Origin: Candidatus Baldrarchaeum yapensis
GTDB taxonomy: Archaea; Asgardarchaeota; Baldrarchaeia; Baldrarchaeales; Baldrarchaeaceae
Length of the DNA: 32,000 bases
NCBI GenBank assembly: GCA_016840465.1
Contig: JAEOSH010000001.1
Coordinates: forward strand, 32,179-64,178
Direction of reading: 5' to 3'
In this document: in pieces, positions 1 to 32,000 of the stretch
Layout: each line of letters starts with the position of its first letter
Position numbering within the stretch: position 1 is the first letter of the stretch
Notes under the pieces: model-generated
Told to the model about the DNA's origin: nothing
Database searches by the model: none
Seen by the model: only the letters and a program-made list of their open reading frames with translations
Translations under genes and position numbers: made by a program

Positions 1-894
1 TTCAATCTCCCCTAGTTTTTCCCTCCTCAGCAATTCCTGTTCGGTCTTAACAAAGTACTCATCAACCGCCTCATTAAATGATCCGAAACGTTTCTTCTCT
101 TTACCCTCAAACAATTTTAGCTCTAAAGGCTCAAAGCCTACGGGGCTCCCATCTTCAAGTATTATGTGAGGCGAAATTTCGCCATTTCTGACCGAATTTA
201 TCAAAGTTTTTAGACATTCAACGACCTCAATAATGTTTTTAATGGTAACTGCATCTACGGGAGCCTCTTTCGGAATATTGCACCTAAGAAGGGCTTCTTC
301 GATTAAATGAGGATCCACATTAATCGTTGAAATGAATGCACGCACAATATCCTTTTTTCTGGATTCCCTGAGACGGACGTAGAGTTCCTCCGAGGTCACG
401 GAAAAGATGTCAAGTCCTCGGGAGGGCGGTGGGACGAATTTTTCTCCCACAATAACGTTTCTATCTTTCATCCTCTTATATCGATATGCAACTCTTATCT
501 TTTCATCGGGTCCCACCAGAATCACGTTGCCCTCCCTAAACAGTTCTATTACCAGCGTGTAATCTTCTTGTGCCTTTGTGCTAAATCTTAACAACACTAT
601 TCTATCAAAGTCGTGCTGAAGTATCTCTGTTAGGCGACTCCCTCGTAGATACTTTCGTAATGCCATGCAGAAGGGAGGAGGATGGCATGGTTTTTCTCTA
701 ATATAGGATGTTAAGTGGATGCGTCTGCCTGGTTCTACGAGAAGGTTATAAACGGATTCTTTTCTAAGCTTAAAGAGGAAGAGCGGGGTTGGCGCTGTCA
801 ATTGGTAAATATTATCAACCCAAGCCATCTTTATTGTTTGGTTGAGTTCATATACGATCGCGGCAACATCGAGAGCCGAGAATGTCCCCTTCAT
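1..894 (-). CDS. NFACT-family protein (Rqc2/RqcH/FbpA-like), N-terminal 298 codons; the C-terminal part lies beyond the window start
   Basis: Absent from the ORF track because it has no stop codon in the window. Manual translation of the minus strand from the ATG at 894..892 stays open to position 1: MKGTFSALDVAAIVYELNQTIKMAWVDNIYQL...PPPFCMALRKYLRGSRLTEILQHDFDRIVLLRF...LVIELFREGNVILVGPDEKIRVAYRYKRMKDRNV... This matches the conserved NFACT-N pattern I know (S-x-D near the N-terminus, IYQ, LRKxLxG, QxxFDRI, ELFxxGNIIL). Confidence 0.7.
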   Translation of the reverse strand, partial: MKGTFSALDVAAIVYELNQTIKMAWVDNIYQLTAPTPLFLFKLRKESVYNLLVEPGRRIHLTSYIREKPCHPPPFCMALRKYLRGSRLTEILQHDFDRIVLLRFSTKAQEDYTLVIELFREGNVILVGPDEKIRVAYRYKRMKDRNVIVGEKFVPPPSRGLDIFSVTSEELYVRLRESRKKDIVRAFISTINVDPHLIEEALLRCNIPKEAPVDAVTIKNIIEVVECLKTLINSVRNGEISPHIILEDGSPVGFEPLELKLFEGKEKKRFGSFNEAVDEYFVKTEQELLRREKLGEIE

Positions 895-908
895 GGCGAA
901 TCCCGGTG

Positions 909-1403
909 ATGCTCATGACGCCTGAGGATAAAATATTTTGGATCAAAGTAATATTTGCGTTTCTAGCGGCAGGGCTTTGCCTGCTCCTACCCCTTTCAGC
1001 AACATGGGCAGGCTTTTTCCTCGGAATATTAGTGTACATGGCATCTTACTGTGTTTCACAGTTAATTGTTGAGGAAGAGATTCCTGTGGAGGAAAGAATA
1101 CTGGAAAAAATAGGTAAAATTCTGAAATCGGAAGTACCGTCTGAGATAAAGAACATCGTCTTTAAGAGTTCCAAGAGCGGAAGACTCAGTAAAGACCATG
1201 TGGAATTGCTAAAAAGGAAACTTACTGAATTGGGGGTAGATCAGAAGCGTTCAGAAAAAATAATTGCGATTATGAAGAGTGTTGAGGAGAAGATTTCCGA
1301 AGAGAAAAGAGGATCTCCTTTAACCACGGGCATACTTACGTACTTTACCCTATGGCTTACTATATGGTTTTTAATATTCACACTGATGCACTTCCCGCCA
1401 TAG
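909..1403 (+). CDS. Small membrane protein of unknown function (two N-terminal and one C-terminal hydrophobic helices around a K/E-rich soluble segment)
   Basis: Track ORF 882..1403, trimmed to the ATG at 909 because 882..894 overlaps the divergent NFACT start. Hydrophobic stretches are IFWIKVIFAFLAAGLCLLLPL, WAGFFLGILVYMASYCV and ILTYFTLWLTIWFLIFTLM. I recognise no family. Only 14 nt separate the two divergent starts, so the start is uncertain. Confidence 0.45.
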   Translation: MLMTPEDKIFWIKVIFAFLAAGLCLLLPLSATWAGFFLGILVYMASYCVSQLIVEEEIPVEERILEKIGKILKSEVPSEIKNIVFKSSKSGRLSKDHVELLKRKLTELGVDQKRSEKIIAIMKSVEEKISEEKRGSPLTTGILTYFTLWLTIWFLIFTLMHFPP

Positions 1404-1413
1404 TTTCTCAATG

Positions 1414-1818
1414 TTAAGAAGTTTGTGCCATTTTTCTTAATTTTTCCGCCTCTTCCTCATCGCCCAACATACTTGCACACCTTGCGGCGCTTGTCAAGCA
1501 CTGCTTTCTTTTGGTGTCGTCCCTAAGAAGTTTGAAATACTCCGCAGCCTTAAGGAAAAGTTCTTTGGCTTTTTGATAATTCTTCGTGGCATTATACAGT
1601 TTTGCGGCATTCATATATGAGTTGGCTGAATATTCATAGTCATAGACTTTAATGAAATGCTTTGCAGCACGTTCATATATCTCGGCTGCCTTTTCGAACT
1701 CCTTTCTGGATGCGTATGCCTTTGCTGCAAGAAATTCCTGGTATGCAGCTCTTCCAAAATCCTCCTCTTCAAGTAATTTTTGGGCCTCTCTCAATAATTG
1801 CTCCGGATCTTCACTCAT
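1414..1818 (-). CDS. TPR / SNAP-like helical-repeat protein (134 aa)
   Basis: It has repeated A-x3-Y-x2-AAK-x-F/Y helix-pair units (AAEIYERAAKHFIKV, SANSYMNAAKLYNAT, AKELFLKAAEYFKLL). The start at 1818 lies 2 nt after the stop of the upstream GGGPS gene. Confidence 0.6.
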   Translation of the reverse strand: MSEDPEQLLREAQKLLEEEDFGRAAYQEFLAAKAYASRKEFEKAAEIYERAAKHFIKVYDYEYSANSYMNAAKLYNATKNYQKAKELFLKAAEYFKLLRDDTKRKQCLTSAARCASMLGDEEEAEKLRKMAQTS

Positions 1819-1820
1819 CC

Positions 1821-2603
1821 TTACCGCCCCTTTCTTAGTTTCTCCTTACCCGCTTCTCTTATGGCAGTAACCATTTTCCTAACCTTCTCGGTGACTTCTT
1901 TCATATCCTTTAGATGTTCTATTGCGGTTCCGACCTGTATACCATCCGCACCCGCGAGAACTATCTCTTTAGCCTGCTCGGCAGTTCTCACGCCGCCAGC
2001 ATAAAAGTAAGGTACGGTTAGTACAGATTTTATTGCCTTTATCAGGAAAGGTGGTGCTGGGGAGGGGGCGCCTGATCCGCTATCTGTGATGACTATATGT
2101 GCACCTAGGAATTCTCCTGCAAGTGCGCATGCGCATGCAATTTCTGGATCGTCCCTAGGGACCAAATTTGCGTCACCCACCCAGCCAGCTGCCCCACCGG
2201 GTTCTAAGAGAATATATGCGACGGGAATAGGCTCGAGGCCGAACTTTTTGACAAGAGGCGCGCCGAGAATTTGCGCCTTTGTGATGAAATATGGATCCCT
2301 ACTATTCATAAGAATCATGAAATAAATTGCATCGGCGTACCTCGTTATTGTTCCCACATTTCCCGGAAATAGTATCACTGGGAGATTCGAGTTCTCCTTT
2401 ATTGCCTTTACGGTGAGATCCAGAAGTTCTCCCTGTGCACCTATGGATCCGCCGACGAGTATCGCGTCAGTGCCACCTTCACTTGCAGCTAAGGCTATCT
2501 TTCCCGCTTCCTCCGGTTTTTGTTCAAATGGATCTATTAAACTGAGATGAACTGCCCCATAGGTCTCTATTCTCTCCTTAAGGTACTCTTCTACCTTTCC
2601 CAT
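1821..2603 (-). CDS. Geranylgeranylglyceryl phosphate synthase (GGGPS, PcrB family; archaeal ether-lipid synthesis)
   Basis: 260 aa. Supporting motifs are HLSLIDP, GGTDAILVGGS, PGN...ADAIYFMILMNS, ITDSGSGAP and YAGGVRTAEQAKE...AGADGIQVGTAIE, which form the typical TIM-barrel GGGPS/PcrB signature. Confidence 0.85.
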   Translation of the reverse strand: MGKVEEYLKERIETYGAVHLSLIDPFEQKPEEAGKIALAASEGGTDAILVGGSIGAQGELLDLTVKAIKENSNLPVILFPGNVGTITRYADAIYFMILMNSRDPYFITKAQILGAPLVKKFGLEPIPVAYILLEPGGAAGWVGDANLVPRDDPEIACACALAGEFLGAHIVITDSGSGAPSPAPPFLIKAIKSVLTVPYFYAGGVRTAEQAKEIVLAGADGIQVGTAIEHLKDMKEVTEKVRKMVTAIREAGKEKLRKGR

Positions 2604-2784
2604 TAATAGTCCCTCATTTTCCCAGTTCGATTTAGTTATGTTTTTCTGGTCTCATCTTTAAATTTATCATTCCATCGGTTGGAGATTTTCCTCGGCGCTC
2701 ATGTAAGGAAAAACCCCAGTCAAAAACCCTTTAAATGTTTCTTACGTACTCTAAGGTAGCAGTGATGCTTGGGTGTAAAGAGAG

Positions 2785-3105
2785 ATGTGCGAGTTTTCGG
2801 TAGTTGTGAGGGAAGGAAGTTCCGAGAAGGAGGTAGCACGAGACATCATCTATGCAAGAATGTGCGATAGAGGTCTTACGTTGAGAAGTTTCCTTGATGA
2901 AAAAACCGCCAATTCGGCGGTGATTTTTGAGGTAGATGTGACTAAGGAGAGAATGGTGTTGATACGTGCGCCGTTCATTGAGCATTTTCTAAAGCTTTTG
3001 CTGATGTATGAAAGTTATAGAAGGGGCGAGAGGGACGCTGACGCTGTTAAGAAGATGTTGGATGAATTTTATAGAGAGGTAAAGAAATATTTGGATTCCA
3101 CATAA
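2785..3105 (+). CDS. cooT: CooT-like putative nickel-binding protein with a ~44-aa helical C-terminal extension
   Basis: The N-terminal ~62 aa begin with Met-Cys-Glu (MCEFSVVV...) and continue ...LTLRSFLDEKT...IFEVDVTKERMVLI. This collinear pattern matches CooT proteins I recall, such as MCE..VY......L.DILGE....G.I.EVDL..H.I. Residues 63-106 (FIEHFLKLLLMYESYRRGERDADAVKKMLDEFYREVKKYLDST) are additional. Confidence 0.5.
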   Translation: MCEFSVVVREGSSEKEVARDIIYARMCDRGLTLRSFLDEKTANSAVIFEVDVTKERMVLIRAPFIEHFLKLLLMYESYRRGERDADAVKKMLDEFYREVKKYLDST

Positions 3106-3124
3106 AAGATGATGTTCTAAACAT

Positions 3125-3400
3125 ATGGAGGAGGTATTCTTGGTTAAGGCGTACGTGATGATAAACACGAGGCCGGGAAAAGAGACAGAAATAATTAAAG
3201 AAATCTCTAAAATGCCAGAGGTATCAGAAGTTCATAGGGTATTTGGTCCCTTCGATATAGTAGTTGAAATAAAGAGTAGTAGCATGGAGGCGATCGTTGA
3301 TTTGATATTTGAGAAAATACGGAAAATAGACGGGATCGAGAAAACGATTACCGCCATTACCGCCGAATATGAAATAGATGTGCATGATATGCCGATATGA
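3125..3400 (+). CDS. Stand-alone Lrp/AsnC-type ligand-binding (RAM) domain protein
   Basis: The sequence VKAYVMINTRPGKETEIIKEISKMPEVSEVHRVFGPFDIVVEIKSSSMEAIVDLIFEKIRKIDGIEKTITAI is the classic beta-alpha-beta-beta-alpha-beta RAM pattern with no HTH domain. The true start may be the TTG at 3140, which is preceded by GGAGGAGG. Confidence 0.7.
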   Translation: MEEVFLVKAYVMINTRPGKETEIIKEISKMPEVSEVHRVFGPFDIVVEIKSSSMEAIVDLIFEKIRKIDGIEKTITAITAEYEIDVHDMPI

Positions 3401-3402
3401 CT

Positions 3403-4437
3403 TCAGAGAATTGCAAAATGTTCCCTTCCCGACAATTCTCTCGACCCTATTACAACTCGATAGTAAGGAACTCCTCTTTCAGGCATAACTCTTTCTAATT
3501 TTCCATAAACTCTAATACGCTCGTTGACTTCGAGTATTCCGGCAAATACTCCTTCAAACGATACTAATTCTCTTATTGGTTCTACTACGGGGCCCCTTAT
3601 TACAGTTACCTCACTGATTCCGTAAACTGCGGGATTAAACATCGATTCTGAAGTGTCCGATATCGACGCTTCTATCTCTATGGGACCCATCGGAATTATG
3701 CTCTTTTTCCCGTATTTCTCCGTTATTTCACTGTCTTTCTTTACCGGATGCACTGAAAATCTCGTACCTTCAAAAATTCCTAGATTCCATTTCCGCCTGA
3801 GAATTTCACGTGCAACCTCTAAAGGGATGCCGAAAAACTTCGATTTTTCGATACACCACCTCTCCTCGTAAAACTTCCTGATAGTCCTTTTCTTTTCAAG
3901 TTCGAGGATTACCTCCTTGAGAAGCAGGGACTCTTTCCTCCCATAAATTACTAGATCTATATCCGAGATTCGAGGATTATGAATCCCGAGCAGAATAGAT
4001 CCCGTGACTCCGAAGCGACTCTCATCTATTCCGCTTTCTTTGCTTAACAGTTTAACTAATCTCACTAATTTTTCTTGCAAAGGATCTCTAGACTTCAGCC
4101 CTATTATCCTGCTCAACTCTCTCTCCGGAAGGTACCAATTCTCGATACGGGAATGAGGTACCGCTGAAAATGTTATCCTGTTATAAGGGCAATAGTAAAT
4201 ATATTCCGGATAATTCTGTTTAAGAAATTCAAATGTTGCACAGACATCACGCGCGGAATAGAACGAAATTTTTCTCTCGTAACATGACCTGCTGTCACAC
4301 CACAGTCCATCAGATGCTGGTACATATTTTAAATACGCAAATACCCTATCCGGCGGGTGCTCGTACCCAACTATGCAAAATATGAAATTTTCGACCGTCC
4401 TTATGTAGTCCCTATCTTTAAACGGTCTTTTACACAC
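3403..4437 (-). CDS. Uncharacterised Pol-beta-superfamily nucleotidyltransferase, paralog B (344 aa)
   Basis: NTase core is GVTGSILLGIHNPRISDIDLVIYG (G-S ... D-x-D). The N-terminal domain has EHPPDRVFAY and NYPEYIYY. The beta-rich C-terminus reads LVSFEGVF...RIRVYGKLERV...YYRVVIG. It starts at a GTG 7 nt after an AGGAGGT inside the end of paralog A. Confidence 0.75.
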   Translation of the reverse strand: MCKRPFKDRDYIRTVENFIFCIVGYEHPPDRVFAYLKYVPASDGLWCDSRSCYERKISFYSARDVCATFEFLKQNYPEYIYYCPYNRITFSAVPHSRIENWYLPERELSRIIGLKSRDPLQEKLVRLVKLLSKESGIDESRFGVTGSILLGIHNPRISDIDLVIYGRKESLLLKEVILELEKKRTIRKFYEERWCIEKSKFFGIPLEVAREILRRKWNLGIFEGTRFSVHPVKKDSEITEKYGKKSIIPMGPIEIEASISDTSESMFNPAVYGISEVTVIRGPVVEPIRELVSFEGVFAGILEVNERIRVYGKLERVMPERGVPYYRVVIGSRELSGREHFAIL

Positions 4438-4441
4438 AGGC

Positions 4442-5473
4442 TTACCTCCTTATCAGAAAATCGTCCCTGCTATTTCCTAGAATTATCCGATAGTAAGAAG
4501 TTTTATTTTTAACATCAGTAACACGCTCCACATCTCCTCTAACAATAATTATGTCGTTATCATTAGCGAGTTCTGTAAACCTTCCCCTGAATGACACTAC
4601 TTCTTTTATCGCGTCGAGGCCAGCACCGTCTAATACACTGAGAACTTTAACGAGATATCTACACGGCGTGAAAATGGAATCGGAAGCATCTATGACTTTT
4701 GCTTTGACCGTTATACGACCGACCTTCCTATAAATTCTGTCACCATATGTCTCGTTGATCTCTGATGGTTCTTTAACGAACCTTACAAAGAAGTCGACTC
4801 CCTTAAAGACTCCTTGGGAAACCTTCCGGCTTTCCATTAGAAGGAAATCCTCGAAACTTACGTTCATTGCTTGTTTTTTAAATTCGTATAGATCTTTAAG
4901 CTCTGTTAATGTATATCTCCTTAAGTCTTTCTCGGATTCAAGCAATTGGTGTAATGCTTCATACGCTTTTCTGCATTCTTTTTCTCCGTAAATTACGAGA
5001 TCTAAATCCGAATCTTCGGTTTCTAGCCCGACTAAAATGGATCCAGATATCCCAATACTAGATATCGGTATATTCGCCTCCTTAGATATAATTTTGGCTA
5101 GATCAATTGCATATTCCTTTAGTTTTCCGATCTCTTGCGATCCCGCCCTCTTAGATAATAGTTTCCTCAGCTGTTGCCTAGGTTCATAGACAATATTTAT
5201 TCTGTCATGAGGTACGGCTTGCAGTTCCATTCCAAAAACATAATCAAAGTAGACATAGGCGGGATAATTGCTACGGAGGAAGTCATATCTCTCCTTTAAA
5301 TCATACAACTTGGAATATCTTCGTCCGTCGGATCTTAAACGGTTTCCTCTTTCATTCAGGTAGTATCGAACAAAAGCAATCACTCTATCGGGTGGATGCA
5401 CGAGCCCTTTAACGTCAAATATTAAACCTTCCACAGTTTCCACGAATGCTCCTTCAATGATCGATGTTTTCAA
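4442..5473 (-). CDS. Uncharacterised Pol-beta-superfamily nucleotidyltransferase, paralog A (343 aa)
   Basis: NTase core is GISGSILVGLETEDSDLDLVIYG. The N-terminal domain has VHPPDRVIAF and NYPAYVYF. The C-terminus reads VVSFRGRFTE...IIIVRGDVERV...YYRIILG. The track start is a TTG at 5473, overlapping the mptA end by 20 nt. An alternative GTG at 5443 is preceded by GAAGGAG. Confidence 0.75.
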   Translation of the reverse strand: MKTSIIEGAFVETVEGLIFDVKGLVHPPDRVIAFVRYYLNERGNRLRSDGRRYSKLYDLKERYDFLRSNYPAYVYFDYVFGMELQAVPHDRINIVYEPRQQLRKLLSKRAGSQEIGKLKEYAIDLAKIISKEANIPISSIGISGSILVGLETEDSDLDLVIYGEKECRKAYEALHQLLESEKDLRRYTLTELKDLYEFKKQAMNVSFEDFLLMESRKVSQGVFKGVDFFVRFVKEPSEINETYGDRIYRKVGRITVKAKVIDASDSIFTPCRYLVKVLSVLDGAGLDAIKEVVSFRGRFTELANDNDIIIVRGDVERVTDVKNKTSYYRIILGNSRDDFLIRR

Positions 5474-6410
5474 GATTCTTTACCTCTCTTCGTAATTCGC
5501 CAACTTTACTTGTTCGCTTTGCCACAACATCAAAGTTATGGATGCTTTCGTAACTTCTTACTATGACTCTTATCCTTGAGTCTTCCGGCAACCAGTCAAA
5601 TTCTTTGATTATATGTAGGAGGACTGAGCGGGCACAATCCTCCACAAACATGGGGTTTAAGTGTCCCAACCGGATGATTACCTCTTCATCGTTTCTCTTC
5701 AGGACGTCCTCTATCTGTGAACTCACGGATTCGTCTATTATTCGCAATAGGTCTCTCCAGTCTATATTTTTCCCATTATATCGGCGATCTATCTCAACAG
5801 ATACCTTTGCACGCTGATTATGCGATGCTATTGGTATTATGTTCAATATCTTTTCTAATGTCTCCTCACTTAGCCCGATCTCATCGATACGCTTTTTTAA
5901 AAGATTTTTCACGAATTTCTTCACTTGTAATTGCCCGCATGGACATACCAGTAGTCCATAGGTGCTTATTCCCGTCAGAACCTTAGGATCTCCCTTTCTA
6001 GTGTTCAATACCCTCGACCATATACGTATAGGACGCATCATTGAGCCCTGTGTGATCTTTGATCTGTACGGAATCACCGTTATGCCTCTGATGCGCACTT
6101 CAGCTACCGATGCGTACTCGTGATATCGCAACAGCAAATTTGTTGCCTCCAAACAGAACTCCTCGACTGACGTGTAGGGTTTGAAGGTCGCGCGTTCGAC
6201 TATTTCCTCTATTGCGTCGGCGCTTCTAGACATGTGAATACCGCGCATGCTCGGGGGCATATCTATGAAAGCGTCTATTTTCACGGAGATCACAGAGACC
6301 TCTTTGCCATGCAATATCTTAAGTTGCCGAAACATTCCATAAACTCCAACTTTATCCAGTCTTAGCGGTATTTTTGGAAGTTCCGCCTGTACATCAACAT
6401 CATTCGTCAT
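5454..6410 (-). CDS. mptA: GTP cyclohydrolase MptA (type IB/FolE2-like; first step of the methanopterin pterin moiety)
   Basis: Supporting motifs are DVQAELPKIPLRLDKVGVYG, RGIHMSR, LVCPCGQ, ASHNQR and FVEDCARSV, the FolE2/MptA family pattern. The start is moved to the ATG at 6410 (MTNDVDVQ), preceded by GGTGA, because the track start at 6455 would overlap the upstream gene by 56 nt. Confidence 0.8.
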   Translation of the reverse strand: MTNDVDVQAELPKIPLRLDKVGVYGMFRQLKILHGKEVSVISVKIDAFIDMPPSMRGIHMSRSADAIEEIVERATFKPYTSVEEFCLEATNLLLRYHEYASVAEVRIRGITVIPYRSKITQGSMMRPIRIWSRVLNTRKGDPKVLTGISTYGLLVCPCGQLQVKKFVKNLLKKRIDEIGLSEETLEKILNIIPIASHNQRAKVSVEIDRRYNGKNIDWRDLLRIIDESVSSQIEDVLKRNDEEVIIRLGHLNPMFVEDCARSVLLHIIKEFDWLPEDSRIRVIVRSYESIHNFDVVAKRTSKVGELRREVKNLENIDH

Positions 6411-8004
6411 TCTTGTCACCGAATACATCCACGTCTTGTACGTAACTCTTTCCAAGCTTTAAGCATATTTCTGCCTTCTCAAGTTCTCTGCCCAAGTAAA
6501 GAGCGTGAGAAACCGTACCAACTAGCCCCTTACTTAATATTGCAGCAGATAATTTTACAGCACTATTGCCAGAAAAAATACAAGAAATTTCACCATTAGG
6601 TCGATAATGGGCAACGTATATTGAATTTTCGCGATGATTTACCCATATCCTAAAGTATCCGCACTTATCACGTTCAACTTTTCCAGGTAATTTTATTTCG
6701 TTCGTATTTATCACCTTCGCTTCGTGCTTCTTAAACACTTCCTCATATTTTGGATCCCTTTTACTCTTTGCCAGTAATAATGTTAGCCCCACATCCTTCG
6801 GCGGCATTTTATTCATCTTGGCTATGAATGCCATTTTAACAGCTTTCAATAACTCACGTACGGAGTATCTGCTCTTAACACTCTCTTCGGATGTCAATAT
6901 AACCCCCGCTCCTAGTTCCACCGCAATTGACGCTAAAAGAGCGTTTACGCCAGTGGTATCCACATCCATAAGATCTGTAACGTTCCTTGCACCTAATAAC
7001 AAGGGTGTGTCACCATCAAATTTTCTGAAGACTATTGCTCTATGCAGGGAATTTACTATCCCTGGAAAGACTGGTGGATATATTATGGGATCCGCGAGTA
7101 TTTTTCGAAAGCCCTTCTTACGGGCGTCATTTATGAGATTTATTAGGGTCTTCACCACCTGTTCAGCATTCATCACGTATTCGACCTGCTTCTGACCTAT
7201 CGATGGAACTATCACTATTCCCACATCTTCTGGAAGAGAATTCAGAAGATGCGAATTCTCTAAGCCTATACTTAACACCATGTCGATACCGGCATCGACC
7301 GCCGCTTCTATGTCCTCGTCAAAAACACTATCAACACTTAGTACTAGGTTTCTTCCGATTTCGCTACGAAGTCCCTTTACTACCTCCATTATCTTCTCAG
7401 GATGTGGCGCGGAAGGACTTCCGCCTAAGTCGATAATGTGTGCACCGCTCTTAATATAGTATTTTACTAGCGAAAGTATTTCTCCCAACGGGCGTTCTAC
7501 GACATTATCCACTTCTGCTAAAATCTTCGGCATGCAATCAGTTCCTACTTTCAAACGTCTTCCCGATCTACCAATCATGAAGTTCCTAAGATTATCTATT
7601 TCGACCTCTCGTTCCTTGTTATCGATTTCCCCCAGATATTTCTTCAGAATAGAAGTTTTTAGTAGTAGATCGGCTGGTTCTATAGGTGATAGGTTTATTT
7701 TTCCCCTTAGAAGGTATGAAACCACAAATGGTATGTCGGAGGCGTACCTCGGACCCTTGACTATAGTTACTCCTAACTCCTTTCCAATTTCGGATAAATC
7801 TCCGCGTACCATCCCGGATACCATAATTAGGTCGTATTCTTTCAAATCTCCCCGTCGTTTGAGATGTTTCTTCAGGAAGTGTGGTGTCATGAGTGCGGCG
7901 ACATCTATGGGCAATACTTCGACATCCGCACTAACCGGAAGTTTTTTAGAAATTTCTTCTAGAAGCTTAGCCGCCAATCTACCCGTTACCAGAAGAATTT
8001 TCAT
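6400..8004 (-). CDS. Archaeal dihydropteroate-synthase-related protein (MJ0107/TIGR00284-like: N-terminal domain, pterin-binding barrel and DUF4346-like C-terminal domain)
   Basis: 534 aa. The central region (IIDLGGSPSAPHPEKI...LSVDS...AGIDMVLSI...ILADPI) resembles a DHPS pterin-binding barrel. The C-terminal region (GYFRIWVNHRENSIYVAHY...GNSAVKL...HALYLGRELEKAE) matches the small-protein-like domain described for this archaeal family. It lies between dmrX and mptA. Confidence 0.7.
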   Translation of the reverse strand: MKILLVTGRLAAKLLEEISKKLPVSADVEVLPIDVAALMTPHFLKKHLKRRGDLKEYDLIMVSGMVRGDLSEIGKELGVTIVKGPRYASDIPFVVSYLLRGKINLSPIEPADLLLKTSILKKYLGEIDNKEREVEIDNLRNFMIGRSGRRLKVGTDCMPKILAEVDNVVERPLGEILSLVKYYIKSGAHIIDLGGSPSAPHPEKIMEVVKGLRSEIGRNLVLSVDSVFDEDIEAAVDAGIDMVLSIGLENSHLLNSLPEDVGIVIVPSIGQKQVEYVMNAEQVVKTLINLINDARKKGFRKILADPIIYPPVFPGIVNSLHRAIVFRKFDGDTPLLLGARNVTDLMDVDTTGVNALLASIAVELGAGVILTSEESVKSRYSVRELLKAVKMAFIAKMNKMPPKDVGLTLLLAKSKRDPKYEEVFKKHEAKVINTNEIKLPGKVERDKCGYFRIWVNHRENSIYVAHYRPNGEISCIFSGNSAVKLSAAILSKGLVGTVSHALYLGRELEKAEICLKLGKSYVQDVDVFGDKNDE

Positions 8005-8014
8005 TTATTATCCC

Positions 8015-8737
8015 CTATAAACTCTTTAAGATCTCCAATATTCTACTCGGAGATTCCAAAACCGTTATTCCCTCCATTCTGGATAACTTCCTCAGGTTTC
8101 TGATTTCCACATCTCTAACCTTTGTCTTCACTTTCATGCCAAATGATAGAGCCCCGTATTTACAGAGATTAACACAAATTTTACAACCTATGCAACGTTG
8201 TAAGTCCACGGTGATCTTTCCCTCCACTACTTTTAACGCAACGGTAGGACAATTCTTAAGTGGAGGGCAATCTTCACATCCCCTGCAAATGTCCCTATTG
8301 GCGATAAGGGGTAATGTTGCATCTACGTATCTGCCTCCTATGTCGGTGGGCAAAATGTACACGGGAGTGTCTGCTTTTATTGCCTGAGAAACAGCTGCCG
8401 TGATCAACGTATCCGAGATTCCGTGAACTATTTTTGCAATAGTATTGGAGGTGGCAGGAGCAACTATAAGTGCATTATACATTCTTAAAGAAAATCGTCC
8501 TATCTTAGGGAAACTACTCCCCTGCTCGCTTTCCCTTATTATTTCCGAATAGTAAGACCCATCCGATACCTCACTGAGGCGGTTCCATATTCCGTACATT
8601 CGCGCTACTTCCTCTCCCGCCTTTGATATGAAAATTGTCACCTTTATTGGCAAATTTTTTACTGCCCATCTGAAAACCTCAAAAGTTTCCAGTAGGAACT
8701 GCCCGCCACCAGTTATGCCCCACGCAACTCTCTTCAC
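8015..8737 (-). CDS. dmrX: Iron-sulfur flavoprotein, DmrX-like dihydromethanopterin reductase
   Basis: The N-terminal flavoprotein (AfpA/DmrB-like) domain reads VAWGITGGG...ALIVAPATSNTIAKIVHGISDTLIT. The C-terminus carries two Cys motifs, CRGCEDCPPLKNCP and CIGCKICVNLC. The GTG start overlaps the upstream stop (GTGA). It is embedded in the H4MPT cluster. Confidence 0.65.
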   Translation of the reverse strand: MKRVAWGITGGGQFLLETFEVFRWAVKNLPIKVTIFISKAGEEVARMYGIWNRLSEVSDGSYYSEIIRESEQGSSFPKIGRFSLRMYNALIVAPATSNTIAKIVHGISDTLITAAVSQAIKADTPVYILPTDIGGRYVDATLPLIANRDICRGCEDCPPLKNCPTVALKVVEGKITVDLQRCIGCKICVNLCKYGALSFGMKVKTKVRDVEIRNLRKLSRMEGITVLESPSRILEILKSL

Positions 8738-9825
8738 ATTCTAGCACCACTTGTAAATTTGCTTCTTAAACTCTCTATTTCGTCGAAAAATATATGATCG
8801 AGAACTGTGCCCGCCGCTTCCTTAATTTTCATCACATCAACCAGCTTCTTGTAAATGCCCCCACTGAGACCATCAGCAATTATGGCTGCACCCTGCGCGG
8901 CCTCTTTAGCGACACGTGCAAACCCCTTAATTGTCCGTACGGGGGCTATCTTTACTAAGTATTCTCGTAATATTCCTAGAAAGGTGTTTATTCTTGCTAA
9001 CCTGCCGGACACCAGTATTTCGCGCGGATCTTGTAGTACCGCCAGTAATGAAAAAACGTCCTTTATTAGCCCTTCAGTTAATGCCTTTATTGCAATTCTG
9101 ACGCGTTCATCATACTCGGCAAGTTTAAATAATTCTTCCGGCGTTGCGTTTTCGCATCCTGCTATATACACTGCACCTCCCTTGTAGATTGTTGTTTTTA
9201 ACAAACTTCCCATGAGGTAAGCGAGTTCCGCGTCAAGCGCTCCACACGCCCTTAACCCTATATGTCCTTCTGCACCTCCGATGCCGTCTATTATTCTCCC
9301 ATCGTCTATTGCCAGCACTGCATTGAAGCCAGTGCCACTTTCAATAAGTATGAATCTCGTCTCCTCTATCGGTATTTGTAAGTTCTCCGATTGATCCACT
9401 ATCGCCAAAGCAGCCACGCAAACCTTATCAGCGGTGCCCATATCGATTTTATTCACTTTCCTATGGATAGGTACTGTAGGAAGATGTTTTACTCCCGGAA
9501 TCACGTAAGCGGGTATTTCCTCTTCTATAAGCAGTTTTATTACAGAAGTAAGCCCGACAATTTCCTCTTTGCCTTCTCTTTTCAATGTCATTAAGAATAT
9601 GTCAGCATCACTTATTTCAGACACTTTTTTAAGAGGGAGACCAAAGCCGCTGGGAGCAACTACCATATCAACTTCCTTAAGAGATTTCAGAATGTCGACT
9701 ATTATCCTAGGATTCTTCAGGACACGGCGTGTCGGAATAGACACATCTAATATCAAGGCACCATCTTCCAGCCCAACTAAATCCCAAGATCCCGTTCCAG
9801 GATCTATTCCCACAACTCTAGTCAT
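8734..9825 (-). CDS. ASKHA-fold (acetate/sugar kinase-Hsp70-actin) protein, DUF1464-like, function unknown
   Basis: It has an N-terminal phosphate-1-like motif VVGIDPGTGSWDL, later ESGTGFNAV and GIGGAEGHIG motifs, and is about 360 aa. The ATG at 9825 (MTRVVGID) is preferred over the track TTG at 9840. Confidence 0.6.
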   Translation of the reverse strand: MTRVVGIDPGTGSWDLVGLEDGALILDVSIPTRRVLKNPRIIVDILKSLKEVDMVVAPSGFGLPLKKVSEISDADIFLMTLKREGKEEIVGLTSVIKLLIEEEIPAYVIPGVKHLPTVPIHRKVNKIDMGTADKVCVAALAIVDQSENLQIPIEETRFILIESGTGFNAVLAIDDGRIIDGIGGAEGHIGLRACGALDAELAYLMGSLLKTTIYKGGAVYIAGCENATPEELFKLAEYDERVRIAIKALTEGLIKDVFSLLAVLQDPREILVSGRLARINTFLGILREYLVKIAPVRTIKGFARVAKEAAQGAAIIADGLSGGIYKKLVDVMKIKEAAGTVLDHIFFDEIESLRSKFTSGARM

Positions 9826-9843
9826 TATTTCCACTTCCAAGAA

Positions 9844-10821
9844 TTATAAGACTCGGATTTCCGCGCCGGTATTATTTGCTCTTGCAACAAAGACTTGGCC
9901 ACCGATCTTGCTTAAAAATTCCTTCGTCTTTCTCATAAGTTCTATTGCTTCGTCGTATCCTTCAATAACACCATAGACAGCAGGCCCGAACGAACTCATC
10001 CCGGCCCCGTAAGCTCCCTTCTTTCTCATGAAGTCCATGAGTTCCCTAATCAGTGGCGATTGCAGATTCACCTCTACCTTCTTGAAGCCCACGTTCTGTA
10101 TCATAGAGAGCCCTTCACCGAAAGAAGCTATGTCCTTTTCTACGATTGCTGGAAGAATTTTCATCAGTATTATATGAGATAAGATTCTAACTTCATCGAC
10201 AGATATCGGACAGTACTTTTGGAATATCTCTATCTCCCTCACCCCATGGGCTCCCCTCTCCACATTCGGAATTGCAACGACGAACATCCAATCCGCAGGA
10301 AGTGCATAACGAACCAGAAGGGGTGCAGGTGGCGCTCTTGACGCGGAAGATGGAAGATATGTCTCTTTTTGTTTACCTTTACCAAATGTGTGGCCCCCAT
10401 CGAGTATGAAGCCACCGCCCTCAAATGCAGCAACACCTATCCCTGAAGTGCCGCCTCGCCCAGCTATTCTTGCCAGTTCTCTGACAGAAGCTTCGATACC
10501 GAATAATGTTGTTATACCTTTTGCCACTGCGAGCAACAACTGGGTCGTAGAACCTAATCCAACATGCTTGGGTATTTGACTTTTTATTTCGATATGCACA
10601 CCGGATTCTATTTTGTAACGTTGAAGTATCTTTTCGGCAATGGAAATCACTCGGTCGTCCTTAACGTTGACAGTTATGCCCTCATCCCGCTCACTTACCT
10701 CTAGTATAACATTCGGATACTCCAGTGCTACTCCTATTCCTCCATCGATCCTGCCAAGTGCGCCATTTAAATCTATGAGTGTAAAATGGAGACGACAGGG
10801 GGTTTTAACGTATACCTTCAT
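9844..10821 (-). CDS. Beta-ribofuranosylaminobenzene 5'-phosphate (beta-RFAP) synthase (GHMP-kinase fold; first committed step of methanopterin biosynthesis)
   Basis: Supporting motifs are MKVYVKTPCRLHFTLIDLNGALGRIDGGIGVAL, PKHVGLGSTTQL, GRGGTSGIGV..FEGGGFILDGGH and AYGAGMSSFGPAVYG, the pattern I recognise for the MJ1427/AF2089 family. Confidence 0.8.
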   Translation of the reverse strand: MKVYVKTPCRLHFTLIDLNGALGRIDGGIGVALEYPNVILEVSERDEGITVNVKDDRVISIAEKILQRYKIESGVHIEIKSQIPKHVGLGSTTQLLLAVAKGITTLFGIEASVRELARIAGRGGTSGIGVAAFEGGGFILDGGHTFGKGKQKETYLPSSASRAPPAPLLVRYALPADWMFVVAIPNVERGAHGVREIEIFQKYCPISVDEVRILSHIILMKILPAIVEKDIASFGEGLSMIQNVGFKKVEVNLQSPLIRELMDFMRKKGAYGAGMSSFGPAVYGVIEGYDEAIELMRKTKEFLSKIGGQVFVARANNTGAEIRVL

Positions 10822-10881
10822 ATTGACCCAGCACGTCTCCGTTCCTTATTGTTTTTTAGACTAAATGATCACTCCTAAAAC

Positions 10882-11550
10882 CTAAATTGCCCTTTTAAAC
10901 CTCTCGTGAATATCCTCAATCAGAGATCTCGTTAGACGTAGGTACTCGGAATCCGGAGCAGTCCTCTTTATGATATCGTAGCATATATGTAACATCTGCA
11001 AAAGTAGCAGAGAGTCTCGGAGTCTTTTTTCTTCGATCGCTGCCAAAAGCCTACTAGCGGCGACTAGCGCTTCTACGAAGCACCCTTCAGCGCGGCAGTA
11101 AGGCCTTATAATCGCACCTTCCCTTGATACCCCCTCTATGTGCACAACTTCGCATATTATTGTCGCTCTGCCACCTGAAATTCCACACATGTTGCACATT
11201 CTGACCTCTATCCAAAACTTACTATCTTTTAATACTGGCGCATTGACAACTTTAGCATGTTTGAAACAGTTTGGTGGTAGTTCGGGTTCTGAGGGTCCTT
11301 TTCCCCAGCCCTTGAAAACTGCATTGTAGAGGATGTTTGGCTCGTATATGAACTCGATGACAGCACAACGGTGATGAAGAATGTTTTTATAGGTATCTGA
11401 TGTTACATACGGGCGTATCACGATGTGTTCCATATCTGGGGTGCTTATTCCCATCATTGCGATGTTTGGCGTCGTGCCATCGATGTGATAGGTCGCTACT
11501 AAAGCTTCGTAGATCCAATTTTTTCTTAACCCTATGGCTGTAAGTTTCAT
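10882..11550 (-). CDS. DUF447-family protein (FMN-binding split-barrel-like), H4MPT-associated, function unknown
   Basis: 222 aa. The N-terminal segment IYEALVATYHIDGTTPNIAMMGI...IVIRPYVTSDTYKNI resembles the DUF447 N-terminal domain. It is the first gene of the H4MPT operon. Confidence 0.55.
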   Translation of the reverse strand: MKLTAIGLRKNWIYEALVATYHIDGTTPNIAMMGISTPDMEHIVIRPYVTSDTYKNILHHRCAVIEFIYEPNILYNAVFKGWGKGPSEPELPPNCFKHAKVVNAPVLKDSKFWIEVRMCNMCGISGGRATIICEVVHIEGVSREGAIIRPYCRAEGCFVEALVAASRLLAAIEEKRLRDSLLLLQMLHICYDIIKRTAPDSEYLRLTRSLIEDIHERFKRAI

Positions 11551-11586
11551 ATTGACACCACAAGTCTGAGTTTCCCGCCAGCATTA

Positions 11587-11595
11587 CTTATATTT
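11587..11595 (-). promoter_or_regulatory. Candidate TATA box for the H4MPT operon (AAATATAAG on the minus strand)
   Basis: It lies about 40 nt upstream of the DUF447 ATG (11550). A GGTG sits 7 nt before the ATG. The position fits an archaeal TATA at about -26 and a short leader. Confidence 0.3.
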
Positions 11596-11643
11596 CCAAG
11601 CGCCGAATGAAGCTTGTGCTAAATATTAAAATGGTGTCTGCTG

Positions 11644-13005
11644 ATGGCGGATCTTGAGGGAATTTGCAGAAAGATGATCTCCGAGGATAGACGCATTGAA
11701 GAGATCTTACAAAAGCTTGTCGATGAAATACTCTTTTACAAGAAGATCGACAGAGACCTCGCTGAGCGGCTAGCGGCCGCCGTAGTAAAAGAAGTCAAGA
11801 TGAGTCTTAAAATACCAGATGACGATAAAATCAGGAGAATAATTTATTATCCAGTTGCGGGAGTAACCGCCGGGCAACAGGGACTCGGGAGTAGAGGAGA
11901 GGGAGATTTCTTTGCTCATAGGAAAATCGCGGAGATAATCTCTTCAAGTGGGTTGCGTGCATTTCTTGATGTAAGAGCACACGACGATGCCGGTGCCGTT
12001 AATGTTGATGGTGCTGGACTTATAGTTGCATCAGTTGATGGAATACATTCCAGATTATCAGAGTATCCCTTCTTGGCTGGCTTTCACGCAACGAGAGCCG
12101 CACTTAGGGATGTATATGTGAAGGGGGCGCGCCCTGTCGGCATATTGATAGATATACACTTAGCGGATGATGCCGATATCGGGAAACTTTTCGACTTTAT
12201 TGCCGGTTGTACAACTGTTTCTAAGCTTGCAGGTATCCCGATAATCGGCGGAAGTACACTAAGAATAGGAGGAGATATGGTAATAGGTACTAGAATTTCG
12301 GGATGTGTTGTAGCCATAGGGGTTTCCGTGGTTCCAGGCTACCTCTTAAAACGCCAGAACATCAGGCCCGGGGATTTGATTATTTGCACAGAGGGTAGTG
12401 GTGGGGGTACCATAACAACAACGGCCATATTTTCTGGGAACTTTGATGTAATTTTAGAAACCTTGAACCTGCAGTTTATAAAGGCATGTGAGGCGATTTT
12501 CCGACCAAACATTATTACAAAAATACACGCTGCGAGTGACTGGACAAATGGTGGGCTCAGAGGCGATCTAAACGAAATTTGTAAAACAGTCGGCGTTGGA
12601 GTAGTTGTTGAGGAGGAAAAAGTCAGAAAACTAATGAACCCGAAGGTTCTGGAGATGCTTGACTCTTTAAATATCGACTATTTAGGCGTGAGCATGGATG
12701 CCCTTCTCCTTTTTGCACCACCCGAGAATGTGGACGAAATTATAAACGTTATTAGAAGCACAGGCGTTAAGGTGGATGTAATAGGCGAAGTTACCGAAAA
12801 TGCTGGGGAAAGTATATTGATAAAGAATGGGAAGAAGATTCCGTTAATGCCAAAATATAGAGAGTCTGCTTATACCGAAATAAAGAAAGTGGTTGGAGAA
12901 CTTGCACCACCAAATAAGGAAGAGATCTTCAAAAGAGCTGCAAGGGCCGCACAAGAGGCAATAGAAAAGGTAAAATTTGTAGAAAAACTGATAATGGAAA
13001 GATAA
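11644..13005 (+). CDS. AIR-synthase-related (PurM/HypE/SelD-like superfamily) protein with extra N- and C-terminal helical segments
   Basis: PurM-like N-domain motif: HDDAGAVNVDGAGLIVASVDGIHSRLSEYPFLAGFHATRAALRDVYVKGARP. C-domain motifs: PGDLIICTEGSGGG and ASDWTNGGLRGDL. The gene is divergent from the H4MPT operon. The start is uncertain (ATG 11644 or ATG 11674). Confidence 0.7.
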   Translation: MADLEGICRKMISEDRRIEEILQKLVDEILFYKKIDRDLAERLAAAVVKEVKMSLKIPDDDKIRRIIYYPVAGVTAGQQGLGSRGEGDFFAHRKIAEIISSSGLRAFLDVRAHDDAGAVNVDGAGLIVASVDGIHSRLSEYPFLAGFHATRAALRDVYVKGARPVGILIDIHLADDADIGKLFDFIAGCTTVSKLAGIPIIGGSTLRIGGDMVIGTRISGCVVAIGVSVVPGYLLKRQNIRPGDLIICTEGSGGGTITTTAIFSGNFDVILETLNLQFIKACEAIFRPNIITKIHAASDWTNGGLRGDLNEICKTVGVGVVVEEEKVRKLMNPKVLEMLDSLNIDYLGVSMDALLLFAPPENVDEIINVIRSTGVKVDVIGEVTENAGESILIKNGKKIPLMPKYRESAYTEIKKVVGELAPPNKEEIFKRAARAAQEAIEKVKFVEKLIMER

Positions 13006-13008
13006 CCG

Positions 13009-13698
13009 TCAGCCGCGCTTTAAGGCTCTCATTACGGCGTTCATGTGAACCTCGCCTGCCAGATAAATGCCTCCACTCCCCTCAAATATATCCCAGCCCC
13101 TTGATGCCCTACATCTGAACTGTGCAAGTAAGCCAGCCCTCTGTGCCGCTTGTTCGACAGGTAGTCCGATAAGCCTTTGTGCTACGAACCATGTTGTTCC
13201 ACAGGGAGATCCTCTTAAGACCTCCACCTTAACTATTATTCCGTTTCTTTCCTCCAGAACAAATTTTGGTGCACCAAATTCTTCGGCAAATCTATCAACT
13301 ACCTCGCTTCCGGTCGGAGGTTCAAGAGAACACATTACCCGCGGGGCGATTACCTTTAAAGACGTACCTGCTAAATTTAGGAGTTGCCTTCTTGATCCTA
13401 ACTTCTTCCACGTGAGATCTTCGCCCGGTATTAGCATAGCTTTTATACCCATATCCACCGCAAGCCTTGCAAGATGAAGCGTCAGGTCAGGATGAAGAGT
13501 GTAAGCGATCAGGATATCCGCCGGTTGTAAATCGTTAGAATTTATGTACTTCTCTGGTGAGTCTATAAATGGAGGGAGATCCTTCGGTATTGTCATCACT
13601 CCAACTATTTTGACGTTTTTTCCTCTCCCCTTTATTGTTGCCTCAACCCTTTCTCCTATTTCGCCGCGTTTTATTAAAAACACCCGCACAGAACGCAT
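13009..13698 (-). CDS. DUF166/COG1810-family protein (labelled a putative archaeal thymidylate-synthase-like protein in some databases, from memory)
   Basis: 229 aa. Recognisable motifs are ADILIAYTLHPDL, MCSLEP, LRGSPCGTTWFVAQ and FRCRASRG. It lies 74 nt downstream of cdhE on the same strand. The family assignment is from memory and tentative. Confidence 0.45.
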   Translation of the reverse strand: MRSVRVFLIKRGEIGERVEATIKGRGKNVKIVGVMTIPKDLPPFIDSPEKYINSNDLQPADILIAYTLHPDLTLHLARLAVDMGIKAMLIPGEDLTWKKLGSRRQLLNLAGTSLKVIAPRVMCSLEPPTGSEVVDRFAEEFGAPKFVLEERNGIIVKVEVLRGSPCGTTWFVAQRLIGLPVEQAAQRAGLLAQFRCRASRGWDIFEGSGGIYLAGEVHMNAVMRALKRG

Positions 13699-13764
13699 GT
13701 TTATTCATCCATCAGAAATCAAAAATAGAAGTTCAGATGTCAGAATTGTCAAAAATACTATGTA

Positions 13765-13772
13765 AGAAAAAA
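13765..13772 (-). terminator. Oligo-T tract (TTTTTTCT on the minus strand) immediately after the cdhE stop
   Basis: Archaeal termination typically uses oligo-T tracts. This one abuts the TAA at 13775..13773, and further T5 runs follow before the DUF166 start. Confidence 0.35.
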
Positions 13773-15566
13773 TTAGATCTTGAAGTTTTTTACGAAATCT
13801 ACCATTTTTTCCGGCTCTTTTGGTCCTACTGCGACTTCCCATCCAGTTTTTGACGCTATATCACTGGCTAGATCTTTTAAGTCCTCCGAAACGATGAGTT
13901 TTCTATGCTTAACCAAATTTGCAATACCCGTGCGGTCTAAACACTGCGCTACTGCGTCTCCGCTGACCTCTCCGTCTTTAATTGCTTCTTCCAGCGTTTT
14001 ACCCTTAGTACCAAGGACCACAATCCATGCAGAGACATTTGCTTCGGCAAGCGGCACACGTAATGAATAATGCTCTTTGATATTGCTACTAGTTAGCACA
14101 ACGGGGGCATTCTCGCTCGGTGATTTGACCCCATATACTCCTTCTCTCACCCAGTATGACTTTCTAAGGAACTCAGGTATTCCAGCTGAGTCTCTTGGCC
14201 CTACGTGAACGTCCCATCCGGTTGCATCCTCTAATTCTCCCTTCAATCTTGCCGCAAGACCCGGTATTATTATTGCCCTATGCTTAACCACCTTTTCTAA
14301 ACCTGCCTCCTTCATTGCCTCCGCTATTGAGTCCGCAGTCATGGTTCCGCCTGCCACCGCAGACTCAACATTGATGCCTCCTGTGTCTACCACTAGTAAC
14401 CACGCATCGGCCTTTCCTTCCACGTCGTTTCTTACAAGGTGATACGTTATTGCGAAGTTGCAAGTCACAAGGACTGGTGACCATTCATTTGGATTTCCTA
14501 ACTTCTTAAGTCCTGGCTCAACCGCAGGGTGTATCCGTGGGTCGGTGTAAATGTCCTGCCTGAGGGTTAAAGGTGCAAGAAGGGACCATGTATCAAGCGT
14601 GTGTATAATTAAGATGTCAGCAAACCTCTCAATAAGCATTGAGCAGAGAATAGATTCCATGAAAGCAAGTTCGATTTTTTCCGCTTCAGATAATGACGCA
14701 CCATCTTTTCCTGCCCATACGACAGCTGGTATTCCTAGAAGTGGCCATCCGAGTTCTTTGTCGCCCTTCTCTATCGCCGCCCTTCTTATCATAGTGAATA
14801 TGTCAAGAGTGTCTGCTAATTGTCCTTCCCCAAAGAATGTTCCGGGATCAAGAACTATTTCCTTAATTCCAGCTTTCATGAACGCTCTTACAATGGATTT
14901 CAGCGTCGAAATGTCACCAGGGGCAGAAACCACGACGGGAACATTGTATTTCTGTGCTAGTTTACCGACTTCCTTCCAGTTATCTTTTGTTGCGGCATAA
15001 ATCAATGGTTTTCTCTCTTTAGCCACTTCAAGCCCTGCTTCTAGAACTTTTGGATCGAGACTGCAAAGTATTAATGGTAGTTGACTATTCTCTACAACTT
15101 TCCTTACGCATTCCGCAAATTTTGCAGGATTCCCACTTGTACAGCGTACTGCAATTGCATCGAGCCTGTAGACTTGTCCTACCCTTTCAATCTTGAACTC
15201 GCTAATTCTCTTCACTCTAGCTATGAGTTCATCCTCGGGCATTTCGTCATGAACGTCAATCGCAAAGACTGTAGGATTATAAAATGTTAATTCATGTCTG
15301 TACATCACTTCTTCTCCGCCAATTGTTACTGCATTATCCCCAACGCCTATTACCACTGGCCTCACTGGTGGTGTTAGAAGTTCTTCTAACTTCTTTCGCG
15401 CACTCTCATATTTAGGATCCGTAAATAATGGCTTGCATTGTTCAAGTTTGGCTTCTCTTTGTATTAATTTGTAAGCAAACGCCATACAACTATCATATCC
15501 ACATTCCTTACAATTAGTCCCTGGAAGCAATCTATAAACATCAAGCGGTTTCACCCTCTCGGACAT
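13773..15566 (-). CDS. cdhE: ACDS gamma subunit CdhE (large corrinoid/Fe-S subunit, AcsC homolog) with a duplicated C-terminal corrinoid-binding-like domain
   Basis: The N-terminal [4Fe-4S] motif is CKECGYDSCMAFAYKLIQREAKLEQC, followed by a TIM-barrel middle. The first Rossmann-like domain has LLVVDTGGINVESAVAGG...VKHRAIIIPG...TGWDVHVGP. A second collinear copy has WIVVLGTKGKTLEEAIKDG...VKHRKLIVSE...TGWEVAVGP. The ATG at 15566 is preceded by GAGGTG, which spans the cdhD stop. Confidence 0.85.
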   Translation of the reverse strand: MSERVKPLDVYRLLPGTNCKECGYDSCMAFAYKLIQREAKLEQCKPLFTDPKYESARKKLEELLTPPVRPVVIGVGDNAVTIGGEEVMYRHELTFYNPTVFAIDVHDEMPEDELIARVKRISEFKIERVGQVYRLDAIAVRCTSGNPAKFAECVRKVVENSQLPLILCSLDPKVLEAGLEVAKERKPLIYAATKDNWKEVGKLAQKYNVPVVVSAPGDISTLKSIVRAFMKAGIKEIVLDPGTFFGEGQLADTLDIFTMIRRAAIEKGDKELGWPLLGIPAVVWAGKDGASLSEAEKIELAFMESILCSMLIERFADILIIHTLDTWSLLAPLTLRQDIYTDPRIHPAVEPGLKKLGNPNEWSPVLVTCNFAITYHLVRNDVEGKADAWLLVVDTGGINVESAVAGGTMTADSIAEAMKEAGLEKVVKHRAIIIPGLAARLKGELEDATGWDVHVGPRDSAGIPEFLRKSYWVREGVYGVKSPSENAPVVLTSSNIKEHYSLRVPLAEANVSAWIVVLGTKGKTLEEAIKDGEVSGDAVAQCLDRTGIANLVKHRKLIVSEDLKDLASDIASKTGWEVAVGPKEPEKMVDFVKNFKI

Positions 15567-15576
15567 ATTGTACACC

Positions 15577-16773
15577 TCATACTTTCATTGATACCCAATT
15601 GTAGAACATGGACACTTCCGCTTTTTTGTCAGAGATGAGAAAGTCTCTTATAGTTTTCACTATTTTTACCGCTGCTGGGTGTAACATCATTAGGAGATCA
15701 CATCCTGCAAGCATAAGTCCTATCCCTGTCGTTGCTTCCCAGAGTGGACCACGATATTCTGGCGGGCCCCATTCAGGTGCTTTTTTCTGTGATAACCATG
15801 CTTCTCTTGCCGCCCATGCATTCGTTATACCACCACTTATAGGCATCTGTAGAAGTTCCTCGCCTTTAAGCGCTGCTAGGCGTATTCTCTCGAAAACGCT
15901 GAATGCATACTGATAACCATATCCGACTGCTGCTGATGTTGGATCCATGATTATTCGATCCTTCGGAAGACCTTCGCCCATCAGTCTGTTATTAAGTTCC
16001 TTGGCACCTGGGAAGTCTATGAAGCTAAGAGCTATCACATTATGTCCATATTCAACAGCCGCTCTTGCAATTCTAGCGTAATCATTTGCAAGCGATGCTG
16101 TGCTCAATGCGGTTCGTTCTCCTTCAATAACTTCCGCTGCTGCCTCTAGCACTAAAGGATCTTTCTTATTATCACCCGATCCACCTATTATTATTGGTAC
16201 ATCCTTAATTTGCTGGTATATCTCTTCAACAAGCTTAGCTGCTTCCTTTGGAGATTTATCTCCATATTCTGGGCTTGTGCTAATAAGATGAAGGGTTATA
16301 AGGTCCGGTTCGAACTCAAGTGCCTTCTTTGCCCAAGCTATTGGATCCTCCAGCACATCTTCGAAGTGTTGTCTAATCGGCTTTGGCAATCTAATCGGGT
16401 AATCAAATACATCCATCGATACTACTGGTTTGTTCTTCATGGGATAATCGAATCTATAGAATGGAGGAGCCTTTTCCCCGCCTATCTTAATGACCTTCTT
16501 GCGACTGCCTCCCTCGGATTTTGTGGCTCCTATCTGCACTTCAACTATTTCTCCGGGGAATTCTTCACGTGGAATTTCGAAAGGTACGGTTTCCAGCGTT
16601 AGTTCTTCTAAGCTAACGCCTGGTGCTGCGGGTGGTCTTGCTAATGTTGGTAATATATTTAAGACCAATTCTTCAGCCTCTATTTCGACATTTTCCAGCT
16701 CTAACTCTCCAAATTTCTCGAGTATTTCAAGTATCGTTTTGCCAAGTCTTCTAATTTCTTCCTCCCCGCTCAT
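15577..16773 (-). CDS. cdhD: ACDS delta subunit CdhD (small corrinoid subunit, AcsD homolog)
   Basis: 398 aa. TIM-barrel pattern: DLITLHLISTSP...PIIIGGSGD...ALSTASL...GHNVIALS...IIMDPTSAAVGYG. Its position between cdhC and cdhE supports the call. Confidence 0.85.
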   Translation of the reverse strand: MSGEEEIRRLGKTILEILEKFGELELENVEIEAEELVLNILPTLARPPAAPGVSLEELTLETVPFEIPREEFPGEIVEVQIGATKSEGGSRKKVIKIGGEKAPPFYRFDYPMKNKPVVSMDVFDYPIRLPKPIRQHFEDVLEDPIAWAKKALEFEPDLITLHLISTSPEYGDKSPKEAAKLVEEIYQQIKDVPIIIGGSGDNKKDPLVLEAAAEVIEGERTALSTASLANDYARIARAAVEYGHNVIALSFIDFPGAKELNNRLMGEGLPKDRIIMDPTSAAVGYGYQYAFSVFERIRLAALKGEELLQMPISGGITNAWAAREAWLSQKKAPEWGPPEYRGPLWEATTGIGLMLAGCDLLMMLHPAAVKIVKTIRDFLISDKKAEVSMFYNWVSMKV

Positions 16774-16779
16774 AACGAA

Positions 16780-18177
16780 TCACTCTTTCTTCTTCTTCTT
16801 TGGAGGAAGTTCTCTCCTGATGATCATCTTCTCAGCCGTTATCTTCACATTCTTAAATATTATTCTGAATCCGCCAGCAACCGGCACTCCTTCAACTGGA
16901 ACCATCGCTGGAACCATTTCTACTTCTTCTGGTACTTCTTCGGCTTTTTCTTCCATCTTTGCCCATCTTTCGACAACAGGGTGACCCTTCTGCTTCAGGA
17001 ACTCTCTCAATTCTTCAATGGTCATAGCATCCTTCTCGGTTGCTATCTTATCATAAAGTTCTGGCGGAATAGCGTCCTTTACACGTTCCTTTATGTGACT
17101 TGGCATCCACACGACCCTAGACCAGCCACCGTCAGCTTGGAAGAACTTTGGAGATCTCATGTAACCTATCGAAATACCAACGAAACCTTCTACCTGACGC
17201 CCTCCGCCAACTTCATTTGCTAACGCTGAGAACGTTAGTCCTATTACTGTTGGCCCTTTGAAGTTTCTGTCAACAATTCCTATTCCATCAACTTCGGGTA
17301 TGTAGAACGCTATTGCTTCGCAACAACCACATGTTGTGTGCGGATAACCGAACATACTATAAAGGTAAACCCGTTCGACTTCGCCAAGAGATTTTTCCCT
17401 GACCGCCTCGTTTGCTCCTGAATATTCTCCCCTTATAGGATCTAAACATTCTCCCTTCTCAACCCTGAAGTTCGGACCCTTCGGATCAATGCGTGCTGCC
17501 GCCCTTGCGTCAAGCCACGATATTGAGCCGCAAAGCGATAGTCTATCCGGTGTAATTATACAGACGTGCGAAGGAGCAAAAGACTGGCATAGAGTACAAC
17601 CGTAAAATTCCTCCACATCCTCATCGTGAAGGGCTAATGCTCTTGCATCTCTTTCCTCATAAATCTTTAATGCCTTATCAAACCATTCCTTGACCTTTTC
17701 CGGATCCGTTATGAAGGTTACCTGTATCTTTTCAATTATTGGAAACTCCGATTTAAAGAGTCGTATGAGCACCTTTCCAATGTAGTTAAAGGAGTTCAAT
17801 CCCTTCTTAAATGATGATCTGCTTAGCCTTAGCCAAATGTCGTAACGTTGGTTTAGATGCATGAATCCCTCAATGTAGTTGCAGAAGTAGTGAATTCTAC
17901 GCTCAAATACACCTTCGAGATCCTTTTCTAACTCTTTGCCTGCGACCTCGACAATAATTCCAAAGGGATATGATTTCCCTTCCTCGAGGTCCTTGATGTC
18001 GGGGCCAACTATTATTACTTTTCCGTCCTCTACTTCCTCAGGTGGCTTGACCAAGCAAAGTTCGAACTTTTCCTTTACATTAGGACCTCCAAACTCGACA
18101 TACATCTGTTCCTTTCTGATACGCTCACCTTCATATATTGGACCGACATCTACCGGGATGTCTTCAAACATTCCCAT
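16780..18177 (-). CDS. cdhC: ACDS beta subunit CdhC (acetyl-CoA synthase, A-cluster subunit)
   Basis: Supporting motifs are CTLCQSFAPSHVCIITPDR, LCG and HTTCGCCEAIAFY (the Cys-Gly-Cys of the A-cluster). It has a lysine-rich tail, PPKKKKKE. Confidence 0.9.
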   Translation of the reverse strand: MGMFEDIPVDVGPIYEGERIRKEQMYVEFGGPNVKEKFELCLVKPPEEVEDGKVIIVGPDIKDLEEGKSYPFGIIVEVAGKELEKDLEGVFERRIHYFCNYIEGFMHLNQRYDIWLRLSRSSFKKGLNSFNYIGKVLIRLFKSEFPIIEKIQVTFITDPEKVKEWFDKALKIYEERDARALALHDEDVEEFYGCTLCQSFAPSHVCIITPDRLSLCGSISWLDARAAARIDPKGPNFRVEKGECLDPIRGEYSGANEAVREKSLGEVERVYLYSMFGYPHTTCGCCEAIAFYIPEVDGIGIVDRNFKGPTVIGLTFSALANEVGGGRQVEGFVGISIGYMRSPKFFQADGGWSRVVWMPSHIKERVKDAIPPELYDKIATEKDAMTIEELREFLKQKGHPVVERWAKMEEKAEEVPEEVEMVPAMVPVEGVPVAGGFRIIFKNVKITAEKMIIRRELPPKKKKKE

Positions 18178-18180
18178 ACC

Positions 18181-18717
18181 TCATCCCCCCTTGAGGGAGG
18201 ATATCATTTTTTCAAGAGCCTCTTTCCAATCTTTTTCGGAGAGGTTGGGGAAGGACCATGTTGCGTTTGGTTGGTACTCCTTATCGAGGGATATCGTGAT
18301 CAACTTGGGTGCGAAATGTTTCAATGCGGATAACATCTGACTCTGTAGGTAGTAGGTGATGCCGAAGAATATAGCATGCGTGTATCCGCCATTTCCGTCG
18401 AATCCTTTCCACTCGGGATCCTTAAGCATGTTTGTTATGTTAATAAGAGGCATTGTTGCAACGGGTTTCACGCCATGTTCGAGGAGTATCTTTCTTGAGT
18501 GCGCCGTTGCAACCACCGGAATTCCAAGCTTTGCAAGCTCAACTACGTACTTCACAAGAGGTTCTCCATCGACTTTCTCGGTGACTATTCTAGCTCCAAC
18601 TATTAGTATTGGTCTCTTCGCCTTTTTCAGTATTTTAGCTACTGCTTCTCCTGATTTTAGGATACTTGCTGTTTTTGGTCCCGGGATATTACTAATCTGC
18701 CAGGGTTTCGCACTCAT
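18181..18717 (-). CDS. cdhB: ACDS epsilon subunit CdhB
   Basis: 178 aa. Supporting segments are MSAKPWQISNIPGPKTA...AKRPILIVGA and PVVATAH. The ATG overlaps the cdhA stop by 4 nt. The size and position are typical of CdhB. Confidence 0.85.
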   Translation of the reverse strand: MSAKPWQISNIPGPKTASILKSGEAVAKILKKAKRPILIVGARIVTEKVDGEPLVKYVVELAKLGIPVVATAHSRKILLEHGVKPVATMPLINITNMLKDPEWKGFDGNGGYTHAIFFGITYYLQSQMLSALKHFAPKLITISLDKEYQPNATWSFPNLSEKDWKEALEKMISSLKGG

Positions 18718-21062
18718 TTCGCCTTCCTCCTTATGAGTCTTGGTAGTAATGTCGGGTCGGGTATCTTCATGGGTTTCCAGCCCTTCTCCTTAAGAAACTC
18801 GAGAACTTCATCCTTCATTGTAATGGGGATATCTGCCTCCGTTCTGACGAACAGGTGCAGATCTTCGGGCAAGCCACCGAAGAACTTCTTGTGTAAGTCT
18901 ATATAGTGGGCAAGCTTTATAGCCCTTCCTTTTGTCGTGTCATTTGGCCTTATACATAACTTCGCTGTCATCACCATTGCCTCCTCCTTGCTCTCGGCAG
19001 GGTAGATTAGGTGCTCAGGAGCCGGACCCGCATACACCTTTTCGCCCGTTCTTGCGTCATACACGTACCAGTCCTCCTCTCTGTCCGGTCTACCAAGATA
19101 CGCCCTACGATACTTGCTCCCATGAGGACCAACTATTGCTGGAATTCCTAGTCTGTTGAAACCTGTAGCGATAGAGGCTGCCTTCTGGCTCATCGCACCC
19201 CAGGCAACACCAACTGCCCCCACTCTGTTGAGTATGTAGTCAGCAATTTCCTCGTAGTTTCCTCTCAGGTTTCTTCGTGCGAATATGCTTGCAATCTTTA
19301 TTGCGGCTCCCGATATGTGCGCATTTGCAACACATGAACCAACGTTAACGAGACAACCTGCGTCGAAGTCTCCAGGATACACCTCGTATAATCCCTTGCC
19401 CTCCTCGGTCAAGTAGCGTGCGATGTCCATTGCCTCACATCCGCTTGCTACAACTATATATCTTCTCCTAAGGAATTCTTCCGCCATTTCTGCAACTTCT
19501 CTATAGCTTCCTGGATAGTTGGGGCAACCAATATAAGCGACTACTCCCGGAATTTCTCCTAACACTATAGGAGCACCAACATTTCTTATCTCAGTGTCCT
19601 TAATCGGACCACGACCCGCTCGTATCTTGTATCTCTCCTTTTCGATCTCTGCCTCAGCGGCCTTTGTCATCAGCGTGAATATCGGGATACCCCTCGGGCA
19701 TGCACTTTCACATCTTCCACATCCGACACAAACTTCTGCCAACTCCGCTAACTTGCTGAGGTCGCCATTCTTGGCTGCTTGAACTGCTTCGTTTACTGGA
19801 TAGTCATTGGGGCATGCCCTTCTACAAGATTTGCAGTTTGTACACTTCTTGGCGAGTTCTATTAATTCCTCCTTGCTAGGTAGCGTTTTGTATTGTTTTC
19901 TAAGTGGTGCTATCTTTATTGCTGTTTTCACTACGAGTTCTGCCGCCTTGCGTGGATCCTCTATGAACACTCCTGGGACTCTAAAGTTCACAAGATCGTC
20001 GACTATTTCATCAATGGGATCATGTGTCCGGTCTGGTAACCCTTCACACTTCTTCTCATTAGTTGCTACCACCGGTGCATGTATTCTTTGCGCTTCTCTC
20101 ACAATATCTGCTCGAATACACTGCTCATCCACTATAATGACATCTGGGATTCCTGTTCTTATATATCTTAATTGTCTGCTGAGAGGACCTATTATTTTGG
20201 CACCGGAATAGTATCGTGTCATGTCATGCGCAGTGCAGCAAACTCCACATACCTCTACCTTATCATAGAGGTTGTGTTCCCTGAGATAATCGACGATCTC
20301 TACAGCAGGTGCAACATTATGGCCGATACACAAGATGACCGGCTTATTCCTATCTACAGTACCGAAACCTATTTCTACAAGTGGGGCGTCTGGGTCTCCC
20401 TTCGGGAAATTAAGCGCAACTATTTGGATTATGTCTGCGATCTCCATGGCTAAATGATCAAGCATACCAACATGGAGGGCCTTGCTTTCAAAGTCCAAGT
20501 AATTTCCTTCCTGACCAGTGTGTGTTGCACTTAATAGTTGTACCAATTGTTCCTCTACATACTTTAGTGCAACATCGAAATCGCCTATTGTTTTCGGTCT
20601 AAAACCACAAATTAGTCTTGTATGGGGAGCTTCTACTGCAATATCTCCTCCGAGGTCAACTGGGACATTTCTACCAAACTTCTCCACCAAATAGTGCCAT
20701 AAGTGTCGAGCATGACCTGCGTGGGCGGCGAGACCGATTAGGCACGCCAGTAGCACAATTCTACCCTGTTGAGTTCCTATATCGAGGCCACAAGCACCAC
20801 GTTTTCCTGCGGTGAGATCACATTTGCCATATGTACATAAGCAACATAAATCACAGAAGGGTGCATAGAAGGGCTTATATCTCTTTAATAATGTCATATC
20901 CCACGATCTGAGATCCGTGACTTTGGGGAAGGGTGTCGGCCCCATTGGTTCCCATTCTTCCTCTTCTTCTATCACCGCGCCAATTGCGACCTCAAGGCCC
21001 TTTATCACGCCAATAGTCGTCTGCACTTCGGTTGCTTTAAGACGCAAGGATTCTCCGCTCAA
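18714..21062 (-). CDS. cdhA: ACDS alpha subunit CdhA (Ni-Fe CO dehydrogenase component)
   Basis: 782 aa. N-terminal Cys cluster: FYAPFCDLCCLCTYGKCDL...RGACG. HAGHARH is present. The archaeal-type inserted 2x[4Fe-4S] motifs are CTNCKSCRRACP and CVGCGRCESACP, with C-cluster region motifs CGVCC and GSCVANAH. The TTG start at 21062 is preceded by GGTGGCGGAG and an in-frame TAA. Confidence 0.9.
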   Translation of the reverse strand: MSGESLRLKATEVQTTIGVIKGLEVAIGAVIEEEEEWEPMGPTPFPKVTDLRSWDMTLLKRYKPFYAPFCDLCCLCTYGKCDLTAGKRGACGLDIGTQQGRIVLLACLIGLAAHAGHARHLWHYLVEKFGRNVPVDLGGDIAVEAPHTRLICGFRPKTIGDFDVALKYVEEQLVQLLSATHTGQEGNYLDFESKALHVGMLDHLAMEIADIIQIVALNFPKGDPDAPLVEIGFGTVDRNKPVILCIGHNVAPAVEIVDYLREHNLYDKVEVCGVCCTAHDMTRYYSGAKIIGPLSRQLRYIRTGIPDVIIVDEQCIRADIVREAQRIHAPVVATNEKKCEGLPDRTHDPIDEIVDDLVNFRVPGVFIEDPRKAAELVVKTAIKIAPLRKQYKTLPSKEELIELAKKCTNCKSCRRACPNDYPVNEAVQAAKNGDLSKLAELAEVCVGCGRCESACPRGIPIFTLMTKAAEAEIEKERYKIRAGRGPIKDTEIRNVGAPIVLGEIPGVVAYIGCPNYPGSYREVAEMAEEFLRRRYIVVASGCEAMDIARYLTEEGKGLYEVYPGDFDAGCLVNVGSCVANAHISGAAIKIASIFARRNLRGNYEEIADYILNRVGAVGVAWGAMSQKAASIATGFNRLGIPAIVGPHGSKYRRAYLGRPDREEDWYVYDARTGEKVYAGPAPEHLIYPAESKEEAMVMTAKLCIRPNDTTKGRAIKLAHYIDLHKKFFGGLPEDLHLFVRTEADIPITMKDEVLEFLKEKGWKPMKIPDPTLLPRLIRRKAK

Positions 21063-21113
21063 TGCTCCGCCACCTTAAGTTCATTTCGGTTCTCTATCTA
21101 AGAGATTCAGAAA

Positions 21114-21128
21114 ATTTAAAATCTTTAT
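21114..21128 (-). promoter_or_regulatory. Candidate proximal cdh promoter (minus strand: CATAAAGATTTTAAAT, a BRE/TATA-like element)
   Basis: It is centred about 55-60 nt upstream of the cdhA TTG, which would give a leader of about 30-35 nt containing the SD. The 11-mer ATAAAGATTTT recurs at 21340..21350. Confidence 0.35.
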
Positions 21129-21339
21129 GCCGAGATTGCGAATTGAGGGTGTTACCTTTTTCGAGAAAATTATTACCATATGTGAGGACCTTTCATATGA
21201 GTATTTTTATCGCCTCATAACAACGTGCTTCTCTTCGTTTTTTACGCTCTATATCTCTTTATTAAGCTCGTACTTATCGCTATAAGTAAAGATTGCAATG
21301 CTTTTGAGAAACTGTACCATATTTGCTCGTAAATATGCA

Positions 21340-21350
21340 AAAATCTTTAT
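21340..21350 (-). promoter_or_regulatory. Second exact copy of ATAAAGATTTT (possible distal promoter element)
   Basis: The plus-strand sequence aaaatctttat is identical to 21118..21128, which lies 222 bp away in the same orientation. Confidence 0.2.
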
Positions 21351-21487
21351 AAACAACGTCTAAATCGAAATATTCGCTATTATAACTTGCAATATGTTAA
21401 TCTCCTAGTTTGAATATTCACTGTACTAATTTTCAGATAGCTTTTCTGGAAATCTTCTTCGTCCGATTGTGATGATGCCAGATGTCA

Positions 21488-21544
21488 AGGAAAAAGATTA
21501 GATTGCTGCGAAAAGACAGTGTACTAAAATATTTTCGCAAATTA
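21488..21544 (-). terminator. ftr terminator candidate: 7-bp stem hairpin plus oligo-T tracts
   Basis: GCGAAAA (21508..21514) pairs with TTTTCGC (21532..21538) around a 17-nt loop, starting 7 nt past the ftr stop. On the minus strand this is followed by TCTTTTTC (T5 at 21495..21491). Confidence 0.4.
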
Positions 21545-22441
21545 TCATTTGAAGAGTTCATGGAGGTGTATTTTATATTGTCCCAGTTTTCCTCCGTAGT
21601 TTCCTGCTGATATCATCTTCACTCCAGGAACTTTTGCTGCCTCTCTTATTCCCACGGCCATTGCTTCCTTAACGCTCTCTAAGGTTAGGCCATTTATCAC
21701 GATCTCGTAGACGCAGTTTACGCCCTCCGGTATCTTGCTGTCAGTAACTTTTTCTCTTAAAGTTGGACAATATTGGTGATTTGTCGATGCATGCATGAAT
21801 TTATATTTCAAGCTTCCAACTTTGCTTCCGCTTCTGCATATACCACCAGGGAATGGTGTTATAACGCCTTCTACTTTGCTAATTACATCAACAGCTCTTT
21901 TTGCTGCTTCAAGGCCTGCCTTGAGGTTTTCAGATAATATTAAGAAGTTTCCTCCGGCAACTCCTTTCTTTCCTCCGAAAGTCTCCTCTATTATGAACTC
22001 TCCTTCCATTACCGGAATCTTCCAGACAGTTCGCCCGCCTATTTCTCCTTTTTCCTCAAATCCATCTCCAAAATATCTGATTTGCCTCCCGGTTGGGAAT
22101 GTTATTTCTGGATCTTCAAGAGCATTGAATGCAGCTGTTGTGGGGGCAGTTAATACGCATTGCGATATTCTAGCTAATAATTGCTCACCAAGGCTTTTCT
22201 TTTTTGACGTGCAAATAATTATAGTTACACCCGGTCTGCCATCGGGGGTTTTTTCCGATGGAACCTCTACGTCTATGCCACACTCGCTTGGGCACATGAT
22301 TACGGAAGTGCCAAAGCCGACCGCGCTTCTTGCAGCAGTATATGCCCACTCTAGAGATTCGGCTGTTATTAGAACCCTAGCCATCCACATTTGAAACGCT
22401 TCGGCGAATGTATCTTCAATTTCGACACCATTTATTTTCAT
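21545..22441 (-). CDS. ftr: Formylmethanofuran:H4MPT formyltransferase (Ftr)
   Basis: 298 aa. Supporting segments are MKINGVEIEDTFAEAF.MW.ARVLITA, GFGTSVIMCPSE.GID and GRPGV. The length and N-terminal pattern are typical of Ftr. An SD (GGGGTGG) lies upstream. Confidence 0.9.
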   Translation of the reverse strand: MKINGVEIEDTFAEAFQMWMARVLITAESLEWAYTAARSAVGFGTSVIMCPSECGIDVEVPSEKTPDGRPGVTIIICTSKKKSLGEQLLARISQCVLTAPTTAAFNALEDPEITFPTGRQIRYFGDGFEEKGEIGGRTVWKIPVMEGEFIIEETFGGKKGVAGGNFLILSENLKAGLEAAKRAVDVISKVEGVITPFPGGICRSGSKVGSLKYKFMHASTNHQYCPTLREKVTDSKIPEGVNCVYEIVINGLTLESVKEAMAVGIREAAKVPGVKMISAGNYGGKLGQYKIHLHELFK

Positions 22442-22545
22442 TTTTGAACCACCCCACTCTGCTACCCGATCTCACGTGTGGGATAACTATTTATTCATTT
22501 CAAGATTCCGTTTCATAAAGCGTTTCGTGGAGATGGGTGAGTGCC

Positions 22546-23388
22546 ATGAAAGAAGTCGTTAGAGTGGGCGTCGTTAAATGCGGAAATCTCGGAACTTCAA
22601 CCATGGTTGAACTCCTTTTAGATGAGAGAGCAGATAGGGAGGACATCGACGTTCGTGTGGTTACGAGTGGTACCAAACTCGCACCCGATGCGGCAGAAGA
22701 TGCCGCAAAGGCCATCTTGCAATTCAATCCGGACCTTGTTATAATAATATCACCGAATGCCGCACTTCCTGGACCCTCACGTGCAAGGGAGGTAATAGCA
22801 GGCGCCAACATCCCAACGATAGTCATAAGCGATGGCCCTGGAAAGAAGGCAGTGAAGGATATCGAGGCAAAGGGCATGGGGTATATAATAATTCCTGCTG
22901 ATGCAATGCTCGGCGCGCGTAGGGAGTTCTTAGACCCGATTGAAATGGCAATATTCAATGCAGACATAATAAAGGTACTGGCGGTCACTGGGGTGTTCAA
23001 CATAGTCTACCAAGAAATCGATAAGGTTATAGAGAGCATAAAGAAGGGAGAAAAGCCGGAACTCCCGAAGATAATAATCGATAAAGAACTTGCGACAAAC
23101 GCTGCCGGCTTTGAGAATCCTTATGCACGTGTTAAGGCCATGGCCGCGTATGAGATGGCAAGATTTGTAGCAGATTTGACAGTGGAGGGATGTTTTGTCG
23201 TAAAGGAGAGAGAGCGCTACATACCGATAGTTGCAGCCGCACATGAACTCATGAGATATGCCGCATTTCTTGCCGATGAAGCCAGAGAAATAGAGAAGTA
23301 CGGCGATCATGTACTTAGGATGCCACATCATAAGACAGGACAGATCCTCATAAAGAGAAAACTCCTTGAGAAACCTGCAAAACAATAA
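22546..23388 (+). CDS. mtd: F420-dependent methylene-H4MPT dehydrogenase (Mtd)
   Basis: Supporting segments are VRVGVVKCGNLGTSTMVELLLDERADREDIDVRVVTSG and GYIIIPADAMLGARREFLDP. The protein is about 280 aa. The ATG at 22546 is preferred over the track GTG at 22537. Confidence 0.9.
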   Translation: MKEVVRVGVVKCGNLGTSTMVELLLDERADREDIDVRVVTSGTKLAPDAAEDAAKAILQFNPDLVIIISPNAALPGPSRAREVIAGANIPTIVISDGPGKKAVKDIEAKGMGYIIIPADAMLGARREFLDPIEMAIFNADIIKVLAVTGVFNIVYQEIDKVIESIKKGEKPELPKIIIDKELATNAAGFENPYARVKAMAAYEMARFVADLTVEGCFVVKERERYIPIVAAAHELMRYAAFLADEAREIEKYGDHVLRMPHHKTGQILIKRKLLEKPAKQ

Positions 23389-23432
23389 AAAATGCAAAAA
23401 TTACCTTATCTTTTTTGACTTATACGAGATTG
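23389..23432. terminator. Bidirectional T-rich terminator region between convergent mtd and the polyferredoxin gene
   Basis: The plus strand has TCTTTTTTG (23409..23417) after the mtd TAA. The minus strand has ATTTTTGCATTTT after the polyferredoxin TAA. Confidence 0.35.
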
Positions 23433-24107
23433 TTAGGAGGTTATCGGTTTCAATAACTTCTCTACAATTTCGTTCCAGAACTCCGTATGCTCCCCTTCCC
23501 ATAGCACTTTTGTCCGCTTTAATTCTATTGCTCCCTCAGCAGGGCACGCGAAGACACATGTACCGCAAAATATGCACTTATCCTTGTCCACATTCACCTT
23601 TGGAACCTTTTCCCAACCTTTTGATGGTTTAGGTATAGTAATTGCTTCTGTCGGACAAACATCGGCACATGTGGAGCATCCTCCGGGACATTTATCGATG
23701 TTTATCTTTATCTCACCCTCAAAGTATTTTTTCGCTTTAATTCCATATTTGGGGCACTCTACTTCTTCATACTTAAGTTCCGGTACTGCTTTCTGCTCTT
23801 TTAGTATTAATTTGTGCTCTCCGTTTATTTTGAGTTCTAGAGCACCAAATGGGCATAAAATGTCACATAGGCCGCATAGAGAACATTTTTGTTCGTTTAT
23901 TATCACGGGCGGCAATTTTGTTAAACCTCTCTTAGATGCGCCCACTGGCCCGCGCTCGATTGCCTCCTTGGGACAAGCGGTTGCACATATCCCACAACCG
24001 ACACATAGATTCTTATTTAGGGTCAATGTGACCCTAACGTTGAGAAGGCGAAGTTCTACGGTCATCCTGTCCTCTTCTATTTTGCGAGCAAGCATGGGGA
24101 TCGTCAT
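23433..24107 (-). CDS. fwdF: Polyferredoxin with four [4Fe-4S] motifs (FwdF/FwdH-like)
   Basis: The four motifs are CVGCGICATACP, CSLCGLCDILCP, CPGGCSTCADVCP and CIFCGTCVFACP. The gene is divergent from fwdG-D-B. The ATG at 24107 is preceded by GGAGG. It is shorter than the 8-cluster FwdF I recall, so the subunit name is tentative. Confidence 0.6.
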   Translation of the reverse strand: MTIPMLARKIEEDRMTVELRLLNVRVTLTLNKNLCVGCGICATACPKEAIERGPVGASKRGLTKLPPVIINEQKCSLCGLCDILCPFGALELKINGEHKLILKEQKAVPELKYEEVECPKYGIKAKKYFEGEIKINIDKCPGGCSTCADVCPTEAITIPKPSKGWEKVPKVNVDKDKCIFCGTCVFACPAEGAIELKRTKVLWEGEHTEFWNEIVEKLLKPITS

Positions 24108-24332
24108 TTTGGCTTTCCTCCGCGTTAGCATTTAACTATTCGTGTGGCATAGAAGGTGAGCGGTGTCGAGATAGTCTAAAGTTTCATATATTTTAGGATA
24201 TTGCCCGGAGAGACGAGTCCACTGCCACCTTTTGGGTGCCGTGTTTACATATTTATTGCTCTTGCCCGCAGTGATGCCATAGCTAAATTATTAATATGAG
24301 GACTTTAAGTACCATAACGCGTGGTGCCGGAA

Positions 24333-24602
24333 ATGGCGGTGAAAATAGAGATCGATCATCGGAAATGTATGGGTTGTGGAAATTGTGTTGCAGTTTGCCC
24401 GGCCAATAGAAAAGCGGATCCTGCAGTTGCGTTGAGTGGTGCCGTATTTTCCGATAATGTCGTCTTAAGAGTTATAAACGGGGTTGCTTGTGTTATTAAT
24501 GAAAGTTTATGTTTGGCGCGTGTCTATGATTGTTCCGCATGTATGGATGTATGTCCCTCAGGCGCTCTTAAATTAACAAAATACCCGCGAAGTAAAAAAT
24601 AA
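24333..24602 (+). CDS. fwdG: Small 2x[4Fe-4S] ferredoxin subunit, FwdG-like
   Basis: The first motif is CMGCGNCVAVCP. The second is C-x7-CSACMDVCP. The protein is about 90 aa and lies immediately upstream of fwdD. Confidence 0.6.
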   Translation: MAVKIEIDHRKCMGCGNCVAVCPANRKADPAVALSGAVFSDNVVLRVINGVACVINESLCLARVYDCSACMDVCPSGALKLTKYPRSKK

Positions 24603-24619
24603 GTCAGGGGAGACGTGCA

Positions 24620-25045
24620 ATGGCGAAGCGGGAGCTGAAGGTGATAATAATAACCGGTAGGTCAATAGAGCAAGGAATAGCGATAGAGGGCGGAAAGATG
24701 GAAATGGAATATCCTAGGGCATGTGGAGTTTGTTACATGGATCCTTCTGACATGGAAAAACTGGATCTGATAGCAGGCGATCCTGTGCTTGTTAGAACAA
24801 AATTCGGCGAGGTTGTTTTGACGGCTGTCAGATCGGAATATGCACCCCATGAGGGGATAGTGTTCATTCCCATGGGGCCATGGGCCAACAAAATCATAGA
24901 CCCCAATACTAGTAGTATTGGAATGCCATCCTTTAAGGGTGTAGAGGGTGTCGTCCAGAAGTTGGAAGATTTGGGAAAAAGGCCGCCGACAGCCACCGAA
25001 ATAGTTGAGGAGGTTAAGAAGACGGAGGGGTCCAAATATGCCTGA
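24620..25045 (+). CDS. fwdD: Formylmethanofuran dehydrogenase subunit D (molybdopterin dinucleotide-binding domain)
   Basis: 141 aa. Supporting segments are LKVIIITGRSIEQG, GDPVLVRTKFGEVVLTA and GIVFIPMGPWAN. An SD (GGGGAG) is present. W versus Mo type cannot be told from the sequence. Confidence 0.8.
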   Translation: MAKRELKVIIITGRSIEQGIAIEGGKMEMEYPRACGVCYMDPSDMEKLDLIAGDPVLVRTKFGEVVLTAVRSEYAPHEGIVFIPMGPWANKIIDPNTSSIGMPSFKGVEGVVQKLEDLGKRPPTATEIVEEVKKTEGSKYA

Positions 25046-26351
25046 GGTTGTTACGGATGTTGTTTGTCCCTTCTGTGGATGTTTATGTGATGATTTAGAA
25101 GTTGTCGTTGAAAATGGAAAGATAGTGGAAGTGAGAAACGCCTGCTCACTTGGAACCGCAAAGTTTCTTTCTGCACAGAAGGAGGACAGAATAAGAAAAC
25201 CTTACATAAGAAAAAACGGAAAATTCGTAGAAGTTTCCTTAGAAGAGGCCATTAATAAAGCGGCAGAGATTCTGGTAAATGCCAATAGACCACTACTTTA
25301 CGGATGGAGCTCCACCGAGTGTGAGGCGCACAGAGTTGGTATTATGCTGGCTGAGGAGTTAGGTGCCGTTATCGATAACACCGCGAGTGTATGCCACGGG
25401 CCATCGATAATAGCCGTACAAGAAATCGGTCTCAGCGGATGCACGCTGGGACAAGTGAAGAATCGTGCTGATCTGATAATTTATTGGGGCTCCAACCCAT
25501 CAAGTGCACATCCTAGGCATCTTAGCAGATATACAATGTTTTGCCGTGGTTTCTTTAGAGATAAAGGGGCAAAGGAACGAACTCTGATAGTAGTTGATGT
25601 CAGAAGAACAGATACTGCAAAGCTTGCCGATTACTTCGTGCAGGTCAAGCCCGGGGGAGATTATGAATTAATACAGGCGCTAAGATATGCTATTAAGACG
25701 GGAGATCTGGATAAAAATGAAGTTTCTGGCGTTCCCAGAGACCTCATATTGAAAATTGCCGAGTTAATGAAAAGTTGTCACTTTGGTGCACTATTCTTCG
25801 GCTTAGGTCTTACAATGAGTAAGGGCAAACATAGAAACATAGATGCGGCTCTAAGTCTTGTTAGGGATCTGAACAGGTACACGAAATTCGTTCTGATGCC
25901 CATGCGCGGTCATTACAATGTAACGGGCTTTAACACCGTGTCAACATGGATGACCGGCTACCCATTCTCGGTAGATTTCAGCCGTGGGTATCCACGATAT
26001 AATCCTGGAGAATATTCGGCTGTTGACGTACTTTTAAGAGAGGAATGTGATGCCGCACTCATCGTTGCGTCAGATCCTGTGTCTCACTTCCCCAGAAAGG
26101 CCACAGAGCATCTTGCAAGAATTCCTCTCATCGTTATAGATCCGCATTGGACACCTACCGCTATGCTCGCCGACGTAATACTACCGCCTGCGATTGCTGG
26201 CATAGAGGTTGATGGGACCGCTTATAGGATGGACCACGTACCATTGATGTTAAAGAAGGTCATAGATCCACCAGAAGGATGTCTGCCAGACAGAGAACTT
26301 GTTAAAATGATTTTAGATAGGGTTAGGGAATTAAAAGCGAGGAGTTCTTGA
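25038..26351 (+). CDS. fwdB: Formylmethanofuran dehydrogenase subunit B (molybdo/tungstopterin subunit, Cys type)
   Basis: MPEVVTDVVCPFCGCLCDDL is the N-terminal [4Fe-4S] motif. DNTASVCHGPS carries Cys where some methanogens have Sec. The ATG at 25038 overlaps the fwdD stop (ATGCCTGA) and follows GGAGGGG. Confidence 0.85.
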   Translation: MPEVVTDVVCPFCGCLCDDLEVVVENGKIVEVRNACSLGTAKFLSAQKEDRIRKPYIRKNGKFVEVSLEEAINKAAEILVNANRPLLYGWSSTECEAHRVGIMLAEELGAVIDNTASVCHGPSIIAVQEIGLSGCTLGQVKNRADLIIYWGSNPSSAHPRHLSRYTMFCRGFFRDKGAKERTLIVVDVRRTDTAKLADYFVQVKPGGDYELIQALRYAIKTGDLDKNEVSGVPRDLILKIAELMKSCHFGALFFGLGLTMSKGKHRNIDAALSLVRDLNRYTKFVLMPMRGHYNVTGFNTVSTWMTGYPFSVDFSRGYPRYNPGEYSAVDVLLREECDAALIVASDPVSHFPRKATEHLARIPLIVIDPHWTPTAMLADVILPPAIAGIEVDGTAYRMDHVPLMLKKVIDPPEGCLPDRELVKMILDRVRELKARSS

Positions 26352-26352
26352 A

Positions 26353-28770
26353 TTAACCAGCAATTTTTCTCTTCTTTCGCTTTTTCAACCACTCTGATAT
26401 TACTTTCTTCGTGCGCTCTATTTCCTCACGTGGTATCTTCTTTAGATATTCTACCATTTCACTAATTGCTTGGGCGAATTGTAAGCCTTCTGCAGCGCTG
26501 AACCAGGCCAGCCTCACTCTGTTTGTGTCCACTCCTAACTTTTCTAGTTGCTTTATGAGTCTCTCGTACCTCCGCTGAGCGTTTAGGTTTCCGGAAATAT
26601 AGTGGCAATCCCCAGGGTGGCAACCTGACCATAGAACCATACCTGCGCCCAATTCAAGAGCCCTGTATATGAATTCGGGCTTAACCCTTCCAGAGCACAT
26701 AACACGTATTATTCTCACATTGGGCGGATACTGTATTCTACTGACACCCGCAAAATCTGCGCCTGCATAACTGCACCAATTGCAACAAAACGCAATGATC
26801 TTTTCTTCTGGATTTTCCTCTAGCGCTGCCTCTATTTGTGCCATTATTTGCTCATCCGTGAACTTGTTCTGATCAAGTGCGCCTGTGGGACATTCGCCCA
26901 CACATGTACCACATCCCTTGCATGCTGCCAGTGTTATTGTTGGCGGAGTTTTTCGAAGTTCCTCTATCGTTATTGCGTTGAACGGGCAAACCTTCTGGCA
27001 CAATCCACATGATTTACACACTTCTGGATGTGCTAAGAAAGATGTTATCCCCTCTACTACCACCTGACCGCTAACAAGCAATCTTGCAGCTCTCGCAGCG
27101 GCCGCGCTTGCCTGCGTAACACTGTCTTTGATATCCTTCGGCCCCTCCGCACCACCACATATGAATATTCCATCGGTCGCTGTATCTACCGGTCTGAGTT
27201 TCGGATGTGCCTCGAGGAAGAAGCCACTCTCTCCTGTCTGAAGGGGAGTTACTTTTAGTAATTCCTTAGATCCCTCAGATGGCACCGCACCTACCGATAG
27301 TATCACGAGATCTGCTTCTATTGTCATTAATCTACCAGATAGCGTGTCTTCGAATGTTATTAGCAGGTTCTTTGTCTTCTTGTCCTCTCTTATTTCGCTG
27401 GGGTGCGCACGTATGAACCGAACACCAAACTCTCGCACCCTTCTATACAGTTCCTCAAATCCTTTCCCAAATGCTCTTATGTCCATGTATAACACTGTAA
27501 TCTCGGTGTCCGGCCAGTGCTCCTTTATTAAGAAGGCGCTTTTCAGTGTTTCCATGCAACAATAGTATGAGCAGTAAATCCTTCCCGTTCTCTTATCTCT
27601 CGTTCCAACACATTGTATGAAAACTACATGCTTTGGTCTCTTTCCATCGGAAGGTCTCACGAGTTCGCCACCAGTGGGTCCTGCTGCGTTAGTCAGTCTT
27701 TCGAACTCCATCGTTGTGATCACGTTTTCGTAGATACCATATCCCCATTCCTTCAGTTCCTCTTTACTAACGGTATCAAATCCAGTTGCTACAATTATGA
27801 CGCCGACCTTTAACTCCTTGATTTCGGGTTGCATGTTGAAATCTATAGCCTTAGGCTCGCAAACTTTCTCACAGAGCCGACATTTGATACAGTGATCCAT
27901 ATCAATGAGGTAAGAGGGAGGAATTGCCTGTGCGAATGGTATGTATATTGCTTTTCTTGGTGATAGCCCGACATCAAACTCGTTAGGAACTATTACCGGA
28001 CAAACGTTTGCGCACTCTCCACATGCAGTACACTTATCTTCGATTACGTATCTGGGCTTTTTCAGTACCTTTACGGTAAAGTTACCGACGTACCCACTTA
28101 TCTCCAGTATTTCCGAATATGCCAAAATTTCTACATTTGGATGGTGGTACACCTCAGCCATTTTTGGTGCAAGTATACATATTGAACAATCGAGCGTTGG
28201 AAACGTTTTATCAAGTTGGGCCATACGTCCTCCTATTGAGGGTGCGCGCTCAACCAGATATACTTTAAACCCCATATCCGCAAGATCTAATGCCGCCTGA
28301 ATTCCCGCAACTCCTCCTCCTATTACCAACGCCTTATTCTCCACCGGAACCACTATATCCTCTAATGGCTTTAACAAACGTGCTTTTGCAACTGCCATCT
28401 TAACGAGGTCCTTTGCCTTTTTTGTCGCCTTTTCGGGTTCCCAGAGATGGACCCATGAACAGTGCTCTCGTATGTTTGCTATTTCTAGTAAGTATTTGTT
28501 AAGGCCTGCCTTCTCAACACATCTTCTAAACGTTTCCTCGTGAAGGCGAGGGGTACAACATGCTATCACAACGCGATTCAAGTTATATTTCTTTATATCC
28601 TCTTGAATTTCTCTTTGTCCGACCTCACTGCACGTATATAAGAGATGTTTCGAGACAACAACCCCAGGAAGCGTTGATGCAAATTTTGCAACTTCTTCAC
28701 AGTCAATAATGCCTCCAATGTTTTTACCACAGTGACAAACATATACTCCTATTCGCACCTCATCGGACAT
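26353..28770 (-). CDS. hdrA: Heterodisulfide reductase subunit A fused to a C-terminal MvhD domain (HdrA-MvhD)
   Basis: HdrA motifs: IGVYVCHCGKNIGG, GGGVAGIQAALDLA, CTACGECANVCP, CIKCRLCEKVCE, CSYYCCM, GFFLEAHPKLRP, CKSCGLCQKVCP and CKGCGTCVGECP. The MvhD domain reads IIAFCCNWCSYAGADFAG...IRVMCSG...SGCHPGDCHY. The ATG at 28770 is preceded by GGAGG. The 32-codon upstream extension in the track is Q-rich and unsupported. Confidence 0.85.
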   Translation of the reverse strand: MSDEVRIGVYVCHCGKNIGGIIDCEEVAKFASTLPGVVVSKHLLYTCSEVGQREIQEDIKKYNLNRVVIACCTPRLHEETFRRCVEKAGLNKYLLEIANIREHCSWVHLWEPEKATKKAKDLVKMAVAKARLLKPLEDIVVPVENKALVIGGGVAGIQAALDLADMGFKVYLVERAPSIGGRMAQLDKTFPTLDCSICILAPKMAEVYHHPNVEILAYSEILEISGYVGNFTVKVLKKPRYVIEDKCTACGECANVCPVIVPNEFDVGLSPRKAIYIPFAQAIPPSYLIDMDHCIKCRLCEKVCEPKAIDFNMQPEIKELKVGVIIVATGFDTVSKEELKEWGYGIYENVITTMEFERLTNAAGPTGGELVRPSDGKRPKHVVFIQCVGTRDKRTGRIYCSYYCCMETLKSAFLIKEHWPDTEITVLYMDIRAFGKGFEELYRRVREFGVRFIRAHPSEIREDKKTKNLLITFEDTLSGRLMTIEADLVILSVGAVPSEGSKELLKVTPLQTGESGFFLEAHPKLRPVDTATDGIFICGGAEGPKDIKDSVTQASAAAARAARLLVSGQVVVEGITSFLAHPEVCKSCGLCQKVCPFNAITIEELRKTPPTITLAACKGCGTCVGECPTGALDQNKFTDEQIMAQIEAALEENPEEKIIAFCCNWCSYAGADFAGVSRIQYPPNVRIIRVMCSGRVKPEFIYRALELGAGMVLWSGCHPGDCHYISGNLNAQRRYERLIKQLEKLGVDTNRVRLAWFSAAEGLQFAQAISEMVEYLKKIPREEIERTKKVISEWLKKRKKRKIAG

Positions 28771-28795
28771 TATCCATTGCCTCCTTTCCGGATTA

Positions 28796-28815
28796 TTGTA
28801 ACTTGTAATTGTAAG
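28796..28815. repeat. Three tandem TTGTAA(C/T/G) heptamer-like units (minus strand: TTACAA x3) in the hdrA leader
   Basis: The units are TTGTAAC, TTGTAAT and TGTAAG, read directly at 28796..28815. They lie 26-45 nt upstream of the hdrA ATG. Confidence 0.5.
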
Positions 28816-28870
28816 ATCAGCTTGCAGACTGCTCTGTTGTTGAGTAATACTGTTATTAAGCTTCACTTAC

Positions 28871-28938
28871 TCGTACTGATGATCTACTAAATTAATACAG
28901 GTAAAAGTTTTGTTTGTAATTCGTGATCATCAGTATGA
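28871..28938. repeat. 14-nt inverted repeat (one mismatch) bracketing a TATA-like element upstream of hdrA
   Basis: tcgTACTGATGATC (28871..28884) and GATCATCAGTAtga (28925..28938) form the repeat. The 11-nt core is perfect. The 40-nt spacer contains ctaaattaatacag, which reads TATTAATTTAG on the minus strand. Confidence 0.6.
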
Positions 28939-29080
28939 TTCGAGGTTTATGCTGATTGGACGATTTGTTATTCTGCTCATGTTGCAATTTCCTTATCCAC
29001 CCACAGCAGAAAGAGTAAGAATCACTTACGTAAAAAATTTAACTCGGATCATGATTAAATCATGTACATGGATATGATAT

Positions 29081-29154
<74 letters not shown>

Positions 29155-29158
29155 TTCT

Positions 29159-29947
29159 TCATTTTAGCGTTTTAAACCATTCTTTGATTTCGATCGGGCG
29201 AAAGGCTTTTAACACCACACCTGGAAGTTCATTTCCTATTTCTGCTATGATACCGGGCGCTGTTGTTCCCCTTTTGCATACAATTGCATGTTCTAGTAAT
29301 CCTAACCTTTCAATTCTTATTATGTCTCTTAAGTGGCCTGTTCTTATGATGGCCTTTCGTACCGTCTGGCGGGGAGCGCCGCACACGATCACTCTCTCTA
29401 ATCCACTTCTTACCCATCTTTTTATTGTCTTTAATTGATTTTCTGAAATTTCAGCTTCTATCTCCATGTTAACGTTATTTATGTCTACAATTTTTATTTC
29501 AACTGGCAAATTGTCTATTAGGGCGAACTTCTGTGAGATTTGTCTTAATGGAACCTTTGCAGAAGCAACAAGTTGCTTTCTAAGTTTATAAAGCGGAAGA
29601 AGTGCATCTTTTGGGACGGGTTTTACGACTCCTATGTCGACATAGATGCCGTAGCCGAACTCTTCCGAGTCTATTATTCGTCCTCTTAGAACATCTCCTT
29701 CGCTTATCTCATCAAACGACTTTATTGACTGATATTCCATTCTCAGATAATTTGCAGCAACTTCAGCGTCTTCCCCCTCTATAACTACTTTAACATAGTT
29801 TCTTTTATTATCTGCGATAGATACGTCAACAATCCTGGCGTCAAGAGACCCTATTTTTCTCTTAATAATATGTTTAAGGGATTGTATTGCCTGATCCCGA
29901 AACGGACCGTATATCTTCTCCAGTAGTATTACCTCGGTGCGTGCCAT
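29159..29947 (-). CDS. Conserved archaeal protein with a central S1/OB-like domain (DUF2110-like)
   Basis: The S1-like segment is EGDVLRGRIIDSEEFGYGIYVDIGVVKPVPKDALLPL. The gene overlaps the end of tfe by 19 nt. As far as I remember, tfe-DUF2110 pairing is common in archaea. Confidence 0.55.
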   Translation of the reverse strand: MARTEVILLEKIYGPFRDQAIQSLKHIIKRKIGSLDARIVDVSIADNKRNYVKVVIEGEDAEVAANYLRMEYQSIKSFDEISEGDVLRGRIIDSEEFGYGIYVDIGVVKPVPKDALLPLYKLRKQLVASAKVPLRQISQKFALIDNLPVEIKIVDINNVNMEIEAEISENQLKTIKRWVRSGLERVIVCGAPRQTVRKAIIRTGHLRDIIRIERLGLLEHAIVCKRGTTAPGIIAEIGNELPGVVLKAFRPIEIKEWFKTLK

Positions 29948-30492
29948 GCCGCCGTACTCCTTACACTCTCCAAGTCCTTTTCTAACTTACTAATCATTAT
30001 TTCCAGAACCTTGATCATTTGAGAGTTATCGAAGGGTACAAGTGGTGACTTGCACACTGGACATTCAAAGTAGTTCTCCATGGCCTCTTCAAATTTGTAT
30101 CGTTTTAGATTGTGATTTGGACAGTAGTAATAATTCCCAGACCGCTCATATTCTAACCTTTCTTTTAACTTCTTAAGGACTTCACGTTTCCTCCTTATTA
30201 CGAGGTCCTTTATGTTCTCGAGGTTTATCCTCCAGAAGTATGTATACCATCCAGTTTCTTCATCCCGCACTCTCCTATAGATCGCAATATTGTAGTTATG
30301 AAGAAGGTATAGTATTTTTCTGACTTCATTTGCTTTCATCTTAAGCATTTGAACAAGTTCCTCGTCTGTTGCTTCTTTTTTCTTCAACAACGCAAGAACA
30401 ACGTCGAGAGCTGCTTTACCCCCGATGTCTAGGATGACCGCCGAGAGCAACGATAGAAGTTCTGGGTTAATATTGAGTTCTTCACTCGACAT
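29929..30492 (-). CDS. tfe: Transcription factor E (TFE, TFIIE-alpha homolog)
   Basis: The winged-helix part reads ATDEELVQMLKMKANEVRKILYLLHNYNIAIYRRVRDEETGWYTYFWRIN. The zinc ribbon reads YYYCPNH....FECPVCKSPL. The ATG at 30492 is preferred; the track GTG at 30504 is also possible. Confidence 0.85.
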   Translation of the reverse strand: MSSEELNINPELLSLLSAVILDIGGKAALDVVLALLKKKEATDEELVQMLKMKANEVRKILYLLHNYNIAIYRRVRDEETGWYTYFWRINLENIKDLVIRRKREVLKKLKERLEYERSGNYYYCPNHNLKRYKFEEAMENYFECPVCKSPLVPFDNSQMIKVLEIMISKLEKDLESVRSTAAWHAPR

Positions 30493-30727
30493 TCTTGCAA
30501 GCACACTCGTTTTCTCTTTTCACCTTTAATTAATTATAAATAAAAATTGAAGTTAAAACTTATCCCATCAGGTGAAAGAGTCAGGCATCATAGTTAGCAT
30601 GTGATACGAATTTTCCATTTATAATTTTACGATTGAACTTTAGTTATCGGATAATAAAGAGTGCGATACCTTTATAGATACTCGTTACTCACTAAGGCAA
30701 GAGTCCCCGAAGAGGAGTTGAGAGAAA

Positions 30728-30955
30728 ATGCCTTATAAGATCGTACCACTATATTCGAAATGTATAGGATGCGGAGATTGTGTTACCGCTTGTCCGATAA
30801 ATGCAATAGGAAAAAGAACTGCACGTGCAGACATGGTTACGCTCAGGGTGAGAAATGGAAAGGTTGAAGTTGTTAATGAAGAATTGTGCGATGGTTGTGG
30901 CGTTTGTATAGAGGCATGCCCCACTAAGGCAATAAAGATAGAATTTGTCCAGTAA
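30728..30955 (+). CDS. Small 2x[4Fe-4S] ferredoxin (75 aa), paralog of the FwdG-like protein
   Basis: The motifs are CIGCGDCVTACP and CDGCGVCIEACP, separated by the same LRVxNGxVxVxNEELC insert seen in the 24333..24602 product. An SD (GAGGAG) lies upstream. Confidence 0.8.
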   Translation: MPYKIVPLYSKCIGCGDCVTACPINAIGKRTARADMVTLRVRNGKVEVVNEELCDGCGVCIEACPTKAIKIEFVQ

Positions 30956-30972
30956 GAAATGAGTAAAAAGTA

Positions 30973-31401
30973 TTATTGTTGGCTTGTACTTTCATCTGGG
31001 AAGAGCGGCCCCAATTTTATTATCTGTTCTGTGAATTCCTTCACTACTTGTGAAAATTTGAGTCCCTCTGAGGCCGATACCCATTCCAGCCTCAGTCTTT
31101 CGGGCTCTATCCCTATCGCCTTAAGTAGTTTTTTTAATTTCTTGATCCTTCTCTCAGCTATTAGATTTCCTTCAACGTAATGGCAATCTCCAGGATGACA
31201 TCCACATATTAGCACGCCGTCTGCGCCGTTTTCGAACGCTTTTAGCACGAAGATCGGGTCTACTCTTCCACTGCACATTACTCTAATTATTCTAATTGTG
31301 GGAGGATATTGGAATCGGCTAATCCCAGCCAAGTCCGCACCGCCATATCCACACCAATTACAACAAAAAGCTAAAATCCGTGGAAATTTCCAATTAGACA
31401 A
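30973..31401 (-). CDS. mvhD: MvhD-like protein (methyl-viologen-reducing hydrogenase delta subunit family), stand-alone
   Basis: Supporting segments are ILAFCCNWCGYGGADLAG, IRVMCSGRVDP and CGCHPGDCHY. The start overlaps the upstream hdrA-like stop by 8 nt. Confidence 0.85.
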   Translation of the reverse strand: MSNWKFPRILAFCCNWCGYGGADLAGISRFQYPPTIRIIRVMCSGRVDPIFVLKAFENGADGVLICGCHPGDCHYVEGNLIAERRIKKLKKLLKAIGIEPERLRLEWVSASEGLKFSQVVKEFTEQIIKLGPLFPDESTSQQ

Positions 31402-32000
31402 TTACCTCACCCCTTAGTGCTGTATTAACCATTGCAAGGATTTGTTCATTCGTGAAGTGACGCGGTATTATTGCGCCGACCGGGCATGCGGCCTCACATG
31501 CCCCACAGCCCATGCATAAGACGTTTACTACGTGTGCTTTTCTGATAGTTATCTCGAAGCCCTTCATTTTCTTCGTTATTGTCTTCATTTCGATAGCGCC
31601 AGCGGGACATACCGCGGCACATCTACCACATCCAATACATTTGTCTTCGTCAACAACAGATGTTATACCTTCCACAATAACGTATCCTCTTGATAGCAAT
31701 ATTCCTGCTTTTGCAGCCGCACCAAGTCCTTGCGCTATGGCCTCATCAGCGCTCTTTGGATAGTGTATTGCGCCACAGAGGTATATTCCTTCACTCATGA
31801 ACTCCAATGGCCTGAGTTTCGGATGTGCCTCGAGGAAGAAGCCATTCGCATCTCTAGGGACTTTAAGCATTTGAGCCAGTTCGAAGGCGTCTTCTTCTGG
31901 CACTATTGGCGTGGACAAACATACCCTGTCGGCTGGGATTTCGATATATTCTCTTAATAGTGAGTCGTATACGCGCACCTTTAGCTTTCCGTTGAACTTT
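31394..32000 (-). CDS. hdrA: HdrA-like protein, C-terminal part (N-terminus beyond the window end)
   Basis: Supporting motifs are GFFLEAHPKLRP, CIGCGRCAAVCP and CMGCGACEAACP. The reading frame stays open upstream of the track GTG (31978) to the window edge (…KFNGKLKVRVYD…). Confidence 0.8.
   Translation of the reverse strand, partial: KFNGKLKVRVYDSLLREYIEIPADRVCLSTPIVPEEDAFELAQMLKVPRDANGFFLEAHPKLRPLEFMSEGIYLCGAIHYPKSADEAIAQGLGAAAKAGILLSRGYVIVEGITSVVDEDKCIGCGRCAAVCPAGAIEMKTITKKMKGFEITIRKAHVVNVLCMGCGACEAACPVGAIIPRHFTNEQILAMVNTALRGEVIV

Follow-up and report, generated by a model that had tools for sequence, protein, structure and literature searches.

The two adjacent nucleotidyltransferase (NTase) paralogs analyzed here, designated A and B, and the family to which they belong are well supported as members of methanopterin biosynthesis. 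The paralogy of the two genes, their fold, their catalytic motifs, their position in an operon and the repeated, independent linkage of the family to H4MPT genes are observed directly. Our best reading of their role, which we hold tentatively and consider somewhat less than evenly probable, draws on the analogy with the CitG/CitX system: the NTase would be a side-chain enzyme that moves a phosphoribosyl intermediate made by a CitG-like enzyme onto hydroxyglutarate, with release of pyrophosphate (PPi).

In the window, that is, the whole 32,000-nucleotide stretch of DNA that was analyzed, both genes lie on the minus strand, and the open reading frames of 343 and 344 aa reported in an earlier note on this DNA were found as described:

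4442..5473, minus strand: NTase paralog A, 343 aa, TTG start (open reading frame and exact JGI gene call), member of clade A
3403..4437, minus strand: NTase paralog B, 344 aa, GTG start (open reading frame), accessory paralog of clade B
4444..4450, minus strand: AGGAGGT, a Shine-Dalgarno-like element within the 3' end of A (read from the sequence)

BLASTP aligned A with B over 344 columns at 34% identity and 54% positives (E 2e-54), which is the upper end of the quarter to a third estimated previously by eye. Every motif quoted at that time was recovered in both sequences. The N-terminal motifs are VHPPDRVIAF, NYPAYVY and AVPHDRI in A and EHPPDRVFAY, NYPEYIY and AVPHSRI in B; those of the NTase core are GISGSILVG and DLDLVIYG in A and GVTGSILLG and DIDLVIYG in B; and the C-terminal ones are VSFRGRF and YYRIILG in A and VSFEGVF and YYRVVIG in B. 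The junction between the genes reads AGGAGGTAAgcctGTG, with the stop codon of A at 4444-4442 and the GTG of B at 4437, leaving a gap of 4 nt. The AGGAGGT element (4450-4444) does lie within the end of A, as had been noted, but it ends 6 nt and not 7 nt before the GTG of B. At the other end, the TTG start of A overlaps the mptA stop by 20 nt; this start is supported by the N-termini of homologues, in which E7 and G8 are nearly invariant, and by the JGI gene call.

A and B are the last two genes of a co-directional row of eight, in the order DUF447, RFAP synthase, DUF1464, DmrX, DHPS-like, MptA, A and B. The six preceding genes and a possible promoter element are as follows:

5454..6455, minus strand: mptA, GTP cyclohydrolase MptA (TIGR00294, 255 bits, above cut-off; PF02649)
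6400..8004, minus strand: DHPS-like protein of H4MPT synthesis, with DUF6513, Pterin_bind and PterinBD-DUF4346 (TIGR00284, 338 bits; Pfam)
8015..8737, minus strand: DmrX-type dihydromethanopterin reductase, a flavoprotein with two 4Fe-4S motifs (TIGR02700, 279.5 bits)
8734..9840, minus strand: DUF1464 protein, ASKHA or butyrate-kinase-like (PF07318, 343 bits)
9844..10821, minus strand: beta-RFAP synthase (NF040726, 401.6 bits)
10882..11550, minus strand: DUF447 protein, first gene of the row (PF04289 and PF20766)
11587..11595, minus strand: TATA-box-like element AAATATAAG (read from the sequence)

Apart from one 60-nt gap, neighboring genes of the row overlap or are separated by at most 10 nt. 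The gene identities were confirmed by Pfam and NCBIfam, and the tight co-directional packing agrees with the earlier view that A and B appear to be the last two cistrons of an eight-gene H4MPT operon. The DUF1464 protein also displayed weak matches to methanogenesis marker 12 and butyrate kinase. The element AAATATAAG lies ~40 nt upstream of the ATG of DUF447, in a divergent intergenic region of 93 nt, and by inference from the sequence only it is a candidate operon promoter. A sigma-70 promoter scan returned fewer sites than in shuffled sequences; the sigma-70 model does not apply to archaea.

Structural models computed with AF2 reached a pLDDT of 96.3 for A and 95.8 for B, with the same topology in both, and predicted that a Pol-beta NTase core is preceded by an N-terminal domain and followed by an OB fold. 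In A, the domains are delimited as follows:

5183..5473, minus strand: N-terminal beta-rich domain, residues ~1-97 (HPPDR, NYPxY and VPH motifs; secondary structure of the model)
4754..5182, minus strand: Pol-beta-type NTase core, residues ~98-240 (GISGS at 5053-5039, DLD at 5008-5000)
4445..4753, minus strand: C-terminal OB-fold domain, residues ~241-343 (clade-A-specific SFRGRF motif)

The core motifs of B are found at 4011-3997 (GVTGS) and 3963-3955 (DID). The three domains proposed beforehand, including the OB-like C-terminus, were thus borne out by the models and by local Foldseek matches. PF01909 (NTP_transf_2) scored 24.2 bits in A, where it covers residues 126-184, and 23.2 bits in B, the cut-off being 21. 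By sequence, the NTase assignment holds but is weak. The Pfam families found on the core of A were NTP_transf_2, Polbeta and MTPAP-like. Pfam recognizes the core only, no NCBIfam family model matches A or B, and the N-terminal domain of A is covered by no family of either collection. Local Foldseek matches of the NTase core were to poly(A) polymerase (1q78), GLD-2 (6lbj), Cid1 (4nku) and the CCA-adding enzyme (4x4u), all of them weak (E 0.014-0.5; TM scores normalized to the query ≤0.22), and those of the C-terminus of A were to the OB folds of SSB, RPA and Rim1 (probability up to 0.95). No full-length structural relative of A or B was found in the PDB, with no Foldseek match at E ≤0.001, and a PDB sequence search with both proteins returned nothing relevant. 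The family therefore shares with the Pol-beta superfamily the G-S and DxD motifs at standard spacing, a Pfam match above the cut-off and local structural similarity of the alpha-beta-alpha-beta core. It differs from that superfamily in that only ~60 residues match in sequence, no relative of the N-terminal domain could be detected, and the genomic context is cofactor biosynthesis and not RNA metabolism or defense. Assignment to defense NTases (CBASS cyclases, MNT-type) was rejected: PADLOC gave core-level matches of ≤18 bits for A and none for B, and the neighboring genes are metabolic.

The family comprises ~1,700 clusters at 50% identity, covers at least 494 species and splits into four clades, A-D. 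Each of 80 related loci contains one clade-A copy (80/80); clade A is the universal core member of the family. In 70 of these 80 loci, A adjoins B, or C and D, in tandem, convergent or divergent arrangement. Paralog B of the window belongs to an ortholog clade of its own at 40-49% identity. Both proteins carry hG[GS] followed ~10 residues on by DxD (GISGS...DLD in A, GVTGS...DID in B), and the G-S and DxD motifs were invariant in all 188 family members examined, across the four clades. In A numbering, the residues that show no variation in any of the four clades are G141, G144, S145, D156 and D158; H26 and P27 are likewise invariant across clades, and E238 is conserved in all of them. Clade A has additional invariant basic residues (R62, R199, R216, K217, R231, R296, R298 and R329), which would suit a polyanionic substrate; R296 and R298 are replaced in clades B, C and D. 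D227, in strand 226-233 of the A model, is a candidate for the third catalytic carboxylate of Pol-beta NTases; it is conserved in 74/81 of clade A, whereas B of the window has Arg at this position, clade C Lys and clade D Ile. B retains the G-S and DxD motifs, but of the 46 polar positions conserved in clade A it has kept only 15. We propose that A is the catalytic core and B an anciently diverged accessory paralog, which most likely would form a complex with A or, alternatively, would act on a second acceptor. The heteromer of two active or semi-active subunits suggested in the earlier note has to be weighed against this low retention in B and against the bacteria, which make do with one A-type copy.

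The assignment to methanopterin biosynthesis is carried by gene neighborhoods. Because most of the 80 related loci (genomes) sampled are Bathyarchaeia, counts over them are not phylogenetically independent. The commonest conserved neighbor of the NTase family is a CitG-like gene: a CitG-family gene (PF01874, 226 bits) was found within 3 kb of the NTase cluster in 49/80 loci and within the fetched locus in 52/80. It is divergently oriented in most Bathyarchaeia and co-directional in others and in Methanomethylicia; it lies downstream in Thermofilaceae and six genes off in Freyarchaeia. Mch and Fwd genes are also frequent neighbors, and 57 of the 80 loci contain CitG, Mch/Fwd or H4MPT-biosynthesis genes. 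A further recurrent neighbor, directly upstream on the same strand in 35/80 loci, resembles an ECF S-component. The neighborhoods of the family in Nezhaarchaeota and Thorarchaeota were uninformative.

Linkage to H4MPT genes recurs in independent lineages. An uncultured archaeon has the order RFAP synthase, DUF1464, DmrX, DHPS-like, MptA, A and B, as in the window; a Freyarchaeia locus keeps the order of the window with one unassigned opposite-strand open reading frame between MptA and A; and in four Bathyarchaeia loci, looser H4MPT clusters flank the pair. In bacteria, a single A-type copy sits within H4MPT biosynthesis clusters, in the order NTase, DmrB-like flavoprotein, ..., DHPS-like, DUF447, RFAP synthase, Mpt_N and ATP-grasp, and its neighbors also include Mtd. 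At least 17 clusters at 90% identity are HPPK-NTase fusions (PF01288, E 3e-40), the fusion gene being followed by flavoprotein and DHPS-like genes. A test set in advance, whether the family is linked to H4MPT genes outside the window, was thus answered positively by archaeal and bacterial loci and by gene fusions. Linkage of the family to mptA itself is rare, at 2/80 loci. Taken over archaea and bacteria, the H4MPT genes that share operons, neighborhoods or a fusion with the NTase family are those for MptA, RFAP synthase, the DHPS-like protein, DmrX/DmrB, Orf7/CitG-like and DUF447/Orf19.

Since the CitG-like gene is the commonest neighbor, the neighborhoods point to a route of the CitG/CitX type, in which an activated triphosphate is already present on the substrate. 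In the CitG/CitX and MdcB/MdcG systems, a CitG-family enzyme uses ATP to produce a 5''-triphosphoribosyl compound, and an NTase-type enzyme moves the phosphoribosyl part to a hydroxyl group while PPi leaves; the same logic is proposed here. The CitG-like enzyme, which represents the Orf7 family found in H4MPT users, would use ATP to yield a 5''-triphospho-alpha-ribosyl group on the ribitol 5-OH of the pterin-aminophenyl-ribitol intermediate. At the two-metal site formed by G-S and DxD, the 2-OH of (S)-2-hydroxyglutarate, or a lineage-specific alternative acceptor, would then attack the alpha-phosphate, so that PPi would leave and the ribose-5-phosphate-hydroxyglutarate diester of methanopterin would remain. 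In chemical terms this would equal nucleotidyl transfer, and it would parallel the reaction of CitX/MdcG. We infer the substrate, the acceptor and the heteromer of this reading.

The neighbor itself scored 55 bits against the cut-off of 280 of the NCBIfam CitG/MdcB equivalogs, far below it, and is therefore not a bona fide citrate-lyase enzyme. Several published loci are relevant to its identity: the H4MPT island of methylotrophs is mch-orf5-orf7 (PMC3615186), the gene at the orf7 position is annotated as triphosphoribosyl-dephospho-CoA synthase (PMC11533326), and a CitG-like gene is also carried by a methanogen (PMC7386643). The proposed likeness to CitX/MdcG is functional and not evolutionary. 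Homology to CitX (PF03802) was rejected, since hhalign of a 110-sequence family profile against E. coli CitX gave a probability of 0.3% (E 0.22) in an irrelevant region, and Pfam found no CitX match at E up to 10. Membership in MdcG (PF10620) was rejected as well (12.6 bits against a cut-off of 26.5, E 0.13, in the DxD region of the isolated core of A only). Moreover, the acceptor proposed here is a small hydroxy acid on a cofactor, whereas that of CitX/MdcG is a protein serine, and the NTase family adds the N-terminal and OB domains and has two to four paralogs instead of one.

Several observations weigh against the CitG/CitX-like reading. Although a CitG-family gene accompanies the NTase in 49-52 of 80 loci, tblastn detected none in the 32-kb window, nor was one present in ~15 kb of added flank (including 5.5 kb on the left and ~8 kb on the right). 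Bacterial loci have no CitG-like gene within 8 kb of the NTase. The HPPK fusion indicates the pterin branch as readily as the side chain. In addition, the cell-extract work of White reportedly named PRPP, and not ATP, as the ribosyl donor; if PRPP is the donor, the substrate would be a monophosphate needing some other activation. Among the best matches listed, no family member came from cultured classical methanogens, so the organisms in which canonical methanopterin was defined perhaps lack the family; if they do, it cannot be the enzyme that performs the step universally.

A monophosphate substrate would fit a CofC-like activation, in which the NTase would place an NMP from ATP or GTP on the 5''-phosphate of the phosphoribosyl intermediate or on a phosphorylated hydroxy acid and a second transferase would displace the NMP to form the diester. 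This resembles F420 biosynthesis, where CofC/CofD join a 2-hydroxy-acid-type unit to a cofactor core by a phosphodiester that is formed via an activated phosphoanhydride, a likeness pointed out in the earlier note. The intact G-S/DxD core and the location of the gene in an H4MPT operon agree with such an activation; two or three paralogs could divide activation and transfer between them; and extract data are said to include a PRPP-derived monophosphate intermediate and an ATP-dependent addition of hydroxyglutarate. We nevertheless consider it unlikely. The neighborhoods of the 80 loci contain no conserved second transferase, CofD-like or otherwise, the conserved CitG-like partner would already supply a triphosphate, and the family has no Pfam similarity to CofC-type (MobA-like) NTP transferases. 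The fold of CofC is MobA-like and differs from that of the Pol-beta-type NTase family. Of the earlier proposal that the pair acts in H4MPT side-chain assembly by nucleotidyl activation, the pathway therefore stands, and the NTP-derived, CofC/CofD-like intermediate receives no direct support.

The HPPK-NTase fusions in at least 17 clusters, and the many early-pathway genes (DHPS-like, RFAP synthase and DUF447) around the bacterial copies, would also accord with another ATP-dependent step of the pathway. The NTase might adenylylate a hydroxyl group, such as a phenolic OH in a hydroxybenzoate-to-aminobenzene route, or act in the pterin branch beside HPPK; NTases such as GlnE and aminoglycoside NTases do adenylylate hydroxyl groups. 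This seems to us quite unlikely, as it leaves the dominant CitG-like adjacency (49/80 loci) unexplained and as fusions tie pathways together but not necessarily consecutive steps.

The ECF S-component-like gene raises the alternative of salvage or remodeling, whereby the side-chain tail would be re-attached or exchanged on a methanopterin-type precursor imported with the aid of a FolT-like S-component. Its upstream, same-strand position in 35/80 loci is in line with this, as is the finding that this gene and the clade-A NTase are the only conserved pair in several Thermofilaceae and Thermoprotei loci. However, the window and the two archaeal loci of similar gene order have the pair in a de novo operon without a transporter, and the S-component assignment, a weak FolT-family similarity, reaches only 32.6 bits where the cut-off of the family is 60. 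We regard salvage as improbable.

Finally, it is highly improbable that the pair is an RNA/tRNA-directed NTase, or attaches a prosthetic group to a protein in the manner of CitX, and is simply co-transcribed with cofactor genes: the SSB-like OB fold, the RNA-directed enzymes listed above as the nearest structures to the core, and the place of bacterial CitG in a holo-ACP system would fit such roles, but all structural matches were local and weak (best E 0.014), the PDB sequence search and Foldseek gave no match to a characterized RNA-modifying NTase of the kind considered in the earlier note and no full-length similarity to CCA-adding, poly(A)/TUTase or TiaS-like OB enzymes, the recurrent neighbors in the 80 loci include no RNA-processing, ACP (CitD/MdcC), citrate-lyase or malonate-decarboxylase gene, and linkage to H4MPT genes is seen repeatedly, both in lineages unrelated to one another and in a gene fusion.

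Methanopterin is the one-carbon carrier of methanogenesis, anaerobic methane oxidation, the archaeal Wood-Ljungdahl pathway and bacterial formaldehyde oxidation. To our knowledge, the enzymes that attach ribose-phosphate and hydroxyglutarate are among the unknown proteins of its synthesis. A genome survey of 2011 counted approximately seven such proteins remaining (PMC3087415). We found no paper on the NTase family, and the family appears in no H4MPT gene list that we found in the searchable literature. Extended to the whole family, the CitG/CitX-like reading would make it the missing side-chain-finishing system, in which the CitG-made triphosphoribosyl substrate is self-activated and the clades install different terminal acceptors; we consider this extension possible but doubtful. 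The clade sets concerned are A alone in bacteria and A+B or A+C+D in archaea.

The pair and its family represent a concrete, widespread and testable candidate for a late methanopterin step without an assigned enzyme, and the candidate comes with confident structural models and a defined partner, the CitG-like enzyme. The family would mark those uncultured archaea and bacteria that make full-length methanopterin-type cofactors. If this extended CitG/CitX-like reading is true, the sets of paralogs would determine cofactor structures in Bathyarchaeia, Asgard archaea and Thermoproteota, and the prosthetic-group chemistry of CitG/CitX would be found for the first time on a free cofactor rather than on a protein.

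The two adjacent nucleotidyltransferase (NTase) genes, A and B, were found at the coordinates and on the strand reported in the earlier note, and their products contain all of the motifs quoted there:

4442-5473, minus strand: NTase paralog A, 343 aa, TTG start
3403-4437, minus strand: NTase paralog B, 344 aa, GTG start

A and B share 34% identity over their full length (BLASTP, E 2e-54). The stop codon of A (4444-4442) lies within AGGAGGTAA and is followed, after a 4-nt gap, by the GTG of B. The mptA stop and the TTG start of A overlap by 20 nt; this TTG is supported because the N-termini of homologues are conserved and the public gene call agrees. Genes for MptA, a DHPS-like protein, DmrX, DUF1464, beta-RFAP synthase and DUF447 lie upstream of A on the same strand, and those with a protein name have scores that exceed curated cut-offs. 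Within the operon, genes overlap or are separated by at most 10 nt, with a single exception of 60 nt, and a TATA-like AAATATAAG located ~40 nt ahead of the first gene is, judging from sequence, a candidate promoter. DUF1464 (8734-9840), an ASKHA/butyrate-kinase-like protein with a weak match to methanogenesis marker 12, and DUF447 (10882-11550) are both encoded inside this operon for the methanopterin-type cofactor (H4MPT). DUF1464 recurs with the operon in a Freyarchaeia locus (L048), in a locus of an uncultured archaeon (L066) and in Bathyarchaeia loci, and DUF447 adjoins DHPS-like and RFAP-synthase genes in a bacterial cluster (L088); both join the candidates for H4MPT pathway steps without an assigned enzyme.

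The window belongs to a metagenomic contig whose source is an uncultured archaeon. Outside the operon it carries, along with other genes, those of the archaeal Wood-Ljungdahl pathway (Cdh, Ftr, Mtd and Fwd):

2785-3105, plus strand: CooT-like gene, converging on the end of B
3125-3400, plus strand: stand-alone AsnC/Lrp ligand-binding (RAM) domain gene, 91 aa
11644-13005, plus strand: AIR-synthase-related gene (AIRS/AIRS_C, PurM/HypE/SelD-like), divergent from the H4MPT operon
13009-13698, minus strand: DUF166 gene, between the AIR-synthase-related gene and the Cdh cluster
13773-21062: CdhA-E-like genes
21545-22441: Ftr gene
22537-23388: Mtd gene
24620-26351: FwdD/FwdB-like genes

A polyferredoxin gene also belongs to the Wood-Ljungdahl set (13773-26351), and Mch, FwdC and FwdA are encoded just past the right edge of the window (contig L084). 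Given this full archaeal set, the host is an H4MPT-dependent, acetogen-like archaeon. The RAM-domain gene and B are convergent, with stop codons 2 nt apart, and a CooT-like gene also occurs near the NTase pair in L048, L066 and L031.

The NTP_transf_2 model covers ~60 residues of A and B at 23-24 bits; neither protein had a match in NCBIfam, and a PDB sequence search found nothing. AlphaFold2 predicted a common topology for both with very high confidence (pLDDT 96.3 and 95.8 for A and B, respectively): some 100 residues form a beta-rich N-terminal domain, followed by the NTase core and a beta-barrel at the C-terminus. In Foldseek searches against the PDB, the models had no full-length relative and no match with E ≤1e-3; the local matches were SSB-type OB folds for the barrel, and poly(A) polymerase, GLD-2, Cid1 and CCA-adding enzyme for the core. 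The predicted parts and local matches therefore bear out the architecture of N-terminal domain, NTase core and OB-like C-terminus that had been read from the sequence. As a whole, the family is structurally uncharacterised; within a known superfamily, it is a new and widespread branch with a distinctive structure. Defence-system NTases were excluded using PADLOC.

An exhaustive profile search yielded 1,666 representatives (clustered at 50% identity), 598 with E ≤1e-30; scanning a single genome of each species for the motifs placed the family in at least 494 species. Archaeal members belong to Bathyarchaeia, Thermofilaceae and other Thermoproteota, many Asgard lineages, Methanomethylicia and Nezhaarchaeota, and there is a bacterial subfamily, in which one match is labelled Acidobacteria. 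No classical-methanogen member was present among the matches listed, and the family has no model of its own in Pfam or NCBIfam; the enzyme may therefore be lineage-specific, not universal.

The 80 best loci contain four paralog clades, A-D, with 23-32% identity between clades; there is one A sequence per locus, and B, C and D are represented by 26, 41 and 40 sequences, respectively. In 70 of these loci, two to four paralogs adjoin; the sets are A+B, A+C+D and the complete A-D set. Depending on the locus, A-B pairs are tandem, convergent or divergent, and this adjacency, kept through rearranged orientations, argues for a functional partnership. The G-S and DxD signatures are retained in every clade. 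Of 46 polar positions conserved at ≥90% in clade A, B retains 15, C 19 and D 11; every clade also shows a set of invariant residues peculiar to itself. Clade-A residues missing in B include R62, E214, D227, R231, R296 and R298, among which D227 is a candidate third carboxylate. Bacteria have one A-type copy only. We infer that A is the catalytic core, and that B, C and D are diverged partners or enzymes for other acceptors.

Clades C and D (L003:10001-14068, L006 and L029) are 23-30% identical to A and B; in most Bathyarchaeia they stand in place of B, in the order A> C< D<, and all four clades occur together in three loci. The invariant acidic residues E229, E231, E297 and E298 of clade C lie at or next to the basic R231, R296 and R298 of clade A, and these positions may form a complementary interface. 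Two records titled as bacterial (L045 and L057, Acidiferrales and Limnocylindrales MAGs) show ~42% identity to A. L045 is a typical Bathyarchaeia locus (FwdA/B/D, CitG, an ECF S-component-like gene, the clade-A gene, C and D) and L057 has the A, C, D paralog set only; both are probably mis-binned archaeal contigs.

The neighbourhood of the NTase genes is strikingly consistent across the 80 loci. mptA is linked in 2 of them, so the exact operon of the window is not general. In counts that are not independent, since most loci are from Bathyarchaeia, 49/80 loci have a gene of the CitG family of triphosphoribosyl transferases (PF01874, 226 bits) no more than 3 kb from the NTase cluster, Mch and FwdABCD occur in 34/80, and at least one of CitG, Mch/Fwd and H4MPT-biosynthesis genes in 57/80. 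L066 has the gene order of the window, as does L048 apart from one unassigned ORF predicted on the opposite strand between MptA and A. In four Bathyarchaeia loci the order is DHPS-like, RFAP synthase, DUF1464, DmrX, ..., CitG, A, B.

Bacterial gene order is independent evidence for the H4MPT link. The bacterial NTase gene precedes a gene for a DmrB/AfpA-like flavoprotein, beyond which come genes for a DHPS-like protein, DUF447, RFAP synthase, a dehydrogenase of the Mtd type and an ATP-grasp ligase. At least 17 protein clusters consist of fusions in which HPPK (FolK-type; PF01288, E 3e-40), the enzyme responsible for activating the pterin precursor, forms the N-terminal part and an A-type NTase the rest:

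P0278, P0393-P0408 (protein clusters): HPPK-NTase fusions
L085:5626-7143, L086:1559-3076 (loci): HPPK-NTase fusions

On the 3' side of the fusion, a 1-nt junction leads to the flavoprotein gene and then the DHPS-like gene; MacB/FtsX and GntR neighbours suggest that the hosts are bacteria. In L087-L089, CoaE (dephospho-CoA kinase family) and two proton-antiporter subunit genes lie upstream of a bacterial A-type NTase; these three contigs are too closely related for this linkage to be judged. The weight of the H4MPT linkage lies in the distinct arrangements, the lineage range and the HPPK fusion. The CitG/Mch/Fwd neighbours, the L048 and L066 operons, the bacterial clusters and the fusions show that the association proposed in the earlier note recurs elsewhere and support its H4MPT assignment at the pathway level; the family very probably belongs to the methanopterin pathway.

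CitG uses ATP to make a 5''-triphosphoribosyl compound; for citrate lyase and malonate decarboxylase, the phosphoribosyl moiety is then moved onto a hydroxyl by CitX or MdcG, with loss of PPi. The E. coli locus examined shows the CitG/CitX arrangement of citrate lyase. In methanopterin, alpha-ribosyl-5-phosphate and hydroxyglutarate are joined via a phosphodiester, and the most economical reading is therefore a two-step route in which a CitG-like enzyme would install a triphosphoribosyl group and the NTase would catalyse attack of the hydroxyglutarate hydroxyl on its alpha-phosphate. We propose this side-chain step tentatively, by analogy, as somewhat short of an even chance. Such a reaction would be of the nucleotidyl-transfer type, in keeping with the G-S/DxD site, which is intact, and with clade A's many invariant basic residues. 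The NTase would thus resemble CitX/MdcG in its working, but it is not a member of either family, membership having been rejected by Pfam and profile comparison. A CitG homologue is part of methylotroph H4MPT gene islands: the island is mch-orf5-orf7 (PMC3615186), and the gene that occupies the orf7 position is annotated as triphosphoribosyl-dephospho-CoA synthase (PMC11533326). A homologue is also present in a methanogen genome (PMC7386643). The CitG-like protein encoded at the NTase loci scores below the CitG/MdcB equivalog cut-offs and thus forms a distinct subfamily. Several observations stand against this CitG/NTase reading: no CitG-like gene lies within ~47 kb around the A/B pair in this organism or within 8 kb in bacterial loci; the HPPK fusion either says nothing about which step is catalysed or points to the pterin branch; classical methanogens are missing among the listed members; and PRPP has reportedly been named as the ribosyl donor in extract studies.

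CofC-like NTP-dependent activation, the version in the earlier note, is compatible with both fold and operon, but it leaves the CitG coupling unexplained and a second transferase is not conserved nearby, which makes it rather unlikely. Another ATP-dependent step, for instance adenylylation of a hydroxyl on the way from hydroxybenzoate to aminobenzene or a step in the pterin branch, appears less probable still. Directly upstream of the clade-A gene and on its strand, 35/80 loci (e.g. L022:1068-1853; also L017, L020 and L023) encode an ECF S-component-like membrane protein of ~260 aa with weak similarity to the FolT family (32.6 bits) and the riboflavin type (32-34 bits); no such gene is present in the window. 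It may import a pterin or methanopterin precursor, and salvage or remodelling together with this FolT-like transporter is an improbable role for the NTases. An RNA- or protein-directed NTase that is simply co-transcribed is highly improbable, its sole support being a weak local structural resemblance, contradicted by the recurrent metabolic context and the HPPK fusion.

About seven unknown proteins have been listed for methanopterin synthesis (PMC3087415), and our literature search found no paper on this NTase family. We predict that the family acts in a cofactor pathway in which late steps still lack assigned enzymes, and it turns an old methanopterin question into a direct experiment.

Follow-up and report, generated by a model that had tools for sequence, protein, structure and literature searches.

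We analyzed a 32,000-nucleotide stretch of the Candidatus Baldrarchaeum yapensis genome (the window) that codes for a complete set of ACDS subunits on its reverse strand. The genes cdhA, cdhB, cdhC, cdhD and cdhE adjoin one another, as they do in L009, L013, L014 and L015. The features are as follows.

18714..21062 (-): cdhA, alpha subunit (CODH), 782 aa, with PF03063 and ferredoxin domains
18181..18717 (-): cdhB, epsilon subunit, 178 aa, with PF02552
16780..18177 (-): cdhC, beta subunit (acetyl-CoA synthase), 465 aa, with PF03598 and PF19436
15577..16773 (-): cdhD, delta subunit (small CFeSP subunit), 398 aa, with PF03599 positions 1-226
13773..15575 (-): cdhE, ACDS gamma subunit (CFeSP large subunit), terminal gene of the cdhABCDE operon
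15429..15527 (-): N-terminal [4Fe-4S] domain of CdhE, residues 17-49, with Cys22, Cys25, Cys30 and Cys47 (PF04060, E 6e-15)
14547..15368 (-): central TIM-barrel domain of CdhE, residues ~70-343, from the N-terminal part of PF03599, the AF2 beta/alpha pattern and Foldseek
14151..14522 (-): canonical corrinoid-binding domain of CdhE (copy 1), residues 352-475, with 16 of 16 cofactor-site signature positions
13776..14150 (-): second corrinoid-binding domain of CdhE (copy 2, the tail), residues 476-600, with the predicted fold of copy 1 and 9 of 16 signature positions

The cdhE open reading frame codes for 600 aa from a GTG, or for 597 aa from an ATG at codon 4 (position 15566), which agrees with the length given in the original prediction, made from the sequence alone. 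The protein scores 663 bits against the NCBIfam equivalog NF003195 (cut-off 306). Foldseek matched its model to 4djd_C, 2ycl_A, 4c1n_G, 2h9a_A and 9fzy_F with E values of 1e-38 to 6e-46 and TM scores (by target) of 0.8-0.9; the barrel matched CFeSP large subunits and DHPS/MeTr barrels. Residues 1-475 constitute a full-length member of the CFeSP large subunit family (CdhE/AcsC/CfsA; 2H9A, 2YCL, 4DJD, 4C1N, 9FZY; NF003195), with the TIM barrel placed between the [4Fe-4S] motif and a B12 domain in which every contact residue is present, and the gene is found in an operon with cdhD and cdhC like those of other CdhE and AcsC proteins. Unlike these proteins, which are ~440-490 aa with one B12 domain, the CdhE of the window has a second, diverged copy of that domain appended. 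The single-domain lengths given in the original prediction hold as well: the solved CFeSP large subunits are 442-450 aa, the NCBIfam equivalog profile has 450 positions and the Methanosarcina acetivorans CdhE is modelled as residues 2-468.

Only one CdhE is encoded in the genome, and it is of this long form. Wherever it occurs, a long-form cdhE is the last gene of its cdh operon. As the sole CdhE of the genome, encoded within a complete cdhABCDE operon, the long form must serve ACDS itself. The genome also encodes an HgcAB-like protein, on a separate contig (C31).

The tail is a diverged, in-frame repeat of the corrinoid-binding domain, as had been predicted. Pfam placed PF03599 on residues 74-469 and found a second stretch of it in the tail. 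Searched alone, the tail matched positions 278-386 of PF03599 (E 9e-16) and positions 325-446 of the 450 in NF003195. A BLASTP comparison of copy 1 with the tail gave 30% identity over 112 aa (56% positives, E 1e-20). In 28 long-form homologues, the copies can be aligned nearly gap-free over 125 columns. The repeat unit is ~124 aa and the two units, residues 352-475 and 476-600, abut. There is no linker of ~15 aa between them as was first proposed; the stretch so read duplicates the beta-hairpin preceding copy 1. Likewise, the nucleotide limits first given for the copies are in frame, but they open 5-11 codons ahead of the peptides quoted with them. A phmmer search of PDB sequences with copy 1 plus the tail returned no separate significant stretch for the tail; it was recognized by the fold search and the profile searches only.

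The tail modelled by itself has a pLDDT of 93.5, and of 90-94 within the full-length model. Compared with the B12 domains of every solved CFeSP (4c1n, 2ycl, 2h9a, 4djd and 9fzy), the tail-only model gave TM scores of 0.91-0.95 with an rmsd of 1.0-1.4 Å. The predicted structure of residues 476-600 is therefore a CFeSP/HgcA-type corrinoid-domain fold, and the Rossmann-like CFeSP B12 fold expected from the sequence is borne out (TM 0.95). The only further significant match of the tail in the Foldseek search was a model of HgcA (mercury methylation; NF040863, NF043039), at a TM of 0.82. To our knowledge, no described family apart from CFeSP and HgcA uses this particular B12-domain fold. HgcA has a cap-helix Cys ligand, a transmembrane domain and a ferredoxin partner, whereas the tail has none of the three. 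AcsC and CdhE proteins at times carry other catalytic or partner domains behind the B12 domain, as in an AcsC-methyltransferase fusion (P0186, 719 aa), in which PF00809 follows PF03599. There the added module is a pterin-binding barrel, while in the window it is a second B12 domain.

To see how common the two-domain CdhE is, we searched 1.84e9 representative proteins and surveyed 400 genomes of the phylum. The architecture forms just one cluster at 50% identity in the protein set. In the phylum, the long form is encoded in 15 of the 263 genomes with a match: the genome of the window and three families only (Atabeyarchaeia, Jord-/Freyarchaeia; 14 of 14 genomes). These two results rule out the reading that the tail is ordinary in archaea, and uphold the original prediction on this point. 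The two domains are in frame in ~28 protein clusters from independent assemblies, including the closed chromosomes CP147779.1 and CP147780.1 and further single-contig genomes. No genome surveyed in the phylum encodes the tail as a separate gene. Two short matches that might have been stand-alone tail-like proteins, P0124 and P0167, start mid-profile and look like fragments of ordinary CdhE genes. We found no published description of the tail of the long-form CdhE, which offers a clean molecular marker of its lineage.

In a tree of the domains the tails form one clade (SH-aLRT 98), divided into sub-clades that parallel those of copy 1. Given 122 alignment columns and a long stem, the unconstrained tree does not settle where the tails belong. 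In the AU test, a single clade of tails and long-form copy 1 domains was not rejected (p 0.75), nor was a single long-form clade when the tail-free core was used (p 0.84). Together these comparisons indicate one ancestral duplication, the product of which was thereafter inherited along with the gene. That the tail was acquired from a foreign CdhE or HgcA was considered and is unsupported, the tails being monophyletic and the AU test favoring their grouping with the resident copy 1. Purifying selection acts on the tail, as judged from the coding sequences. Omega was taken from L015-L026, the least saturated and only usable pair, most others being saturated (dS >1 or undefined): it is ~0.10 in the tail, as against 0.04 in copy 1 and 0.07 in the barrel. 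In most pairs the tail has a dN 1.5-5 times as high as copy 1, and the pairwise identity of long forms falls from 0.72 in copy 1 to 0.59 in the tail.

We then compared the cofactor site of the tails with that of functional domains, using a signature of 16 class-based positions. It replaced a set of strictly identical "universal" positions, which numbered only eight and gave overlapping score ranges. Copy 1 scores 16, other CdhE and AcsC proteins 14.9-16, the tails 11.4 on average and the tail of the window 9. As the positions were picked for their conservation in functional domains, the tails could score only lower, and a few domains of the functional group go down to 9-10. HgcA, at 27% identity to CFeSP, still scores 15.4, an example of how widely the domain can diverge with its cofactor signature kept; the tail retains fewer positions.

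The conserved polar contacts to B12 in HgcA are Thr60, Thr66, Val91-N and Ala153-N (PMC7305189), two of the four being backbone amides. We took the contact list second-hand, from PMC7305189 and PMC4934906. By alignment the HgcA residues correspond to T371, T377, V403 and S463 of the window's CdhE, and T339, N341 and T345 of CfsA to T371, N373 and T377. CfsA Thr374, under the cobalt, corresponds to S405 in copy 1. Counts below are for 29 tails, with positions numbered by the copy 1 residue.

Position 371 is Thr in 17 tails, Ala in seven and Val in five, and position 377, at the phosphate, is Ser in 18, Asp in five, Thr in three, Glu in two and Ala in one. With Thr and Glu respectively, the tail of the window lacks the complete pair of Thr/Ser residues that bind DMB N3 and the nucleotide-loop phosphate (CfsA T339/T345, HgcA T60/T66). 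Position 405, under the cobalt, is Ser in 11, Thr in seven, Glu in six, Gln in four and Asp in one. In the cap helix of CdhE and AcsC a small polar residue lies under the cobalt (Thr374, Ser; Cys in HgcA) and is followed by small residues, A408 and then Gly or Ala (409). Of the 29 tails, 21 have Lys at 408 and 25 have Glu at 409; the tail of the window, with Glu at 405 and then Lys-Asp, departs from this pattern throughout. H432 is replaced by Lys in 18 tails. G459 is Val in 17, Leu in six, Ala in four and still Gly in two. In the ribose loop (462-463), S463 is deleted in 23 and Pro in five. Of the G-P-x-x-(S/A) loop, which gives an NH to the ribose (HgcA Ala153), the tail of the window keeps G-P and has Pro in place of Ser/Ala.

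Other positions are largely retained: N373 in 27 tails, D397 in 23, T398 in 25, G400 in all 29, P438 in 26 and a Ser or Thr at 377 in 21. Loss of the DTxG-type loop had been noted from the sequence of the window, and its tail does lack the Asp (LGTKG, thus G-T-K-G for D-T-x-G), but this loss is a feature of the window: across the 29 tails the loop has Asp in 23, Thr in 25 and Gly in all 29. A Lys aligned to I376, next to the phosphate position, is kept in all seven tails aligned and absent from copy 1. Many positions near-invariant in all functional domains are lost from the tail, among them a Thr that binds the phosphate, the ribose loop and the small cap-helix residues, and the signature positions lost differ between tail sub-lineages.

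We give somewhat better than even chances to the tail being a pseudo-B12 domain that holds no cobamide and has a role in structure or docking. The base protein is an ordinary CFeSP large subunit, built of the [4Fe-4S], TIM-barrel and cobamide-binding domains, and the whole cobamide domain would have been tandemly duplicated once, in the ancestor of a small Asgard clade. As all its cofactor-site residues are kept, copy 1 would hold the cobamide and, like the domain of known CFeSPs, shuttle methyl groups between methyl-H4MPT and the A-cluster. The tail keeps its fold, and purifying selection maintains it. It lacks a mosaic of positions conserved in all functional domains of the family. With these losses, which differ by sub-lineage, the tail is most likely free of cobamide, and B12 binding has probably been lost.

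The tail adjoins copy 1 directly, with no flexible linker, and we infer that it is a structural or docking module. It may occupy or shield a face of the barrel, steady the swinging copy 1 in one of its positions, or provide contacts within the multimeric ACDS scaffold. In M. acetivorans ACDS, CdhDE has been proposed as the architectural core of the complex (PMC13370988). That CoFeSP scaffold belongs to a complex of the window's type, and the CdhD of the window likewise has an N-terminal helical region. The M. acetivorans CdhE is canonical, with three domains, whereas that of the window has an extra B12 domain; the study describes no extra CdhE domain, and its phylogenetic survey treats ACS variants only (PMC13370988). 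Aligning CdhD from seven long-form and three short-form operons revealed no indel that tracks the tail, the short-form f28 having the long-form pattern, and our search for a docking partner of the tail found none. Class II LitR was considered as a parallel for a B12 domain without cofactor, but it retains the helical bundle only and is a poor analogue.

The strongest rival, though unlikely, is that the tail is a second working cobamide domain, giving two corrinoids per CdhE; one might be loading at the pterin site as the other is unloading at the A-cluster, or one might serve as a reserve. The modelled fold of the tail is indistinguishable from holo CFeSP B12 domains, purifying selection on it is strong (omega 0.10), and N373, D397-T398-x-G400 and P438 are kept in most tails. 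Also consistent with a second site are a segment resembling the cap helix, in which a Ser or Thr would lie beneath the cobalt (18 of 29), the Ser or Thr at the phosphate position (21 of 29) and the Lys aligned to I376, which could favor a phosphate. However, positions that CdhE shares even with HgcA, at 27% identity, have been lost or deleted: Val, Leu or Ala replaces G459 in 27 of 29 tails, the 462-463 loop is deleted (23) or has Pro (5), A408 and G409 have become Lys and Glu, and H432 has become Lys in 18. The tail of the window, at 9/16, has acidic residues at two contact positions. Such lineage-specific losses are the pattern of lifted constraint rather than of a re-tuned site.

Also improbable, in our view, is that the tail works as a second site for cobamide, or houses some other cofactor, making the CFeSP of these Asgard acetogens a two-carrier system with methyl groups relayed or buffered between the tandem B12 domains. 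We know of no two-carrier corrinoid methyl-transfer system. The original prediction did not choose between a second cobamide site and a degenerate module for docking or regulation; the evidence leans toward the latter without settling the matter.

We are more doubtful that the tail was re-purposed for another nucleotide-like or tetrapyrrole ligand, for example, or for a peptide tether of CdhC or CdhA, which would make it a sensor or regulator of ACDS. It keeps the Rossmann-like fold and the loop residues G400, N373 and T398, and the conserved Lys aligned to I376 and a K/E-rich cap-helix segment are specific to it and absent from copy 1. Archaeal ACDS is moreover joined by disordered terminal tethers on the CoFeSP scaffold (PMC13370988). 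Against this, nothing points positively to a ligand or partner, CdhD has no co-varying feature in the ten operons aligned, and the Foldseek neighbors of the tail are CFeSP and HgcA only.

That the tail is an artefact of assembly duplication, or of a frameshift fusing cdhE to a downstream gene, is conceivable a priori for a MAG of 100 contigs, but we set it aside, as the original prediction did for an assembly duplication, since the copies are just 30% identical, the tail is in frame in ~28 independent clusters and in closed genomes, selection acts on its codons, and it is never a separate gene in the genomes surveyed.

The Wood-Ljungdahl pathway uses CFeSP as its methyl carrier, and all mechanistic models of CFeSP center on its single swinging B12 domain. 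Here we find a conserved lineage, comprising Atabeyarchaeia, Jord-/Freyarchaeia and the family of the window, whose sole CdhE has that domain in a second copy maintained by selection. In wetland soil, Atabeyarchaeia and Freyarchaeia transcribe their CODH/ACS genes (PMC11291895). As first suggested from the sequence, the extra domain might change the mechanics of methyl shuttling in this ACDS. Should the tail bind cobamide, the stoichiometry and choreography of methyl transfer would differ in these Asgard acetogens. If, as we favor, it is without cobamide, it would be a natural case of a B12 domain converted to use in structure or docking, and would provide a handle on the organization of the archaeal CoFeSP scaffold.

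The window holds a complete acetyl-CoA synthase (ACDS) operon, cdhA-cdhB-cdhC-cdhD-cdhE, with Ftr encoded upstream and methanopterin-biosynthesis genes downstream.

18714-21062, minus strand: cdhA
18181-18717, minus strand: cdhB
16780-18177, minus strand: cdhC
15577-16773, minus strand: cdhD
13773-15575, minus strand: cdhE, large subunit of the corrinoid Fe-S protein (CFeSP)

The cdhE ORF codes for 600 amino acids from a GTG start; beginning instead at an ATG in codon 4 gives 597, the length of the recorded protein. Pfam places the [4Fe-4S] motif (PF04060) at residues 17-49 and PF03599 at residues 74-469 plus a second stretch; the last 116 residues alone match PF03599 positions 278-386 (E 9e-16). 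NF003195, the NCBIfam equivalog for the ACDS gamma subunit (450 positions, cut-off 306 bits), matches residues 8-473 at 663 bits, and the tail (residues 476-600), taken alone, also matches it, at profile positions 325-446. On every feature tested residues 1-475 belong to the CdhE/AcsC family, whereas the whole architecture, with two corrinoid-binding (B12) domains (hereafter the long form), departs from the family's. No second CdhE was found anywhere in the genome (2.27 Mb, 96% complete). A 453-amino acid AIR-synthase-related (PurM-like) gene lies a few kb from the operon (11644-13005, plus strand), and one is also near the long-form cdh operon at loci of families f13 and f14 of the phylum (L013, L014, L015).

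As originally predicted, the tail is a second, diverged copy of the canonical B12 domain (copy 1). The two share 30% identity and 56% positives over 112 residues (BLASTP E 1e-20), consistent with the PF03599 and NF003195 matches of the tail, and align nearly without gaps across 125 columns in 28 long-form homologues. The duplicated unit, residues 352-475, includes the beta-hairpin ahead of the Rossmann core, so the copies abut; the 15-residue linker proposed between them is part of the repeat itself. In an AlphaFold2 model of the full-length chain (alignment of 54 sequences, mean pLDDT 89.7) the tail has pLDDT 90-94, and its strands and helices follow one another as in copy 1, down to a short helix where the cap helix would be. 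Modeled on its own (pLDDT 93.5, pTM 0.86), the tail matches the B12 domain in each of the five solved CFeSP large subunits with TM-scores of 0.91-0.95 and rmsd of 1.0-1.4 Å, as expected of a Rossmann-like fold. Beyond CFeSP, its sole structural match below E 1e-3 was an HgcA model. As far as sequence allows, an artefactual tail was excluded.

In a word-indexed search, about 28 clusters with lengths of 562-597 amino acids spanned the whole window CdhE at 49-57% identity; those of 562-563 have a shortened N-terminus. Their source names are Ca. Atabeyarchaeum and Njord-, Frey- and Jordarchaeota or -ales. The next-best matches were single-domain proteins of ~470-495 amino acids, mainly from Bathyarchaeia. 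We also searched 1.84 billion 50%-identity representatives exhaustively with the tail alone (HMMER, 194 hits up to E 1e-3). Only P0003, a protein of 589 amino acids with two matching stretches (E 3e-39), had a match at the tail position; the remaining hits were to the single domain of ordinary CdhE/AcsC, to HgcA-type proteins, or to fragments. Within the window's phylum, 263 of 400 genomes gave a match, with two tandem matches in one frame of 589-623 amino acids confined to the window's genome and families f4 (3/3), f13 (5/5) and f14 (6/6). The tail is thus not ordinary among archaeal CdhE; had it been, this would have counted against the original prediction. Coordinates identify two long-form genomes as closed Atabeyarchaeia chromosomes (G002, CP147780.1; G004, CP147779.1), and f13 and f14 correspond to Jord-/Freyarchaeia long-form proteins, which makes the phylum Asgard. 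At all long-form loci examined the cdh(AB)CDE operon ends with cdhE. In Atabeyarchaeia and Freyarchaeia, CODH/ACS ranks with the top-transcribed metabolic functions in situ (PMC11291895); CdhE architecture is not mentioned in that paper. P0003 (G114, contig C2, 501,704 bp) is labeled 'Nitrososphaerota archaeon' at NCBI, but its genome is placed in f13 and a CdhE core identical to its own falls with those of Jordarchaeales; the NCBI label is probably mistaken.

A domain tree (92 rows, 122 columns) unites the tails in a single clade (SH-aLRT 98), with three sub-clades, plus the window, mirroring those of copy 1 on branches 2-3 times as long. A clade of tails and long-form copy 1 was not rejected (AU test, p 0.75) and had the higher likelihood, though the unconstrained tree does not fix where the tail clade attaches. 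When the tail is left out (core, residues 20-472), the long forms belong to an Asgard-type CdhE clade with support of 97, which also holds short, single-domain forms from f15, f17, f19, f20 and f28. Long-form monophyly was not rejected there either (p 0.84), again with higher likelihood. The simplest history is a single tandem duplication in the ancestor of the long-form lineage, then inherited with the gene. Other genomes of the window's own order encode CdhEs of 481-484 amino acids (L005, G006:C6; L006, G005:C215; L007, G007:C2). That of G006, the one placed in the core tree, groups with Bathyarchaeia/Thermoprotei-type sequences (support 100), away from the window CdhE. At least once, therefore, the cdh operon has passed from one lineage to another or been replaced.

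The tail is under purifying selection 2-3 times more relaxed than that on copy 1. With synonymous sites saturated in most pairs, omega comes from the least diverged pair only (L015-L026, dS 0.7-1.0), which gives 0.10 in the tail compared with 0.04 in copy 1 and 0.07 in the barrel. This fits the lower pairwise identity among long forms of the tail (0.59) versus copy 1 (0.72); between the window and other long forms the values are 36% and 55%.

The polar B12 contacts that HgcA has in common with crystal structures of CFeSP are listed in PMC7305189: in HgcA, Thr60 contacts DMB N3, Thr66 and Val91-N the phosphate, and Ala153-N the ribose. Beneath the cobalt on the cap helix lies Cys93 in HgcA and Thr374 in CfsA, the latter 3.2-4.6 Å from the metal (PMC4934906). 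Aligning the window CdhE to 2H9A and 4DJD equates CfsA T339, N341, T345 and T374 with T371, N373, T377 and S405. Alignment with the genome's HgcAB-like protein, going by motif spacing, suggests that HgcA Val91 and Ala153 correspond to V403 and S463. In copy 1 the contact positions are invariant in 29/29 long-form rows, or at S405 nearly so (S27/A2). The 29 tails instead vary at T371 (T17/A7/V5), T377 (S18/D5/T3/E2/A1), S405 (S11/T7/E6/Q4/D1) and G459 (V17/L6/A4/G2). A408 is Lys in 21, G409 Glu in 25 and H432 Lys in 18, and at position 463 the residue is missing from 23 and Pro in five.

A second cobamide site in the tail appears unlikely. The fold-type anchors are largely kept in the tails (N373 in 27, T398 in 25, G400 in 29, P438 in 26, W454 in 29), but a 16-position signature averages 11.4 in tails (range 9-14; the window's, 9). 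It averages 16.0 in long-form copy 1 and in 92 near relatives, 14.9 in 120 diverse CdhE/AcsC and 15.4 in 22 domains, mostly of HgcA type, whose cap position is Cys. The comparison is tempered by the choice of the signature on functional domains, by two contacts being made through backbone atoms, and by two of the 120 diverse domains scoring 9-10. The signature positions lost vary by sub-lineage, a pattern of lifted constraint rather than of a re-tuned site. Binding of another ligand or partner by the tail is more doubtful still. On balance, the degraded site leads us to lean toward a tail that holds no cobamide and may act as a structural or docking module. A co-varying indel sought in CdhD was not found.

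HgcA is the only other known family based on the same B12 domain as CFeSP. The HgcAB-like fusion of the window's genome (383 amino acids; contig C31, L003:772-1923, minus strand) combines a corrinoid domain of the CFeSP type, whose cap helix bears Cys (GINVWCASAGG), with transmembrane helices and, at the C-terminus, a 2x[4Fe-4S] ferredoxin. The start codon of the fusion overlaps the stop codon of a gene for a class-I SAM methyltransferase (L003:1920-2612, minus strand), notable because the title of a 2024 paper gives SAM as methyl donor for HgcAB (PMC11588087). In the related proteins P0161 and P0258, and in 577-amino acid frames of f31 genomes, the methyltransferase is fused to the corrinoid domain. 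Three full-length CdhE/AcsC-like proteins from the tail search (P0138, P0148, P0150; 449-478 amino acids) have Cys at the cap-helix position, which is Thr or Ser in CFeSP and the cobalt-ligating Cys in HgcA; P0150 clusters with Bathyarchaeia-type CdhE in trees. Unlike the window CdhE, neither the SAM-methyltransferase fusions to an HgcA-like domain among the hits nor P0186 (719 amino acids), a CFeSP large subunit with a C-terminal pterin-binding MeTr-like barrel (PF00809), has tandem B12 domains. A 2026 preprint on the M. acetivorans ACDS structure describes CdhE as a three-domain protein, its variant survey covering the synthase subunit only (PMC13370988), and our full-text literature search turned up no relevant account of a tandem or second corrinoid domain.

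The sole CdhE of this genome, encoded in a standard ACDS operon, is thus a canonical three-domain CFeSP large subunit with an extra B12-fold domain under selection. By established CFeSP biochemistry, copy 1 would carry the cobamide, swinging from the methyl donor site to the A-cluster and back. The long-form CdhE is a clear-cut feature with a narrow distribution, and it bears on the workings of the methyl carrier in an Asgard acetogen.
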